From assembly GCA_965237675.1 (NCBI GenBank), contig OZ250150.1, forward strand, positions 4,192,001-4,256,000: a DNA stretch of 64,000 bases. Reading direction: 5' to 3'. The notes below the pieces were generated by a model. It was not told where the DNA came from, made no database searches, and worked only from the letters and a program-made list of their open reading frames with translations. The position numbers were made by a program, and so were the translations under genes. Source of the stretch: Candidatus Latescibacterota bacterium (GTDB lineage Bacteria > Latescibacterota > UBA2968 > GCA-2709665). Shown piece after piece: positions 1 to 64,000 of this stretch; position 1 is the stretch's first letter, and each line of letters opens with the position of its first letter.

Positions 1-1119
1 CATATTGACAGCGTTGATGCGTCGAATAGAAAACTCTTTATGCAATGCAGCTTCCAGTTTGGGAGCTTCATCGGAGTAAATCATTGCGTGGGTGTCAAAG
101 CGAAAGGGAACACTAGCATCACCAAGCTCTCTAACGCGGTCATCTGGGTCTACTCGTCTGGTCAAACCGATCTTGACTACGTCTTGGCCAAAGGAGCCGA
201 TATTGGAAATTACATATACATATCCAGATGTTGTCATCTCCGCCATCGACCTCGCCCGATCGCTGGTGGCGCGTGCCTGTGCTAGCGAATCTTCAAGTTC
301 AGCAATTCGCTTTTCATCGACACCCACTTCTTTTCGCGCCTTTTCCAATAAAATTCGGTATTTTCGCTCTTCTTCCTCGGCGACCTTCGCATCTGCTAAG
401 AGTTTTCTTTCCTCGCGTTCCGCCCGTGCAAGTTCGGCGCGTTCGTCCTTTTCGTTCTTTAGCTGTTCACGGTATTCGTGCGTCAAATGTAGTTCGTCAA
501 GTTTGAGTTTAACGTATGATTCATTTATCGTGATTTGAAGAGATGCGTTGGCGTTGTCGATTTGTTTGGTGGCGTTGAGGATACGCTTTTCCAATGCTTT
601 GACATTATTCCAACGTGTATTTGCGATCGCCGCTGTGCACTCGCCATTGAAGGCGCGCAATGATAGACGCACTTGACGATTGACTAGAGTCTTCCCTTTA
701 GATGAGCTTCCATCAAGAGTTACATCCTCCGGACAAATCGTCGCTGTTTTAGCCGACACCATTTTCTTCTGCGACGCTCTGATCTTCTTTATCTTTCTCT
801 TGTAAGTCTCACTATCGCTATAGTCGAAATGAGGCTCATATACGCCAAACTGAGCAAATGAGATACGCTCATCATATACTGCAACCTCTTGTTCGAGATC
901 TTCTAGCAAGCTTCGTTTTTCTGAGTATGTAGATCGTGTGACCTCTATCTCTTGCTGGATTTTATCAGCCTCATTCTTAAGTCGATCTACCTCTGCCTCC
1001 ATTGATATCACCGGGGAAAACTTGGAAATGAGCTTCTTAAGCTCTGATTTTGATTTCAACCAAATAACGAAAAACAAGATCATCAGAAGGAAACTTAGAA
1101 ACATCCATAGGTCGTACAT
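1..1119 (-). CDS. DUF4041 / T5orf172 (GIY-YIG-like, Mug113) domain protein, 3'-truncated by window edge
   Basis: Not in the ORF track because it runs off the edge. Manual translation from ATG 1119 (AGGAAGG RBS) gives a hydrophobic N-terminus MYDLWMFLSFLLMILFFVIWLK, a coiled-coil middle, then VYVISNIGSFGQDVVKIGLTRRVDPDDRVRELGDASVPFRFDTHAMIYSDEAPKLEAALHKEF, typical of DUF4041-T5orf172 proteins. Confidence 0.85.
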   Translation of the reverse strand, partial: MYDLWMFLSFLLMILFFVIWLKSKSELKKLISKFSPVISMEAEVDRLKNEADKIQQEIEVTRSTYSEKRSLLEDLEQEVAVYDERISFAQFGVYEPHFDYSDSETYKRKIKKIRASQKKMVSAKTATICPEDVTLDGSSSKGKTLVNRQVRLSLRAFNGECTAAIANTRWNNVKALEKRILNATKQIDNANASLQITINESYVKLKLDELHLTHEYREQLKNEKDERAELARAEREERKLLADAKVAEEEERKYRILLEKARKEVGVDEKRIAELEDSLAQARATSDRARSMAEMTTSGYVYVISNIGSFGQDVVKIGLTRRVDPDDRVRELGDASVPFRFDTHAMIYSDEAPKLEAALHKEFSIRRINAVNM

Positions 1120-1605
1120 TTGCTTTGCCCTTCCTACTTGTTTCCCCTTTACGGAGAGTGGTGAGCGATAAGCCTATCGTGGGAAGAATCGTTAGTGATT
1201 GGCTCGACCCGCCGTGCGGGTCTTCTTCAGTTCCAACTAAATCATAACACTTTCAGGACACGGGCATCAACACGTACAGAATGTCCAACTTCGCCTGCTG
1301 CTTCTCTCAAACACATAATTGGCCGGGAGTAATTTGGTACCAGCGACAGATTTCGCCGATCGTTACATCGGTATCGCGTAATAACTTCAGGATGCACAAC
1401 TTGCCTTCCTCGCTGCAGGTTCGGTGATCCTTATTCGTAGATGGGCGGCACCACCCTACCCACAATTTACTCTTGTCTGACGAGGTTAGAAAACGGAAAA
1501 TCTTACTCCCAATGATTGCTTACCTGTGGCACTCAAATTTTAGCTACGCATCACTCACATAATCTTTTATCAAGATTCCGTTGTTGTCGACGAGGAGATT
1601 AGACA

Positions 1606-1972
1606 ATGGGTACATGCCGACGACGTACTGGCGCTTCCGGTTGAAGACATCGACAGAGCTTCAACGTGGTATTGTAACGCGTTCGGGTTCAACGAAGTAA
1701 ATCGACATAGTGATCCGGTTCCAACAGTCGTGCTCGAACGGGACGGCGTCCGGATCGGATTCGCCGTCAATGGCGGCGACCCGGGACAGGAAGGCGCCGC
1801 CATCCGGGTTTCCGATATTCACAGAGCGCGACGGGAGTTGGAAGCCAGGGGGATCCAGACCGGTAATTGGCGCGTCGACGAGAGAGATGCACAGAAGTTC
1901 CAGGTGTTTTTCGTCGTCGCTCCGGACGCCCTCTGCTATTATTTCCACCAGCCGATCGAAAACGCAGACTGA
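1606..1972 (+). CDS. VOC/glyoxalase-family protein; 5' end apparently frameshifted or with a non-canonical start
   Basis: The frame of ORF 1730-1972 extends upstream as DDVLALPVEDIDRASTWYCNAFGFNEV, a VOC beta-alpha start, and ends FFVVAPDALCYYFHQP. The only RBS+ATG (GAGGAG...ATG 1606) is in another frame. Confidence 0.6.
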
Positions 1973-1978
1973 AAATAA

Positions 1979-2008
1979 GAAGCCGGACCCCCCGGGGCCC
2001 GGCTTTCT
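1979..2008. terminator. Probable bidirectional intrinsic terminator
   Basis: Hairpin AAGCCGGACCCC/GGGGCCCGGCTTT between convergent genes. Confidence 0.55.
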
Positions 2009-2050
2009 GTACTGTCACCCTTCAGCGAAAGAGGATGTCGGGGCGATCGC

Positions 2051-2746
2051 TTATCGTCCCTTCTTCCTCTTTTTCTCCTTCCAGGCGAAGGACTTGGGGA
2101 TGTAAGCGGCAGCATCCGGCGTCTTGCAGTTCGTTACACCGTGGTCCACCTCCACGGGGCCGATCCGCTTCGCGGCCGCAATCGCCCGATCGCGATACGT
2201 CGCGTTATACGTCCCGATTGCAATCAGCGCGTTGTTCATCGCATAGCGGACGCGGTTCGGTTGGCTGTAAATTTGCGACTCGATCTTCTCCAGACAGACG
2301 TCCAGGAGTTCCTCATTGACATCGTCGTGGTCGTTCAGGACCATCTCCGTAAAGGTGTTCCAGCCCGCGGTTGCGACCCACTCTCCTCGTCTGGATGTCC
2401 ATTTCCTGAAACGGGCCACGCCGGTCGGCGCTGCGCTGGCCAGCGTTCCCAACTCCCCAGCCAGGATGGAATTGTCGATTTCGCACGCCCAGAGGTCGAG
2501 TCGGGAAGCGTTCATCTTCGAGGGATCGGCGACACGTGCGGCCAGCGCCCGCGCGTCGTGATTGCCCGTGGCCCACAACGCCTGGGCGAGTTGTTGGTCC
2601 CGTTTGATCCGCCGAACCAGCTTGTTCAGGTTGGCATAGCTGACGCCATACATCGGCAGGTTGACCCCATGGCGCGCGTAGACCTTACGGTTCTGCGAAG
2701 TACCCAGTTCTTCCAGCGCTGTGAGTGTTTCGTCGAGCGTCATCAT
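2051..2746 (-). CDS. DNA alkylation repair protein (AlkD-like HEAT-repeat family)
   Basis: YGVSYANLNKLVRRIKRDQQLAQALWATGNHDARALA, RVRYAMNNALIAIG and IGPVEVDHGVTNCKTPDAAAYI are characteristic of this family. Confidence 0.85.
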   Translation of the reverse strand: MMTLDETLTALEELGTSQNRKVYARHGVNLPMYGVSYANLNKLVRRIKRDQQLAQALWATGNHDARALAARVADPSKMNASRLDLWACEIDNSILAGELGTLASAAPTGVARFRKWTSRRGEWVATAGWNTFTEMVLNDHDDVNEELLDVCLEKIESQIYSQPNRVRYAMNNALIAIGTYNATYRDRAIAAAKRIGPVEVDHGVTNCKTPDAAAYIPKSFAWKEKKRKKGR

Positions 2747-2791
2747 TTCCTCATATGGCTGGCAATTCGAGACCCTTCGATGGAAACGGCC

Positions 2792-3214
2792 TCAGTTTTC
2801 AGGATATTCGAAATTGACTTGCCACCTGATGCCGAACCTGTCGATGCACATGCCAAAATAGGCCCCCCAGAAAGCGACTTCCATTGGCATCACCGTTGTG
2901 CCCCGCTCCGACAGGCCGGCAAACACCCGGTCGGCTTCGTCCTTTCCGTCAGGGCTGACCGTAATCGAAAAGTTGGTGCCCACATCGGGCGGGGGACCGA
3001 ACGCAGAGCATGTGTCGCTGCCCATAAGCACACTGGAACCGATCGGCAATGACACGTGCATAATCCGGTCACGTTCGCTTTCCGGGACAGACATATCCGG
3101 CGGTCCGTCGCCAAAGGTCTGGATGAACAGAAATTCTCCTCCGAATACGGAACGGTAGAACTCAAACGCTTCCCGACATTGGTTGTCGAAGGTCAAATAG
3201 GTGTTGAGTCTCAC
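2792..3214 (-). CDS. VOC family protein (PhnB/YjdN-like)
   Basis: MRLNTYLTFDNQCREAFEFYRSVFGG...RIMHVSLPIG...LMGSD...FWGAYFGMCIDRFGIRWQVN. GTG start at 3214 after a GGAGG RBS. Confidence 0.9.
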   Translation of the reverse strand: MRLNTYLTFDNQCREAFEFYRSVFGGEFLFIQTFGDGPPDMSVPESERDRIMHVSLPIGSSVLMGSDTCSAFGPPPDVGTNFSITVSPDGKDEADRVFAGLSERGTTVMPMEVAFWGAYFGMCIDRFGIRWQVNFEYPEN

Positions 3215-3361
3215 AGATTCCTCCCCGGTGGTGTCTGGCAAGAGGCCCGCAACGACCGGGGACAATCGATCATGCGACCCTCCGCAAGGCGACGACGGCC
3301 CGGATTGAGGCGCCGGTTTCGCCGAAACCTTTGAAACCGTTTCGACACCGGCCCTGCCTGT

Positions 3362-4618
3362 CTACAGATACAGACCGATCATACAGCCCGTAAGCATTGT
3401 CGCGAGGGTCCCGCCCACAAGGGACCGGAGCCCTAACCGGGCCATGTCGCCACGCCTGTCGGGGGCAATCACGCCGATACCGCCAATCATGATCGCGACA
3501 GAACCGAAGTTTGCAAATCCGCACAATGCGTACGCCGTGATAACAAAGGCACGTTGATTGAGCGGGTCAGGTCCGCTCATCAGCCGAGCCAGATCCAGAT
3601 AGGCTACAAACTCGTTGAGAATCGTCTTCAAGCCCATCAGTTCGCCAACGACGCGGGCTTCGGCCCAGGTAATCCCCATCAGCCAGACGAACGGGCGAAA
3701 CAGCCAGCCGGCGGCCGCCTGCAGGCTCCAGCCGCTGGGCCCGGCGTTGACCAACACGTCTATTTTGCCGATGACGAGGTTGGCAAGGGCGACGAGGCCA
3801 ATGAAGGCGATGAGCATGGCGAGGATGTTGATTACCATGCGCATGCCGTCAGAGGCGCCGCGAGCCGCGGCGTCGAGACCGTTCAGCGTATCGTCGCGCG
3901 GGAGTTCCACCTGCCTGCGTGACGTGACGGGCTCGCCGGTCTCCGGGATCATGAGTTTCGCCACCGCAATCGCCGCCGGAGCGCTGATCAGAGAAGCCGT
4001 GAACAGATGGCCGGCGATGTCCGGATGGGCGGAGCCCAGAATGGTGGCGTATATCACCATCACGGTACCCGCAATCGTGGCCATACCCACGGTCATCAGA
4101 CAAAACAGCTCGCTCTCGGTCATGCGGTTCACATAGGGTCTTATGAGCAGCGGGGATTCCGTCATACCCAGAAACACGTTGCCCGCGGATCCGACGCTCT
4201 CGGCTGAACTGAGACCGAGCAACTTCTGCATAGCCGCACTCACCCGACCAATTATCCAGGGCAGGATCCGGTAGTGGTAGAGCATACGCGAGACTGCGGC
4301 CACAAAGATCAGTATTGAGGCGATTTCCAGGGCCACCACGGGGCCGTATTGTTTCGTGAATTCTGGGTTTGAAATACCCGAGAAAAGCAGCGACTCGTTG
4401 GCCTTCAGCGCTGCCACACGCAGCATGTCCGTCAGGGCGCCGACGACGCCGAAGACGTAATGCCGCAGCCCCGTCTGAACGAGGATGCCGGTCAGCAGCA
4501 GCTGCAGACCACTGGCAACCGCGATCGTCTTCCAGGGGATTCGCGTCGTGCGCCGGCCCAGCGACCAGGCAATGGCCAGCAGCACGACATATCCGATGGC
4601 GCTGTGCAGCAACGTCAC
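3362..4618 (-). CDS. nupC: Concentrative nucleoside transporter (NupC/CNT family)
   Basis: Motifs NVFLGMTESPLLIRPY, GMATIAGTV, KTILNEFVAY and YALCGFANFGSVAIMIGGIG; many TM segments. Confidence 0.92.
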   Translation of the reverse strand: MTLLHSAIGYVVLLAIAWSLGRRTTRIPWKTIAVASGLQLLLTGILVQTGLRHYVFGVVGALTDMLRVAALKANESLLFSGISNPEFTKQYGPVVALEIASILIFVAAVSRMLYHYRILPWIIGRVSAAMQKLLGLSSAESVGSAGNVFLGMTESPLLIRPYVNRMTESELFCLMTVGMATIAGTVMVIYATILGSAHPDIAGHLFTASLISAPAAIAVAKLMIPETGEPVTSRRQVELPRDDTLNGLDAAARGASDGMRMVINILAMLIAFIGLVALANLVIGKIDVLVNAGPSGWSLQAAAGWLFRPFVWLMGITWAEARVVGELMGLKTILNEFVAYLDLARLMSGPDPLNQRAFVITAYALCGFANFGSVAIMIGGIGVIAPDRRGDMARLGLRSLVGGTLATMLTGCMIGLYL

Positions 4619-4957
4619 CGCCTATCTCCTGTTGGGAACGGGGGTCTGGAGGACGGTGCAGGACATGAAAAGCCGGTCGGGGCACCGCCTGACACCTCAG
4701 GCCGAAAAATACCCGAAAATGGAGAGACCGTCAAGCGTATTCCCCCCCGATAGCGCGTCGTTGGCCTGGTATCACTTGACAAGAATGAGTGAAATCCCTA
4801 TTGTTGAGTTTGCTGTCTCGGTCTGGTCGCGGGGTCAGTCGACCTGTGTCGGATTTGCCATCCATACCGATACAAATCAACCGAAATACGATGGAAATGC
4901 CACACGCCCTCCGTTCCGTTCCAACGCCGTCCGGGATCCTAAACCGACGAGGTATCC

Positions 4958-6031
4958 GTGCCGTCTGATACGCCGGAAAAAACCGCTCTGATCACTGGAA
5001 TCACCGGTCAGGACGGTTCCTATCTCGCAGAATACCTGATCGGAAAAGGTTACGTTGTGCACGGCATCATACGCCGGGCTTCGCTGTTCAATACGGATCG
5101 GATCGATCACCTCTTTGCGGACCCTCATGAGCCGGACCGGCGGATGATCCTGCACTATGGAGACCTCACCGATACGACCAGTCTGATTCGGATCATTCAG
5201 CAAGTACGCCCGCGTGAAATCTACAATCTCGGCGCGCAGAGTCACGTGGCGGTGTCCTTTGAGACTCCGGAATATACAGCGAAGGTGGCGGCGCTGGGGG
5301 CGCTCCATCTGCTCGAAGCCATCCGCATTTGCGGTCTTTCGGATCGAACGCGCTTCTACCAGGCATCGAGTTCGGAAATGTTCGGCAAGGCGACCGAGAC
5401 ACCCCAGAGGGAATCGACTCCGTTTTATCCCCGGTCGCCCTACGCCGTGGCCAAGGTGTACGCCTATTGGATCACGGTGAATTACCGCGAAGCGTATGAC
5501 ATTTTCGCCTGCAACGGTATCCTGTTCAACCACGAGTCTCCAGTACGCGGCGAGACGTTCGTAACCCGGAAGATCACCCGGCGGCTGGCCCGCGTAAAAG
5601 CCGGTCTGGACGAATGCGTTTACCTGGGCAATCTCGACGCACGGCGAGATTGGGGTCACGCCCGGGACTATGTCCGCGCCCAATGGCTGATGCTCCAACA
5701 GTCCAGGCCCGACGACTATGTCATCGCGTCGGGGCACCAGCATTCGGTGCGCGCATTTGTGAATCTCGCCGCTGAATACCTGGGTCTGGAATTAGAGTGG
5801 CGCGGACAGGGAGCCGACGAAGTCGCGCGCAATACAGCGACGGGGAGGGCTGTCGTGCGCATCGACAGGAGGTACTTTCGGCCGACCGAAGCCCATTCAC
5901 TTCTGGGTGATGCGTCGAAAGCGCACAACCAACTCGGCTGGCGTCCAGAGACTAGCTTCAGAGATCTGGTTCGGGAAATGGTTGAGGCCGACCGGCGCCT
6001 GGCCGAGCGCGAGGCGTCTGCGCAGCCCTGA
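4958..6031 (+). CDS. gmd: GDP-mannose 4,6-dehydratase
   Basis: [58 protein letters not shown] and [10 protein letters not shown]. Confidence 0.97.
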
Positions 6032-6107
6032 CTGTTGATTGCCACCTTCCGGACGGTCCCGTTAGACCCCGCGTTCCCTGACCTCCAGAGCAGATCACCC
6101 TACACCG

Positions 6108-7424
6108 ATGAAGGCCAAGACAGAGAGATCGGTCAGATCCATGGGCGACACAACGCTATTCGATGCTTCATACGAAAAACGCAAGAAACCGTTGCTTAAA
6201 CAGGTGCTGGAGCAGCTGTATCCCATATACTCTCCGGAAGAGCGTGAGGTCATTCGCATCGATTCCATCAGCAGGGTCCTGCTCTCACGTCCTTCGGGGC
6301 GGGGCTTTGTCAACCGGGATATCCTCGAAACCGTCCTGGGCAACCTGCTCGAATGCGCGGCCCCCGGTTCACACAACGTTCAGGCAGCCGGTCCCTCGGA
6401 CAGCCTTGAGGATGAAATCGGAGAGATCGCCGACCAGATCTATGCCATGATCGCGCAGTCGTTCCTGGCAGCGGAAGGAAACGGCAGAGATATCGAAACG
6501 CCAGCCCTTGAAGCCACCTTTGCGCTGCTGGCGGAACTGCCGCGCCTCAAGAGCCGCGTCCTTTGGAACCGATTCGCTTCGCTCAAGGATCCGGCCGTAT
6601 GGGATGCGTATATCGTGACCCAAAAACCAACCTGTATGGACATGCTGGCGGACATTGACCACGGCCCGGTGCTGGACAGCGCAATCGATGGACGTGATTT
6701 CGCACCCTATCGAGAGTTTCTGAAGACCCGGGATCTGGACTTTGCATTCGACTACCTCATGCAACTCGTCATCAGCACCTACCCCGGCTGGCGGGTGCTC
6801 TTCTACCACGACGTGGCCCACGCCCTCACGAGATCCGGCCCGATTGAGGGCCTTCCATGTATTGAACGGCTTCCAGTCCCGCTTCTGCCACGCGCCATAT
6901 CTGAACTGGGCGGCCGGTATTACCAGGCCGACCTGCATCCCGAGACCGTGATCGGCGACGCCAACTTCCTGGATCATCCGCACCGGGGTCTGACAACCGG
7001 CCAGACCGGTGTGATCGGCTCCGGATGTTACATCTATCCATGCACGATGGGTGGTCTCAGTGGCAAGGTCAGGCATCGGCATCCTGAAATCGGGGATCAC
7101 GTCCAGATAGGGACCGACGCCACCCTGCTGGGGCCCGTCAAGATCGGTAATCAAACGACCGTCGGTCCCAATACCCAAGTCTACGGCTATGTGCAAACCG
7201 ACACGGAATGCCGCATTGCCTCGTCGGTTGTCGTCGGTACCGTCTTGAGCGGCGAAAGGAGGCCGGGCAGAATCCGTCTGGGCAAGGGCGTTCGCGTCGG
7301 TGACGGAACCGTGATTGAAAACAGCACCGAACTCGACCTGATTATCCCCGACAAAGCCGAGATTCCGGCCCGAAGCCTCGTCATAAACGACGGCTTCGGC
7401 AATCCGCGTTTCGTGCGGGAATAA
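6108..7424 (+). CDS. Serine O-acetyltransferase (CysE)-like left-handed beta-helix acyltransferase with divergent long N-terminus
   Basis: ADLHPETVIGDANFLDHPHRG...GGLSGKVRHRHPEIGDHVQIGTDATLLGPVKIG parallels the CysE DIHP...DH...RHP motifs; hexapeptide repeats continue to the C-terminus. Confidence 0.7.
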   Translation: MKAKTERSVRSMGDTTLFDASYEKRKKPLLKQVLEQLYPIYSPEEREVIRIDSISRVLLSRPSGRGFVNRDILETVLGNLLECAAPGSHNVQAAGPSDSLEDEIGEIADQIYAMIAQSFLAAEGNGRDIETPALEATFALLAELPRLKSRVLWNRFASLKDPAVWDAYIVTQKPTCMDMLADIDHGPVLDSAIDGRDFAPYREFLKTRDLDFAFDYLMQLVISTYPGWRVLFYHDVAHALTRSGPIEGLPCIERLPVPLLPRAISELGGRYYQADLHPETVIGDANFLDHPHRGLTTGQTGVIGSGCYIYPCTMGGLSGKVRHRHPEIGDHVQIGTDATLLGPVKIGNQTTVGPNTQVYGYVQTDTECRIASSVVVGTVLSGERRPGRIRLGKGVRVGDGTVIENSTELDLIIPDKAEIPARSLVINDGFGNPRFVRE

Positions 7425-7457
7425 AAAAGCGGAGCGTACGTTACGGATGCTCCGCTT
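7424..7457. terminator. Intrinsic terminator hairpin
   Basis: AAAAAGCGGAGCGT...ATGCTCCGCTT between convergent genes; poly-T on the minus strand. Confidence 0.6.
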
Positions 7458-7602
7458 CCTCCGGACTTCACAACCGATCGTATGGACTCCGTGCCGACCC
7501 CTTTATTTACTTTCGATTCCGACACCTGGTATCGTCACAGGCGGTTCGGCCGCGTGCGACGACCGTGCGCGGAAACGCAATCGTGATGCCTCGCTTGGCT
7601 CG

Positions 7603-8430
7603 CTACCGGGGCGCTTCTTTGCGGAACACGATATCGGCATACCATGCCGACGCCCTGCTGTCCGTATTGTCCGTATCCGTCATCAGGTAGACCCGCAGAA
7701 TCTTGCCTGGTTCCTCCCCCGGGTATCCCCTCTTGTAGTCCTCGTAAAGATTCCGCACTTCCCGCACCCACCGCTTCATCCGCCCCGGCCCGCTTTCCGC
7801 GACAATTCGCCGCCACGCCAGCTTCCAGACAAATGGGATGATCGTGGTTTCCGTTGTAAACATCGACGACTCCGGCAGTGTATTGGACCATACGTAGGCG
7901 ATCTCCCGGATGTTGTTGGTGCCCTTCTCCAGGATCGCAATCCCCAATTTCGCGCTGAAATCGTCGTCTTGCTTCTTCAACCTGCCGCCCTTATCCAGCC
8001 GCTGACGTCCGATCGTGGAATAGTCCACCTTCCAGCGCCAGGTCAAATAGGGATTCTCGGCCACATCGATCAGTGTGTCAAACCCACGCTTTCTGATTGC
8101 CTTTTCAAAGTTCCTGGGCGGCCGCTTACACTTCCCGATCCACGGATAGCGGTCCGGATCCAGCGCCATGGGACGGCCCGATCGTGTCGGGATCTGCCAT
8201 AGCAGCGCGGCAGACCCTTCGCTGACAAAGCGGACCGTATTGTTCGTATACTGGAATTTCGTCGTTGTTTTGCATTCCGCCCAATCCCTCTGCAACCACG
8301 TGCCCATGTCAACCGGCAGCCGGTCTCCTCCCACCTTTCCCATTGCAGAATCAACGCTGCCTAACCACGTGAAAATAAAGCAGACAAAACAACAAATCAT
8401 CCGGGCATCCACCATGCTGATACTTACCAC
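7603..8430 (-). CDS. DUF3047 domain-containing exported protein
   Basis: Signal-like N-terminus, PYLTWRWKV, DDDFSAKLGI, IAYVWS, WVREVRNLYEDYKRGY and LMTDTDNTDSRASAWYADIVF. Confidence 0.85.
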   Translation of the reverse strand: MVSISMVDARMICCFVCFIFTWLGSVDSAMGKVGGDRLPVDMGTWLQRDWAECKTTTKFQYTNNTVRFVSEGSAALLWQIPTRSGRPMALDPDRYPWIGKCKRPPRNFEKAIRKRGFDTLIDVAENPYLTWRWKVDYSTIGRQRLDKGGRLKKQDDDFSAKLGIAILEKGTNNIREIAYVWSNTLPESSMFTTETTIIPFVWKLAWRRIVAESGPGRMKRWVREVRNLYEDYKRGYPGEEPGKILRVYLMTDTDNTDSRASAWYADIVFRKEAPR

Positions 8431-8438
8431 CCCTTAAA

Positions 8439-9557
8439 TTAGATCGACATGATCTCTTGATAGACCTCAAGGGTCTTTCGCGCGCAATCCCGCCACGTGA
8501 AACGGGAGGCCTGACGCCGCCCCTTGACCGCAAGACGTTCCCGCAATGCCTCATCCCGTATCAATCGTATCATACCGTTGGCAATGGACCCGACATCCAG
8601 CGGGTTCACAAGGACGGCCGCATCACCGGCGATTTCCGACAGAGACGACGCATCCGACGTCAACACAGGACAACCGCTGGCCATCGCCTCGATCACAGGC
8701 AGCCCAAAACCCTCTGCGATAGATGGAAAAACGAAAAATGCGGCCTCGTCAAAGCAGGCCCGAACGTCGCCATCGCTCAGTTGCTCGGTAAATAGGACGT
8801 TTCGAGTGATCCCAAGGTTCCGGGCGAGTTCTGCCAGGGTGGCGTACCCATCGCCCCGACCGCTGATCAGCAGGTACAGGTCCGGACATTGTTTCGAGAC
8901 CACGCCGAAGGCCTCGATCAGCCGCCGGATATTCTTATATGGCTTTGTATTGCCCAGAGAGAAGATGAATCGCCGGCCGCGGCAGACTGCCGGAAGCGCA
9001 CCCGCAAGAATGTCTTCCCTGTACGACCCGTCACTTCCGTGATGAATCACCGTGTATTTCGAAGGCGATCCAGGAAATCGCGCGAGTGCGTCCTGCCGCG
9101 TCGTTTCTGAAACCGCAATCACATGATGGGCCATCTTCACGGACTTCCCGATCCATGGACCCGCGAAACGACGCGCCATCCATCCCCGCCAACGCGCTTC
9201 GTAGGCGATATCCGGAAAGTTGATCCAAATCAGATCATGGAGGGTGAGGACAATCCGCCTGGCGCGGACCCCGATCGGAAGAAGATGGAAGAGACAATGG
9301 TATATGTCGGCCCGGAGCGGATTCACAACCCCGGCGCCCCGGATGATATTCCAACCCGTTGAAATACCGTAAGGAACCGCGATATCCGTAAAATTCGGCT
9401 GAACCACCAGTGGACGCGGATAGGTGGCCCGCCGGAGCAACACGTAATCGTTGTGCCGATCCAGCCGCGCGATGGCGCTGACCAGACGGAACGCATACCT
9501 GCCCACGCCGGTTTCAACATTCCGGACCTCTCGCGCGTCGATACAGATCCTCACCAC
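8439..9557 (-). CDS. Glycosyltransferase family 4
   Basis: RICIDAR...TGVGRY, LTLHDLI, KPYKNI and FVFPSIAEGFGLPVIEAMASGCPV; GTG start after GAGGAG. Confidence 0.93.
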   Translation of the reverse strand: MVRICIDAREVRNVETGVGRYAFRLVSAIARLDRHNDYVLLRRATYPRPLVVQPNFTDIAVPYGISTGWNIIRGAGVVNPLRADIYHCLFHLLPIGVRARRIVLTLHDLIWINFPDIAYEARWRGWMARRFAGPWIGKSVKMAHHVIAVSETTRQDALARFPGSPSKYTVIHHGSDGSYREDILAGALPAVCRGRRFIFSLGNTKPYKNIRRLIEAFGVVSKQCPDLYLLISGRGDGYATLAELARNLGITRNVLFTEQLSDGDVRACFDEAAFFVFPSIAEGFGLPVIEAMASGCPVLTSDASSLSEIAGDAAVLVNPLDVGSIANGMIRLIRDEALRERLAVKGRRQASRFTWRDCARKTLEVYQEIMSI

Positions 9558-9567
9558 GACTCCTCTC

Positions 9568-11088
9568 TCACGCAAAAATCCGTCTGATCCGGTAATAGAC
9601 CCGCAACCCGAATTGTTTTTCTTCGTCTTCAACGCCGAACAGGCAGAGAAATCCGCCATAGCACAGAAAAATCAGCAGGGCGTGGCTGAGTACATCCCAG
9701 ACGGGTGTCACCGAAGCAAAAGGGCCGCACACCTTCATCAATACGGCGGTCGCGCAGCCTGCAAGCAGTGGCTTTACAAGCTTGATTGAAAACGCGTGTA
9801 CTTTCAGCCGTCGAAATACCCACCAGGAGGAGAGTGCCTGCGAGAGAATTGCCGTGAATGCGGCGCCCATCGCCCCTCCCATCGGGCCGAACCGGCCAAC
9901 CAGAACAAATGTACCCAACCCGCTGATCAGCAGTGTGACGATCCGGACACCCAGCAGGGCATCCGGATGCCCGGTCATCACCAGAACGTAGCCTGACAAC
10001 CCCAGCAGGGCAGATGCGGTGGCGCCAACCAACAGAATCAACAACCAGGGATATCCGGCCGAGAATTCCGACCCCACAAATCCGGCGATTTGGCTCCCTT
10101 TGAAAGCGAATACGAGCAGAATGGGAATGGTCACCAGCATCACCCAGCGTGTCACAAGCTTGAAGAAATCGTCCAGACGCGAGATCTGTCCACGGGCGTG
10201 ATATTCGGCAAAGAAGGGGTTCGCAATCGGATCGAATGCACCGGAGACGGCGCGCACGATACCGGCCAGTTGGATCATCACGCCATATACGGCAATGGTT
10301 TCGGCCGTGATATACGATCCGACGATAACGACGTCCAATCGTCCGTTCAGGTCCGCGATCAGATCGATCAGGAACATCGAAAACGAAAAACGAAAAAGCT
10401 TTTTTTCAAATCCAACCCCTCGTTCAGACCACGTTCGCCACGGGAAGAACCTGAAAACCGGTACGATGGAACAACAGAACACAATGGCCATGGCGACCAG
10501 ATATGCCGCGCAAATCCCCGTCAGACCCATGCCGAGAAGGTAGAACAGGATCGCGAAGCCGATCAACAACGCGGGTTCGGCAAGCCCTTTGACGTATAGC
10601 TGATATTCCATAACCTTGTGCGCGATCGGAATCTGCAGCAACAACCCGCCCATGGTCTGGAAGAAGACGACGAACGCCATCCATCGCAGTGCGACATCCA
10701 CCCGCTCACGTCCGATTAAACCCCCCAGGGAATCGGAAAACAGAACACAGCCCAAGCTTACTGCGAGGCTTAAAACACCTCCTGCCAGAAGGGCTGTTCT
10801 GATGCATCCCAGAGCACGATTTTTTTCTTCCCGTGACTGATGGTAGGCCACGTGCCGGAGCAATGCCTTGTCAAGACCGAAAAACGCAAACCGGGAAAAC
10901 AGATTCACCCACGTCCACGCGAGATAATAGAGACCGTACGACGCAGGAGAATATAGACGTGCGGCAATGAGATAAAATGCCGGGCGACCCAGCTTCGAAA
11001 ATAGGGTCAGGAGATTGACACCCACGCCCCGGGAGAGCGTCGCAAGATCCACCGCGTTGCGCGTCTGTTCCTCGGTATTTTCAGCCAT
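9568..11088 (-). CDS. Polysaccharide flippase (Wzx/MOP superfamily)
   Basis: Roughly 12-14 TM helices, ARLYSPASYGLY, RLDVVIVG and GPMGGAMG; lies between GT2 and GT4 genes. Confidence 0.85.
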   Translation of the reverse strand: MAENTEEQTRNAVDLATLSRGVGVNLLTLFSKLGRPAFYLIAARLYSPASYGLYYLAWTWVNLFSRFAFFGLDKALLRHVAYHQSREEKNRALGCIRTALLAGGVLSLAVSLGCVLFSDSLGGLIGRERVDVALRWMAFVVFFQTMGGLLLQIPIAHKVMEYQLYVKGLAEPALLIGFAILFYLLGMGLTGICAAYLVAMAIVFCCSIVPVFRFFPWRTWSERGVGFEKKLFRFSFSMFLIDLIADLNGRLDVVIVGSYITAETIAVYGVMIQLAGIVRAVSGAFDPIANPFFAEYHARGQISRLDDFFKLVTRWVMLVTIPILLVFAFKGSQIAGFVGSEFSAGYPWLLILLVGATASALLGLSGYVLVMTGHPDALLGVRIVTLLISGLGTFVLVGRFGPMGGAMGAAFTAILSQALSSWWVFRRLKVHAFSIKLVKPLLAGCATAVLMKVCGPFASVTPVWDVLSHALLIFLCYGGFLCLFGVEDEEKQFGLRVYYRIRRIFA

Positions 11089-11094
11089 TCCACC

Positions 11095-12000
11095 TCAAAA
11101 TCCGGCCCCGTTTTTCCGGGCGTTCCGATAGAGACAGACCGCCGTCCGGATTCCCCGCGCCAGGGCCTTCAGCTTCCGCGGCATGGTCCACCAGAAACCG
11201 AACGCGCACAAACGACCGCGAAGGACGAAAAATCGCACGAACAGATTGAGAAAGAAGTACGGGGCAAGCCGCTTGTCATAGTGTTTCAGCCAGAAATAGA
11301 ACTCATTGGTATAGGTCGTCGGATCGCCCGCCTGATCCGATACCCGGCAGCCCCCTGAAGGCGCTGCGTGGTGAAAAACCGCGGCTTCCGGCTCGAAAAC
11401 CATTCGGCCATTCCCGGCCTTGAGATATCGGAGACAGAAATCCGTATCCTCCCGAAGCGCGCTTCCCGCAAACTGTTCGTCGAAACCGCCACAGCGCTCC
11501 GCCTGCTCGCGGAGGAAAGAAAAATTCCCGCCCGGGCCGTGCGACACATTCCGCCGGACGGTTGCATGGAAATTCGAAATCACGCGACCATACCAGGTCA
11601 CCGAACCAACGCGCGTCGGTTCCGGGCGGCCGTGGCTCTGCACGTTCAAGATTCCACCTGCCACGGCGCTGACATCCACCGCTTCGTAGTTGCGCAAATG
11701 GCTCCGGATGAAGTCGCCCGGCAGATCAACATCGTCGTCAAGATAGAGAATGACCTCCCCGCGGGCTTTCCTCATGCCCAGGTTTCTTGCCCGCGTCAGG
11801 CTGGCCGTACTCGTATTCTTGTATCGGACTCGCGCGCGGACGGAAGTCAGATACGCCTGGACGTCCGGTGGGTGCTCTGTGGACTGGTCGATCACAATCA
11901 CTTCGAAAGACGGATACGTCTGCCGCAATACCTGCTGCAGTGTTCTGCGCAGAAATACCGAGCGGTTGTAGGTTGGAATTATAACCGATACGTGTTTCAT
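11095..12000 (-). CDS. Glycosyltransferase family 2
   Basis: VSVIIPTYNR, EVIVIDQS, ARNLGMRKARGEVILYLDDD and GGFDEQF...REDTDF. The start may be 12030. Confidence 0.93.
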   Translation of the reverse strand: MKHVSVIIPTYNRSVFLRRTLQQVLRQTYPSFEVIVIDQSTEHPPDVQAYLTSVRARVRYKNTSTASLTRARNLGMRKARGEVILYLDDDVDLPGDFIRSHLRNYEAVDVSAVAGGILNVQSHGRPEPTRVGSVTWYGRVISNFHATVRRNVSHGPGGNFSFLREQAERCGGFDEQFAGSALREDTDFCLRYLKAGNGRMVFEPEAAVFHHAAPSGGCRVSDQAGDPTTYTNEFYFWLKHYDKRLAPYFFLNLFVRFFVLRGRLCAFGFWWTMPRKLKALARGIRTAVCLYRNARKNGAGF

Positions 12001-12271
12001 CCCGGTGGGGTTCCGATGGCGGGACCGCATTCGACGTTAACTTCCGTAGCTTCGTCGGTAAGGACACGGGAACAACAGGAAATCTGTTTCAGACGTACCG
12101 CGGCACTGCGGTGAATGCTCTATTGACCGGCAGCTGTTTTCGCCAGTTCAATGCCCGGTGTACTCATCGCGTGAAACGGCGACAACCAATATCGGAAGGG
12201 CTGCGGAAGACGGACGGGCCGGTGCGAAACACATCGGATCCGTCAACACCCATGCGCGCCGTGTCGCCAGA

Positions 12272-13333
12272 TTACAGACTTTCATTCTCTACTCGATCCA
12301 GCACCGGGAGTTCCGCCGACGGCGCATCCGAGGCGCAAAACGAGATTACCCGATCGTGGAGGGAAGCACCGTTCAACTCTCTGTAGTACGCAAAAAGGTA
12401 CTCGTTCATGTATCCAGCGTACTTGCCCCCGCGCTCCTCCGCCCACGCACAGATCTTCCTGTCCGGACCCTCCACACGGTACCACTCCCGGGCCAATTTA
12501 AGCACCCACGTATCCACGGGCACGGCATCAAGTCGTTCCAGTGCGAACAGATCTATACACTTTCCGACCTTCAGTCCGACGCCGGTTCCGGACTGCTTCT
12601 TCAATGCGTCCACGATTTTCCGCCAGTCATGAAGTGACAGCCGCGCCGGATCATCTCCTGTCCGCGCAGAAACAGACCGGGCCGTTTCAACCACGCGTTC
12701 GGACCGCCACCCAAATCGGTTAAACCTGAAATACGAACCGTCCAGCCGTGCCAACGCGGCGGGTTCGGGAAACGTACAGTACCTTCTGCCCATAAACTCA
12801 ACCTCGCGGCCCCACATTTCCGCCAGAAAATTGACACGCCGCTTCGTCAGATTCATATGCGCCTGCACCGACAAAACGTACGAAATCACACACTCGAACG
12901 GCATCTGGCGGACAAACCGAAATCCCTTCAAGAGTTTCCTTGCGCGGCGCAGGTATCCGTCTCCTCGAGGGACGCGAATTCGGGGCCATTCGTCCAATCT
13001 CAGGTACCAGACGAGAAATTCGGCAACCGGCATCTCACCCCGGTAGGTGGCAACGGTTGACGCCCCCGCGCGGTATATCAGTGTGTCGCCCACCTGACGC
13101 AGATGGAACACGGTTTCATAGGCAACGCCTTTCCACCATCCATCCACGTCGCGGCCCCACCGAAACACCTGTCCCCCGGCCAATGTATACCCCAGGTTGA
13201 ATTCCCTGGTTTCGATCTCGCCGGTAACAGGTCGGCAGCCGGACAGACGAGTTCTGCGCTGCGGCGCGATATCCCGCGCACGCTCGGCCACCCGTGGCCC
13301 CGGCCGTTGACACCTGATCGATAGTTTCCCCAT
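12272..13333 (-). CDS. 8-oxoguanine DNA glycosylase/AP lyase (OGG_N + HhH-GPD)
   Basis: FNLGYTLAGGQVFRW (OGG_N) and GVGLKVGKCIDLFALERLDAVPVDTWV (HhH with catalytic Lys and PVD Asp). Start uncertain. Confidence 0.85.
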   Translation of the reverse strand: MGKLSIRCQRPGPRVAERARDIAPQRRTRLSGCRPVTGEIETREFNLGYTLAGGQVFRWGRDVDGWWKGVAYETVFHLRQVGDTLIYRAGASTVATYRGEMPVAEFLVWYLRLDEWPRIRVPRGDGYLRRARKLLKGFRFVRQMPFECVISYVLSVQAHMNLTKRRVNFLAEMWGREVEFMGRRYCTFPEPAALARLDGSYFRFNRFGWRSERVVETARSVSARTGDDPARLSLHDWRKIVDALKKQSGTGVGLKVGKCIDLFALERLDAVPVDTWVLKLAREWYRVEGPDRKICAWAEERGGKYAGYMNEYLFAYYRELNGASLHDRVISFCASDAPSAELPVLDRVENESL

Positions 13334-13557
13334 TTCGCTTTCCATTATAGGTATTTTGACCGGATGCGGCAAGCGTCCAGTCTTCCCGGCAGGTTCCCAC
13401 GTGGGTCCGGTGCATTCCCGCGGTGAAGCAAAGAATCCGTACGACGGTTGTCAGGACTTGCGTATTCTCCAGGATACCTAAGCCGTCCCGCCCCGGTACA
13501 CGAGCCTGATTGAATGCGAGCAAGTCGCTCGAAAACGCTGCCGTGATTATATATACC

Positions 13558-13586
13558 TTGACTCAGTCGCGGTGTCGGGTTATGTT
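13558..13586 (+). promoter_or_regulatory. Sigma70-like promoter of the ABC/DUF1854 operon
   Basis: TTGACT-N17-TATGTT, ~70 nt upstream of GTG 13658. Confidence 0.5.
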
Positions 13587-13657
13587 AAGTAAGCAACTAC
13601 TTGCATGTTGCTTCAGCGTGCTGCCAGAGCGCCCGTTTTGTACGGACAGGATGCCGC

Positions 13658-16027
13658 GTGGACACCCCAAATCATCTCGCTCCCGAAGCACAAATCCGTG
13701 AGGAAATCCCCGAAACCATTCTCGCCTGGCTGACCGACCTTCTTGAGCCGGATGAGGAGATTCTCCTGTCCGTCTCGACCGATCTGCGGTTCGGTGGCGG
13801 CTACGGGCCGGCCTGGCTTGTGGCGACCGGACAACGTCTGATGGGTATCAGCCCCTCCGAGGCCGGGCCTCCGGAAACCGTCAGTATCCGCCTCGCGGAA
13901 ATTAACCGCGTGGAAGTCCGCGAACTCTTTGGCAGCGGTGTGCTCAAAGTGCGGACCTCGCGAAGGGGTGCCTCGCTCGCTTTCTTTACCAAATCCCTGC
14001 TTTCCAAGTTTTCCGAAGTTCCCTCGCAAATCGAACACCTGGTCAGGCAGGCCAGACCCGTCCCGGCCGATGCACAGATTGCCAACGCAGGCGTTGACGG
14101 GTTTACAGGGCGGAAGAAGCGGTGCGAACGGTGTCAGCAGGTCATCCCTCACTGGATGGGTGTCTGTCCAATGTGCATGGATACCCGCAAACTGTTCTTC
14201 CGCCTCCTGGGATATGCCTCATCCTATTGGCAACTGGCGGTCGGCAGCCTTCTTCTTCTCCTGACTGCTACGTTTATCGGCCTGACGCCACCGCTATTGA
14301 TGCGCACCCTCATCGATGACGTTCTGGTTACCGACACGGTTGAGTGGGCGCCGGGCAATGCATCGACACGTGACGACGCGCGCTCGACGGGAACGCAGGG
14401 CCAGGCGCGGGATCTTCCGCCGCCCTCCAAGGACGGCAAGGGCGGGTTACTCGCCCTACTCGTGCTGCTCCTTCTGCTGGTCAACATTTCCCGGAACGGG
14501 CTGAGCGCCGTGCGGACGTATCTGCTCGCAAGGCTCGGACAGCGGATCACGTTCGACCTCCGTAGAGAGGTGTACCGCCATCTGCACCATCTTTCCCTCA
14601 GCTTCTACAACGAACGGGAAACCGGGCGTATCATGGCGAGCATCACGCAGGACGTCAGCCGGCTTCAGGACTTCATCTCCGACGGTCTTCAGGAAGTCAT
14701 CCGCGACGTTGCCACCATCGTAATTATCTGCATCATTCTATTTTCGCTAAACCCGGGTCTGGCGGTTTTTGTTCTGCTGCCCACGCCCCTTCTGATCTTT
14801 CTTACACGTTACTTCGGAAGCAAATTACACGACCTTTATCACGTGCTATGGCGCCGGTGGGCCGACATCAATGCCCTGCTGGCGGACACCATTCCGGGGG
14901 TGCGGGTCGTCAAAGCCTTTGCCCAGGAAAAGCGGGAAGTGACAAAATTCGAAAACCGGAGTTGGGGCCTGCTTACCGGCGAAATCCGTGTGGCACGTGT
15001 CCGGAGTACCTTTGCACCCATTATGACATTCCTCACCTCCTTGGGTACCCTCATCATCTGGTGGATGGGCGGCAACAAAGTCCTGAGCGGTAGCCTATCC
15101 ATTGGAGAATTCGTAGCTTTTACGGGATACATGTGGCAGTTCTACGGCCCGGTAGAGAGTCTGTGCCGCCTGAACCATCGTTTTCAGCGGGCGGCCACCT
15201 CGGCCGAGCGGATATTCGAAGTCCTGGACACTCAGTCCGATGTGGCCGACAGGCCGGGTGCAGTCTCAATGCCGCGAATTTCAGGTCGGGTTGAGTTTTC
15301 CGGCGTCACATTCGCTTACGAACCCGGTAAACCCGTCCTTCGAAACCTGAACTTCAACGTCGAACCGGGTGAAATGATCGGGCTTGCCGGCCACAGCGGT
15401 GCAGGAAAGAGCACACTCATCAACCTCATCTGCAGGTTCTACGACATCCAGGAAGGCGTCATCCGTATTGACGGTCACGACATCAGGGAAGTCTCTCTGG
15501 AGTCCCTAAGGGCTCAGATCGGCGTGGTGCTTCAGGATCCTTTTCTGTTTACCGGATCCGTCGCCGAGAACATCGCCTACGGCAAACCTGACGCCGCGCT
15601 GGACGAAATCGTAGCCGCCGCCAAAGCGGCAAATGCCCACGATTTCATAATGGATTTTCCCGAAGGCTACGACACGCCCGTCGGCGAACGTGGGTTGCGC
15701 GTATCCGGCGGCGAACGGCAGCGCCTTTCCATTTCACGGGCGATTCTGAGAAACCCGCGTATCCTGATCCTGGACGAAGCAACGGCAAGTGTGGATACCG
15801 AAACCGAAGCTCAGATCCAGGATGCAATCGCGCGCCTGGTCAAAGGCCGCACAACCTTCGCAATTGCCCACCGGCTGTCGACGCTCAAGAACGCCACCCG
15901 TCTGCTGATCGTCGACAAAGGCGAATTGGCCGAAATGGGCACGCACGAAGACCTTATCGGACACAACGGAATCTATGCCCGGCTTTGCCGCATGCAAACC
16001 GAAATGTCCAAATTGCGCGCCTGGTAA
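13658..16027 (+). CDS. ABC transporter permease/ATP-binding protein with N-terminal PH-like domain and CxxC..CxxC zinc ribbon
   Basis: Walker A GHSGAGKS, signature VSGGERQR, ILILDEAT, H-loop IAHRLST and an ABC membrane domain. CERC...CPMC precedes the TM region. Confidence 0.93.
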   Translation: MDTPNHLAPEAQIREEIPETILAWLTDLLEPDEEILLSVSTDLRFGGGYGPAWLVATGQRLMGISPSEAGPPETVSIRLAEINRVEVRELFGSGVLKVRTSRRGASLAFFTKSLLSKFSEVPSQIEHLVRQARPVPADAQIANAGVDGFTGRKKRCERCQQVIPHWMGVCPMCMDTRKLFFRLLGYASSYWQLAVGSLLLLLTATFIGLTPPLLMRTLIDDVLVTDTVEWAPGNASTRDDARSTGTQGQARDLPPPSKDGKGGLLALLVLLLLLVNISRNGLSAVRTYLLARLGQRITFDLRREVYRHLHHLSLSFYNERETGRIMASITQDVSRLQDFISDGLQEVIRDVATIVIICIILFSLNPGLAVFVLLPTPLLIFLTRYFGSKLHDLYHVLWRRWADINALLADTIPGVRVVKAFAQEKREVTKFENRSWGLLTGEIRVARVRSTFAPIMTFLTSLGTLIIWWMGGNKVLSGSLSIGEFVAFTGYMWQFYGPVESLCRLNHRFQRAATSAERIFEVLDTQSDVADRPGAVSMPRISGRVEFSGVTFAYEPGKPVLRNLNFNVEPGEMIGLAGHSGAGKSTLINLICRFYDIQEGVIRIDGHDIREVSLESLRAQIGVVLQDPFLFTGSVAENIAYGKPDAALDEIVAAAKAANAHDFIMDFPEGYDTPVGERGLRVSGGERQRLSISRAILRNPRILILDEATASVDTETEAQIQDAIARLVKGRTTFAIAHRLSTLKNATRLLIVDKGELAEMGTHEDLIGHNGIYARLCRMQTEMSKLRAW

Positions 16028-16069
16028 CCGGATGCACGTCCAGGCGAATCTCAGAATGTAGCAATCATT

Positions 16070-16576
16070 ATGCAGCAAGAGTACCATCTCACGCAAGAAC
16101 TAACGCTTTTGGATCCCGATCGGACCCGCATCTACCGGGATGAATTCACGGATTTGATCCTGGATTACGAGGGCGAACAACAACCGGTTACGGCACATCG
16201 TGCGTTTCCGCTCACGGCCACCGGTCAGTTCATTGTCCTCAAAAGCGTCGAAGGCGTGGAAATCGGCGCTATCCGGGACATCGCCCGCCTGAATAAAGAT
16301 AGCCGTAACATCCTGGAGGCCGACCTGGAACGCTCGTACTTCGCGCCGGTGATCCTTCAGATCAACCATCTTGAAGAGAACTTCCACATTCCGAAATGGG
16401 ACGTGGAAACCGATCATGGCCACCGGATATTCGAAGTCCGCAGCCGAAGGCGCGACATTCGCATCATGTCGGATGCCCGCATTCTGCTCAAAGACGCGGA
16501 CGGAAACCGGTATGAGATTCCCGACTACAGAATGCTGGATCCCGTCAGCCGCGCCTTTGTCGAGACGTTGATCTGA
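16070..16576 (+). CDS. DUF1854 domain-containing protein
   Basis: RAFPLT, LERSYFAPVILQI, WDVETDHG and LLKDADGNRYEIPDYRMLDPVSR; the usual partner of this ABC transporter type. Confidence 0.85.
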   Translation: MQQEYHLTQELTLLDPDRTRIYRDEFTDLILDYEGEQQPVTAHRAFPLTATGQFIVLKSVEGVEIGAIRDIARLNKDSRNILEADLERSYFAPVILQINHLEENFHIPKWDVETDHGHRIFEVRSRRRDIRIMSDARILLKDADGNRYEIPDYRMLDPVSRAFVETLI

Positions 16577-16709
16577 TCGCCAGCTGCCCACCCGGAAGGA
16601 TCCACCGCAATCTACCATTTGTTCAATACCCTTTGCCATCCTTGACATCTAATCGTATATTGCCTCCAAATACACGGAACCTTCGGTCCGAAACTCAGGA
16701 GACGCCTCA

Positions 16710-18560
16710 ATGAACCCGACAGTGCACGCTTCGACACCCGCCTCGCTCGACGGCGAATTGATACCGCAGGCGCCCGGGGAAGAAATCGATGTACGCAGCC
16801 TCATCTATCATCAGCTCTGCCGAGCTGACGAATTCCATGAAGGCGAAGGCAAACCCTTTACCGTCAACGGATCCCATATCGCCGTTTTTCTGGACAACGG
16901 CGAGTTTCAGGCCGTGGACAATCGCTGTCCTCATATGGGATATCCCATGTCCAAAGGCAGCGTCCGCGACGGCGTGTTGATATGCCACTGGCATCACTGG
17001 GAGTTCGACCTGAAAACCGGCGGCTGTTTCGAAACGTCCGGTTCGGGAAACGATCTGAAGAGCTTTCCCGTGGAGGTGAGAGAAGACGGATACCTCTACA
17101 TCGGCATGGCGGCTGACGAACGACAAGCCGCCCGTCAGAGAATGATCGACCGCGGACGGTATATCCTGGAACAGGGGTTGAAAGACCGGAGTTCCCTCAT
17201 TATAGCCAAGGGCGTGACCGCCCTGCGTCACGCGGAGGCATCGCCGCAGGAAATTATCCAGCAGGGCCTTTTCTACGGCTCGTACAAAACCACCGACGGC
17301 TTCTCGTCGGGTCTGGCCATCCTGACGCTCTGCGCGAACCTCTGGCACGACATCGCCGACCGCGACCACAATCTGTTCCTCGTCCACGGCCTTACACAAG
17401 TTTCCCGGCGCACCACAGGCGGCTCTCGCAGGCAGGGCTTTCCGTTCCCGAAAGCGACAGAGGAACCGGACCTGGACACCTACAAACGCTGGTTCAGGCG
17501 TCTCGTCGAACAACGGAACAGCAATGCGTCCCAGCGTATACTCATCACCCTGAACAACCGCGGCTTCTCCAAAGAGGCCGTTGCCGACGTGGTTTTCACT
17601 GCCGCCACGGACTTCTATTTCACAGGCGATGGCCATGCGCTGGACTTTGCAAACAAGCTCTTTGAAGCCCTGGACTTCGTGGACTGGCAGGGGGCAAGCG
17701 AAATCCTGCGCCCTATCGTCATCGACCTCATCACCCGCACCCGCCACGAGGAGACCGCCCGCTGGCAGGACAGCGTGCCGGTCCTGGAAGATATTTTCAC
17801 GCGCCTGGATGACATCTGGCGGGAAAACCAGAGAAACGAAGCACCTCTGGACACCTCGGCGTTCACCCGGATACTCCTGGGTGAAGAGATTGAACCCATA
17901 GTCTCAAGTATCGAAGACCTTCTGCGAAAGGGCGTCGATCCCACCCTCATCTGCCGATCCATGGTCTACGCCAGCGCCATCCGGACCACCCGCTTCCATC
18001 TGAAAAACGAGGGCGACTGGCACGACGTGGCCAACATCTACTCCTACGCTCATGCCCTCTACAGCGCTTTTCACCGTGCACCGTCGAGGGACCTGCTTCG
18101 GGGCATTTTCCATGGCGCGGTATACCTCACCTATCTGCGCTGGCTCAATATGCCTGCGGCCCGGGTACCGAGATCAGGCCAGCGTCTGAGCGACGCCTTC
18201 GACTCCGAAGACCAGATGCTCGCCCGGCTTCAGGAATTCGCGGATTTCCAGAAAGTCTACGAAGCGGAAATGCTCGTAAATCAGTACCTGGAGGAAGGCC
18301 GCGACATTTCTCGCCTTAAACACACCCTTGCCCACATCATGCTGCGTGAAGACGCTGAACTACATATGTTCCAGGTGCTTGAAGTGGCCTTCCGTCACTT
18401 CGAGCTCACGGATGACCCGGATGAGAAACGCATGCATCTCCTGGCGGCTACCCGATACATTACCGCCCAGAAGGTGATGAAGGCCATTCTCTGGTCTACC
18501 GAAAACGCGGAACGGCTCCAGCGGGGCGACCTGTTGAGCGAACGGGAAGACGACAATTAG
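16710..18560 (+). CDS. Rieske [2Fe-2S] domain protein fused to a long helical C-terminal region
   Basis: DNRCPHMGYP...ICHWHHWEFDLKTG Rieske motifs; ~480-aa C-terminal region of unknown function; AGGAG RBS. Confidence 0.85.
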   Translation: MNPTVHASTPASLDGELIPQAPGEEIDVRSLIYHQLCRADEFHEGEGKPFTVNGSHIAVFLDNGEFQAVDNRCPHMGYPMSKGSVRDGVLICHWHHWEFDLKTGGCFETSGSGNDLKSFPVEVREDGYLYIGMAADERQAARQRMIDRGRYILEQGLKDRSSLIIAKGVTALRHAEASPQEIIQQGLFYGSYKTTDGFSSGLAILTLCANLWHDIADRDHNLFLVHGLTQVSRRTTGGSRRQGFPFPKATEEPDLDTYKRWFRRLVEQRNSNASQRILITLNNRGFSKEAVADVVFTAATDFYFTGDGHALDFANKLFEALDFVDWQGASEILRPIVIDLITRTRHEETARWQDSVPVLEDIFTRLDDIWRENQRNEAPLDTSAFTRILLGEEIEPIVSSIEDLLRKGVDPTLICRSMVYASAIRTTRFHLKNEGDWHDVANIYSYAHALYSAFHRAPSRDLLRGIFHGAVYLTYLRWLNMPAARVPRSGQRLSDAFDSEDQMLARLQEFADFQKVYEAEMLVNQYLEEGRDISRLKHTLAHIMLREDAELHMFQVLEVAFRHFELTDDPDEKRMHLLAATRYITAQKVMKAILWSTENAERLQRGDLLSEREDDN

Positions 18561-18769
18561 AAGATTGTCCAACGGGCACAGAGGGTCAGACGTCGAGTTG
18601 CGCCCGTCGGAACGGCCTCAAGGCCTGCCGTGTACTACGATAAATCAAGAACTGCGCGCAGGATTCCATTCCCATGCATTTTGGTGACCGGTGGATTTGG
18701 CAACGGATTCCAGATTCACACGTTTGACACCCCCGTCCGGGTGTTCTCATCCAAGGGAGTCGCTGCTCA

Positions 18770-21700
18770 GTGAAGATCTCCGAATACGCCATACACAAAC
18801 CCATCACGGCGGTGATGCTAACCGTCAGTGTCGTGGTTCTAGGGGCAATCTCCCTCTTTCGCCTCCCGCTCGAGTATCTACCGGACATCACATTCCCCGT
18901 CATGTACGTCAATGTCGAGTACCCGTCTTCTTCGCCCGAGGAAATAGAGAGAGAGATTGTCAGACCGCTGGAAGAGGTGATGGGTACGCTTTCACACGTG
19001 AAGACCCTGAGTTCACGGTCTTACGCCAATCGGGGCTACGTTCGGCTGGAGTTTGAACTCAATACCGACATGGACCTCATGGCCGTCCACGTGCGGGATC
19101 GTCTCGATCAGGTTCGAAACGACATTCCCGACGACGTCGAGCGCATCACGATACGCCGATGGAACACCGAGGATTTCCCCGTGCTGACCTATGCGCTGAG
19201 TTGGCAGGGGAATGATCCGTCGGAATTTTCAAACGTCTACGAATACACCATTCTTCCACGCGTGCAGAGGCTGGAAGGCGTTGGGAGCGTGCAGGTACGG
19301 GGCCTGCGAGAGAAAGATCTGCTCATTGAAGTCGATCAGAACCTGCTACACACCCATAGACTGGACATACGGGCGCTCAACAGAGCGATCAGCTCTAATA
19401 ACGTCAATATTTCCGCCGGGTACGTCAACGAAGCCGAGAAACGTCTGGCCGTACGCACGATCGGTGAATTCGAGAATATCGACCAGATCCGGCGCCTTCC
19501 CCTGCGCTCCGGCGTCGAAGTGGGTGACGTGGCGGACGTTACCTACGACTTTCCGGAAGAGAAGAACTTCGAACGACTTGACGGCCTGGACGCGGTGACG
19601 ATTGAGATCCGCAAATCCTCCTCGGCCAACCTGGTAGCCACCGCGGATCGCGTCAAGGCCGAATTCGAGCAAATCCAAAGAGAAATCGGCGGTGACAAGC
19701 TTCGAATGCAGGCCATCCGCGACCGATCGTTAGACGTAACCTCGGGCATTCAAAGCCTCACGCAGTCCGCCGTTATTGGCGGACTTCTGGCCATCAGTGT
19801 TATCTTTGTCTTTCTGAGAAACTTTCGCAGCACCCTCATTATCGGATCCGCGATCCCTATTTCAGTCGTCGCCGTCTTTATGGTGATGTACGTGATTCGT
19901 CAGGTGTTTGGCTCCAACATTACCCTCAATCTCATGTCGATGATGGGCCTGATGGTCGCCATCGGAATGCTTGTCGACCCCGCGGTTGTCACGCTGGAGA
20001 ACATCTTTAGAAAACGGTACGATGAGGGCCAGACGCCCTGGAACGCCGCTCTGGATGGAAGCCGGGAAATCGGAATTCCCGTCCTTGCCGCTTCGCTGAC
20101 GACCATTTGTGTCTTTGTGCCCATCATCTTTGTAACCGACTCTCGCAGTGCCCTTTTTATGCGGGACTTCGCCCTCACGGTCTGTATTTCCGTTGGCGCG
20201 TCCTTCTGCGTGGCGCTTTCCCTGATCCCTCTGGCGGCCTCGCGGGCTTTCGACGACAGCCGCTCGCATCTGGACCGCTGGCTCAAAATCGCGCTGGTGC
20301 TCTTGTTCCTGGGTCTGGGCGCTTACAAGGTCTACGGTGACGGTCCGACAGCAATCGCCACATGGATGTGGGAAAGCGCAAAAAGCATGCTGGCCGGTCT
20401 GTCCGGCATACCCGCGGTGGCGTGGCTGTTTCTGGCTCTTCTGGTGACAGGTGTCACGAGCCTGGTTTATTTCGCCCGTATGGCCGGTGGAATCAAAGCC
20501 CTTTATTCACGCCTCGTCGTCACCACGCTTCGCTACAGATTGACCACGGTCGCAACCGCATGCGCGCTGCTGGGCGCGGGAGTCTATTTCTACACTCAGA
20601 TTGAAAAGCAGCCCTATCGCTGGCAACCCACCCGACGGGTTGACATTTCCGTCGAATTGCCGCGAAGCTACGACATCCAGGACGCGCTGGCCCTTTTTGA
20701 ACGGGTCGAGGGCATCCTGCTGCCGAAAAAGGACAACCTGGACATCGCGGCCATGAGCAGCCGGTTCAGCGACCGGAGAAGCAATCGCATCACGCTCTAT
20801 CTTGTTCCGCCCGACGAAGGCCGCCTCTCCACGGACGAGGTCAAAACCAAAGTCAAAGACCTGTTGCCCAATAATATCCCCGGCGTAAGGTTCAAGTCCG
20901 GAAGGAACTGGGGTAGCAGCTCCACCGGAGCCGGCGTTGAAATCAAGGGTCGAAACCCCGACGTACTTGCCATGCTGGCAGAGGACATCCGTCTGCGCCT
21001 GCAGGGTATTCGCGGGGTGCACGAAGTCGAAACCAGCCTGGAATCCGGCAACGAGGAGATTCGGGTAACCATCAACCGACGGCGTGCCAGGCGTTACGGG
21101 CTTACACCCTGGCAAGTTGCCACCACCGTTGCCAGTGCACTGGGAACGCGGGGCAATAGCAAGTTCAAGACCGAGAACGGCGAGATCGACATTGCCGTTC
21201 AGCTCAAGGAAGAGGACCGAGCCACCCTGGAGCAACTCAAAAACACGTACTTTGAGAGCGACGCGGGAAATATGGTCTCGTTTACCAGCCTGGCGGATTT
21301 CCGCGTCCAAAAGGGACCTCAGGCGCTTGAACGCGAGAACCGGATGTCCACCCTGACGGTATTTGCCAATACGGAACAGCAGGCCGTCTTCTCCGTCGGC
21401 CGTGAAATGAGCAGACGCATGCGCGCGATACCGCTTCCCGTGGGGTACTCTTGGCAAATGGACCGGCGCTTTCGCTGGATGAACCAGGAACAGGGAGAAA
21501 CCAACCTCACCATGATTTTCGCGATCCTCCTGGTCTATATGATCATGGCCGCCCTGTTCGAGTCCTACGCACACCCGTTTACAATAATGTTTTCCATCTG
21601 TTTCGCCTTCATCGGCGTTTCGTTCGGTCTATACGCCTTCAACATTCCGATGGATAGCAACGCCACCTATGGACTGCTCATACTCTTCGGCATCGTTGTG

Positions 21701-22036
21701 AACAACGGCATCGTCCTGGTCGATCACATCAACCGTTACCGGAAACAGGGCTTCTACCGTCGAGACGCCATTATCCGGGGCGGCCAGGACCGGCTCCGTC
21801 CCATTCTAATGACCGCGACCACCACCATTCTGGGCCTCACTCCACTGGTTTTGCCAATGATCTACGGCACGGCAGAAGGAACCGCGCGTCGCTGGGGCCC
21901 GATCGGATTTGTGGTTATCGCGGGGCTGATGGTCTCGACCATTCTCACGCTGATCATTCTGCCGACCATATATTCGCTCATAGACGATCTGGCGGCCTAC
22001 TTGAAGCGGACGGTCGCATCAGTGAGAGGCGTGTGA
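18770..22036 (+). CDS. RND efflux transporter permease (AcrB/AcrD/AcrF family)
   Basis: 1088 aa, LPLEYLPDITFP, TLIIGSAIPIS, GMLVDPAVVTLENI, ALFESYAHPFTI, GIVVNNGIVLVD and RLRPILMTA. Confidence 0.93.
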   Translation: MKISEYAIHKPITAVMLTVSVVVLGAISLFRLPLEYLPDITFPVMYVNVEYPSSSPEEIEREIVRPLEEVMGTLSHVKTLSSRSYANRGYVRLEFELNTDMDLMAVHVRDRLDQVRNDIPDDVERITIRRWNTEDFPVLTYALSWQGNDPSEFSNVYEYTILPRVQRLEGVGSVQVRGLREKDLLIEVDQNLLHTHRLDIRALNRAISSNNVNISAGYVNEAEKRLAVRTIGEFENIDQIRRLPLRSGVEVGDVADVTYDFPEEKNFERLDGLDAVTIEIRKSSSANLVATADRVKAEFEQIQREIGGDKLRMQAIRDRSLDVTSGIQSLTQSAVIGGLLAISVIFVFLRNFRSTLIIGSAIPISVVAVFMVMYVIRQVFGSNITLNLMSMMGLMVAIGMLVDPAVVTLENIFRKRYDEGQTPWNAALDGSREIGIPVLAASLTTICVFVPIIFVTDSRSALFMRDFALTVCISVGASFCVALSLIPLAASRAFDDSRSHLDRWLKIALVLLFLGLGAYKVYGDGPTAIATWMWESAKSMLAGLSGIPAVAWLFLALLVTGVTSLVYFARMAGGIKALYSRLVVTTLRYRLTTVATACALLGAGVYFYTQIEKQPYRWQPTRRVDISVELPRSYDIQDALALFERVEGILLPKKDNLDIAAMSSRFSDRRSNRITLYLVPPDEGRLSTDEVKTKVKDLLPNNIPGVRFKSGRNWGSSSTGAGVEIKGRNPDVLAMLAEDIRLRLQGIRGVHEVETSLESGNEEIRVTINRRRARRYGLTPWQVATTVASALGTRGNSKFKTENGEIDIAVQLKEEDRATLEQLKNTYFESDAGNMVSFTSLADFRVQKGPQALERENRMSTLTVFANTEQQAVFSVGREMSRRMRAIPLPVGYSWQMDRRFRWMNQEQGETNLTMIFAILLVYMIMAALFESYAHPFTIMFSICFAFIGVSFGLYAFNIPMDSNATYGLLILFGIVVNNGIVLVDHINRYRKQGFYRRDAIIRGGQDRLRPILMTATTTILGLTPLVLPMIYGTAEGTARRWGPIGFVVIAGLMVSTILTLIILPTIYSLIDDLAAYLKRTVASVRGV

Positions 22037-22707
22037 AACAAACTGCCGTTGTCCTGCTCAGCGGCGGATTGGACAGCTGCGTTACCGCGGCTGTGGCCGG
22101 CCGAAATTACGACCTCTCGTTTTCTTACCTCGACTACGGCCACCGCACAAACACCAGGGAACGCCGGGCGTTCAACGATATTGCCGACTATTACCAGGTC
22201 ACCGCCCACCGGCGCATGACCGCCCGATCGGACGCACTCGAACAAATCGGCGGCTCTGCGCTGACGGACCGCACCGTTCCCGTTCCGGACGCCGACATCG
22301 ACCGGAACGACATCCCCGCCACATACGTGCCCTTTCGAAACGCCCATCTTCTCAGCATGGGCGTTTCCTGGGCCGAATCCATTGGCGCGACGAGCGTTTA
22401 TCTGGGTGCCGTGGAAGAAGACAGTTCCGGATATCCCGACTGTACACGGGCGTTTTGCAACGCGTTCGCCCGGGCGGTCGATGCCGGCACGCGACCGGAA
22501 TCCCACATCAGAATCCTCACTCCGGTCATCCACCTGAAAAAGCACCAGATCGTCCGCCTGGGTGCGGAACTGGGCGCCCCGCTTCATCTCACCTGGTCGT
22601 GCTACCGAAACAGCGACCGCGCCTGCGGTCGCTGCGATAGCTGCATCCTGCGTCTGAGTGCGTTCGAAACAGCCGGTATCCCGGATCCCATCCCCTACGA
22701 ATCCTGA
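22033..22707 (+). CDS. queC: 7-cyano-7-deazaguanine synthase
   Basis: PP-loop SGGLDS, TYVPFRN, GYPDC and TWSCY...ACGRCDSCILR; GTGA overlap with the RND stop. Confidence 0.96.
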   Translation: MKQTAVVLLSGGLDSCVTAAVAGRNYDLSFSYLDYGHRTNTRERRAFNDIADYYQVTAHRRMTARSDALEQIGGSALTDRTVPVPDADIDRNDIPATYVPFRNAHLLSMGVSWAESIGATSVYLGAVEEDSSGYPDCTRAFCNAFARAVDAGTRPESHIRILTPVIHLKKHQIVRLGAELGAPLHLTWSCYRNSDRACGRCDSCILRLSAFETAGIPDPIPYES

Positions 22708-22736
22708 GAACGTCGGCCGTCCAAAACGGTTATTTG

Positions 22737-23886
22737 TTACTGACCGGGATCAATCTCCTTCAAGAACCGCTTCTCGCCGTTCCTGATGGTTATGATTACC
22801 GCACTTTTGGTTGGATGGCGGCTTTCATTGTAGTGTGCGATACGCGTTGCGCCCGCGTAGTTTCGTGTTGCCGCCAACTGCTCTCGTATTGCATCGGCAT
22901 CGAATCTTCCCGCCCGGTCTACGACCTCCAGGAGCAGCCTGACCGCATCGTAACTCACCGCGTCTCCACCCCCGGGCACGGCGCCGTATGCGGCTTCGTA
23001 GGCATCAATGAACGCGCGTGCGCCCGGTTCATCGCGTGTGGGATGAAAAGTGACTCGTGAAGTAGCTGCCTTCCACCTCGAGGGTCGCACTTTCTAATAG
23101 AGCTTGATTGTCCCACGCGTCGGCCCCAAGAAATAACGCTGGTTCTCCGGATGCGTTCTGAAGCGGGAGGGCCCTCGATTGTCTGGCCACAAGGGCCACG
23201 TCCTGCGCGAGCCCGGAGATAAGGAACGCTTCGGGTCTGGCGGCGGCGATGCGGGCGAGTTGTTCCTCGAACACCGTATCGCCGCTTTCGTAGAACTCAT
23301 CCGCGACGACCGTACCGCCGATTTCCGTGAAGCGGGAAACGAAGAATTCCGAAATGCCCTCGGTATAAACGTCGTCCTTCAGGGTCAGGATCGCGACCGA
23401 GGTCACACCGAGATCCTCCCTGGCAAAACGGGCAAGGACGAGCCCCTGGAACCGATCTGTAAATGCCGCCATAAACACGAAATCGCCGGCTTTTGTCACG
23501 TCGGGGTTGGTGGCGGCCGTCGTGATCATCGGCAGGCGCTCGCGTTGCGCGACGGCACCCACCTCCACCGCATGGGTCGAGCGATTGGGACCGATGAACG
23601 CGATGACGTCGTGCGTGCGAATCATCCATTCGGCCGCCTCGACGGCCACGGCCGCGTCCTCGATGTCAGTCCGGACAACCAATTCAATCGATCGACCGAG
23701 CAACCCGCCGCCGCGGTTGAATTCGTCGATGGCGACCGTGGCCGCATCCGCATAGGAAGCACGGTCTCCTGAAGCGAGAAACCCGATCCTGACGGAATCC
23801 TGCGGCGCCGGCTCCTGTGTCTTGTTACAGCCCAGCCCAAGAACCAGCGATAACAGGCAGGCGACACACTTAAATCTGAATGTCAT
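22737..23886 (-). pseudogene. Branched-chain amino-acid ABC substrate-binding lipoprotein (LivJ/K-like), split by a +1 frameshift near 23047
   Basis: Lipobox LGLGC, GGLLGRSIELV and FMAAFTDRFQG. The first frame ends YFTSHFSSHTR*. Removing one T from a TTTT run gives SHFHPTRDEPGARAFIDAYEAAYG...YDAVRLL and a normal C-terminus. Confidence 0.8.
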
Positions 23887-24164
23887 ATCTTGTCCGATCG
23901 CCTTGAACGGACGGGCAACGGAGAGTATCAAAAAAAACCTTCCCGTTCATTGACAACTCAGAAGGCGCATAAACATGAACAACACCCCTTCCCGAACGTT
24001 AAGGATGCGGACCGGCAGGACTGTCGTTCCATCATGTTTGATGATATCAATAGAACCGCGAAAAGCCCCTTCTCCGCCGACTGTGCGGAAACCCACGCAG
24101 TCCGGCAACAATTCAACCTCGATACCCGGTTACGGAAGATCCTGTCAACGTGGACGCGCCCGCA

Positions 24165-25532
24165 CTAACTCGCCCCTGCAAGCGCTTCATCCATCATCGA
24201 CCGTCTTTCATTCAGATCCATCCAGCGCTTTTGAATATCTGGCGACAGGCAGTCGATGGGATCGAAATAGAAGAAATGCACTCCCGGTCGTACAGTGGGG
24301 CTGGCAAAAACCGCAATGCCCGTTTCTTCGTTGTAATATTCGTAGGAATGCCCGTCTCGCTTTCCACCGCCGCCCAGTGTGTCCACAATGAAGGTTGGCG
24401 TGTTGAATCCGGCCGTCGCGCCACGCAGGGCCTTCTCAATGTCAAGACCGGCGTGCAGCGTTGTCCGCAGATCCTCGACCCCCTGCACCAGATCGTGGAA
24501 AAATACATAATAGGGCTGTACATTCAGGTAACTCAACCGCTTTACCAGCTGCTTCATTGTCTGCGCATCATCGTTGACGCCCCGTTGAAGCACCGCCTGA
24601 TTTCGTACCGTTACCCCCCGCTCCATCAGCAGGTTCATCGCATCCTGCGTGACTCCGGTTATCTCATTAGGGTGGTTGAAGTGGGTATGCATCACCACTT
24701 CCTTGTGCATTTTGCGCCCGCGGTCCACCACTCCTACGAGCGCTTCCACCCAATCGACGTCGCTCAAGAGCTTGCCGGGCATGACCGCAGGACCCTTGGT
24801 TGCAAAACGAAACCGCCGAATATGCGGTATGTCCAGCAGCGTCTCGCCCACGTCCCGAATCTGCTCTGCCCTGAGGTTGTATACGTCGCCGCCGCTGACA
24901 ACCACATCCTCCACCTCCGGACGCGACCTCAAGTAGTCGAACACCTGATTCCAGCGTCGCCTATTGGCGCTCAGATGGACCTTTTCCACGCCATCCGTAT
25001 CGAGCCCCACGGCGTAGCTGCGCGTGCAGAAACGGCAGTAGACCGGACAGGTATCCAGCGTTAGAAAAAGCGCCCTGTCGGGATATCGGTGGGTAAGACC
25101 CGGAATGGGAGAATCGCCCTGCTCGTTCAGCGAATCCAGGTAAAGTTCGGGGTGGTCCGGCAACTGTTGCGAGGCCAACGGCAAAAACTGGGTTCGCAAC
25201 GGATCCTCGTACGGATCATCCCAGTTGATCAGGCTCAGGATATAAGGTGAAATCCGTATACTCATCGGCGCCCACCGTAACCCGTCGCGCAGGTCTTCGT
25301 AAAAGCCGGGCCCGACGCGTCCGCCCAGGACTTCCTGCAGGCTTTCCACGCTTGTGGGTGAATTGCGGGCCTGAAAAAGGTGGGAGTGAAACGTCTCTGC
25401 GTCCACATTCGCGTATGCCGGAATCGTCTTCCAGAACGCGTCCCTGCGTAGCTGGCGATGTGCAAGCGCGGCTTCCTGTTCCGCCACACCTGCCGTAGCG
25501 CCATTGGCGACATCAACCTCTGCGGTCTCCAT
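24165..25532 (-). CDS. KamA-family radical SAM protein (lysine 2,3-aminomutase-like)
   Basis: GLTHRYPDRAL, CPVYCRFCTR, VVVSGGD, THFNHPNEIT, VRNQAVLQRGVND and GGGGK (PLP lysine). Confidence 0.92.
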   Translation of the reverse strand: METAEVDVANGATAGVAEQEAALAHRQLRRDAFWKTIPAYANVDAETFHSHLFQARNSPTSVESLQEVLGGRVGPGFYEDLRDGLRWAPMSIRISPYILSLINWDDPYEDPLRTQFLPLASQQLPDHPELYLDSLNEQGDSPIPGLTHRYPDRALFLTLDTCPVYCRFCTRSYAVGLDTDGVEKVHLSANRRRWNQVFDYLRSRPEVEDVVVSGGDVYNLRAEQIRDVGETLLDIPHIRRFRFATKGPAVMPGKLLSDVDWVEALVGVVDRGRKMHKEVVMHTHFNHPNEITGVTQDAMNLLMERGVTVRNQAVLQRGVNDDAQTMKQLVKRLSYLNVQPYYVFFHDLVQGVEDLRTTLHAGLDIEKALRGATAGFNTPTFIVDTLGGGGKRDGHSYEYYNEETGIAVFASPTVRPGVHFFYFDPIDCLSPDIQKRWMDLNERRSMMDEALAGAS

Positions 25533-25871
25533 ACCTGACTCTATTCCTCTTCCGTAGGATGTCGAATTGTCACTTGGGGCTGCGCGGTATGTCTTTTTTA
25601 GGCGGATATTTCATCACGTCGCCTGTCTTCGTCGAATCAAACGGATGCACATTGCGGCGATGCCGTCCGTTGCGTGTCGCTCCGCGAAGGATTCTCTACG
25701 CGTCGAGAACCACTCGAAACAACATATGATATCATCCTTGCGATTATTGTCAAGGGTTTTCCGGCGTCGGCTCCCGGTTCCCGAAAAATCCGCTTGTTCA
25801 GACTTTTTATCCTGCTTATATTTCACAAGTTAGAGAAAGTTCCCTCCTTTACGAAGATCCAACCACAAACC

Positions 25872-28634
25872 ATGTCAAAACGAGCCCTCAAGTTTCTTCT
25901 TCCCCTGGCCGGATTGCTTCTGGGATACACAGGCCTTCGCCTGATTGTCTACTTCTATACCGACTGGCTCTGGTTCCAGAACCTCGGATACGGATCCGTC
26001 CTGGTGACCACCGCCATGGCCCGCCTTCTCGCCCTTTTCGCCTTTGGAACCACCTTTGCCGTCATGGCGGCCGTCAACATCGGTATTGCACGCAAGTATG
26101 GCCGGCACACCCGAGAGACGCCTCTTGAAGTCATTGCAGACGAAGCCGAACCGGTGCTGCCGGAACGACGCAAGCGCCAGTTCCTCCTCTGGTCCGGCAC
26201 AATCGCCCTGTTGGCCGGCGTAACCGGCTTGATCGGCGCCGCGGCCTGGATACCGCTGCTGCGCTACTTCTATCCCATTCCTTTCGGTTTCACCGACCCT
26301 GTATTTCACAACGATCTCAGCTTTTACTTCTTCAACCTGCCGGCGTACAACTTTGTACAGGGCTGGCTGGCATTCGCCGTTATCCTTAACATCACCCTTG
26401 TCATCTTCTCCTATCACCAGGACCGCGCCCTGCGGAAAGCAAAACGAGGCTGGTCCTGTGCCCCGTATGTCCGTGCCCACCTCTCCGCCCTGACGGCGGT
26501 TCTTGCACTCGTCTGCGCCTGGTGGTACTGGCTCAAGGAATACGAAATCCTCTATTCCTATCGCAAAGACACCTTCTTCGGCGCCGGATATACAGACGTC
26601 CATGTTCAGGTGTTCGTCTACCGGTCGATGATGGTTCTCTCCATCCTTCTCGGCGCTCTGCTGATATACAACCTTCGCGATAAAAAGTGGTGGCCGATCG
26701 TCTACGGCGGCAGCGCCTATTTCTCGGCAATTCTGATGCTCAGCTGGCTATTTCCAATTCTCTTTGAGCAATTCGTGGTCAAACCCGACGAATTGCGACT
26801 GGAGGAACCCTATATTCGCCGGACCATTGAATACACGCAGAGAGCGTACGGGCTGGATCGAATCGAAGAGGTGCCGTTTCCGGCGGAATCCGATCTGGAT
26901 TTCGACGATATTCGAAACAATCTGCCCACAATCCGCAGCATCCCCCTATGGGACCGCCGGCCCCTGCTTGCAACCTACAGCCAGCTACAGGAGATTCGGT
27001 CCTATTATCGTTTCGGCAGTATCGACGTGGACCGCTATTCCATCAACGGCGAATACAAGCAAGTGATGGTCGCCGCCCGCGAATTCTCGCGAGACCAGAT
27101 GCCAATACAGGGGAAAACCTGGGTCAACCGCCACCTGGTCTACACTCACGGTTACGGATTCTGCATGAGCCCGGCGAATGAAATTAGCGAAGAGGGCCTG
27201 CCGAAATTCTATGTCAAGGACATTCCGCCCAGCGGCGTGGTGGACATCCAGGTCGATCGCCCGGAGATCTACTATGGCGAAGCGATGCAGGATTATGTGA
27301 TTGTCAATACCAGAACAGAAGAGTTCGATTACCCCCGCGGCGACGAAAACGCCTACACCACCTACGGCGGTGCCGGCGGCGTACCGGTCAATTCATTCTT
27401 TCGCCGGCTGTTGTTCGCCATGCGCTTCGGCGATCCGTATCTGCTGGTCACGAAGAACCTGAAGCCCGGAAGTCGAATACAATTCGACCGGCACATCGGT
27501 CGTCGTTTTCGGGACGAAGGCCCCCGGCGTTTCCAAAAACTGGCGCCATATCTCCGATTCGACGAAGACCCCTATCTCGTCACCGTGAACGGACGTCTTG
27601 TCTGGATACAGGACGCGTATACCGAAAGCAACATGTACCCCTACGCCGAGCCTTACGGCAGGCCCTACGTACGCAAAGCCAACTACATCCGCAACGCCGT
27701 CAAGGCCACCCTCGATGCCTATGACGGCACCGTCACGTTTTACGTCTGGGATACGGACGATCCGCTCATCCGCTCCTACATGGAAATCTTCCCGGATCTC
27801 TTTCGGCCCAAGGAGGACATGCCGGAAGCCCTCCGCGCCCACGTTCGATACCCTGCAGACCTGTTTAAAATTCAGGCGTCTCTGTACAACACCTACCATA
27901 TGGCCTCGCCTCAAGTTTTTTACAACCGTGAAGACGTCTGGGAACCGGCCATGGAAATCTACGGGGTCTCCGAACGCCCGCGGGTCATGGCCCCCTATTA
28001 CATCATCGTCAAATTGCCGGACGCCCAGCAAGAGGAATTCGTTTTGATGCTGCCGGCCACCCCCGCCGGCAAAGCCAACATGATCGCGTGGCTTCTCGCA
28101 AGATGCGACGGCCCGAACTATGGCCGGCTTATGGTGTACAAGCTACCCAAGAAGAAACTCATTTACGGTCCCCTGCTGATCGAACGCCGTATCGACCAGG
28201 ATACGGAAGTCTCACGGGAAATTACCCTCTGGAGTCAGCGAGGTTCGGACGTGCTCCGGGGAAACCTTCTGGTGATTCCCATCGAAAAAGGTTTTATCTA
28301 CGTTGAACCGCTTTACCTGCGAGCCACCCAGAGCGGTATGCCGGAACTGAAGCGGGTATTGGTGGCGCACGGCGAACGACTCGCTATGGCCAAAAACCTC
28401 GACCGGGCGCTGGCCATGGTCTTCAACGAGCGGGGAGCCGTCCCGGACCTCGAACCCCGCCATACCCTGACAACACCGGGTTTACGAATTCTGAGCCAAA
28501 CCGCACTGACGCAGTTTGACTCGGCACAGTCCCGACTTCGAAAGGGCGACTTCACGGGTTACGGCGAAGCCGTTCAAAGCCTGCGGAAGACCCTTCAGCA
28601 ACTGCTGTCACAGGCGGAATCAGAGGAAAAGTAA
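25872..28634 (+). CDS. UPF0182 family membrane protein
   Basis: YTDWLWFQNLGY, DPVFHNDLSFYFF, GAGYTDVH, QLQEIRSYY, WVNRHLVYTHGYG, NYIRNAVKATLDAYDG and GNLLVIPI...YVEPLY. Confidence 0.93.
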   Translation: MSKRALKFLLPLAGLLLGYTGLRLIVYFYTDWLWFQNLGYGSVLVTTAMARLLALFAFGTTFAVMAAVNIGIARKYGRHTRETPLEVIADEAEPVLPERRKRQFLLWSGTIALLAGVTGLIGAAAWIPLLRYFYPIPFGFTDPVFHNDLSFYFFNLPAYNFVQGWLAFAVILNITLVIFSYHQDRALRKAKRGWSCAPYVRAHLSALTAVLALVCAWWYWLKEYEILYSYRKDTFFGAGYTDVHVQVFVYRSMMVLSILLGALLIYNLRDKKWWPIVYGGSAYFSAILMLSWLFPILFEQFVVKPDELRLEEPYIRRTIEYTQRAYGLDRIEEVPFPAESDLDFDDIRNNLPTIRSIPLWDRRPLLATYSQLQEIRSYYRFGSIDVDRYSINGEYKQVMVAAREFSRDQMPIQGKTWVNRHLVYTHGYGFCMSPANEISEEGLPKFYVKDIPPSGVVDIQVDRPEIYYGEAMQDYVIVNTRTEEFDYPRGDENAYTTYGGAGGVPVNSFFRRLLFAMRFGDPYLLVTKNLKPGSRIQFDRHIGRRFRDEGPRRFQKLAPYLRFDEDPYLVTVNGRLVWIQDAYTESNMYPYAEPYGRPYVRKANYIRNAVKATLDAYDGTVTFYVWDTDDPLIRSYMEIFPDLFRPKEDMPEALRAHVRYPADLFKIQASLYNTYHMASPQVFYNREDVWEPAMEIYGVSERPRVMAPYYIIVKLPDAQQEEFVLMLPATPAGKANMIAWLLARCDGPNYGRLMVYKLPKKKLIYGPLLIERRIDQDTEVSREITLWSQRGSDVLRGNLLVIPIEKGFIYVEPLYLRATQSGMPELKRVLVAHGERLAMAKNLDRALAMVFNERGAVPDLEPRHTLTTPGLRILSQTALTQFDSAQSRLRKGDFTGYGEAVQSLRKTLQQLLSQAESEEK

Positions 28635-28638
28635 AAGG

Positions 28639-29553
28639 ATGCCGGATATCAACTTGTCCGAATGGGCTTCGCTGGCAACAGAACAACGAAATCCTGCCAG
28701 CGCGCGCATCGACGAAGCCCCCACCCTGCGGATCCTCGAGGTCCTCAACGCGGAAGACCACAGGGTACCGCAGGCGGTGAACGCCGTTCTGTCGCAGGTC
28801 TCGGAGGCCGTCGACCTTGTGGTCCGGGCGATCCGGAACGGCGGCCGGCTCTTCTATGTCGGCGCCGGAACCAGCGGCCGGCTCGGTGTCATGGATGCCG
28901 CCGAGTGCCCGCCCACGTTTGGGACCCCGCCTGAAACCGTGCAGGGCATTATCGCGGGCGGCGACGGCGCGCTCCTCCGTGCCGCTGAACGCGCCGAGGA
29001 CCGGCCGGAAGACGGCGCGTCTGAACTACGCCGCCGGCATCTGTCGGCAAGAGATATCGTCATGGGTATCGCCGCCAGCGGTGTGACACCCTTTGTGCTG
29101 GGCGCGCTCGCGTACGCCCGTCGTCAGGGCGCGGCAACCCTCTTTTTCGCCTGTAACCCGGACGCGGCAGATCGGGTCGACGCGAAGATCAAGATTGTGC
29201 CGGAAGTCGGCCCGGAAGCCATCACGGGTTCCACCCGCTTGAAGGCTGGAACCGCCACCAAACTGGTGCTTAACATGATCACCACCGCGGCCATGGTCAA
29301 GCTGGGCAAGGTGTACGGAAATTTGATGGTCGATCTGACACCCACGTGCGCAAAACTGAACGACCGCGCACAACGGATCCTGATGGAAACAACAGGACTC
29401 TCCCGGGCAGCGAGCAAGGGGTTGCTCGCCGCGGCCGGCGACCTCAAGACCGCCATCGTCATGTCAAAACGGGCCGTCTCAAGGGAGACGGCCCGTCGGT
29501 TGCTCGCGAAGAACGACGGCATCGTGAAACTCGCGCTGGCGGATAGACCCTGA
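28639..29553 (+). CDS. murQ: N-acetylmuramic acid 6-phosphate etherase
   Basis: TEQRNP, GAGTSGRLGVMDAAECPPTFG, GPEAITGSTRLKAGTATKLVLNMIT and GKVYGNLMVD. Confidence 0.96.
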   Translation: MPDINLSEWASLATEQRNPASARIDEAPTLRILEVLNAEDHRVPQAVNAVLSQVSEAVDLVVRAIRNGGRLFYVGAGTSGRLGVMDAAECPPTFGTPPETVQGIIAGGDGALLRAAERAEDRPEDGASELRRRHLSARDIVMGIAASGVTPFVLGALAYARRQGAATLFFACNPDAADRVDAKIKIVPEVGPEAITGSTRLKAGTATKLVLNMITTAAMVKLGKVYGNLMVDLTPTCAKLNDRAQRILMETTGLSRAASKGLLAAAGDLKTAIVMSKRAVSRETARRLLAKNDGIVKLALADRP

Positions 29554-29559
29554 TTGGAA

Positions 29560-31116
29560 TTACGCGCGCGCTGATTTTTCTCCAATCGTTTCTCCAATCG
29601 TACTGTAGAAGGCTTTCACTATCCGATCCAGATGTACTTTGGCATTTTCCGCAGCGTCTCTATCGATCGTAAACTCCGATTTGCCTACCAGCTTCAGGCC
29701 GTGCCCGTAGTCGTCGAAAAACTTATGACAGAGCGCCTCAACCGACACCCCGTTGCGGGCGGCGGTTTCGGCAAGAATCGCTTTTGCTGTATCTGAAAAC
29801 CGTAACGAAATCCCGTACGCATTCAGAAAATGCGCCGCATAAGACGAGATTTCCCGTTGGACAAGCAGCTTTCGCAACGTCAGTGTCGGATTTTCCACAA
29901 CTTCAGAGGTGACAATCAACGAACGGATGTCGGTTGAAGGAAGGGCTTTTTCGAACTTCAGCAGTGCCCGTTCGCAGACACTCACCAGCGCTCGCGCCCC
30001 TGTCTGTTCCGTGGACGCCAGTTTCGCCAGGCGGCGCAGCGCGGCGTCTTCGAAGGTCAATTCAATACCGTACGCCAGAAAATCCCGCTTCTTTCCAAGA
30101 ATGACCGAACTGGTCGGGCTCTTCAGAATCTGATATAAATCCTCCACAGCGAGCGGTTCGAGCACGGCCACAACCGGCAGCCGGCCCACGAATTCGGACT
30201 CGAAACCGAACGCGATGAGGTCTTCCGTGACCGCCTGCTTCAGATAGGAAACGCGGTCCGCTTCATGGTTCTGTACCCGCTTTGTTTCGGCTTTGAATCC
30301 CAGGCTGTTTCGATTGAGCCGGCGTTTGACCAGATCCTCGAATCCGTTGAACGCTCCACTTACGATGAATAGTATATTTCGCGTATTGATTTTCTTGTGC
30401 TCCATCTTGCCGCTTTGCTGATATTGCATCATTGCTTCCATCTGAGAAGCCAGATCGTGCGGCGCTTTCAGGTCCACCTCGGTCTCTTCCATCAGTTTCA
30501 GGAGATTGCGCTGGACACCGCTTCGTGATACGTCGGGACCCACCGGATTGGGGGTTGAAGCGATCTTGTCGATCTCATCCACGTAGATGATACCGTACTG
30601 CGCTTTCTCGATGCTGCCGCCGGCCTCACGCACCAATTCGCGCACCAGATCTTCGACATCGCCACCCACATAGCCGGTTTCACTGAACTTGGTCGCATCG
30701 CCCTTCACGAAAGGCACGCCGATTCGATGGGCGATCAATTTGATAAGGTACGTCTTGCCCACCCCTGTCGGACCGATCAGCAGGATGTTGTTCTTGATGC
30801 TTCCCACGGAGAGGTGGGCAAAATCGGGATCGTCGCGATCCAGATTCATTCGGTTGAAGTGAGTGCAGATCTTGGTGGCCAGCACTTCCTTTGCCTCGTC
30901 CTGTTTGATCACGTACTCATCGAGAAAGGCCTCGAGTTCCTCCGGTTTCAAGTCAAAATCGATGGTCTCGTCCTGCGCTTCCTGCGTTCGCGGGCCTTCA
31001 TTGGTCCCTTCGGCCTCCGCTTGTGGAAACACAACCTGAGCCCCATACTTCTGCTCGATAAAATCTTTCAGATCCTTTTGGAGTTCCTTGGGATTCACGG
31101 GTCGCTGTTCCGGCAT
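29560..31116 (-). CDS. ClpX-like AAA+ ATPase lacking the N-terminal zinc-binding domain
   Basis: GPTGVGKT, pore loop GYVG, YVDEIDKI, SLGF loop, FVGRLP and TGARAL. No C4 zinc finger; ~100-aa C-terminal extension. Confidence 0.88.
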   Translation of the reverse strand: MPEQRPVNPKELQKDLKDFIEQKYGAQVVFPQAEAEGTNEGPRTQEAQDETIDFDLKPEELEAFLDEYVIKQDEAKEVLATKICTHFNRMNLDRDDPDFAHLSVGSIKNNILLIGPTGVGKTYLIKLIAHRIGVPFVKGDATKFSETGYVGGDVEDLVRELVREAGGSIEKAQYGIIYVDEIDKIASTPNPVGPDVSRSGVQRNLLKLMEETEVDLKAPHDLASQMEAMMQYQQSGKMEHKKINTRNILFIVSGAFNGFEDLVKRRLNRNSLGFKAETKRVQNHEADRVSYLKQAVTEDLIAFGFESEFVGRLPVVAVLEPLAVEDLYQILKSPTSSVILGKKRDFLAYGIELTFEDAALRRLAKLASTEQTGARALVSVCERALLKFEKALPSTDIRSLIVTSEVVENPTLTLRKLLVQREISSYAAHFLNAYGISLRFSDTAKAILAETAARNGVSVEALCHKFFDDYGHGLKLVGKSEFTIDRDAAENAKVHLDRIVKAFYSTIGETIGEKSARA

Positions 31117-31436
31117 CAATCTCCATCTCCGCATTGGGTCCGCACAAATTGGCAACCGACACACGTCTTTGGCCGTTTAACAATACCAGGTCCAGCCGGA
31201 ATTGTCAAGGAATTCAACCCTCAACCATCCACCTCATTCGGCCGCCGAACCCGCGGCAGTTTTCCTGCAAGCGGGCCGGCGGGAGGTCAGAAGGCGCCCT
31301 TCGACAAGGCACAATGGGTTCGCTCGGGCGGCAAATTCCAGCTATCGGAGGCAGCGAAGTCGATGATCCTGTTTCGGTGCCGCCAGAATGCGAACCGCAC
31401 GTACACACTTCAGACCCGGGATACGGACGTTCGCAT

Positions 31437-33167
31437 ATGAACCTCAGCTACTTCACACTGCGGGGTCTAAGCCTCGAACTGAACGAAATCCTACATGGAA
31501 AACGCGTCCGTCGCGCCGTCCTGTCCGGAACGTACGACCTCGTTCTCGAAACGACGGACGGTATCTGCCTGCTGCTCTCCGCCTCACCAACCACGGGCCG
31601 CCTGCAGCGGGTACATCGCCTTCCCGTGTCCGCACAGCCCCCTCCACCGTGGGTCGAACACCACCTTCGCAACTGCGTAATACGGGACATCTCGCAAGTC
31701 CCGCTGGAACGCATCCTGTCATTCATCCTGTTCAAACGCGACCGTCTGGGTGGAGAAAACCGATATCGTCTCTACGTTGAAATCATCGGCAGGAACAATA
31801 ACGTCATCCTGACCTCAGATCCGGCGCAGCGTATATTGGGGGCGCTGCGCCGCGTCAGCGGGAAAATGAGCCGGCAGCGGCGCATCCTGCCCGGCGAGAT
31901 ATATAGGCCGCCACCCGCACAGGACAGATTTTCACCTCACGAACTCACGCACGACGACCTCGCCAGGGCGTTCCGGCAACAGACAGCCCAACCGGTCCGG
32001 ACCCTTGCAAATGCCGTTGCCGGACTGGACGCCCTGACCGCCGCATCGCTGGTTGCGGAAGCGGGCGTTAGGCAGAACACCGAAACAACGCCAGGCGCGA
32101 TCGAGTATCTAGTCAGCCGGATCCGTGACCTGTTTGCCCACCCTCCGTTTCTGGATCGACCCGAGATTGTGAACTTACCCGATACCACCGCGCCATCCAT
32201 CCAGATTCTGAGTCTGCCTCACAGACCGGGTAACGTGGTACACGTCTGCGCATCCGTCAGCGAAGCGATTGAGGGGCTCGCCTTATTCGGGGAAAACCAG
32301 CAACACCTCAACGCGGATCGGCGCGCCATGGCCAGGGAACTGAGCCGACGCCGCACATCGCTCCAAAACAAGATCGCACGCATCCAGGACGATCTTGACG
32401 ATTCGGGGAAAGCCGAACTCTACAGGAAATACGGCCATCTCCTTATGTCAGGCCTGCACAGGATCCACCTCGGGGCCGCGTCCGTTACCCTTCCGGACGT
32501 CTTCAATCCGACGGAGGCGCCGGTGACCATCCCGCTCAAGACCAATAAAATGCCGCATGAGAATGCCGCCGCCTACCTGAAACGCAGCCGAAAGGCGGAG
32601 AAGGCGGGTCCTATACTGACACGACGCATGGAAGCCGCACGGACAGAATTCGCAAGGGTCGAAGCATTCCTGGAGCGCCTTGAACAGACGGACAGCCAGG
32701 ATGAGCTCATTGCACTTCGGGACGAATTGGCAGAAACAGGATGGCTTGCGAGTCGCAAACAGAAGACGAATACCGCCAAACATGCCCCGTCACAAACGCA
32801 TCCCAGGCGCTACCTGACCTCGGACGGCTGGACCATTCTGGTCGGCCGCAACAACAACGAGAACGACCGCCTCACTAAAGAATCGGCCAAAGACGACCTC
32901 TTTTTTCACGCCCAGGGATGCCCCGGTTCGCACGTCATCCTCAAGCGTGAAGGAAAACACGAGAAGCCCTCCGACGCCACCCTTAAGGAAGCCGCAAGCC
33001 TTGCTGCTTACTGGAGCAAAGCCCGGCATTCCAAGACTGTGCCGGTCAATTGTACCGAAGTACGGTACGTACAAAAGCCCCGAGGCGGCGCCCCGGGACA
33101 CGTCACGATCCGAAATGAAGTCACTCTCTTTGTTGCCCCCCGTCAGCTCAAGCGAACTGAAACGTAG
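31437..33167 (+). CDS. rqcH: Ribosome quality control factor RqcH/Rqc2 (NFACT family)
   Basis: NFACT-N LERIL...EIIGRNNNVILT, coiled coil ENAAAYLKRSRK, and NFACT-R ILVGRNNNENDRLT...FFHAQGCPGSHVIL...VQKPRGGAPG. Confidence 0.9.
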   Translation: MNLSYFTLRGLSLELNEILHGKRVRRAVLSGTYDLVLETTDGICLLLSASPTTGRLQRVHRLPVSAQPPPPWVEHHLRNCVIRDISQVPLERILSFILFKRDRLGGENRYRLYVEIIGRNNNVILTSDPAQRILGALRRVSGKMSRQRRILPGEIYRPPPAQDRFSPHELTHDDLARAFRQQTAQPVRTLANAVAGLDALTAASLVAEAGVRQNTETTPGAIEYLVSRIRDLFAHPPFLDRPEIVNLPDTTAPSIQILSLPHRPGNVVHVCASVSEAIEGLALFGENQQHLNADRRAMARELSRRRTSLQNKIARIQDDLDDSGKAELYRKYGHLLMSGLHRIHLGAASVTLPDVFNPTEAPVTIPLKTNKMPHENAAAYLKRSRKAEKAGPILTRRMEAARTEFARVEAFLERLEQTDSQDELIALRDELAETGWLASRKQKTNTAKHAPSQTHPRRYLTSDGWTILVGRNNNENDRLTKESAKDDLFFHAQGCPGSHVILKREGKHEKPSDATLKEAASLAAYWSKARHSKTVPVNCTEVRYVQKPRGGAPGHVTIRNEVTLFVAPRQLKRTET

Positions 33168-33204
33168 TACGGGCCGCCGGGGAATCCGTGTCAGGCCAAA
33201 AAGC

Positions 33205-33969
33205 CTACCAGATTTTCGTATAATACACCAACCGGACCTGTCGATCGATACTTGCCGACCGTTTTCCGTCTCGAATCAGGTTCTTGATATCCACCTCGAG
33301 AACCAGCCGATCGGAAGGCATCCAACGACCGCCCAGATTCAGCCTCCCCCTGCCCGAGCCCAGCGAATTATCATCGTTGTCGTTGATCGCAAAGTCATAT
33401 TCCACCAGCAGCGCAAAGACGCGCTTGAACTCGACGTCTGCGCCCAGAAACCCCGAAAAATCCCCATCGCCGTCACCATCTTCCAGACTGCGATTCAATC
33501 CGGCGTGAACCCCCATATCTCCCAGCGGAAACCCGTAGTTCTTGCTCGCCACCCCATAAAAGCCCTTGGATTTAACCGCATACCGCTTCAGGCCCTCATC
33601 GTACTGACCGTAACCCTGGGAGTGATAACCCACGGCAACAGCTGGAACTTTCAACTCTTCCTCCTTCACCCGGACGCGGCCCGCCACCTCCACGCGTGGA
33701 TTCCACGCAGCCTCACGGCTGCCTACAAGATGCTGACCGCCGAATGAAACCCCGATGCTGACACGATTGTGTACGCCGACTTCGATCTGGGAGAGAATTC
33801 CACTATCGCCGTACAATCGAAGATCCGCGGCCAGGCGGCCCGCCTGCAGCATGCCGGCAGTCGGCCCATCCACCAGCCATCGTGGTACATTCCCCTGGGC
33901 ATGCGCCGCGTCGGAACACATCCACCATACAGCAGACAAGATTAACATCCACCCCGCGTACCGTGTCAT
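33205..33969 (-). CDS. Outer-membrane beta-barrel protein (YjbH-like)
   Basis: Signal peptide ending AHA-Q, LVDGPTAGML, amphipathic beta strands and a terminal Trp; ATGA overlap with tsaE. Confidence 0.65.
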   Translation of the reverse strand: MTRYAGWMLILSAVWWMCSDAAHAQGNVPRWLVDGPTAGMLQAGRLAADLRLYGDSGILSQIEVGVHNRVSIGVSFGGQHLVGSREAAWNPRVEVAGRVRVKEEELKVPAVAVGYHSQGYGQYDEGLKRYAVKSKGFYGVASKNYGFPLGDMGVHAGLNRSLEDGDGDGDFSGFLGADVEFKRVFALLVEYDFAINDNDDNSLGSGRGRLNLGGRWMPSDRLVLEVDIKNLIRDGKRSASIDRQVRLVYYTKIW

Positions 33970-34409
33970 GGGCCTTCTCCATCGTCAAGTATGAATCTGC
34001 GTGAACCGGAATCCGGAATTTCAATCCGGATACGTAACGTCCGGCCCGGAAGCAGGGATCCGGCGCGCTCCGCCCATTCGATCAAACAGACACCGTTGCT
34101 GGCAAGATAATCATCCCATCCGAGGTCAATCAGGGCCACGGCATCCGGAAGCCTGTACAGATCGAAGTGAAAGATCGGTATCGGACGCGACGTGGCGTCC
34201 CGGCCGTGGTACTCATTCACCAGGATGAACGTTGGGCTGGTCACCCGGTCCGACACCTTCAGCCCCTCACAGATGCCCTGCGCGAGGCAGGTCTTGCCAC
34301 TGCCGAGTTCTCCGATCAGGCCCACACAGTCACCCGGCCGCAAACGACCGGACAACTCCCTGCCAAGCGCGCGGGTCTGATCCGGCGAGGTCGTCTTGAA
34401 TTCAGGCAT
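33966..34409 (-). CDS. tsaE: tRNA threonylcarbamoyladenosine biosynthesis ATPase
   Basis: GELGSGKT, VTSPTFILVNEY, HFDLYRL and LIEWAE. Confidence 0.96.
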   Translation of the reverse strand: MPEFKTTSPDQTRALGRELSGRLRPGDCVGLIGELGSGKTCLAQGICEGLKVSDRVTSPTFILVNEYHGRDATSRPIPIFHFDLYRLPDAVALIDLGWDDYLASNGVCLIEWAERAGSLLPGRTLRIRIEIPDSGSRRFILDDGEGP

Positions 34410-34533
34410 CGAGTTCCGCATCAGGATACATTACGAGGGTACGTTGTGACGCCGCCGGACAATCCGATGACGAGTCGCCAGGAAACACCGACCCCGGGCA
34501 TCTGAGAGGGCAAGCCGAATACGCGCCTCCCCT

Positions 34534-36090
34534 CTATTTGCCTCTCATAACCGCAACCGGCAGGACCATCTCCTCAAGGGAAATACCCCCGTGCTGGAAA
34601 CTATTCGCGTAATACCGCTGGTATTCGTTGAATTTCGTGGGATAAACGAAATAATAGTCCTCCCGCGAAATAATGTATGTGGTCCCCATCCCCAAATCGG
34701 GCAGGCGGTATACATCCGGATCCGAAATATACAGGGCGTGCCGGGTATCACATCGAAGGTGTTTGCCGTATTTGTACCGGATATTGGTCGACGTGTCCCG
34801 GTTTCCATGCGCGACGGTCGCGCGCGTGCTCATAACGCATCCATGATCGGTCGTCAACACCACCGTGGTATCGGTATCGGCCAGCTTCCGCAACATTTCA
34901 AACAACGATGAATGGGAAAACCAGGATCGACTTAGCGACCGGTACGCGGACTCGTTCGGCGCCATCTCCTTAAGGATATCCGATTCCGACCTTCCGTGCG
35001 CCAGAATATCCAGGAAATTGAACACTACCGACATCAGCGGGAAAGACCGGTAGGAATGCACCTTTTTGACCAGATGGTTGCCCTCGGCAATATCCAGCAC
35101 CTTGACGTATCGGGTATCCAGCTTCAACGTCGGATCCAGTTCTTCAATCTGGCGGTCCAGAAGCTGATGTTCGTGCCGGTTTCGGCTGTTGTCGTCGTCC
35201 CAGCCCGCACGCCACTCCTGCGGATACGACTTGGCCACATCGCTTGGAAATAGCCCGCTGAAAATGGCATTTCTGGAATAGGGCGTGGCCGTAGGGAGAA
35301 TCGAATAGTGGTAGTGCTGCTCAATATTGAATAGTTCAGACAAGAGCGGGGCGATAGCCAGCCAGTGATCCAATCGCATGCAGTCCACAACCACAAAGAA
35401 CACCTGCTGGCCGTCCTGAAGCGCGGGCAATACAAACTCACTCACGACATCGACGGACAACACGGGCGAATCCATATCGTCCTGAAGCCAGTTGGCATAA
35501 TGGGACTCTATGAAGCGTCCGAACGCCCGGTTGCACGCCCGGCGCAAATCCTCATGCATCTTTCTCAAGCCGGCATCATAAAACCGGTCCAATTCCAGAT
35601 CCCATTCTGATAGCTTCACATGGATATCGATCCAATCCTGCCAGGTCACGTCGCCGGACATGGACGTACGTATGCGATTGGACACGGCGGCATAGTCCAA
35701 TCCCATTCGCCCCGTCATAATCTGGCGCGCGTCGAGCAATTTCTTGCAGGCCGAGAGAATCTGGCTGGGGTTCACCGGTTTGGTCAAATAGTCGTCGATC
35801 CGATGTCCCAGAGCTTCCTCCATCAAGCGCTCCTCTTCATTCTTCGTAATCATGATAACGGGAATGTGGGGGTTGATATCCTTGATCATCGCAAGCGTGG
35901 AAAGCCCGCCTCGCCCGGCCATCATTTCATCCAGCAGGACGATGTCGAAACCCCGCTGTTTCACCATTGCAATGGCATCATCCCCGTTCGTCACCGGCGT
36001 TACCTTATAGCCGCGTGATCCCAGAAACATGGTATGCGGCCTCAACAGGTCAATTTCGTCGTCCGCCCACAGAACCTGCTTTTCTTTCAT
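34534..36090 (-). CDS. porX: PorX-like response regulator (receiver + PglZ/alkaline-phosphatase domain)
   Basis: VLWADDEIDLLRPH, LLDEMM and YLTKPVNP receiver motifs; VVDCMRLDHW, ILPTATPYSRNAIFSG, DILAHGRS, TTDHG and FQHGGISLEEM. Confidence 0.88.
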   Translation of the reverse strand: MKEKQVLWADDEIDLLRPHTMFLGSRGYKVTPVTNGDDAIAMVKQRGFDIVLLDEMMAGRGGLSTLAMIKDINPHIPVIMITKNEEERLMEEALGHRIDDYLTKPVNPSQILSACKKLLDARQIMTGRMGLDYAAVSNRIRTSMSGDVTWQDWIDIHVKLSEWDLELDRFYDAGLRKMHEDLRRACNRAFGRFIESHYANWLQDDMDSPVLSVDVVSEFVLPALQDGQQVFFVVVDCMRLDHWLAIAPLLSELFNIEQHYHYSILPTATPYSRNAIFSGLFPSDVAKSYPQEWRAGWDDDNSRNRHEHQLLDRQIEELDPTLKLDTRYVKVLDIAEGNHLVKKVHSYRSFPLMSVVFNFLDILAHGRSESDILKEMAPNESAYRSLSRSWFSHSSLFEMLRKLADTDTTVVLTTDHGCVMSTRATVAHGNRDTSTNIRYKYGKHLRCDTRHALYISDPDVYRLPDLGMGTTYIISREDYYFVYPTKFNEYQRYYANSFQHGGISLEEMVLPVAVMRGK

Positions 36091-36110
36091 GGCGCTCAAG
36101 CTCCCCAATG

Positions 36111-37454
36111 TTAAGAAGCCGCCCGGTCTTCCGCCGGCCTAAGGGGAAGGGAAATTAAAAATGTGGTTCCCCTTTCCGGCAAACTCTCCTGAACGGTAAT
36201 CCTGCCCCGATGATAGTCTTCAATTATACGTTTGACAAACGCTAACCCCAGCCCCCAGCCCCGTTCTTTCGTGCTGTAGCCGGGCAGAAACACCTGCTTC
36301 AGGAGATGGGGCTGAATCCCTTTGCCGTTGTCTCGCACCCGCACGTCCACCCACTTGCCTTCAGACCGCACCTCCGCTGAAATCTCTATCTTTCCACCTT
36401 TCCCTTCCATTGCGTCCGCGGCATTTTTAAAGAGATTCTCAAAGGCCCAGCCTAGCAGCTGCCGATTCAACGGGACCGGTGGCACCTGGTAGTTTCGTTG
36501 TACGATCTGGACCTCTCGCGAGAGTCGATCGCGCAGGTAAGACGCCGTCTCTTCAATCACGCGACGGATGTTCTCCGAACGGAGTTCCGGCGTGGAGCCG
36601 ATAAGGCTGAACCGGGACACGATCTTATTCAACCGGCTGGTATCCTCCTCCATCGCCACCACAATCTGGTCGAATCGCCTGCGCGTCTGGTCATCCACCG
36701 GGCCGGAGGAATGCTCCAGTTCCGACTTTATCAATTCGATCCAACCGTACAAAGAGGAAAGGGGCGTACCAAGCTGGTGCGCGGTCTCGCGAGCCATCCC
36801 GACCCAGATTGATCTCTGTTCACTGTTCTTGATGTTCCGAAATCCGAGATAGCCCACCCCGACAAAGAGCGCCGTCACACATAGCGCGACCCACGGAAGC
36901 CATGCCAGACGTCGCACGAGCGGCGAATCGCCATAGTGCAGGACTCGCGGGCCGATTTGCGGAATTTCAAACGAATACGGCGGATTCTCGACATCCAGCC
37001 GGCGAACGATCCGCTGCATCTGCCTGAGATCGTCCGGACTGAGTTCACCCGGGTTGCCCGGCGGAATCTCTATGGCCTTCCACATGTGGGGTTCGCCCTT
37101 CGAGCCGGTAATGATCACCGGGAAATTGGTATTTGTAATGGTCTGGAAGATAAACTTGACGTCAAGATCGCTGACAACCACGGTGTCCTGGGTCGCCATC
37201 CCGTAAAAGAAGGCCAACCGTTTGATGATGTCTCGGGAATCTCGACGCATCGGATCCACAACAAAAATCTGCATATACAAAAGGAAAGCCAGGATAATCA
37301 CCGTTGCCGCCAGAAACAGATACGCGCCGAGACTGTAAGAATTCTGGAGCCCCACCCTCAGACGGCCGCCCCGTACCACCGGCGCGCCCACGAATCTCGA
37401 GTACCCGTGCCCTCCTGTTCGAACGTCGACATCCTTTGTTCGCGTGTCCATCAA
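36111..37454 (-). CDS. Sensor histidine kinase (probable PorX-like partner)
   Basis: Two TM segments, H-box IWVGMARETAHQLGTPLSSL, ENLFKNAADAM, DNGKGI and PGYSTKERGWGLGLAFVKRIIEDYH. Confidence 0.93.
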   Translation of the reverse strand: MMDTRTKDVDVRTGGHGYSRFVGAPVVRGGRLRVGLQNSYSLGAYLFLAATVIILAFLLYMQIFVVDPMRRDSRDIIKRLAFFYGMATQDTVVVSDLDVKFIFQTITNTNFPVIITGSKGEPHMWKAIEIPPGNPGELSPDDLRQMQRIVRRLDVENPPYSFEIPQIGPRVLHYGDSPLVRRLAWLPWVALCVTALFVGVGYLGFRNIKNSEQRSIWVGMARETAHQLGTPLSSLYGWIELIKSELEHSSGPVDDQTRRRFDQIVVAMEEDTSRLNKIVSRFSLIGSTPELRSENIRRVIEETASYLRDRLSREVQIVQRNYQVPPVPLNRQLLGWAFENLFKNAADAMEGKGGKIEISAEVRSEGKWVDVRVRDNGKGIQPHLLKQVFLPGYSTKERGWGLGLAFVKRIIEDYHRGRITVQESLPERGTTFLISLPLRPAEDRAAS

Positions 37455-37979
37455 TTGCGGCTCCCTTCTCCTACCTCGACGTCTTGGGTCTCGTTAAGTT
37501 CCGTACCATCCCTTTGACAACAGCGTCTGAGTCCCGGCGACGCCCGAAGCGGATTCCATATTGCCCGATCCGTTATGACAGATCGTCCACGTCCCTTTGC
37601 CGATCCGGGCCAGGTTCCGGCTTGTGGCGAAAGCGAAACCGGCTGTGATCGGAACACCGGAGTCGACATCCTCTTCGCCCCGACCCGGCCCCACGTCGTA
37701 AACCCGGTATCGAGGCGTTCACGCTGGAGCGATGCCACGGCCGAGAGACTCGGAAGTGCCAGCATCTGGATGTACAGAAAGTATACAAATTTTGCAAGCA
37801 TCCAGTCAACCAAAGAAAAACTGTTTGCATAATATCTTTCATTTTTATATATTTGGAACATCGAATTCCGGAAAGACAATGCATGCAGGGAGAAACTTTG
37901 GCTGGCGTTCGGTCGTCAACTCCTTTTGATATTGAACATAAATTGATTCTCAGAAAACGGAAAGGGGGGAATCTAGCTT

Positions 37980-38177
37980 ATGGCCAGAGTTGTGGTGAGA
38001 GATGACGAGCCATTTGAAAAGGCGCTGAAAAGGTTTAAGAAAACCTGCGAAAAAGCGGGAATCATGACCGAGATGAAAAAGCATCAGCATTTCGAAAAAC
38101 CCAGCGAGCGCCGGAAAAGAAAAATTGCCGCGGCGAAGCGCAAACGAATAAAATTCGAAACGCGGTTCAACCAATAA
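37980..38177 (+). CDS. rpsU: 30S ribosomal protein S21
   Basis: VVVRDDEPFEKALKRFKKTCEKAGIMTEMKKHQHFEKPSERRKRK. Confidence 0.97.
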   Translation: MARVVVRDDEPFEKALKRFKKTCEKAGIMTEMKKHQHFEKPSERRKRKIAAAKRKRIKFETRFNQ

Positions 38178-38201
38178 GTCAAAATCGCGAACAAAGCAAC
38201 A

Positions 38202-38243
38202 ACAACCGCACCGATTCGCTTTCGGATGCGGTTGTATTTTTTC
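38202..38243 (+). terminator. Intrinsic terminator after rpsU
   Basis: ACAACCGCACCGA...TCGGATGCGGTTGT followed by ATTTTTT. Confidence 0.65.
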
Positions 38244-38593
38244 CGCTTCGTCATCAAGCCGGATCGTTTCGACCAATCGCATCCCTCGACCCGCGTGGTC
38301 CATCTCCGATTGGAACTGCAACGACACCTCTACGGTTTCGTCGAACTCTCGACCTCTCGGCGTTGCCGCCACAGGGGAACCCGGCATGCCCGCCGGTCGG
38401 ACAGCCGCGAATAGCAGTGGTTTTTAAAGGTGCAAATTCAAATGCGGCTCTTGGAGACGTTGCGGGGTGCGAACCGACATCCACCCGAGCCGGCTCCTCC
38501 CCCCATAGACGCGGTGCGGGAATCGACGGACGCACGGGTCGTCTTGTTGGTGACAATCAACCGTCACACCGATTTTGACGCAGAGAACCCCTC

Positions 38594-39256
38594 ATGAACG
38601 TTGCCGATCTGTTATTATTGGCTGGTCTGTGCTGGATGGTGTTCCGGGGGTGTCGCATCGGTCTCGTCCGAAGCCTGATTGCCCTGATCAGCTTCGTGCT
38701 GGCGTACGGACTCGCGCTCGCATACGGCGGTCCGGCATCGGAGTGGATTGCGGGCGAGAATGCCGGCCACGGCGCTTCTATGCTTGGCTTTTTCGGCGTA
38801 TTCATGGCAACCCTGATTGTCTGCTACCACGTCGGACGCATACTTCACAGCGTGCTTGAAGCCACCCCGCTCGGCATGCTGAACACCCTGGGGGGCGGCG
38901 CGCTCGGCCTGGCGCGAGGGCTTCTTATTCTGGGGCTGTTGGTCATATTGCTGCGCGCTTATCCCCCCCACGCCAGCGTGAAAATGCACATAGACAACGC
39001 CGTGCTCGCCCGCCCCGTAAAGCAGGCCAGCCTGGTTTTGATGGACGCGGTGAAAGGCGGCATCCCGCAGGCGGCCAGGCTGTATCAATACCTCCTTCCG
39101 GAAAGTCCCGAAACTTCAATCCATCCTGTTGTCGACGATATGACCCGAAAGGCCGGCAAAGCCGGCGCCAAATTGAAGGGACTCATCAAGGAAGCCCACG
39201 AACGTGAGAAAGAGGAACAGAAAGCTCCTCAGCCATCCGGGCCCTCTGGAAACTAA
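38594..39256 (+). CDS. cvpA: CvpA (colicin V production) family membrane protein
   Basis: MNVADLLLL...FRGCRIGLVRSL and LGMLNTLGGGALGLARG; four TM segments; upstream of mutS2. Confidence 0.85.
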   Translation: MNVADLLLLAGLCWMVFRGCRIGLVRSLIALISFVLAYGLALAYGGPASEWIAGENAGHGASMLGFFGVFMATLIVCYHVGRILHSVLEATPLGMLNTLGGGALGLARGLLILGLLVILLRAYPPHASVKMHIDNAVLARPVKQASLVLMDAVKGGIPQAARLYQYLLPESPETSIHPVVDDMTRKAGKAGAKLKGLIKEAHEREKEEQKAPQPSGPSGN

Positions 39257-39346
39257 GCTCAGACGACTCCAGGGCTTCAGGGACCAACCCCGCACGCGCG
39301 CTCCTGTTCCGGGAAGACCTGAATCCGAATCCCTATCCCCGACCCC

Positions 39347-41719
39347 ATGACCCTCTCGTCAAAAACCCTTCAGACCCTCGAATTCAACAAGATTCTCGAC
39401 CTCATCGCGATACGCACCGTCTCGGTTCCCGGGCGAAACGAAGTCGAACGCCTGGCTCCGGCAGACAATCCGGAGCGCATTGAAGCCCGACTTCGTCCGG
39501 TGCTCGAAGCCATGGACCTGATCGGCTATGACGATCCGATTCCGATCGGACGCATGCCCGACATTCGTCCCGCGATTCACACTGCCGCGGTACCGGGCGC
39601 GGCGCTCACCGTCGGTGAACTGATACAGATTGACGAAATTGTGCGGATGTCGCGCCGCTTTCTGGGATATTTTTCCAAACGGAAGGCGAAATATCCCAGA
39701 CTACAGGCGCTCATGTCCGGTCTGTCCCAGCACCCCGATCTGGAAACGAATATTCACCGTTCCCTCGACCCCGCGGCGGAATCCGTTAAGGATTCCGCCA
39801 GCGCCGAATTGAGGCGGATCCGGCGCAGCCTTGAACAAACCCGATCCGGCATCCGCAGTTCCGTTGAAGGCATCCTGAACAAGCTCCCCGACACGGTTGT
39901 ACAGGAGCGCCTGATTACCATCCGGAACGGTCGTTTCGTCATACCGGTTCGCGAAAATCAGAAACATCGGCTGGAAGGCCTGGTGCATGATCAGTCGGCA
40001 AGCGGCGCCACGCTTTTTATCGAACCCATGGCCACCCTGGCGCTCAACAACCGGCTGCGGCAACTCGAACTGGCCGAGCGTCAAGAGGTAAAACGCATCC
40101 TTCTCGAGCTTACCCGAAGCGTTGCCGAAATCAGCGACAGCTTGCTTGACAATCTCGGCATTTTGGGAAGATTCGACGCCGTGTACGCGATCGCCGACTT
40201 TTCACGCGATCTGAAATGCGGCGAGCCCATTTTCAACCTGGAAGGACGCCTCGAACTCCACGACGCCAGGCATCCGCTCCTGGTCTACCGTCTACGAGGT
40301 GAGAAACGGCCCGATTCCATCGTCCCGCTTAGCCTTCCGATGGGCAATGATGCCATTCGCACCCTTATCCTGACCGGTCCGAACGCCGGTGGCAAGACCG
40401 TTGCCCTCAAAACCGTCGGTCTGCTTGCGCTGATGGCTCAGACCGGATTACCCGTGCCCGCCGCGGAACAATCGCAGTTTCCGATCTTCACAGGTGTATT
40501 TGCAGACATCGGCGATGCACAGTCCATTGAGAACGACCTTAGCACGTTTTCATCCCACGTGTCGAATCTGGTCGAGGTCACCAACCATGCCGAACTCCGG
40601 TCTCTTGTACTTCTGGACGAAGTCGGCGCCAGCACCGACCCCGACCAGGGCGCGGCCCTGGCGATGGCCCTACTGAATACGCTTACGGAACGGGGCTGCC
40701 ACACCATCGCGACCACCCATCACGGCGCGCTCAAGGCCTTTGCACACCGCACGGAGGGTATGGCCAACGGATCCATGGCATTTGACACGGCTACGCTGAC
40801 CCCCACCTTCCAACTTCGTCTCAACACGCCCGGCAGCAGCTATGCGTTCGAGATCGCCCGCCGACTTCAAATGCCATCCGATATTGTCGACGAAGCCGTG
40901 CGTATTGCGGGCAGCGATATCGGCCGCCTGGAGGCCCTCATCGCGGATCTTGACGATACCTATCAGCATTATAACGAAGAACTGGCTCGAGTGCACGCCA
41001 ACCGACGGGAGATGGAAAGCCTGAAAGCGGAGTATCAAATTCGCCTTGAAGAAGTAGAAGATCGGGAGCGGGCGTTAAAACGTGGCGCCGAGGAAGAGGC
41101 GCGGCGCATCCTTGACGGAGCCAATGCGCTCATCGAACGCACCGTAACCGAACTCAGAACGCGCAACGCAGACAGGGACGCCATAAAGAAAGCCCGGGCG
41201 CAGGTCGAGCGGGCCCGGCGCGAATTGGCGGAACCGGTCGAAGATCTCAAAGCACCGCTGCCCGTACTAAAACCCGGTTGCCGGGTTCGGGTGCGGACCC
41301 TGGGAAAAGAAGGGATCGTGGCGGAAGACCGAATTGCGGGATCGCGGGTGTCGGTCGAAGTCGGCAACGTACGCCTGCAGGTGGGGCGGGCGGACCTCGA
41401 ATTACTGGAAGGTGCCGAAAAGAACCCCTCGGGAGCGGTTTCTGCCGGGTTCACAACCCGCAACGACGTTGCCGCCGAAGTGGATCTGAGAGGAATGACC
41501 GTGGATGAGGCTGTGGAGGCAGTGGACAGATACATCGACGACCTGTATCTGGCCGGAATGGAACACGCCGCTGTCATCCATGGCAAAGGCACGGGGGCCC
41601 TGCGCAGGGCCATTGGCGTCCATCTCCGGAACCACGAATTTATCAAATCCCAGCGTCTTGGTTCGCACACCGAAGGCGGTGCAGGGGTCACGGTCATCAC
41701 GCTGGCCCTGAACCCTTGA
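39347..41719 (+). CDS. mutS2: Endonuclease MutS2 (with Smr domain)
   Basis: LEFNKI, HDQSASGATLFIEP, TGPNAGGKT, DIGDAQSIENDLSTFSSH, LLDEVG and Smr DLRGMTV...IHGKGTGALR...GGAGVT. Confidence 0.96.
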   Translation: MTLSSKTLQTLEFNKILDLIAIRTVSVPGRNEVERLAPADNPERIEARLRPVLEAMDLIGYDDPIPIGRMPDIRPAIHTAAVPGAALTVGELIQIDEIVRMSRRFLGYFSKRKAKYPRLQALMSGLSQHPDLETNIHRSLDPAAESVKDSASAELRRIRRSLEQTRSGIRSSVEGILNKLPDTVVQERLITIRNGRFVIPVRENQKHRLEGLVHDQSASGATLFIEPMATLALNNRLRQLELAERQEVKRILLELTRSVAEISDSLLDNLGILGRFDAVYAIADFSRDLKCGEPIFNLEGRLELHDARHPLLVYRLRGEKRPDSIVPLSLPMGNDAIRTLILTGPNAGGKTVALKTVGLLALMAQTGLPVPAAEQSQFPIFTGVFADIGDAQSIENDLSTFSSHVSNLVEVTNHAELRSLVLLDEVGASTDPDQGAALAMALLNTLTERGCHTIATTHHGALKAFAHRTEGMANGSMAFDTATLTPTFQLRLNTPGSSYAFEIARRLQMPSDIVDEAVRIAGSDIGRLEALIADLDDTYQHYNEELARVHANRREMESLKAEYQIRLEEVEDRERALKRGAEEEARRILDGANALIERTVTELRTRNADRDAIKKARAQVERARRELAEPVEDLKAPLPVLKPGCRVRVRTLGKEGIVAEDRIAGSRVSVEVGNVRLQVGRADLELLEGAEKNPSGAVSAGFTTRNDVAAEVDLRGMTVDEAVEAVDRYIDDLYLAGMEHAAVIHGKGTGALRRAIGVHLRNHEFIKSQRLGSHTEGGAGVTVITLALNP

Positions 41720-41931
41720 AGACTGGCTTGACTGCTCGCCGTTAAACCCGCAGATCCAAACCCCGCTCTTCCGTGGGGTCGATGGCAGCATGTACCTGAC
41801 CGGCATTGATCTCTGCGCGTGACCGGTCGATTCGCCGAACCCTCACCCGGTCCACGCGCCCACGTTCCATCCCCCGCCACCTCGAATCCCCGCGGGCGGG
41901 GCGGTGGCATCGGTTGCGGCATTGGCGCCGA

Positions 41932-41960
41932 TTGACACGTTATCCGGTTTCCTCTATATT
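41932..41960 (+). promoter_or_regulatory. Sigma70-like promoter of ispG
   Basis: TTGACA-N17-TATATT. Confidence 0.6.
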
Positions 41961-41982
41961 AGATCCGATATATTAGATCCGA
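41955..41982 (+). repeat. Perfect 14-bp tandem duplication TATATTAGATCCGA x2
   Basis: Read directly from the sequence; it starts at the -10 box. Confidence 0.9.
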
Positions 41983-42029
41983 GTCGGAAATACGAGCCTC
42001 TCTTTCAGCCTCTAACCTGAACGTGACCC

Positions 42030-43970
<1,941 letters not shown>

Positions 43971-44085
43971 ATACCGGTCGGGTCAACCCGCAACGATCGA
44001 CGCTTCCCTGCCCCGCGCTGGCGAAGGATGAACGGCGCCGGGACTTCCGCAACACTATCCTTCCATCCATACCATAGAACCCGTT

Positions 44086-45900
44086 ATGCCCCGTATTCCC
44101 GAAGATACCGTGGAACAGATTCGCGACTCGGTGGATATCGTCGACGTCATTTCCGAGTATGTCGCACTCGTCAAACGGGGCAAGAGCTATCTGGGCCTCT
44201 GTCCCTTTCACGACGACCGGACCCCCTCCCTGAACGTCTCCCAGGAGAAACAGATTTACAAGTGTTTTTCCTGCGGCGCGGGCGGAAATGCCTTCATTTT
44301 CCTGATGGAACTCGAACGCATCAGCTTCATCGAAGCCGTACGCAAGCTTGCTGACCAAGTCGGCATTTCGCTGCCCGAATTTCAGCCCCGTGACCAGGCG
44401 CCAAAGGACACCAACGACGAGGTTTACAGGACGGTCGAATTCGCCCGAAAATACTTCCGTCACATGCTGCTGCGACACGAATCCGGCGCAGCAGCACGCG
44501 AATACCTCGTTGGCCGTGGCGTCTCCGAATCGATGATGGATGCCTTCTCGCTGGGCTACGCCACCAAGGCCTGGGATGGCCTGCTCAACGTGGCCGGCAG
44601 GCGGGGCTTGAGCGCCCCGATGCTCGAGCGGGCCGGACTCGTCGTGCACCGCGAGGACGGCCGATCCTACGACCGCTTCCGAGACCGCGTGATCTTTCCC
44701 ATCGAATCGCACACCGGACGCACCGTTGCTTTCGGCGCCCGCACCCTCGATCCGGAAGTACAGCCCAAATATCTGAACTCTCCGGAGACCGATATCTACA
44801 GCAAGAGCGCCACGCTTTACGGCCTCTGGAAAAACCGGGAACCCATCCGATCGACCCGAACGGCGGTTGTTGTCGAAGGCTATATGGACCTCGTTGCCCT
44901 GGCTCAATTCGATATCCGAAACGTTGTCGCCTCTTCCGGAACCGCGCTCACTCCGGACCATGCGCGCCTGCTAAAGCGGTACGCCGACCTGGCCGTACTT
45001 GTGTTTGACGGCGACGCCGCAGGTACCGCGGCCACCGTGCGCGGCGTAGGCGCCCTGGTGGAATCCGGACTGGAAATCCGCGTGGTCACGCTCGACGGCG
45101 ATGAGGATCCTGACAGCTTCGTCCGGCAGCGGGGTTCGGACGGCTTTAACGAACTGACCGAAACCGCTGCGCCAATAATGGATTTTCTCTTTAATTGGGT
45201 GCGGTCACGGGAAGACCTGTCCACATCTGACGGCAAAACCCGCGCCGTTGAAACCATTTCGGAATTCGTCGCGCGCGCGAAGGACAGTACCCGAAGGCGT
45301 TTTCTGACACAGGAAACCGCAGAGAAACTGGGGATCGACGAAGCCATCGTCATTCAGGCGGTCCAGCGCGCAGCCCGTTCCCGACCCGGAAAACGCTCGG
45401 CCGACGCCACGGAAACGGTATCCCGATCCGGGACTTTCGATCCCCGCCCACGAATGGAACGGGAACTGATCGCGCTGATGATGGCGGACGATCACACGGC
45501 CGATACGGTCTTTCAACACGTCGACGTTGAATACTTTACCAACAGTGTCTACCGCAGGATCGCCGGGATGATCTCGGAGGTGCGTAAGGAGGGGCGAACC
45601 GTCGCGGCCGCGTCCCTGCTGAATCAATGTGAAGACGCCGGCCTGGCCAATATCCTGTCCGCCCTGTCAATGGAAACCGCCGATCTCAACCCGGAAGGGC
45701 AGGTTCCGCTGCAGGACTATCTCATCGGGTTACAACTCAAGGCCCTCGACGCGAGCATCAAAGCCCTTGAGGCCCAACTGCGCACAGCCGGTGGCGGCAC
45801 CGATCCAATCGTGTTGATGGCCGAACACAAGGTTCTGACCCAACAACGCAAAGCGCTCTTCGCCGCCCCGCGTTGGCGTCCCGAACCTGCGCAACTTTGA
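44086..45900 (+). CDS. dnaG: DNA primase
   Basis: CPFHDDRTPS...CFSCG zinc finger, FRDRVIFPI, KYLNSPET, VVEGYMD, FDGDAAG and DPD. Confidence 0.97.
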   Translation: MPRIPEDTVEQIRDSVDIVDVISEYVALVKRGKSYLGLCPFHDDRTPSLNVSQEKQIYKCFSCGAGGNAFIFLMELERISFIEAVRKLADQVGISLPEFQPRDQAPKDTNDEVYRTVEFARKYFRHMLLRHESGAAAREYLVGRGVSESMMDAFSLGYATKAWDGLLNVAGRRGLSAPMLERAGLVVHREDGRSYDRFRDRVIFPIESHTGRTVAFGARTLDPEVQPKYLNSPETDIYSKSATLYGLWKNREPIRSTRTAVVVEGYMDLVALAQFDIRNVVASSGTALTPDHARLLKRYADLAVLVFDGDAAGTAATVRGVGALVESGLEIRVVTLDGDEDPDSFVRQRGSDGFNELTETAAPIMDFLFNWVRSREDLSTSDGKTRAVETISEFVARAKDSTRRRFLTQETAEKLGIDEAIVIQAVQRAARSRPGKRSADATETVSRSGTFDPRPRMERELIALMMADDHTADTVFQHVDVEYFTNSVYRRIAGMISEVRKEGRTVAAASLLNQCEDAGLANILSALSMETADLNPEGQVPLQDYLIGLQLKALDASIKALEAQLRTAGGGTDPIVLMAEHKVLTQQRKALFAAPRWRPEPAQL

Positions 45901-45949
45901 CCACAATAAGCTTGTCCTTTCGAGCAAATCGAGTACATTTCCCTGTTAC

Positions 45950-46026
45950 GGGCCCTTAGCTCAGCTGGTTAGAGCGGCGGACTCATAATCCGTTGGTCGC
46001 AGGTTCGAGTCCTGCAGGGCCCACCA
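45950..46026 (+). tRNA. tRNA-Ile2 (anticodon CAU, lysidine-modified type)
   Basis: GGGCCCT/AGGGCCC acceptor stem, D-loop CAGCTGGTTAGAG, anticodon loop CTCATAA, GGTTCGAGTCC T-arm and encoded CCA. It resembles ileX-type tRNAs rather than Met tRNAs. Confidence 0.92.
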
Positions 46027-46033
46027 AAACGCG

Positions 46034-46070
46034 AAAGAGGGAGTCCGAAAATCTATCGGCTCCCTCTTTA
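46034..46070. terminator. Bidirectional terminator between the tRNA and the island
   Basis: AAAGAGGGAG-TCCGA...TCGG-CTCCCTCTTT inverted repeat. Confidence 0.7.
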
Positions 46071-46116
46071 ATCTTTTGGGCTTATATATTCAACATGACG
46101 AGACGTTTTCACCATG

Positions 46117-46773
46117 TCAAAAATCATCAACTTCGGCAGTAGATGTGTCTTTGTCCACACGATCAGGGCATTCACTTGCGGGGATATTACAATACCGACA
46201 TTCCCCAAAACTCGGAACTCTTTTGGCTGGTTCATTCGATGCCAGCCTGCGTATTAACTCCGAAAATCGCTTGACGAATTTCTCATCAACAGCAGATGAC
46301 GGGACAGCAACCTCCCGCTCTCCGTATACAACCCGCCCCTCAAGAGCAACATTTCTGTATTTCTCAGGAAACGCTTTGGGAACTGCATACATGTAGAGCA
46401 TTACCTGAACGTGATCTGATGCCCTTGGCTGACCCGTTTTGATGTCTATGATTCTGCAGCTATTTCCCTTCTTTGCGATTAAATCAGGCTTTCCCCCAAC
46501 CGTCGCAGTCGTTCCTGAAAGGTGAAAATAATTTTGAGTCTCGGTTGACACATCAAAACCTTTATCTTCCAGTTTCTTTTGATATTTATTCCTGGCTGCT
46601 GTATGTTCGAGTTGCCAAGCAGTTGAATCAAAATCACCTGGCAAAGCAGTCCAACTTTTCCTGTCATGTTGGGCTTGAAACCAGTTTGCCCACTCACATG
46701 ACGTTTCACCAGTAAGCAACTTCGTCAACCACGTCACCCAAACATACGGAAGACCAGATCTCTTTTCGGCCAT
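46117..46773 (-). CDS. Cas4/RecB-like PD-(D/E)XK nuclease with probable Fe-S staple
   Basis: GKPDLIAKKGNSCRIIDIKTG...QVMLY (PD-DxK, QxxxY); Cys in TSCEW plus ECRYCNIPASEC. Confidence 0.85.
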   Translation of the reverse strand: MAEKRSGLPYVWVTWLTKLLTGETSCEWANWFQAQHDRKSWTALPGDFDSTAWQLEHTAARNKYQKKLEDKGFDVSTETQNYFHLSGTTATVGGKPDLIAKKGNSCRIIDIKTGQPRASDHVQVMLYMYAVPKAFPEKYRNVALEGRVVYGEREVAVPSSAVDEKFVKRFSELIRRLASNEPAKRVPSFGECRYCNIPASECPDRVDKDTSTAEVDDF

Positions 46774-46844
46774 CTCCTCCTCACTTTCGAGACTTCCTAT
46801 CGCTCTGTGCCCATTTTAAGGAGACATTTTCCCCATTGCCCAGG

Positions 46845-48914
46845 TTATGCTCCCAGGTCATCGAGGAATTCGGAAGCGGGCTTGACGCCGGAAACCATCA
46901 GGTGGTCACGGGCACGCGTGCACGCAACATACAGCAAGTGTCTCTCCGTGTTGTAGACCTCCTCAAGGTCCGCGTCATCCGCGACGGTTTCAATGCGCTC
47001 CTGTCGCGGGATCACTTCGTCGTCGCAGGCCATGACGGCAACGGCTCGAAACTCCAGCCCCTTGGCAAGATGCATCGTCGCAACCGACACCCGACCGGTG
47101 GCCGTTTCACTGCATTCATCCAGTGTCTGGAATGAAAATCCCGATCCCTCGACGGCCTCACGCGCTCGGTCCAGTTCCCTCGCCGATCGAACAAATACCC
47201 CCATCTCACCGGCATCGACCCCCTTGTTCCCCAACGCCTTCAGCCAATTTCCGACTGCCTCACTCTCCTGCTGCGCCGCATCGAACAAGCGTATTTCCGG
47301 AGGTTCGCCGTTGAACGCCGAAACCGTCCCCCTTCGATTCTCGACGTTGCCATCCACATCGGCGACTTCGGACCCCAGAAGACGATCCGCTCGCATCCTG
47401 ATCTGATGGGACGTACGATAATTTAGCTTGAGTGTCTCAGATCTCACCCGGACATCCACGCCAGCTGCCTTCCAGGAAAACGGAGCCTGGAAAATCCGTT
47501 GTCCCAGATCACCCGAAAAGAATAGGCCGTTCGGCTTTTCGCCGCCCATAGCGGCCAGAAAACGAAGTTGGGCGACTCCTATTTCCTGAGCCTCATCCAC
47601 GACTATAAACTCATACGGTGGATGGCGACGTTCTTTGAGCCTCTCCGCGAGTATACCGCACATACCTGATCGCGTAATCAGGTTCCGTTCTGTCAATTTG
47701 ACCTTGACCCGTTCGAATATATTCCACAGGCTCGAACGCAGCTCAAGAGGCAGGCGGGGCTTGCGGCCGAGTCGTCTTACGTCGCGATAGGCCTCCCAGC
47801 CATCCAATTGCCACGCGTCAACGACATTCTCCCATTCGCTCACCAGAAAGTTGAGGGAAAAGCGATGTATTTCCTCCTCTTTGGCGCCTTCAGCCAATAG
47901 CTCGCGAACCATCTCCCCAGACGCAATTCTCGCGACACCGACCTGCGCCTTATAGACACGTTCGCATACTTGATCAATTGTGTTGACCTCCAGCCGTTCC
48001 ATTAACCGGGGTTCATTGCGAATCAGCCGCCTGACTCTGGAACGGAGAAAGTCGGCCAGGGTGTCGGAGAAGGTGGTGAGCAGAACCCGTGCGTCCGGAT
48101 TCGCGCGTGCTAGGAACACAGCTCGGTGAATTGCGACAACGGTTTTGCCAGTACCTGCCGGTCCGGATACGCGAAAAGGTCCGTTGTAGTCCCGTTCAAC
48201 AATCTTCCGTTGCGTCGGGTGCAGAAAAATCGCCCATTTCGCCCACGGAAAGTCGAGCGCAAGCTCGAGTTCGTCCTCGTTCGACACCAGCTTGAATCGT
48301 CGCTCCGCGTCTGGGTGCTCGAACGGGTCGCCGGAAACAACCGGCTCCGCCGGCTTCGGTGTCTCACCAACGGCGATCTGTAGCAACGCCTCCGCTGCTT
48401 CTTCGGGCAAGTGTTCCGACAGGTCCAATAAACTGTCTTCGTTAGCGTTACGTACGTCCTCCAGCCATTCTGGAGGAACCCCGTACTTCAAGAGATCTTC
48501 TTCCGGAGTCTCTGCGAACAAGATGGGCTTGACCGGCGGTTTCTGTTGCGGTTCCACATAAACCGGTACCACGACTTCCTTAACCGTTTCCTTTACTTCG
48601 ACCAATTGCGCCGCTCCGGTCCTGGGATGGACTTCCAATTTGCGCTTTTCCGCCCATTTGTACGCGTTGTCGTGGTGATCCACGTAGCACATCATCAGAC
48701 TCTTCGATGTACGGTGCACGATGATACGTACGTCGCGGTTCACGCGAACTGACCAGAAATTCGGGTCTTTAGCTCTGTCAACCTTGTGGAATTTCAATCC
48801 AGGATGTGCCGGGTTCATCTGCAGATCAAAGGCCGTGGTTTTCACGGCCTTTTGTTCGTTTCCGGTCAACCTGGCGAGGCTTTCGGTTAAGGTATGTGCT
48901 ATCCGAAATTCCAT
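46845..48914 (-). CDS. UvrD/Rep-like SF1 helicase with N-terminal RelE/ParE-like domain
   Basis: GPAGTGKT, LLTTFS, VVDEAQE, GDLGQRIF, NYRTS, TMHLAKGLEF and LYVACTRAR. The N-terminus PGLKFHKVDRAKDPNFWSVRVNRDVRIIVH has the RelE-like pattern. Confidence 0.88.
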   Translation of the reverse strand: MEFRIAHTLTESLARLTGNEQKAVKTTAFDLQMNPAHPGLKFHKVDRAKDPNFWSVRVNRDVRIIVHRTSKSLMMCYVDHHDNAYKWAEKRKLEVHPRTGAAQLVEVKETVKEVVVPVYVEPQQKPPVKPILFAETPEEDLLKYGVPPEWLEDVRNANEDSLLDLSEHLPEEAAEALLQIAVGETPKPAEPVVSGDPFEHPDAERRFKLVSNEDELELALDFPWAKWAIFLHPTQRKIVERDYNGPFRVSGPAGTGKTVVAIHRAVFLARANPDARVLLTTFSDTLADFLRSRVRRLIRNEPRLMERLEVNTIDQVCERVYKAQVGVARIASGEMVRELLAEGAKEEEIHRFSLNFLVSEWENVVDAWQLDGWEAYRDVRRLGRKPRLPLELRSSLWNIFERVKVKLTERNLITRSGMCGILAERLKERRHPPYEFIVVDEAQEIGVAQLRFLAAMGGEKPNGLFFSGDLGQRIFQAPFSWKAAGVDVRVRSETLKLNYRTSHQIRMRADRLLGSEVADVDGNVENRRGTVSAFNGEPPEIRLFDAAQQESEAVGNWLKALGNKGVDAGEMGVFVRSARELDRAREAVEGSGFSFQTLDECSETATGRVSVATMHLAKGLEFRAVAVMACDDEVIPRQERIETVADDADLEEVYNTERHLLYVACTRARDHLMVSGVKPASEFLDDLGA

Positions 48915-49066
48915 TTCGGTATCCGTCGTGATTGACGACCATAGGAAGTTCGTGTTCCTGGTACTGCTCGGCGGATCATCGGAATTGGACGACCGTGAGA
49001 TTTACCGTGGAAATGTCAGGCGCTGTCTTATGCTTAATGAACAATACCGTCCGGTCCCAATCTAAC

Positions 49067-50764
49067 TTACAAATTAACCCGCCATATACTCGTAGCCTGT
49101 TTCGCCATCCAAGCCTGGCGTGTGCGAATCTTCTCTACGGTCCAAGAGTCGTAGTCTTCTGCTAGTCTCCGGGTGATGGCGAAGTTACTCTTATGATAGA
49201 CCGGTCGTTTTTCGTCGAATCCCGCGTTTCCCAAATTGCGATTGTCAGCGGTCGCCATCAGTGTCATGTTTCCGAGACGGTAGGTGGACCCCTCTCTTTG
49301 CTGGTCGTTGAACTGCTCCCAGCCGTTGCCGGGATTCTCCGGCAGCACATGTTCGATGCCGTATCTCGCGCTCTCATTTTCATAGCTTTGTCCCGACATC
49401 TGTGCTTCCAGCCGGAACAGCATAAAGCGCACGATCTTTTTGTTACGACTACTAGTCGTTCGTAGTGCCTTGTCAGCAAACGCTGCCTTGAATTCCGGAT
49501 CATCCGGATACACGGGGTTAAGTTCTGCAATAGCAGCGGCCATGCTGTGTACACGGCCTTCCGCAATTCCCTGGGCAATCTGGTTGTACACGACCTCCTG
49601 CTCGTTGCTCTGGCGGCTACATATCACGTTGTAGCGAAACGAAACAACCGCTACGGCATGAAGAAATCGTCCGAAGCCGACACGGTCCTCTTCCGCGAAT
49701 CGCTCAAATGCCGCCAATAGTAATGCCAAGGGTTGACGGACGTTGAACATCTGCAACTGGGCCAGATTGGCGCGTTCTTCCGCTGTCCAAGAGTCGTCCT
49801 CCGGGCTTCGCAAGGCCGCATACACACGGGCACTCCTATCCATGTCGCGGATCAGCTCAAACGCTTTGGACTTATCGCAAATCGCGTTCCGAATGACTTT
49901 GAACAAGTCAGCCTTGCGCACCAGCCTGTTTCGGCTGTTCCAGAACACACGCAAAAACTCAGGAAGACTCTCACTCCCCAGCAAACCTACAATACCCTCC
50001 CATCGATCTTCCAGGTTGTCAATCTCGGATTCGTGCGGATTTCCGCGTGAGACGACCGAAAACAAGTAATTCTTGAGCAAATCGGTAGCGGACAAGCGCA
50101 CGCCGCGAGCATTTAGTGTCTCGAACACCTTGAAGGCATTCAATTCGTCAGTCACGGTAATGATCGTAAAGAACAGTTTATCTACAGCGACGTCAACGAA
50201 ACGCGCTACGGATTCACCTTCATTGCCACATCTTTCTCTGATATGCTCCTTGAACCAGATAAACGCGCGACGCATTAGATGTTCCGAGGCGTTTAGGCCC
50301 CTTTGCGGTAGGCGCTCCAGCGGCACCAGGTAATTCTGGTAAAAGCGATCGTTATGCCGGTTCAGCGTGAGCTTGGAGCGCGATATCAGGCTGACTGGAT
50401 CCAGGTAGCCGATGTAGTTGCTTCGTAACTGCTCAGCGCGTCGCTGTTGTGGGTCATTTGGATCGTCCGGCGGTGCTAGATCTACTAGATGCGCTATCGC
50501 CGCCAGCATCAACAAGCTAAGCGTGGTCATTCGCTGCTGTCCGTCGATAATGTCAAACGACCTGTTGTCCGAAGATTGCAGTACTAGGTAGCCCATGTAG
50601 TGAGCGGGTTCCGGGGCCTCGCCGAATAGCGCAACAATGTCCTGCCACAGGTCGTCCCATTCGTCGAGACCCCAGGAGTAGTCGCGCTGAAACATCGGCA
50701 CGCGATAGCTCAGCCCATTACCCATTAATTGGCGAAATGTGTTATTGGTCGTGTAAAAATTCAT
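49067..50764 (-). CDS. GmrSD-type type IV restriction endonuclease (DUF262 + DUF1524 HNH)
   Basis: VPMFQRDYSW, IIDGQQRMTT, FETLNARG, IEHVLPE and LGNMTLMATADNRNLGN. Confidence 0.9.
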   Translation of the reverse strand: MNFYTTNNTFRQLMGNGLSYRVPMFQRDYSWGLDEWDDLWQDIVALFGEAPEPAHYMGYLVLQSSDNRSFDIIDGQQRMTTLSLLMLAAIAHLVDLAPPDDPNDPQQRRAEQLRSNYIGYLDPVSLISRSKLTLNRHNDRFYQNYLVPLERLPQRGLNASEHLMRRAFIWFKEHIRERCGNEGESVARFVDVAVDKLFFTIITVTDELNAFKVFETLNARGVRLSATDLLKNYLFSVVSRGNPHESEIDNLEDRWEGIVGLLGSESLPEFLRVFWNSRNRLVRKADLFKVIRNAICDKSKAFELIRDMDRSARVYAALRSPEDDSWTAEERANLAQLQMFNVRQPLALLLAAFERFAEEDRVGFGRFLHAVAVVSFRYNVICSRQSNEQEVVYNQIAQGIAEGRVHSMAAAIAELNPVYPDDPEFKAAFADKALRTTSSRNKKIVRFMLFRLEAQMSGQSYENESARYGIEHVLPENPGNGWEQFNDQQREGSTYRLGNMTLMATADNRNLGNAGFDEKRPVYHKSNFAITRRLAEDYDSWTVEKIRTRQAWMAKQATSIWRVNL

Positions 50765-50941
50765 TAACTACCCACCTCCAGAATTCGTCTCGTTTAATCA
50801 GCTAGCTGATCCTTCGAAACGGTACTACACGCTCTCCTCTACACCTTCCAATATACACGAAACTCGGATGGAGAGTTGTCCCTGTTTCTATATTGGCACG
50901 TTGGGAATTCCAATCGTGACTTTGACGCAATCCTGAATTAG

Positions 50942-51613
50942 TCAGTGCTGGCAACCCGAGAGCTTTTCGACAATAGAATCGAAGTTTACCAACATCTGCC
51001 GTTCGAAAGATCCCCACGACCTATAACAACGCAACGAAGTTTTATGGAAATTGGGTGCGAACTTCGTGGCCTCGATTTTCGTCAGCACCACAGATAACGT
51101 TTCGTAGATATTTCTAATGTTTCCGTAATTGTCACGATTTGGTACTCTCTATGAATTCATGAACCCGCTTCTGATATTCGTTAGTCCTTCGTCGATATTA
51201 TAGTTCCAAAATTTCCTTTCCCTGTTGTTATTCGGAGATACGTCTCCGTTGCGGAAGTCTGACGACCAGCGACAGAAGTCATCGCACAACGACTGAAACA
51301 GCGCTTCCGAGACAACAAATTGATCCAGATCGGAATTTGGGACAAACGGGTTTCCGAATTTTCCTTTTTTTAATGACAACGACGAACACAGTCGTGCACT
51401 TCCGGTCATACTAATCGCTTTAGCCTCAACGCCAAGTTTCCTGCTAAGCCACGAACGAAGCGATTCGTAGACTGCCGGACACTCTCTGAATGCAAAGGGT
51501 ATCCCTTCCGAAAGCCATTGCCGAGCAATCGCTACTCGATCCGTGGCCGCGCCGTCGCACATAGCCTTCAGTAATTGTCTCACGGTCGGATAGCGGTCGG
51601 AAATTGTGGCCAA
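50942..51613 (-). pseudogene. Pol-beta-superfamily nucleotidyltransferase-like gene interrupted by an in-frame TAG at 51149-51151
   Basis: ISMTGSARL...FGNPFVPNSDLDQFVVS (GS-x-DxD). The frame stays open for 68 more sense codons after the TAG (RVPNRDNYG...SLRCYRSWGSFERQMLVNF...QH*), ending at TGA 50942-50944. Confidence 0.7.
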
Positions 51614-51626
51614 TGATGCAGAAAAC

Positions 51627-52241
51627 TCAAATGGCTTGTTTGCACACCTCTCGAATCGAGCCGGGCTCTACCTTTGCTCGGTTATATCGCGCCAATAGGT
51701 AGGCACATCTTTGTTCTATTTTGCGTAGCCGTTTGGCCGAAGCTTCCCTTGGCTGTGGATACTTGAGGCGAGCTACGAATAGAGCTGCAGAGTTCAAGTC
51801 TGATGAAGCTGGATCTATTCCTAACCGTTCACATGCCTGAACAAAGTTGTTCATTCGCCAACCGTAGTATGCTACCCACAAATAGAGTCCTGGAAGGTCT
51901 TCTCTTGGGACGTATCGAGTAAGCCAAACTGCCAGAACGATTTCTCGGGCCTTTCTCCGGACGGTGTTATCGTATCCCCGCATCAGGACCCGGGCAAGCT
52001 GCATCGCAATCGTGGAGCCACCTTCTTTACGGCCACAAACAGTCGTTCTCCAAGCAGCACGACATAATGCAACCGGATCGAAACCTGGATGGCGAAAGAA
52101 CCGATGGTCTTCGCCAAGAATAAGCAACGAGCACATTTGCGCGTTCGGATGCGCTTCGCACTGACGGTCGTATGCGCGTTTAACCCGATCGATTTCCCTT
52201 TTCAACTCTTTCCACATCCCATTCCAATACGTCACGATCAT
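51627..52241 (-). CDS. Stand-alone GT51 peptidoglycan transglycosylase-like domain protein without a membrane anchor
   Basis: GEDHRFFRHPGFD (motif 1), GGSTIAMQLAR (motif 2), RRKAREIVLA (motif 3) and LYLWVAYYG; no hydrophobic N-terminus; ATGA overlap with the mod stop. Confidence 0.85.
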   Translation of the reverse strand: MIVTYWNGMWKELKREIDRVKRAYDRQCEAHPNAQMCSLLILGEDHRFFRHPGFDPVALCRAAWRTTVCGRKEGGSTIAMQLARVLMRGYDNTVRRKAREIVLAVWLTRYVPREDLPGLYLWVAYYGWRMNNFVQACERLGIDPASSDLNSAALFVARLKYPQPREASAKRLRKIEQRCAYLLARYNRAKVEPGSIREVCKQAI

Positions 52242-55048
52242 ACCCTAAACACCTTCATCACCTCGTCCCCAAGGTGGTTGATCACCTTTACAGCGATCCG
52301 ACCGGAACTCGGTTTGGGGAAAGGCCGTGAAATGTCGCTGTGGAGGGTTTCCCAGGCATCCTGATTTATTTCCGCCTTTAGTGTGGTCTTGAGAGATTTG
52401 TAGGGGTCGTTGGCACCTAGGAAGTAGGCATGACGGACGAAAAAGCTCTCGTTGTTGTAGTCTGTATCCACGAACCAGCATGCGATTCCGTCTGCATTGT
52501 CACTCCTGATTTCGCCGGTGTTGGGATGGAACACGTCCACGCCGTTGACTTTGACCTGGATTTGACTATCGTCCGCGTCGAGGATGTCTATATCCGGTTC
52601 GCCAAAGATGACGAAAAGGTTGCCTTTACCGGTGTTTTTGAGGTCGTCGGCCATGTGCAGGTCGGCATTCATGCGTGCCTTGAGGACCGGAACCCGTCCG
52701 ACCTTGTTGAAGTCGGACGCGTGGGCGTCGTAATTGAAGGCGCAGGCGATCAGCACATCGAAGTCGGCGTCAGCTGCCTCCCGGGCGGCCTCAACGAGAT
52801 CGGGACGGGAGACGGTCCCGAATTCTGGGCCGATGAAGATGCCGGCGCGTTTCTCCAAGCCGTAGACGGATTCCGCTTCGACGTAGGTACCCTCTGCGCA
52901 AACGAGATCGCCGGGCCAGGGTCTCATCCCGGAGAATGATATGCGGTCCTCCTTGTGCGCCTGCTGGACGCCGGAGGTCTTTAGATTGTCCAGGATTATT
53001 CCGGCGAAGTCCTGCTTCTCTCCGTAGCCGAGCTTCCCTTCGGCAACGTTGTCGATTAACGCGTCTTCCTCATCGACACCGAGGAGTCGGTGCGGCGACA
53101 GGCTCTCTACCGTGAAGGGTCCAGCGACACGGACCTTTTTCTTGTCCTCGTAAGGCTTGTCGTAGAGGTATTCGTAGTCCGCTTTCCCGGCGATGGAGGC
53201 GTCAACTTCCTTTTGTCGAGCGATCCGCAGTTCCCACCATTCCTTGTGTAACTTTCTCGCTTCCCTGGACCAATCATCTTGGGAATCACGGGGGATTTCC
53301 CACGCCTCATAGGATGTCCGAAGTTCCTCGTTTAGCTTCGCGCGGAGAGTCTCGAGCGTTTCCTGGAATTTCTCCCAGATCACATCGATTTCGGCGTTGT
53401 TGGCGATGGACTTGAGGGTAATGTGGGGGACGCGTTCATACACGAAACCATGGCGGATGTTGTGGTAGGTCGGTGTTTCGGAGGGTGACTTGCGGACGAG
53501 CGCGGCTTCCTTGATCTGTCCTTCGCGGCTGTCGGCGAGCAGGTAGTAGGGATAACGGGCGCCCATGGTGCGGGCACGGGCAAGCGCCAGGGCAACCCGT
53601 GATGTGTCGATGGTGATCCAGCGGCGTCCCCACTGCTCCGCCACGTACGCAGTAGTGCCGGAGCCGCAGGTGGGGTCGAGGACGAGGTCGCCGGGGTCAG
53701 TGGTCATCAGTATGCAGCGTTGGATGATCTTCTGAGCCGTTTGAACTACGTAAATCTTTTCCTCAGTGAAAGAGCCAGTCAGCGTATCAGTCCAGAGATT
53801 TCCTATGGGAGTGACGGGAAAGTCGTCAATGAATCTAATGTAACTAAGGCTGTTTATTGCGTGCCCAAGGCGCATTGATTGAGAAAGTCGTATCATCCCG
53901 ACAAAATTCGTCTTCCAGTATCCGCGACCAGAACTAAAGACCCTACCTTGATGGTAAAACTCAAAATTTGTTGTTTCGCCTCCGCTCTGGGACGTTATTG
54001 TATCGTGGCGATAGATTTTCGCGTCATTTCCGATTTTTGTTCGATCGGACCGTTCCTCTTTCGTCATTGAAATACGACTCAGATCAGGCCTTTGCAGCTT
54101 CGAATACTGTCCTCCCGCGGTGAAGGTGGCGTCCTTCGTTGTGAATGGTCTCCGAAACTTCAGTACGTATATGTCTCTAGAGTACCAAATCAAGTAATCT
54201 GATACGGACGCAAGGTTCTTGTCCGTTTGGCTACTGGTCTTTTTTATTGTGATGAGAGAAACACAATTCTCCTCTCCAAACACCTCGTCCATCAACGCCC
54301 GCACCCGATGCACATTCTCGTCCCCAATCTGCACAAAGACTGACCCGCTCTCAGCCAGCAGGTCCCGCGCGACCGTGAGCCTATCACGCAAATACGTCAA
54401 ATACGAATGAATGCCATCCCGCCACGTATCCCGAAACGCCTTTACCTGTTCCGGCTCGCGGGTGATGTGGTCGGCATTGCCGTCCTTGACGTTGCGGCTG
54501 GTCGTGGACCACTGGAAGTTGGAGTTGAATTTGATGCCGTAGGGAGGGTCGACGTAGATGCATTGCACCTTGCCGCGCAACCCCTCCCGCTCCGCGAGCG
54601 ACGCCATGACCTGCAAGCTGTCCCCGAGAATCATCCGGTTCGACCAGTTGGCGTCGTGCTTGTAGAACTCCGTCTGGGCGTCCGCGTTCGGCAATCCGTT
54701 GAAATCGGCGAACAGGTCGGCCTGGGTGCCGGATTCGCCGTCCCCCTTCTCCGCCACCGATTCTTTGCTCCGCTGCCGCAGGTCATCGATCAGGATCTTC
54801 GGATGAACCTTCTCCTGGATGAAGAGCGGCGGCGCCTCCACGACGAGGTCCGACCAGTTTTGCTGGTCTTTGCCGCGCCATATAAGCTGCGGGTCAAGGT
54901 CCCGGTTACGCCGCTCATAGGCGACTTCAATCGGGCTACGGTCGCCTTCCGCCATCACCGATTGATACTCGGCCGTCGGAATATTCTTTCGCGATGCGTC
55001 CTTGTGCTGGAGGGTTTCGATGGTTTTGCTCGATCTTCGTTTCCTCAT
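52238..55048 (-). CDS. mod: Type III restriction-modification methyltransferase (Mod subunit)
   Basis: NRMILGDSL, CIYVDPPYG (catalytic) and DLVLDPTCGSGTT (SAM-binding) in beta-class order, with a long C-terminus. Start 55048 (GGAG RBS) or 55066. Confidence 0.93.
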   Translation of the reverse strand: MRKRRSSKTIETLQHKDASRKNIPTAEYQSVMAEGDRSPIEVAYERRNRDLDPQLIWRGKDQQNWSDLVVEAPPLFIQEKVHPKILIDDLRQRSKESVAEKGDGESGTQADLFADFNGLPNADAQTEFYKHDANWSNRMILGDSLQVMASLAEREGLRGKVQCIYVDPPYGIKFNSNFQWSTTSRNVKDGNADHITREPEQVKAFRDTWRDGIHSYLTYLRDRLTVARDLLAESGSVFVQIGDENVHRVRALMDEVFGEENCVSLITIKKTSSQTDKNLASVSDYLIWYSRDIYVLKFRRPFTTKDATFTAGGQYSKLQRPDLSRISMTKEERSDRTKIGNDAKIYRHDTITSQSGGETTNFEFYHQGRVFSSGRGYWKTNFVGMIRLSQSMRLGHAINSLSYIRFIDDFPVTPIGNLWTDTLTGSFTEEKIYVVQTAQKIIQRCILMTTDPGDLVLDPTCGSGTTAYVAEQWGRRWITIDTSRVALALARARTMGARYPYYLLADSREGQIKEAALVRKSPSETPTYHNIRHGFVYERVPHITLKSIANNAEIDVIWEKFQETLETLRAKLNEELRTSYEAWEIPRDSQDDWSREARKLHKEWWELRIARQKEVDASIAGKADYEYLYDKPYEDKKKVRVAGPFTVESLSPHRLLGVDEEDALIDNVAEGKLGYGEKQDFAGIILDNLKTSGVQQAHKEDRISFSGMRPWPGDLVCAEGTYVEAESVYGLEKRAGIFIGPEFGTVSRPDLVEAAREAADADFDVLIACAFNYDAHASDFNKVGRVPVLKARMNADLHMADDLKNTGKGNLFVIFGEPDIDILDADDSQIQVKVNGVDVFHPNTGEIRSDNADGIACWFVDTDYNNESFFVRHAYFLGANDPYKSLKTTLKAEINQDAWETLHSDISRPFPKPSSGRIAVKVINHLGDEVMKVFRV

Positions 55049-55093
55049 TGATTCCGGTCTCTCCATCGTATCACAAATTCGTTTGGTTACAGG

Positions 55094-55249
55094 TCAGACG
55101 TCAACGGACAGGCAACCTTCAACGGCCTCGTAGAGGTTGGTCAGCAACGCTTCGAAGGATTCCGCTTGCGTCGCACATCCAGGGATTGAGGGTACTTCCG
55201 CCCAATATCCGCCTTCTTCCGCTTGATGGATTTCAACTTTCAGTTTCAT
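55094..55249 (-). CDS. hicB: HicB-family antitoxin, short/truncated (51 aa), no hicA partner
   Basis: Below the ORF-track cutoff. Manual translation: [51 protein letters not shown]. Confidence 0.8.
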
Positions 55250-55266
55250 GGCTTTCTCATAGTTCG

Positions 55267-57018
55267 TTACGGACCAAGTGTGTGGGCTAGTGGTACGTAT
55301 TCCAACATCGCCGACGTTCCGATCATATCAACGAACCGCACAATCCATTCAAACCCGTTGACATCTGTGAGCCGCAACGGCTGATTCAATTTGAAGTGAA
55401 CGGGTTGCTCCTTGCCTTCGTCAATGGCGACGTTCGTCGCGTAAAGATACGTGCGGTCGAGATTGTCGAGGATCGGGTTGAGTCGCCCGGTTAGGTTCGG
55501 CAAATGGCCGGTTCTATCCGTGAACACCGCCGAGCCACCCATCGGCAACGGTTCAAGCTGCACGTGCAGCGATTCCGACGGGCGCCAATCCCGCTCCACG
55601 TGGGCGGTGTACCCCTGTGCCGCGCAGAAAACGGTAATGGGAAGTTCCGAGTGAAATCCAAAAGCGACCCGGCCAAACGTATCGGTTTTCCCCTCCATCC
55701 AGGTCTTGTTGGGATACAGTGTAACTACCTGCGCATCTGCAAGCGGCTGGCCGGCCGCGAATACCAACACTTCCCCTTTGATCCCCGTTACCGGCGGAGG
55801 GGCGGAAGGTATAGTCAGCCGCAGTTCTGCACCTCCGATCAGTTCGTAGTCCGGGTCGTGCCCTGTCAGCTCGTGGGTCTGCTCATAGATGATTGGAACT
55901 CCTTCGCCGCGTAGTTCCAGGAAGTACTGCCGATCACCCGCGCCGATGATTTCCCCTACCGCAAGCATACGGAGGATGGACGCGAGCGTTTCGTTGCGGG
56001 TGGCTTGTCGATTGCGCATGGCCTCGATAGGCAGCGTGTTGGGCAGGGCGCCCGGCGAGTACAACTCAAGGCGATCGTCAAAGATGAAGAGCCGTATCTT
56101 CCCGTTCTCTATCGAGTAGTCGCGGTGTACCACGGCGTTGACAGTGGCCTCGAATACTGCTCGCGGGCTAAATTGGGGAATCTCAACCCGCCCAGGATCC
56201 TTGCGCGCCGCCACCCGCGTGTTGAGCCTGACGAAATTGACGGTATCGCGAATTTGCTGGTCCAACGGACCGGTGATTGACGAGGCATCGTGCTGGCTTG
56301 CACGGCCGAGAACCGTGCCTCGATAGCGAATGGCCTCGACCAGAGCGCCTGGTATGTGCTCATCCGGGCGTGCGGTGCAGAGTAACACGCCGGCCACCGT
56401 TGCGCGGGTCACGCCGCTGTCATCCTCCCGCACCAACCCCAGCTTTGTGAGTTGGACCGTTGCAGGCTCGGTGGCGCGCGAGCTCAGGAATCGATCCGCC
56501 AAAGTCTCGTCGAGCGTGTTGGTTCCGGTTCCGGAAACGATCGCTTCGTCAGGACCAGGTAGACCAGAACGCCCCCGCTGCTGAAACAGACGGTTCAATG
56601 CTTCCGACGACAGTTCACGCTTCGCGCTGCCTTTACGGGAAAAATATCCTCCGGGGCTCTTGTGGACCAACGCGCTCTGTTCGACATGGACGATCAGCAC
56701 AAACGAACCGTCCGGCAGAGCCAGCCGTTGGGTGACGAACGCCAACGGAGGACGGATGCTATCCGAGCAAATCTCGCTGACGAAGGCTTCCAACGCATCC
56801 ATCTGTTTCCGGTTCATCGACCGCACCTCACCAGCGTCGGATACGCTGAAGATCACTGTGCCGCCAATGGTATTACCAAAAGCGGCCAACTCGTCTGCAA
56901 CCATGTCACGACGAGGCTCACGAACCCGGTTGTTGGCAAACACGACTTCTTTAAACTCAACGCTGCTGTCCTCGCCGAGTTTGAGTCGCTGCAACAGGCT
57001 ATCCGTGTTCCATAACAT
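55267..57018 (-). CDS. Schlafen/AlbA_2 + HATPase_c_4 (RecG-C-like) protein with an extra C-terminal beta-rich domain
   Basis: [10 protein letters not shown]...[19 protein letters not shown] (AlbA_2), [12 protein letters not shown]...[10 protein letters not shown]...RNETLA...GEGV (HATPase_c_4), and C-terminal GQPLADAQV...GKTDTFG (carboxypeptidase-regulatory/transthyretin-like pattern). Confidence 0.82.
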
Positions 57019-57053
57019 TGCATCTTCCCTTGGGCATGTTTCAACGAGCCAAT

Positions 57054-60000
57054 TTATCCGCGTGTTTCCGTCTTTAGATTCAGATCTCGGGGGCTTGCCT
57101 GGGCTGAAAACCGCTCGATTATTTCGTTGAACGCTGCTTCCACCTTGGACTCAAAGTCCGCCTGCATCTCATACACGTCAGTAAACTCTGCGAAAGCCCA
57201 GCGACCATAATTCCCGTGATTGTTTACTCCGGGCACCCAGTAGGTGTCCATGGTATCCTTCTTATGTTTGGCGTCCTCACCGCGATAGCCCTTGATCTCG
57301 ACAATAAGATGAAGGAGATCGTCCTGGCCTCGTCCGTCGTCAACGAGAACAATAAAATCAGGAATGTACGTCCGCGTCACGGAGCCGCGCCGGTAAGGAA
57401 CCTCGAGACCAAGATTGTGGTTTTTTACGTAAGCCCTGACGCTGCGATGGGATTCAGCGACGCGGCAAAATTCCGCTTCCCAGTCGCTATCCAAGACCAC
57501 CCAATTGACGTGGCAGCGGCGAGAATCCGTCTCGTAACGGCTGGTCCTGGTGGTATTGAAATTCACCTGAGCCGTCGAGCCTACCGGATTATACGGATCG
57601 AGCACGGCCTTGACCGGGCGACTGCCGATTGCCGCCCGAGTGATGGCGGCCGTGATGCGTTCACAGGCCATATCCGCAAGTTCCTGGTACATCAGTTGCG
57701 CAGGATATGTGCTACCCTTGCAAGTAAGGCAGGTATCGAGCCACTTCCGGGTAATGCTCTTGAGCTGTCCGAATAAATGAAGCTTGGGTTCCTCGCCCGG
57801 GTCCCGCCATTTGGTATATAGCAGCCGCTGGGTGAGGTAGAACAGAAGCGTGGATTGACGAATGTCATTTGTATGAACCAGATTGAGGTCCACGCCTTTG
57901 CCGATAATCCCCTGGTTTGTCGTGATGGATGGTCCGATGATATCCGGTGTTAATTCCAGAACCGAGTCCTCATTGAACTCGGCAGTTAACCTTTCGTCGG
58001 GCAGTTCCACTCGATATCCTGCCACTCGCGGGAAACGAATTTCAAGCGCGTCCCTTTCGGGTCGCACGGCCCTCACATGGACGGTTTCTCGTGGTGGTGT
58101 CGGCGTGACAACGACTGGCTTTGCGGTAAAGTCGAAAGGTATTCCCAGAACATCAGCGTACTCGACATCAAACAGCCCTTCGTCGTTGAGTTTGTAGGAC
58201 TGCCGGCGCAGCGCACGACCGACAACCTGCTCGCAAAGCAACTGGGTACCGAAAGCGCGAACACCCAGGACGTGACTGACGTTGTTCGCATCCCAACCCT
58301 CCGTGAGCATCGATACCGAAACCACACAACGAATCGAATCCCCCAGTCTACCGGATTTGCCGACGGTGTTCATGACCTCGCGGAGCAGTTCCTGGTCGCT
58401 GATCTTTTCGGCTTGTTGGCGATCGCCTGTACGTTCGATTATTTCTCGTCGAAAGCGTTCGATTTCATTGATAGCCATCTTTCGGAATTTCGTATCCAGC
58501 GCATCACCGGACTCCAACTGCTCACTGTCGATCAGTAGAGTGCGAGGGCGCGGGTGCCGCTGGCCATATTCATCGAAGTTGCGAAACAACTCCAGGCGTC
58601 CGTTCTCAAACGTCGATGAACCATCTTCGTTTTCACGATAAAAACCAGAGATATAATCGTATACCAGCTTGGAGGTCGAGGTGTTGTTGCAGACTACGAT
58701 AAAACATGGTGGCACGCCGATGCCGGCTTCCTCCATCAACTCGAACGTCTTCTTATAATGCCCATATAGTGCTGCCAACGCAGTCTGCAACTCCACGGGC
58801 AGACTGAGGGGATCGAGTGTCTTAGCCTTACCCCGCCCTTTCTTCGGCATATCACTTCGAATGTGTTCCCATAGGTTGCGGAACTTCGGCATATCCCCGC
58901 CGGGGATATTGTCGGCGACTGGCACGCGGGGCAGTTTGACGATGCCGCATTCGATGGCGTCCATCAGGGAGAAATCGCACATCGTCCACGGAAACAATGT
59001 CCCTTCTGCGTATCCCGAACCGCGCAGAAAGAAAGGCGTTGCAGAAAGATCCAGCACCCGGTTGATGCCGAGCTTTTTCCCCACCGTCTCCAGTCCCGAA
59101 ATCCAAAGGCGCGCGGCTTCCGTGTTCTTCTTGGCTTCCTTACTTTCGTCTCCCTTGAGTGTACCTTCCTCCCCTTCCCCCGGCTTTTCACGATAGCAGT
59201 GATGCGCCTCATCATTAAGGACCATGATGTTCTTGATTCCCATAAGTTCGGGCATGACCCGTTGGAGCATCTGTCCTTCAGTTTCCAAGGTAGACAGCGA
59301 CTCACCCCGACCCTGAAGCAAGGAACGGCCGCCCTTTGATAGTTCCAAACGTTCACGCAGCTTGAATGCGTGATAATTGGTGATGACGATCTTGGACTTT
59401 TCCAAGTCGGGCAGCATGTCGTTCGGAACCAGTTCGCTGCTCTGATAGTAACTGTCCGGGTCATTTGGCTGCAGGACACGCAGGCGATCCTTGATGGTGA
59501 TGCCGGGGGTGACAACGAGGAAGCCGCGCGTAAACCGGCTGCTCTGCGGCCGGCGTACTGCGTTGATGGTTTGCCAGGCGATCAACATCGCCATAACAGT
59601 GGTCTTGCCGGCGCCGGTTGCCAATTTAAGCGCCAGGCGCTGCAACCCTGTATTCGCTTCGTTGTTGGAACTTGCCAAGTGATCGAGGAATCTCTTGCCG
59701 GAAACACCGGCATTGGGCGCAACTTCTGTTAGCCAGATGACGGTCTCTACCGCCTCGACCTGGCAAAAGAAAGGTCGAATGTCATTGAACCGATGGTGCC
59801 GCCAATGCTGGAGCAGTCGCGCCGTTTCAGGCGACACCCGCCATTGTTTCGGATTTCGCAACCGTCGCCATCGGTCGACCTGTAACCGAACGCCGCTGAT
59901 GATTTCGGTTAGATCGTACCGCTGGCCTTCAGTCCCGAGTTTCCTGGCCGCCTCGTCGAAAACAATCGCGGATTGATCTACAGGCGATCCCTTCTGCTTC

Positions 60001-60152
60001 TTCGGTTTCGGAATCGGCGAAATGAACTCGGCGCGTCGCCGCATTTCGACGATTTTTTGCGTCGGCTGGCCTGTCTTGTCCAGTTCCCAGTGCGTGTTCG
60101 GGTACTCGTACGGCGAGTTGAGTATCGGTTGTTCGAAGAATTGATCGCTCAA
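57054..60152 (-). CDS. res: Type III restriction endonuclease (Res subunit, BPTD_3080-like)
   Basis: PFFCQVEAVET, KLATGAGKT, NDEAHHCY, LSATP, SMLTEGWD, EQVVGRALRR and C-terminal YIPDFIV...VEIKG nuclease; TTG start with AGGAG RBS. Confidence 0.93.
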   Translation of the reverse strand: MSDQFFEQPILNSPYEYPNTHWELDKTGQPTQKIVEMRRRAEFISPIPKPKKQKGSPVDQSAIVFDEAARKLGTEGQRYDLTEIISGVRLQVDRWRRLRNPKQWRVSPETARLLQHWRHHRFNDIRPFFCQVEAVETVIWLTEVAPNAGVSGKRFLDHLASSNNEANTGLQRLALKLATGAGKTTVMAMLIAWQTINAVRRPQSSRFTRGFLVVTPGITIKDRLRVLQPNDPDSYYQSSELVPNDMLPDLEKSKIVITNYHAFKLRERLELSKGGRSLLQGRGESLSTLETEGQMLQRVMPELMGIKNIMVLNDEAHHCYREKPGEGEEGTLKGDESKEAKKNTEAARLWISGLETVGKKLGINRVLDLSATPFFLRGSGYAEGTLFPWTMCDFSLMDAIECGIVKLPRVPVADNIPGGDMPKFRNLWEHIRSDMPKKGRGKAKTLDPLSLPVELQTALAALYGHYKKTFELMEEAGIGVPPCFIVVCNNTSTSKLVYDYISGFYRENEDGSSTFENGRLELFRNFDEYGQRHPRPRTLLIDSEQLESGDALDTKFRKMAINEIERFRREIIERTGDRQQAEKISDQELLREVMNTVGKSGRLGDSIRCVVSVSMLTEGWDANNVSHVLGVRAFGTQLLCEQVVGRALRRQSYKLNDEGLFDVEYADVLGIPFDFTAKPVVVTPTPPRETVHVRAVRPERDALEIRFPRVAGYRVELPDERLTAEFNEDSVLELTPDIIGPSITTNQGIIGKGVDLNLVHTNDIRQSTLLFYLTQRLLYTKWRDPGEEPKLHLFGQLKSITRKWLDTCLTCKGSTYPAQLMYQELADMACERITAAITRAAIGSRPVKAVLDPYNPVGSTAQVNFNTTRTSRYETDSRRCHVNWVVLDSDWEAEFCRVAESHRSVRAYVKNHNLGLEVPYRRGSVTRTYIPDFIVLVDDGRGQDDLLHLIVEIKGYRGEDAKHKKDTMDTYWVPGVNNHGNYGRWAFAEFTDVYEMQADFESKVEAAFNEIIERFSAQASPRDLNLKTETRG

Positions 60153-60565
60153 ATCAATGTACTCCTATTGCACCAAAATCACATTGACCCGTATTTTCGT
60201 AGAGGTACGGGAACCGAAACCCTCGTGAGCTGTTACAGCGTTCCCGGAGAAACTTCGATATGCTGCAAAAGTAGGAATGACACCAATAAAGAAATTTCAA
60301 GTCAACGCAAAACTGCATCTCCATCAAACCATTCGCAAACACGAGCACGAGCGAACGGCAGGACCTGACAAATCCGGATGTTCTTCAGGGTACCCTGCTA
60401 AGGCAACTCTCCGCCCCACCGGGCGTCTATAGCACATGTGAGATTCGGCTTTAGGTACAAGGAAATCGTCTTTCTAATATAGGCACAGAGGGTTCGTCCG
60501 TGTACATCTTTCAAAGCAAAGCCATCGAATTTGTCATGGACTCGACGAGCAGAAGGTCAACTCGA

Positions 60566-61894
60566 ATGAAGTTTCGCTTCCCGACTGGAAGATGGCTCCG
60601 TGCGTTCGTTACTTTGATTCTGATCGCCGAACACCCGGGATGCGGCGCAGAATCACCCGTGGACGAGGCGCCGGATGAAAGGGATGATGTTCCGAGGGAA
60701 CAGGTCACGTCGGAAAAGTCACGGATTACCTCGCTTTCCGCGTCAGACGTGAAGCTGGACGAACTGGTGCGGGGAAACAGCGCTTTCGCGTTCGACCTCT
60801 ATCGGGTTTTGCGCGATAATGAAGGAAACCTTTTCTATTCACCGCACAGCATCTCGTTGGCACTTTCCATGGTGTACGCCGGCGCCAGCGACCGGACGGC
60901 AGGCCAGATAAAGGAAGTACTTCACTTTCTCCTTCCCCCGGATCAATTGCATCCGGCATTCAACGTGCTGGATCTCGCGCTAGCCGAGCGCGGCAAGGGT
61001 AAAAGCAGCCAGGACAGCGTGAAATTCCGGTTGAACATCGCCAATGCCATCTGGGGACAAAGAGGATATGCATTCCTGCCGCAATTTCTGGACGCGCTGG
61101 CCGAGAACTACGGCGCCGAGATGAGGCCGCTGGATTTTGTCAACGAACCGGAAGCGTCACGTAAGGCGATCAATGACTGGGTCGCGAACCGAACCGAAGA
61201 TAAGATCGAAGAACTGATTCCGCAGGGTCTCATCAATACGTTGACGAGGCTGGTCCTGGCCAACGCCATCTATTTCAACGCGGCCTGGCACCTGCCCTTC
61301 GACGAAAGAGAGACCTCCAATGACACCTTTTTTCTGTTGAGCGGGGAACGTGTCGATGTACCGATGATGCGGCAATACGAGGATTTCAATCATACGTGGC
61401 ACAGGGCGTCTAATGCCCAGGCCGTGGAGTTGCTTTACCGGGATCGCGAGGTATCAATGATTGTCTTCCTTCCCGCGAAAGGGGAATTCGAACAATTCGA
61501 AAACTCGTTGACCGCGGATCTCGTCCGCGAGATTCATACATCTATGAGACCCCTTCGCCTGGAGCTTTCAATACCGTCGTTCGAGATCAAATCTGAATTC
61601 AGGCTGGCCGACACCCTGGCCGGGATGGGGATGCCGGACGCATTCGACCCGGAATCAGCGGATTTTTCCGGAATGACCGGGAAGAAAGACCTGTTCTGCT
61701 CCGCCGTTATTCACAAGGCTTTTGTAAAGGTAAATGAACGGGGCACGGAGGCGGCCGCCGCGACGGGTGCAGGGATGCAGCTAACGGCGGTTACGCCCGA
61801 ATTTATGGCCAATCGCCCATTTATCTTCCTCATCCGGGACATCGCTACCAACGCGATCCTGTTTGTCGGACGTGTGACGGATCCTAGGGGATAA
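60566..61894 (+). CDS. Serpin family protein (secreted or lipoprotein)
   Basis: NLFYSPHSISLAL, INDWVANRTEDKI, LANAIYFNAAW, hinge ERGTEAAAATG and FMANRPFIFLIRD...ILFVGRV. Confidence 0.95.
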   Translation: MKFRFPTGRWLRAFVTLILIAEHPGCGAESPVDEAPDERDDVPREQVTSEKSRITSLSASDVKLDELVRGNSAFAFDLYRVLRDNEGNLFYSPHSISLALSMVYAGASDRTAGQIKEVLHFLLPPDQLHPAFNVLDLALAERGKGKSSQDSVKFRLNIANAIWGQRGYAFLPQFLDALAENYGAEMRPLDFVNEPEASRKAINDWVANRTEDKIEELIPQGLINTLTRLVLANAIYFNAAWHLPFDERETSNDTFFLLSGERVDVPMMRQYEDFNHTWHRASNAQAVELLYRDREVSMIVFLPAKGEFEQFENSLTADLVREIHTSMRPLRLELSIPSFEIKSEFRLADTLAGMGMPDAFDPESADFSGMTGKKDLFCSAVIHKAFVKVNERGTEAAAATGAGMQLTAVTPEFMANRPFIFLIRDIATNAILFVGRVTDPRG

Positions 61895-62004
61895 CCCGCC
61901 CACCGACCCGTGAGTCCCTCTTGGCACGATTGGCGGACACCGGCTGGCACGCCCCGGAATTCGCATCCGCCAATCGCTCCGAAACGGGTTATTCCGCCGC
62001 ACAC

Positions 62005-63126
62005 TCAATACAATAGCCCCCGCAGCCGCGTGGGAAGCGATTCCCGCTTTGCGGGATGGCGGGGCGTCAAATCAAGGAGATCGACGCCATATATCTCCTC
62101 AAATGCCGAGTGAATCCCTTTTTCGTGTTCGGTAATATCCGCCAGAGGCAGGGCCACGCACATTCCATCCCTGCCAGCCGATTCCCGGATACCCATCAGC
62201 ACCTCGATATCCCTTCTGGCGTTACGCGCGCCATATTCCAGAGCTTTGCCGCGGACCACGGCATCGTGCAGGCTGCACCAGGCTTCGGCAACGGCAATGC
62301 TATCATCATTGGGAAGCATGTAGTCCCTGAGCGGACTCTCCCAAGCGATCTCCGGCTGTGTTCCCACGCTGGATCGATGCGCCGTTCTCTTCAGCCCCTC
62401 GCCCGGAGTTCCGGTGACGATCTCCAGTTTCTTGTCCCCACGATAAAGATGGAGTTGCGTTCCCCGTATGGCTCCATCCGATCCCAGAATCTCCCAGTAA
62501 TTCTTCCTCTGCACATTGTGTTCGTATGTCCCGCGGAGCTTGTCCGACCACCCGATGATACCCCGTTCTCTCACATCCTGGGAGTCGGGGTACGTACCTG
62601 AAACAACCCGTGGCTCTGATCCCAGAATCGACCTGATTGCGCTTATTCCGTGATAAGAGCCCGAGGTGTAGGAGACGTAGAACTCCCGCACCTCGCCGAT
62701 AAGCCCCTCCTGTACAATCTTCTGTTTCAGCCTCTCACGAGGCCACCTTCGAGCGTTCTCGGAGACTTCCAGAAAGACACCGTTTTCCTCCGCAGCCCGG
62801 ATCATCATGTCCGCGCATGGCAACGTCAGGGCGATCGGAGTCTCCGTGAGGATATGGACCTTTCTTTCGGACAACATGCGTGCGATCGCGTGATGAATCT
62901 CGGGTTGAGCCGCGATGAGGCCGGCATCCAGTTCCTCCGAATCCAGCATCTCCTGCAGATCCGTATACCCGTTCGCACCCACCTGATTGGCCACCGATCG
63001 CGCCCTGTCCTCGTCAATATCGCACACGCTTACCAATCTGTACCTGTCCGAGAGTATCGGCAGCACGGACAGGTGCGCCCCTGACCGCCCACCCAGACCG
63101 ATTACTGCTGCATTCAAGATCGCCAT
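62005..63126 (-). CDS. Gfo/Idh/MocA family oxidoreductase
   Basis: AAVIGLGGRSGAH, VSVCDID and HILTETPIALT (variant of EKP). Confidence 0.88.
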   Translation of the reverse strand: MAILNAAVIGLGGRSGAHLSVLPILSDRYRLVSVCDIDEDRARSVANQVGANGYTDLQEMLDSEELDAGLIAAQPEIHHAIARMLSERKVHILTETPIALTLPCADMMIRAAEENGVFLEVSENARRWPRERLKQKIVQEGLIGEVREFYVSYTSGSYHGISAIRSILGSEPRVVSGTYPDSQDVRERGIIGWSDKLRGTYEHNVQRKNYWEILGSDGAIRGTQLHLYRGDKKLEIVTGTPGEGLKRTAHRSSVGTQPEIAWESPLRDYMLPNDDSIAVAEAWCSLHDAVVRGKALEYGARNARRDIEVLMGIRESAGRDGMCVALPLADITEHEKGIHSAFEEIYGVDLLDLTPRHPAKRESLPTRLRGLLY

Positions 63127-63235
63127 GCACCCTGACCCTCCCATTACATCATGGCCCTGTTGCCGATGTCGGAAATGGACGAACTACCGAACGGATGTGA
63201 GAAACAGGTTCCGCCGGAAACGCATCCGCGTAAGA

Positions 63236-63263
63236 GAAAAAGGCACTCCCAGAGCGCCTTTTG
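63236..63263 (-). terminator. Possible terminator after the ankyrin gene
   Basis: AAAAAGGC...GCCTTTT inverted repeat. Confidence 0.45.
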
Positions 63264-63293
63264 AAGTGTCCCCAACGTTAGCTTGGTGTTGGG

Positions 63294-63941
63294 TCAACGA
63301 TCACTGGCAGCCGCCTCGCTTAGAATCTTCAAAACCTCGGTCTTGTTCCGGTACGTGGCCAGCCAGACCGCGGACTTCCCGTTTTCGGTCCTGGCGTTGA
63401 CATCGGCGCCCGCATCGAGCAAACGCCCCACCACCTTCTCGTACCCCCCATATGCCGCATAGATCATCGGCGTCCAGCCTGAACGCGCGGAAGCATTGAC
63501 GTCCGCCCCCGCAGCCAGTAGGACGTGAACCACGCCCGTAAACCCTGCGTCGGCTGCGAACATGAGGGGGGTCCGATGGTTGAGATCTCTCGCATCCACA
63601 ACGGCACCCGCCGCCAACAGGATCTCCGTGATCGTCGAATCCTTCTTGATCGCCGCCTCCATCAACGCCGTTCGGCTGTAGAGGTCTTCGTTTACATCCG
63701 CACCGGCATCGAGCAGAAGCCGTAGAACTTCGGGAACACCCTTTTTTGCGGCCTCGATCAACGGGGTCGTGCCCGCCTTGCCCTCTTCGTTCGCGTCGGC
63801 GCCCTCATCCAGAAGTGTCTTCACCCCCTCTTCATCTCCCTTTTTTACCATGGCGATCAGATCGGTGTCCTGGGCGGACTTGCATGCCGCAAATACGAGA
63901 AGCGGTATCAGGACCAGAACGTTCAAAATACGAAGCATCAT
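63294..63941 (-). CDS. Ankyrin-repeat lipoprotein
   Basis: Lipobox-like LLVFAAC followed by about five repeats of the pattern TPL..AA..G...V..LL.AGADVN. Confidence 0.93.
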   Translation of the reverse strand: MMLRILNVLVLIPLLVFAACKSAQDTDLIAMVKKGDEEGVKTLLDEGADANEEGKAGTTPLIEAAKKGVPEVLRLLLDAGADVNEDLYSRTALMEAAIKKDSTITEILLAAGAVVDARDLNHRTPLMFAADAGFTGVVHVLLAAGADVNASARSGWTPMIYAAYGGYEKVVGRLLDAGADVNARTENGKSAVWLATYRNKTEVLKILSEAAASDR

Positions 63942-64000
63942 ACGAACACCATATATCGAACCGCGGACGACGTAACAAATCCGCCTTGTAGAAAACCACT

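What the first reader, a model, noticed from the sequence alone, without database searches (positions are those of the whole stretch)
50942..52241. Candidate new defence cassette: anchorless GT51 transglycosylase + Pol-beta-like nucleotidyltransferase coupled to a type III Mod gene
Seen: a 204-aa protein with GT51 motifs (EDHRFFRHPG, GGSTIAMQLAR, RKARE) but no TM anchor, signal peptide or transpeptidase domain. It overlaps the mod stop (ATGA) and is followed 13 nt later by a GS..DLD nucleotidyltransferase. The pair is AT-richer than its flanks and sits between mod and gmrSD. Established: GT51 enzymes normally polymerise lipid II outside the membrane, and Pol-beta NTases act in defence as signal synthases (CD-NTases), antitoxins (MNT) or toxins (AbiEii). 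Inference: an apparently cytoplasmic GT51 with altered motifs (QQ to MQ, YLN to YLW) inside a defence operon may be a repurposed effector or sensor controlled by the NTase. I know of no described system with this pairing.
Basis: partly seen in the sequence, partly recalled or inferred. Interest (0 to 1): 0.8.

Follow-up and report, generated by a model that had tools for sequence, protein, structure and literature searches.

The report
Cytoplasmic GT51 enzyme plus nucleotidyltransferase module
The two small genes are a partly broken copy of a widespread, so far undescribed gene pair that joins a cell-wall-polymerase-type enzyme, apparently working on the wrong (inner) side of the membrane, to a small nucleotidyltransferase-like partner, and it looks like a mobile conflict or defence module.

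Summary
Window 51627-52241 (-) encodes a 204-aa GT51 protein (Pfam Transgly, E 6e-25) with no hydrophobic anchor. It overlaps the mod stop (ATGA). The next gene (50945-51613) carries GS...DLD.

The pair is not a local oddity. The GT51 gene lies directly upstream of the partner in 46 of 47 partner loci. The partner lies directly downstream in 75 of 80 GT51-like loci. The loci span many phyla and the flanks vary. Seven divergent single-chain fusions exist. The partner family has 1170 representatives at 50% clustering.

All GT51 catalytic residues are invariant. Fusion to an NTP-type domain, the usual lack of an anchor, and an N-out/C-in anchor in a minority place the domain in the cytoplasm. The nucleotidyltransferase call is only moderately supported.

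The window's copy is decayed: the partner has lost its ancestral ATG and has a real W-to-TAG stop. A second copy 138 kb away has the opposite defect.

Linkage to mod and a defence island holds only for the closest subclade.

I read the pair as a toxin-antitoxin-like or abortive-infection module (confidence 0.4). No description was found in eight literature searches.

The parts
51627..52241 (-). GT51-like gene: 204 aa, anchorless, all family-invariant residues kept (E44, D45, R47, H51, G53, D55, G74, S76, T77, A79, M80, Q81, R96, K97, E100)
   Evidence: ORF. Pfam Transgly E 6.4e-25. Family alignment A5. Collinear with the solved GT51 domain of Aquifex PBP1a, E 4e-22. Maximum 19-aa hydropathy 0.61.
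52238..52241 (-). ATGA overlap between the mod stop codon and the GT51-like start codon
   Evidence: Read directly from the sequence.
50945..51613 (-). Partner gene, MNT-like nucleotidyltransferase-like, decayed: 223 codons with an internal TAG. Intact homologues are mostly 219-240 aa.
   Evidence: Translation. 150 homologues with no Pfam family. Alignments A1 and A4. 16 of 75 members give weak PF01909 matches. hhalign against MNT gives 65.6%.
51149..51151 (-). In-frame TAG at codon 155, where the closest homologues have W. It truncates the partner protein.
   Evidence: The same sequence is present in contigs of 4 runs. No amber suppressor tRNA was found.
51638..51640 (-). AAC codon at the position of the partner's ancestral start codon (ATG or GTG in homologues), 14 nt inside the 3' end of the GT51 gene
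   Evidence: Junction comparison with 13 loci.
52238..55066 (-). Type III mod gene (942 aa) directly upstream. This is context, linked to the pair only in the closest subclade.
   Evidence: Pfam N6_N4_Mtase. PADLOC MTase_III PDLC03632, E 0. Mod or its 3' remnant lies beside the pair in L001, L002, L089/L167 and L169, and 3.4 kb upstream in L046.
49067..50764 (-). gmrSD-type gene (565 aa) directly downstream. This is context.
   Evidence: Pfam GmrSD_N and GmrSD_C. PADLOC HEC-06/Orf5. Homologues lie beside the pair in L002 and L169.

Best explanation
The two ORFs are a decayed copy of a widespread, self-contained module. It occurs as two translationally coupled genes or, in some lineages, as one fused protein. 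It combines a GT51-family glycosyltransferase whose catalytic domain faces the cytoplasm with a small MNT-like (Pol-beta superfamily) nucleotidyltransferase-like partner.

I read it as a mobile toxin-antitoxin-like or abortive-infection module.

Proposed mechanism (inferred, not shown):
- The GT51 enzyme is the effector. It keeps the full machinery for a sugar-pyrophosphate donor and a GlcNAc acceptor.
- It acts at the inner face of the membrane on undecaprenyl-pyrophosphate-linked peptidoglycan precursors before they are flipped, or on the analogous UDP-MurNAc or UDP-GlcNAc pool.
- This ties up the carrier lipid and stops wall synthesis.
- The partner holds it in check by binding and/or by nucleotidylylating it, as MntA does to HepT in type VII toxin-antitoxin pairs. 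Infection or loss of the partner would release it.

Shown: the conserved pairing, the fusions, invariant catalytic residues, absence of an export signal or presence of a reversed anchor, patchy mobile distribution, and the decay of the local copy.

In this window the partner is truncated and has lost its ancestral start, so the copy is probably non-functional. It may instead depend on the intact partner of the second copy 138 kb away.
For: Pairing:
- The GT51-like gene is directly upstream on the same strand in 46 of 47 partner loci. The one miss is cut by the contig edge.
- The partner HMM hits directly downstream in 75 of the best 80 of 244 GT51-like loci. Two of the misses are contig edges.
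- Many loci show a 14-nt overlap between the two genes.
- The identity matrices of the two proteins correlate: r 0.66, with 0 of 999 permutations reaching it.

Fusions:
- Seven full-length GT51-partner fusions exist, 33-45% identical to each other. One is in the isolate genome of Vibrio mytili.
- Fused MNT-HEPN type VII toxin-antitoxin proteins are a published precedent (PMC13000451; I saw only the title and abstract start in the listing).

The GT51 protein looks like an enzyme, not a relic:
- E44, E100, R96/K97 and G74-S76-T77 are invariant in 63 sequences.
- The profile is collinear with solved GT51 domains.

Cytoplasmic side:
- 110 of 120 members have no hydrophobic segment.
- The other 10 have a short acidic or neutral N-tail, one hydrophobic segment, then an Arg-rich flank. 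By the positive-inside rule (recalled) this means N-out/C-in.
- Fusion without an intervening TM to an NTP-type domain points the same way.

Partner as MNT-like NTase:
- GS and DxD are invariant.
- 16 of 75 members weakly match PF01909, against at most 3 for any other family.
- hhalign against 29 MNTs gives 65.6%, P 5.8e-5, with GS aligned on GS and DLD on DVD. Controls gave at most 1.4%.
- An Atlas lead points the same way.

Mobile or conflict character:
- The partner was found in 5 of 41 genomes of the same order.
- The 88 loci examined carry labels of many phyla.
- No third gene is conserved.
- On an Aliarcobacter plasmid the pair lies among HNH+AAA, IS21, DUF4365, PLD, TIR and DUF4917 genes.
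- The closest subclade always sits in an RM/GmrSD/UvrD island.
- 15 of 88 loci have at least one gene broken or missing.

This genome keeps exactly one intact GT51 gene (copy 1) and one intact partner (copy 2).

A cytoplasmic toxin that poisons peptidoglycan synthesis has a precedent in zeta/PezT. The mechanism is recalled; I saw only the reference title in PMC12419801. That paper also proposes pre-flip attack on lipid II for a different immune effector family (passage seen).
Against: - There is no functional datum of any kind: no toxicity, phage or biochemical result, and no RNA run listed.
- Neither protein matches any PADLOC model.
- Many loci lie among housekeeping genes such as RNR, ketoacyl synthase, hydantoinase and rpoC-type genes.
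- Only 1 plasmid record, 0 phage records and 1 of 2.9 million viral contigs carry the pair.
- Away from contig edges, loci with an intact GT51 gene and a broken or missing partner (7, plus the window) outnumber the reverse (1, plus the genome's second copy). That is the opposite of what a constitutively toxic GT51 enzyme predicts. The numbers are small, and many genomes are MAGs in which frameshifts may be assembly errors.
- Both proteins diverge at the same rate, 42% mean identity each. Antitoxins usually diverge faster (recalled).
- The NTase assignment fails Pfam's threshold. With default hhalign settings the probability was 0.08%.
- No solved structure matches the partner profile (best E 0.26).
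- Structure and complex prediction could not be run.
Confidence: 0.4

Rival explanations
1. Reversed roles. The nucleotidyltransferase-like partner is the toxin, like the NTase toxins MenT and AbiEii, which are also the downstream genes of their pairs (recalled). The GT51-like protein is its antitoxin or regulator.
For: - The gene order matches most type II toxin-antitoxin pairs, with the upstream gene as antitoxin (recalled).
- Away from contig edges the partner alone is broken or missing in 7 loci plus the window. The GT51 gene alone is broken in 1 locus plus the second copy. Orphan antitoxins are the common decay product.
- The partner is basic, median pI 9.06, as nucleic-acid-directed toxins often are.
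Against: - An antitoxin that only binds would not keep every GT51 catalytic and substrate-binding residue invariant.
- The partner profile aligns with MNT-type NTases at 65.6% but with AbiEii-type at 0.8%. The AbiEii test has low power, because the MNT-versus-AbiEii control also failed at 0.3%.
- The 8-versus-2 decay count is not significant; my own estimate is a binomial p of about 0.1.
Confidence: 0.15
2. Sensor-effector logic. The nucleotidyltransferase senses infection and makes a nucleotide signal, or modifies the GT51 enzyme to switch it on. This resembles CD-NTase or Hailong-type systems rather than neutralisation.
For: - The evidence for pairing, fusion and cytoplasmic location is the same as for the best explanation.
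- The closest subclade lies in defence islands, and so does the plasmid locus.
- Decay of either gene alone would carry no cost, which fits the mixed decay pattern.
Against: - At about 220 aa the partner is much smaller than CD-NTases (recalled), and its only profile link is to minimal MNTs.
- A diffusible signal makes little sense in the seven covalent fusions.
- No PADLOC or CBASS-type model matches.
Confidence: 0.15
3. The pair is not a conflict system. It is a two-enzyme accessory pathway that makes or remodels a cytoplasmic or inner-leaflet glycan or nucleotide-sugar compound, for example an alternative envelope polymer or precursor recycling.
For: - Both proteins look like enzymes under purifying selection.
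- Fusions of consecutive pathway enzymes are common (recalled), and seven fusions exist.
- Many loci lie among ordinary metabolic genes.
- Both proteins evolve at equal rates.
Against: - Distribution is very patchy: 5 of 41 genomes of one order.
- Only 244 loci were found in a collection of 185,579 species.
- No glycan-pathway genes such as flippases, polyprenyl transferases or sugar-nucleotide synthases recur among 217 neighbours.
- Decay is frequent: 15 of 88 loci.
- One genome holds two divergent, half-broken copies.
- The closest subclade and the plasmid locus sit in islands of defence and mobile genes.
Confidence: 0.15
4. A secreted effector and its immunity protein. The GT51-like protein is exported by a non-classical route and acts on a rival cell's periplasm, and the partner protects the producer.
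For: - Toxins that attack lipid II from outside exist, for example TelC (passage in PMC12419801).
- The GT51 protein lacks a signal peptide, as many contact-dependent effectors do (recalled).
Against: - The partner has no signal or TM segment in 118 of 119 sequences. It could therefore not protect the periplasm.
- Toxin-immunity pairs are not expected as covalent fusions.
- No secretion-system genes, Rhs or PAAR genes were among the neighbour families shown in the two tallies. Only the top 25 families of each were shown.
- Anchored variants have an N-out/C-in signature.
Confidence: 0.04
5. An artefact or ordinary gene: a fragment of a normal anchored MtgA or class A PBP followed by a chance ORF.
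For: - NCBI annotates the plasmid homologue as 'biosynthetic peptidoglycan transglycosylase'.
- JGI names for a few homologues are PBP-type.
Against: - 536 homologues cluster around 190-210 aa and share a conserved N-terminus of their own.
- Scores are far below all NCBIfam equivalog cut-offs, for example MtgA 42.9 bits against 182.65.
- Identity to the genome's own PBPs is at most 29%.
- The pairing with the partner is strict.
Confidence: 0.01

Closest known systems
Monofunctional peptidoglycan glycosyltransferases and the GT51 domains of class A PBPs (MtgA; Aquifex PBP1a, PDB 2OQO/3NB6; S. aureus MtgA, 3VMQ/3HZS)
   Same: - Same fold family by sequence: Pfam Transgly E 6e-25, and the family profile matches Aquifex PBP1a at E 4e-22, collinear over about 133 residues.
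- Motif 1 (EDxxFxxHxG), the GxST part of motif 2 and motif 3 (RKxxE) are invariant.
- The size is about that of a bare GT51 domain.
   Different: - No N-in/C-out membrane anchor. Most members have none, and a minority have a reversed anchor.
- Below every equivalog cut-off.
- TQQ is AMQ and YLN is YLW in most members.
- Always paired or fused with an NTase-like protein.
- Patchy, mobile distribution rather than one copy per genome.
Type VII toxin-antitoxin pairs HepT/MntA (HEPN toxin plus MNT nucleotidyltransferase antitoxin), including fused MNT-HEPN forms
   Same: - A small two-gene module made of an enzyme plus a minimal MNT-like NTase.
- Fused single-chain versions exist (PMC13000451, listing abstract only).
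- Many copies and frequent decay in genomes rich in toxin-antitoxin pairs. This genome has 19 PF01909 matches.
   Different: - The other component is a GT51 glycosyltransferase, not a HEPN RNase.
- The gene order is enzyme first and NTase second. MntA-first is the usual order (recalled).
- The partner is about twice the size of an MNT, with its own conserved N- and C-terminal regions.
- Nucleotidylylation is not shown.
Epsilon/zeta (PezAT) toxin-antitoxin systems
   Same: Works like: a cytoplasmic toxin that kills by corrupting peptidoglycan precursor supply. The mechanism is recalled; I saw the reference title in PMC12419801.
   Different: Zeta is a kinase acting on UDP-GlcNAc. There is no sequence or fold relation to GT51. 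The antitoxin there is a binding protein.
Lipid II-directed toxins and predicted immune effectors (TelC; the Min-Wnt/Lipocone effectors of PMC12419801)
   Same: The proposed target is the same. [quoted passage not shown]
   Different: The protein superfamily and the chemistry differ: phosphoester cleavage there against glycosyl transfer here. TelC is reported active only outside the cell (same passages).
NTase toxins AbiEii and MenT (DUF1814)
   Same: A Pol-beta-type GS...DxD core in the downstream gene of a two-gene module (recalled).
   Different: Profile comparison gave 0.8% probability, though the test has low power. The partner is shorter (about 220 aa against 300-350 aa), and its upstream gene is an enzyme rather than a transcription-factor-type antitoxin.

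Membership tests
GT51 / Pfam PF00912 Transgly | Score above the Pfam gathering threshold over most of the domain | tested here: met
   88 bits against a cut-off of 27, profile positions 25-176 of 178. Seven fused relatives score 88-125 bits.
GT51 / Pfam PF00912 Transgly | Motif 1 EDxxFxxHxG with the catalytic Glu, and motif 3 RKxxE with the second Glu (motif definitions recalled; both are visible in the Aquifex PBP1a chain) | tested here: met
   E44, D45, R47, H51, G53 and R96, K97, E100 are invariant in 63 sequences, including the window's.
GT51 / Pfam PF00912 Transgly | Motif 2 GxSTITQQ | tested here: inconclusive
   G74, S76 and T77 are invariant, but TQQ is A79-M80-Q81 in all 63 aligned members. 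Four divergent fused members keep QQ.
Biosynthetic MtgA / class A PBP (NCBIfam equivalogs) | Score above the equivalog cut-off | tested here: not met
   TIGR02070 MtgA scores 42.9 bits against 182.65. PBP_1c scores 88.9 against 494.2. All 14 families listed are below their cut-offs.
Biosynthetic MtgA / class A PBP (NCBIfam equivalogs) | N-terminal cytoplasmic tail plus a TM anchor that puts the GT51 domain outside the membrane | tested here: not met
   The window protein's maximum 19-aa hydropathy is 0.61. 110 of 120 relatives have no such segment, and 10 have a segment with the opposite charge bias. The genome's own PBPs reach 2.2-2.4. Only hydropathy was used, not a trained predictor.
Pol-beta superfamily / MNT nucleotidyltransferase (PF01909) | hG[GS] ... 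[DE]h[DE]h motif pair (recalled definition) | tested here: met
   G71-S72 and D95/D97 are invariant in 39 and in 75 sequences. The spacing, about 22 residues, is longer than in the local MNTs.
Pol-beta superfamily / MNT nucleotidyltransferase (PF01909) | Significant profile match | tested here: inconclusive
   - No Pfam hit for the window protein even at E 10.
- 16 of 75 members match weakly, best E 0.008, below threshold.
- hhalign gives 0.08% by default and 65.6%, P 5.8e-5, with -mact 0.01. Controls gave at most 1.4%.
- PDB sequence search found nothing.
Pol-beta superfamily / MNT nucleotidyltransferase (PF01909) | Pol-beta fold with a third catalytic carboxylate | not testable with these tools
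The nearly invariant D at position 162 of P0121 (absent from the window copy, which has N there) is a candidate only.
Type VII toxin-antitoxin (enzyme toxin neutralised by an NTase) | The toxin is toxic alone, and the antitoxin neutralises it by chemical modification | not testable with these tools
Known or candidate defence systems in PADLOC-DB 2.0.0 | A match to any defence-system protein model | tested here: not met
   0 families for the GT51-like protein, for the 154-aa partner and for the 223-aa read-through.
Accessory gene of type III restriction-modification | Conserved linkage to mod and res across the family | tested here: not met
   Mod or its 3' remnant lies beside the pair only in L001, L002, L089/L167 and L169, and 3.4 kb away in L046. 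This is out of 130 locus entries that include duplicates. Elsewhere the neighbours vary.

The most novel reading that the evidence does not exclude
A GT51 peptidoglycan polymerase has been turned inside-in. Tethered or recruited to the cytoplasmic face of the membrane, it polymerises or otherwise consumes lipid II before flipping. This works as a suicide or growth-arrest effector of a mobile immune or addiction module. A dedicated minimal nucleotidyltransferase switches it by covalent nucleotidylylation. That would be a new effector class (a 'wrong-side' cell-wall polymerase) and the first cytoplasmic role for the GT51 fold.
Probability: 0.25. Interest if true: 0.9.

Novelty: new variant of a known kind. 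Interest (0 to 1): 0.72.

Why it matters
GT51 enzymes are textbook extracytoplasmic polymerases and antibiotic targets. Here a whole family keeps every catalytic residue yet evidently works in the cytoplasm. The partner family has 1170 representatives at 50% clustering, the GT51-like family has 244 loci among species-level genomes, and both occur under labels of many phyla. That would surprise cell-wall specialists.

It would also add a new kind of enzyme to the catalogue of toxin-antitoxin and defence effectors. The strict pairing and repeated fusion with an MNT-like protein give a concrete hypothesis: control by nucleotidylylation. This can be tested in vitro with existing lipid II assays.

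Public annotation currently names these genes 'biosynthetic peptidoglycan transglycosylase' or PBP, which is probably misleading.

The window's own copy is decayed, so its value is as a pointer to the family. Naturally intact pairs and fusions in cultured isolates, such as Vibrio mytili CAIM 528 and Pseudomonas floridensis GEV388, are better material.

Tried and rejected
Structure and complex prediction
- There is therefore no fold for the partner, no fold search and no interface test.

ESM Atlas
- The Atlas did not hold P0121 or P0149.
- A stored homologue, P0169, gave 29 of 30 unnamed clusters. One cluster had 11% of members carrying PF01909. This is a lead only.

Profile comparisons for the partner
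- A PDB sequence search with the partner profile found nothing (best E 0.26).
- hhalign against MNTs with default settings found nothing (0.08%). Only the more global setting aligned the motifs.
- hhalign against AbiEii gave 0.8%. The MNT-versus-AbiEii control also failed, so this test has little power.

Other scans
- PADLOC, NCBIfam and Pfam gave nothing for the partner.
- Promoter and terminator scan of 50600-52500: 0 and 0 sites.
- Phage records: no match. Viral contigs: 1 locus, not followed up.

Neighbour tallies
- These show only the 25 commonest families per call. I therefore could not count exactly how many of the 217 neighbours are defence genes, and I give no enrichment figure.
- My ORF calls are crude (longest non-overlapping ORFs) and include some false ORFs.

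Expression
- No RNA holder was listed for the stretch, so nothing can be said about expression.

Literature
- Eight searches found no description of a GT51 plus NTase pair or of a cytoplasmic GT51.
- Hits for 'transglycosylase' in defence papers concerned tRNA-guanine transglycosylases.
- Supplementary tables were closed. Large defence-discovery screens may list this family there without my seeing it.

Readings rejected
- PBP fragment and secreted effector-immunity pair: see the rival explanations.
- TAG read-through by a suppressor or an altered genetic code.

- One search was turned back for a schema slip (two confidences written as text). I corrected that and sent the same report again.
Full report
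**1. What is in the window**

On the minus strand the genes run in this order:
- a DEAH-helicase res-like gene, 57054-60152. I saw helicase motifs in its translation but did not scan it against families.
- a SLFN_AlbA_2/HATPase_c_4 gene, 55267-57018
- a 51-codon ORF, 55094-55249
- a type III mod gene, 52238-55066
- the 204-aa GT51-like gene, 51627-52241
- the partner gene, 50945-51613
- a gmrSD-type gene, 49067-50764
- a UvrD-like gene, 46845-48914
- a PD-(D/E)XK/Cas4-like gene, 46117-46773

The GT51-like protein matches Pfam Transgly at E 6.4e-25 over 152 of 178 profile positions. Its ATG overlaps the mod TGA as ATGA.

The partner frame starts at a TTG 13 nt after the GT51 stop. It is interrupted by TAG at codon 155 and continues in frame for 68 more codons.

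GC is 0.44 over 50800-51400 and about 0.50-0.52 over the rest of the pair. Most of mod is at 0.56-0.60.

**2. The pair is a conserved module**

A word-indexed search found 536 relatives of the GT51-like protein, nearly all about 190-230 aa. It found 150 relatives of the partner, nearly all 219-240 aa and none with a Pfam family. Many members of the two lists share contig lengths.

In the species-level genome collection:
- The partner profile found 47 loci. Their labels include Acidobacteriota, Latescibacterota, Gamma-, Beta- and Alphaproteobacteria, Desulfobacterota-type, Nitrospirota, Campylobacterota, Chlorobium and Bacillota.
- A GT51-like gene lies directly upstream on the same strand in 46 of these 47. 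The exception starts at base 12 of its contig.
- The GT51-like profile found 244 loci, of which the tool kept the best 80.
- The partner HMM hits 75 of those 80, always downstream on the same strand.

The five misses are two contig edges (L125, L151), one locus with a different downstream gene (L107), one with a frameshifted GT51 gene followed by IS21-like ORFs (L148), and one divergent GT51 gene (L157).

In many loci the genes overlap by 14 nt, and the partner begins M-(K/E)-P-F.

Over 73 intact pairs the two identity matrices correlate at r 0.66. None of 999 permutations reached this, and mean identity is 42% for both proteins. Related sequences inflate such a test, but the result fits inheritance and transfer as one unit.

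An exhaustive profile search counts 1170 partner representatives (clusters at 50% identity) at E <= 0.001 and 277 at E <= 1e-30.

**3. Fusions**

Seven proteins carry Transgly at the N-terminus and the whole partner at the C-terminus. They are P0262, P0320, P0321, P0376, P0324, P0240 and the Vibrio mytili CAIM 528 ORF P0241. They are only 33-45% identical to each other, so the fused form is either old or arose more than once. No hydrophobic segment separates the two halves.

**4. The GT51-like protein is an enzyme and not a PBP fragment**

In 63 aligned members the following are invariant:
- motif 1: E44, D45, R47, H51, G53
- G74, S76, T77
- motif 3: R96, K97, E100

The profile aligns collinearly with the solved GT51 domain of Aquifex PBP1a (E 4e-22) and with S. 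aureus MtgA.

Every NCBIfam equivalog is missed by a wide margin. Identity to the genome's own three class A PBPs is at most 29%.

Family-specific changes are TQQ to AMQ and YLN to YLW. Four divergent fusions keep QQ.

**5. Which side of the membrane**

- The window protein's highest 19-residue hydropathy mean is 0.61.
- 110 of 120 relatives have none at or above 1.6. The genome's own PBP anchors reach 2.2-2.4.
- The other 10 have a conserved N-terminal segment of the type MSVE-(about 20 hydrophobic residues)-PRLRRRIA... The N-tail is acidic or neutral and an Arg-rich stretch follows. By the positive-inside rule (established knowledge, recalled) this predicts N-out/C-in, with the catalytic domain in the cytoplasm.
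- Covalent fusion to a domain of NTP-using type, with no TM between the halves, argues the same way (inference).
- Both proteins are basic, with median pI 9.98 and 9.06.

I could not run a trained topology predictor.

**6. What the partner is**

No library names it.

The family keeps G-S and D-x-D invariant. Further invariant or near-invariant residues include W, E, N, D, P, R, C, Y and W.

Evidence for a Pol-beta/MNT core:
- 16 of 75 members give sub-threshold PF01909 matches (best E 0.008). No other family is hit by more than 3.
- hhalign against 29 MNTs taken from related genomes gives 65.6% probability, P 5.8e-5. It places GS on GS and SDLD on SDVD, but only with a low MAC threshold. The default run gave 0.08%.
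- Three controls with the same setting gave 1.4%, 0.1% and 0.1%.
- One Atlas neighbour cluster has 11% of its members carrying PF01909.

Evidence that leaves it open:
- No solved structure matches.
- AbiEii-type NTases align at 0.8%, but that test lacks power.

I therefore call the partner 'MNT-like nucleotidyltransferase-like' with moderate confidence.

**7. Context**

No third gene is conserved. Among 870 crude ORFs from 47 loci and the window, the only large cluster is the pair itself.

The 217 ORFs within three genes of the pair fall into two groups:
- DNA methylases, AAA_15/21 ATPases, DDE transposases, Mrr_cat, ResIII, a type I R subunit, RhuM and a YobI ATPase
- glycine cleavage, ribonucleotide reductase, RNA polymerase, OMP decarboxylase, hydantoinase and similar housekeeping genes

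Twenty immediate neighbours at ten other loci gave:
- 8 with no Pfam family
- 5 of defence or mobile type: patatin, DDE transposase, RhuM, HsdR, PRTase-CE
- 2 SOS-mutagenesis genes: SRAP and ImuB-like
- 5 ordinary or unclear

The single plasmid hit is Aliarcobacter cryaerophilus pM830MA. There the pair lies among HNH+AAA, IS21, DUF4365, PLD-like, TIR and DUF4917 genes.

Phage records gave no match, and viral contigs gave one locus.

In the window's order the partner was found in 5 of 41 genomes searched. Pairs with both genes unbroken are in G001, G011 and G016, and a 32-residue remnant is in G023.

**8. The mod link is subclade-specific**

For the closest relatives of the window's pair, homologues of the window's island genes flank the pair:
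- L001: mod directly upstream and UvrD-like downstream
- L002: a 65-residue mod 3' remnant directly upstream, then GmrSD (89% identical) and Cas4-like downstream
- L089/L167: a 136-residue mod remnant upstream and Cas4-like downstream
- L169: a mod remnant and GmrSD
- L046: res and mod 3.4 kb upstream, UvrD-like downstream
- L166: UvrD-like

Three metagenomic relatives (P0010, P0014, P0018) carry N-terminal extensions that are the out-of-frame 3' end of mod.

So in this subclade the pair has travelled with the 3' end of a type III mod gene inside one type of defence island. Outside the subclade this does not hold.

**9. The local copy is decayed**

- The codon at the family's start position is AAC.
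- Codon 155, which is W in the closest relatives, is TAG.
- The TAG appears in contigs of four runs from two studies with no differing letter. One low-depth contig has a 1-nt deletion at 51365.
- The genome has no amber suppressor tRNA, and TAG ends 544 of 2019 long ORFs.
- Residues after the TAG still keep the family invariants, so the break is recent.

The same genome has a second, 44-51% identical copy at C1:4382007-4383243. In that copy the GT51 gene has a frameshift just before GGST and a degenerate anchor, while the partner is intact. This may be an assembly error, since I could not check it against reads.

Across 88 unique loci:
- 73 have both genes intact
- 9 have only the partner affected (2 at contig edges)
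- 3 have only the GT51 gene affected (2 at contig edges)
- 3 have both affected

**10. Mechanism**

Two things are shown. Two enzymes are under selection, and they are always together or fused. The GT51 domain is on the cytoplasmic side.

The rest is inferred. GT51 chemistry needs a sugar-1-pyrophosphate donor and a GlcNAc 4-OH acceptor (recalled). On the cytoplasmic side the candidates are lipid I and lipid II before flipping, or UDP-MurNAc and UDP-GlcNAc. Consuming them would block wall synthesis.

Precedents:
- The zeta/PezT toxin does something comparable by another route (recalled).
- Pre-flip attack on lipid II has been proposed for another effector family (PMC12419801, passages).
- Minimal MNTs are best known as antitoxins that AMPylate their toxin, and fused MNT-toxin proteins exist (PMC13000451, listing abstract).

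So I favour a type VII-like arrangement in which GT51 is the effector (0.4). The decay pattern slightly favours the reverse roles. The equal evolutionary rates and the fusions also fit a sensor-effector or a purely metabolic pair. These rivals are listed in the rival explanations.

**11. Novelty and verdict**

Eight full-text searches found no description. Supplements were closed. Public records call these genes biosynthetic transglycosylases or PBPs.

The kind of system, a small mobile two-component conflict module with an NTase, is known. A GT51 component facing the cytoplasm is not.

I rate it a new variant of a known kind, with interest 0.72. The window's own copy is a half-dead example.

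Noticed in passing
own genome C1:4382007-4383243 (outside the window, about 138 kb downstream): A second, divergent copy of the same pair (44-51% identical). The GT51-like gene has a frameshift just before the GGST motif and a degenerate N-terminal anchor, while the partner is intact. This is the mirror image of the window's copy. I could not check it against reads.
   Followed up: partly
window 52238-52300: Dozens of other contigs in the same public runs match the last 50-60 nt of mod at 90% identity or more. They diverge at about 52238-52248, that is at or just inside the mod stop. Summed depth rises from 5-65 to 1000-3000. The end of mod is widely shared, while what follows it varies.
   Followed up: no
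window 55094-55249 (-): A 51-codon ORF ([25 protein letters not shown]...) between the AlbA_2 gene and mod. From memory it looks like a HicB/UPF0150-type antitoxin. It was not scanned.
   Followed up: no
window 55267-60152 (-): The gene order is res-like helicase, then a SLFN_AlbA_2/HATPase_c_4 gene, then mod. So res precedes mod and a third gene sits between them. The AlbA_2 protein also weakly matches PADLOC pAgo-associated models.
   Followed up: no
window 46117-48914 (-): A UvrD-like helicase (689 aa, GajB-like in PADLOC) is followed by a Cas4-like PD-(D/E)XK nuclease. Homologues of both recur next to the pair in related loci (L001, L002, L046, L089/L167, L166).
   Followed up: partly
own genome C1:2251459-2251716 and C1:2255465-2255734: Two paralogous small ORFs (262 and 224 aa). 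Each has an N-terminal hydrophobic segment and a match only to the C-terminal half of the Transgly profile (positions about 89-174).
   Followed up: no
P0324 residues 453-634: One GT51-partner fusion carries a further C-terminal extension of about 180 residues with no Pfam match.
   Followed up: no
L148 3500-5700; L086 8660-10969: IS21-type transposase genes lie directly beside the pair at two loci: annotated istA/istB on the plasmid (L086) and, by my reading of the ORF translations only (not scanned), in L148. A DDE transposase lies beside it in L041.
   Followed up: no
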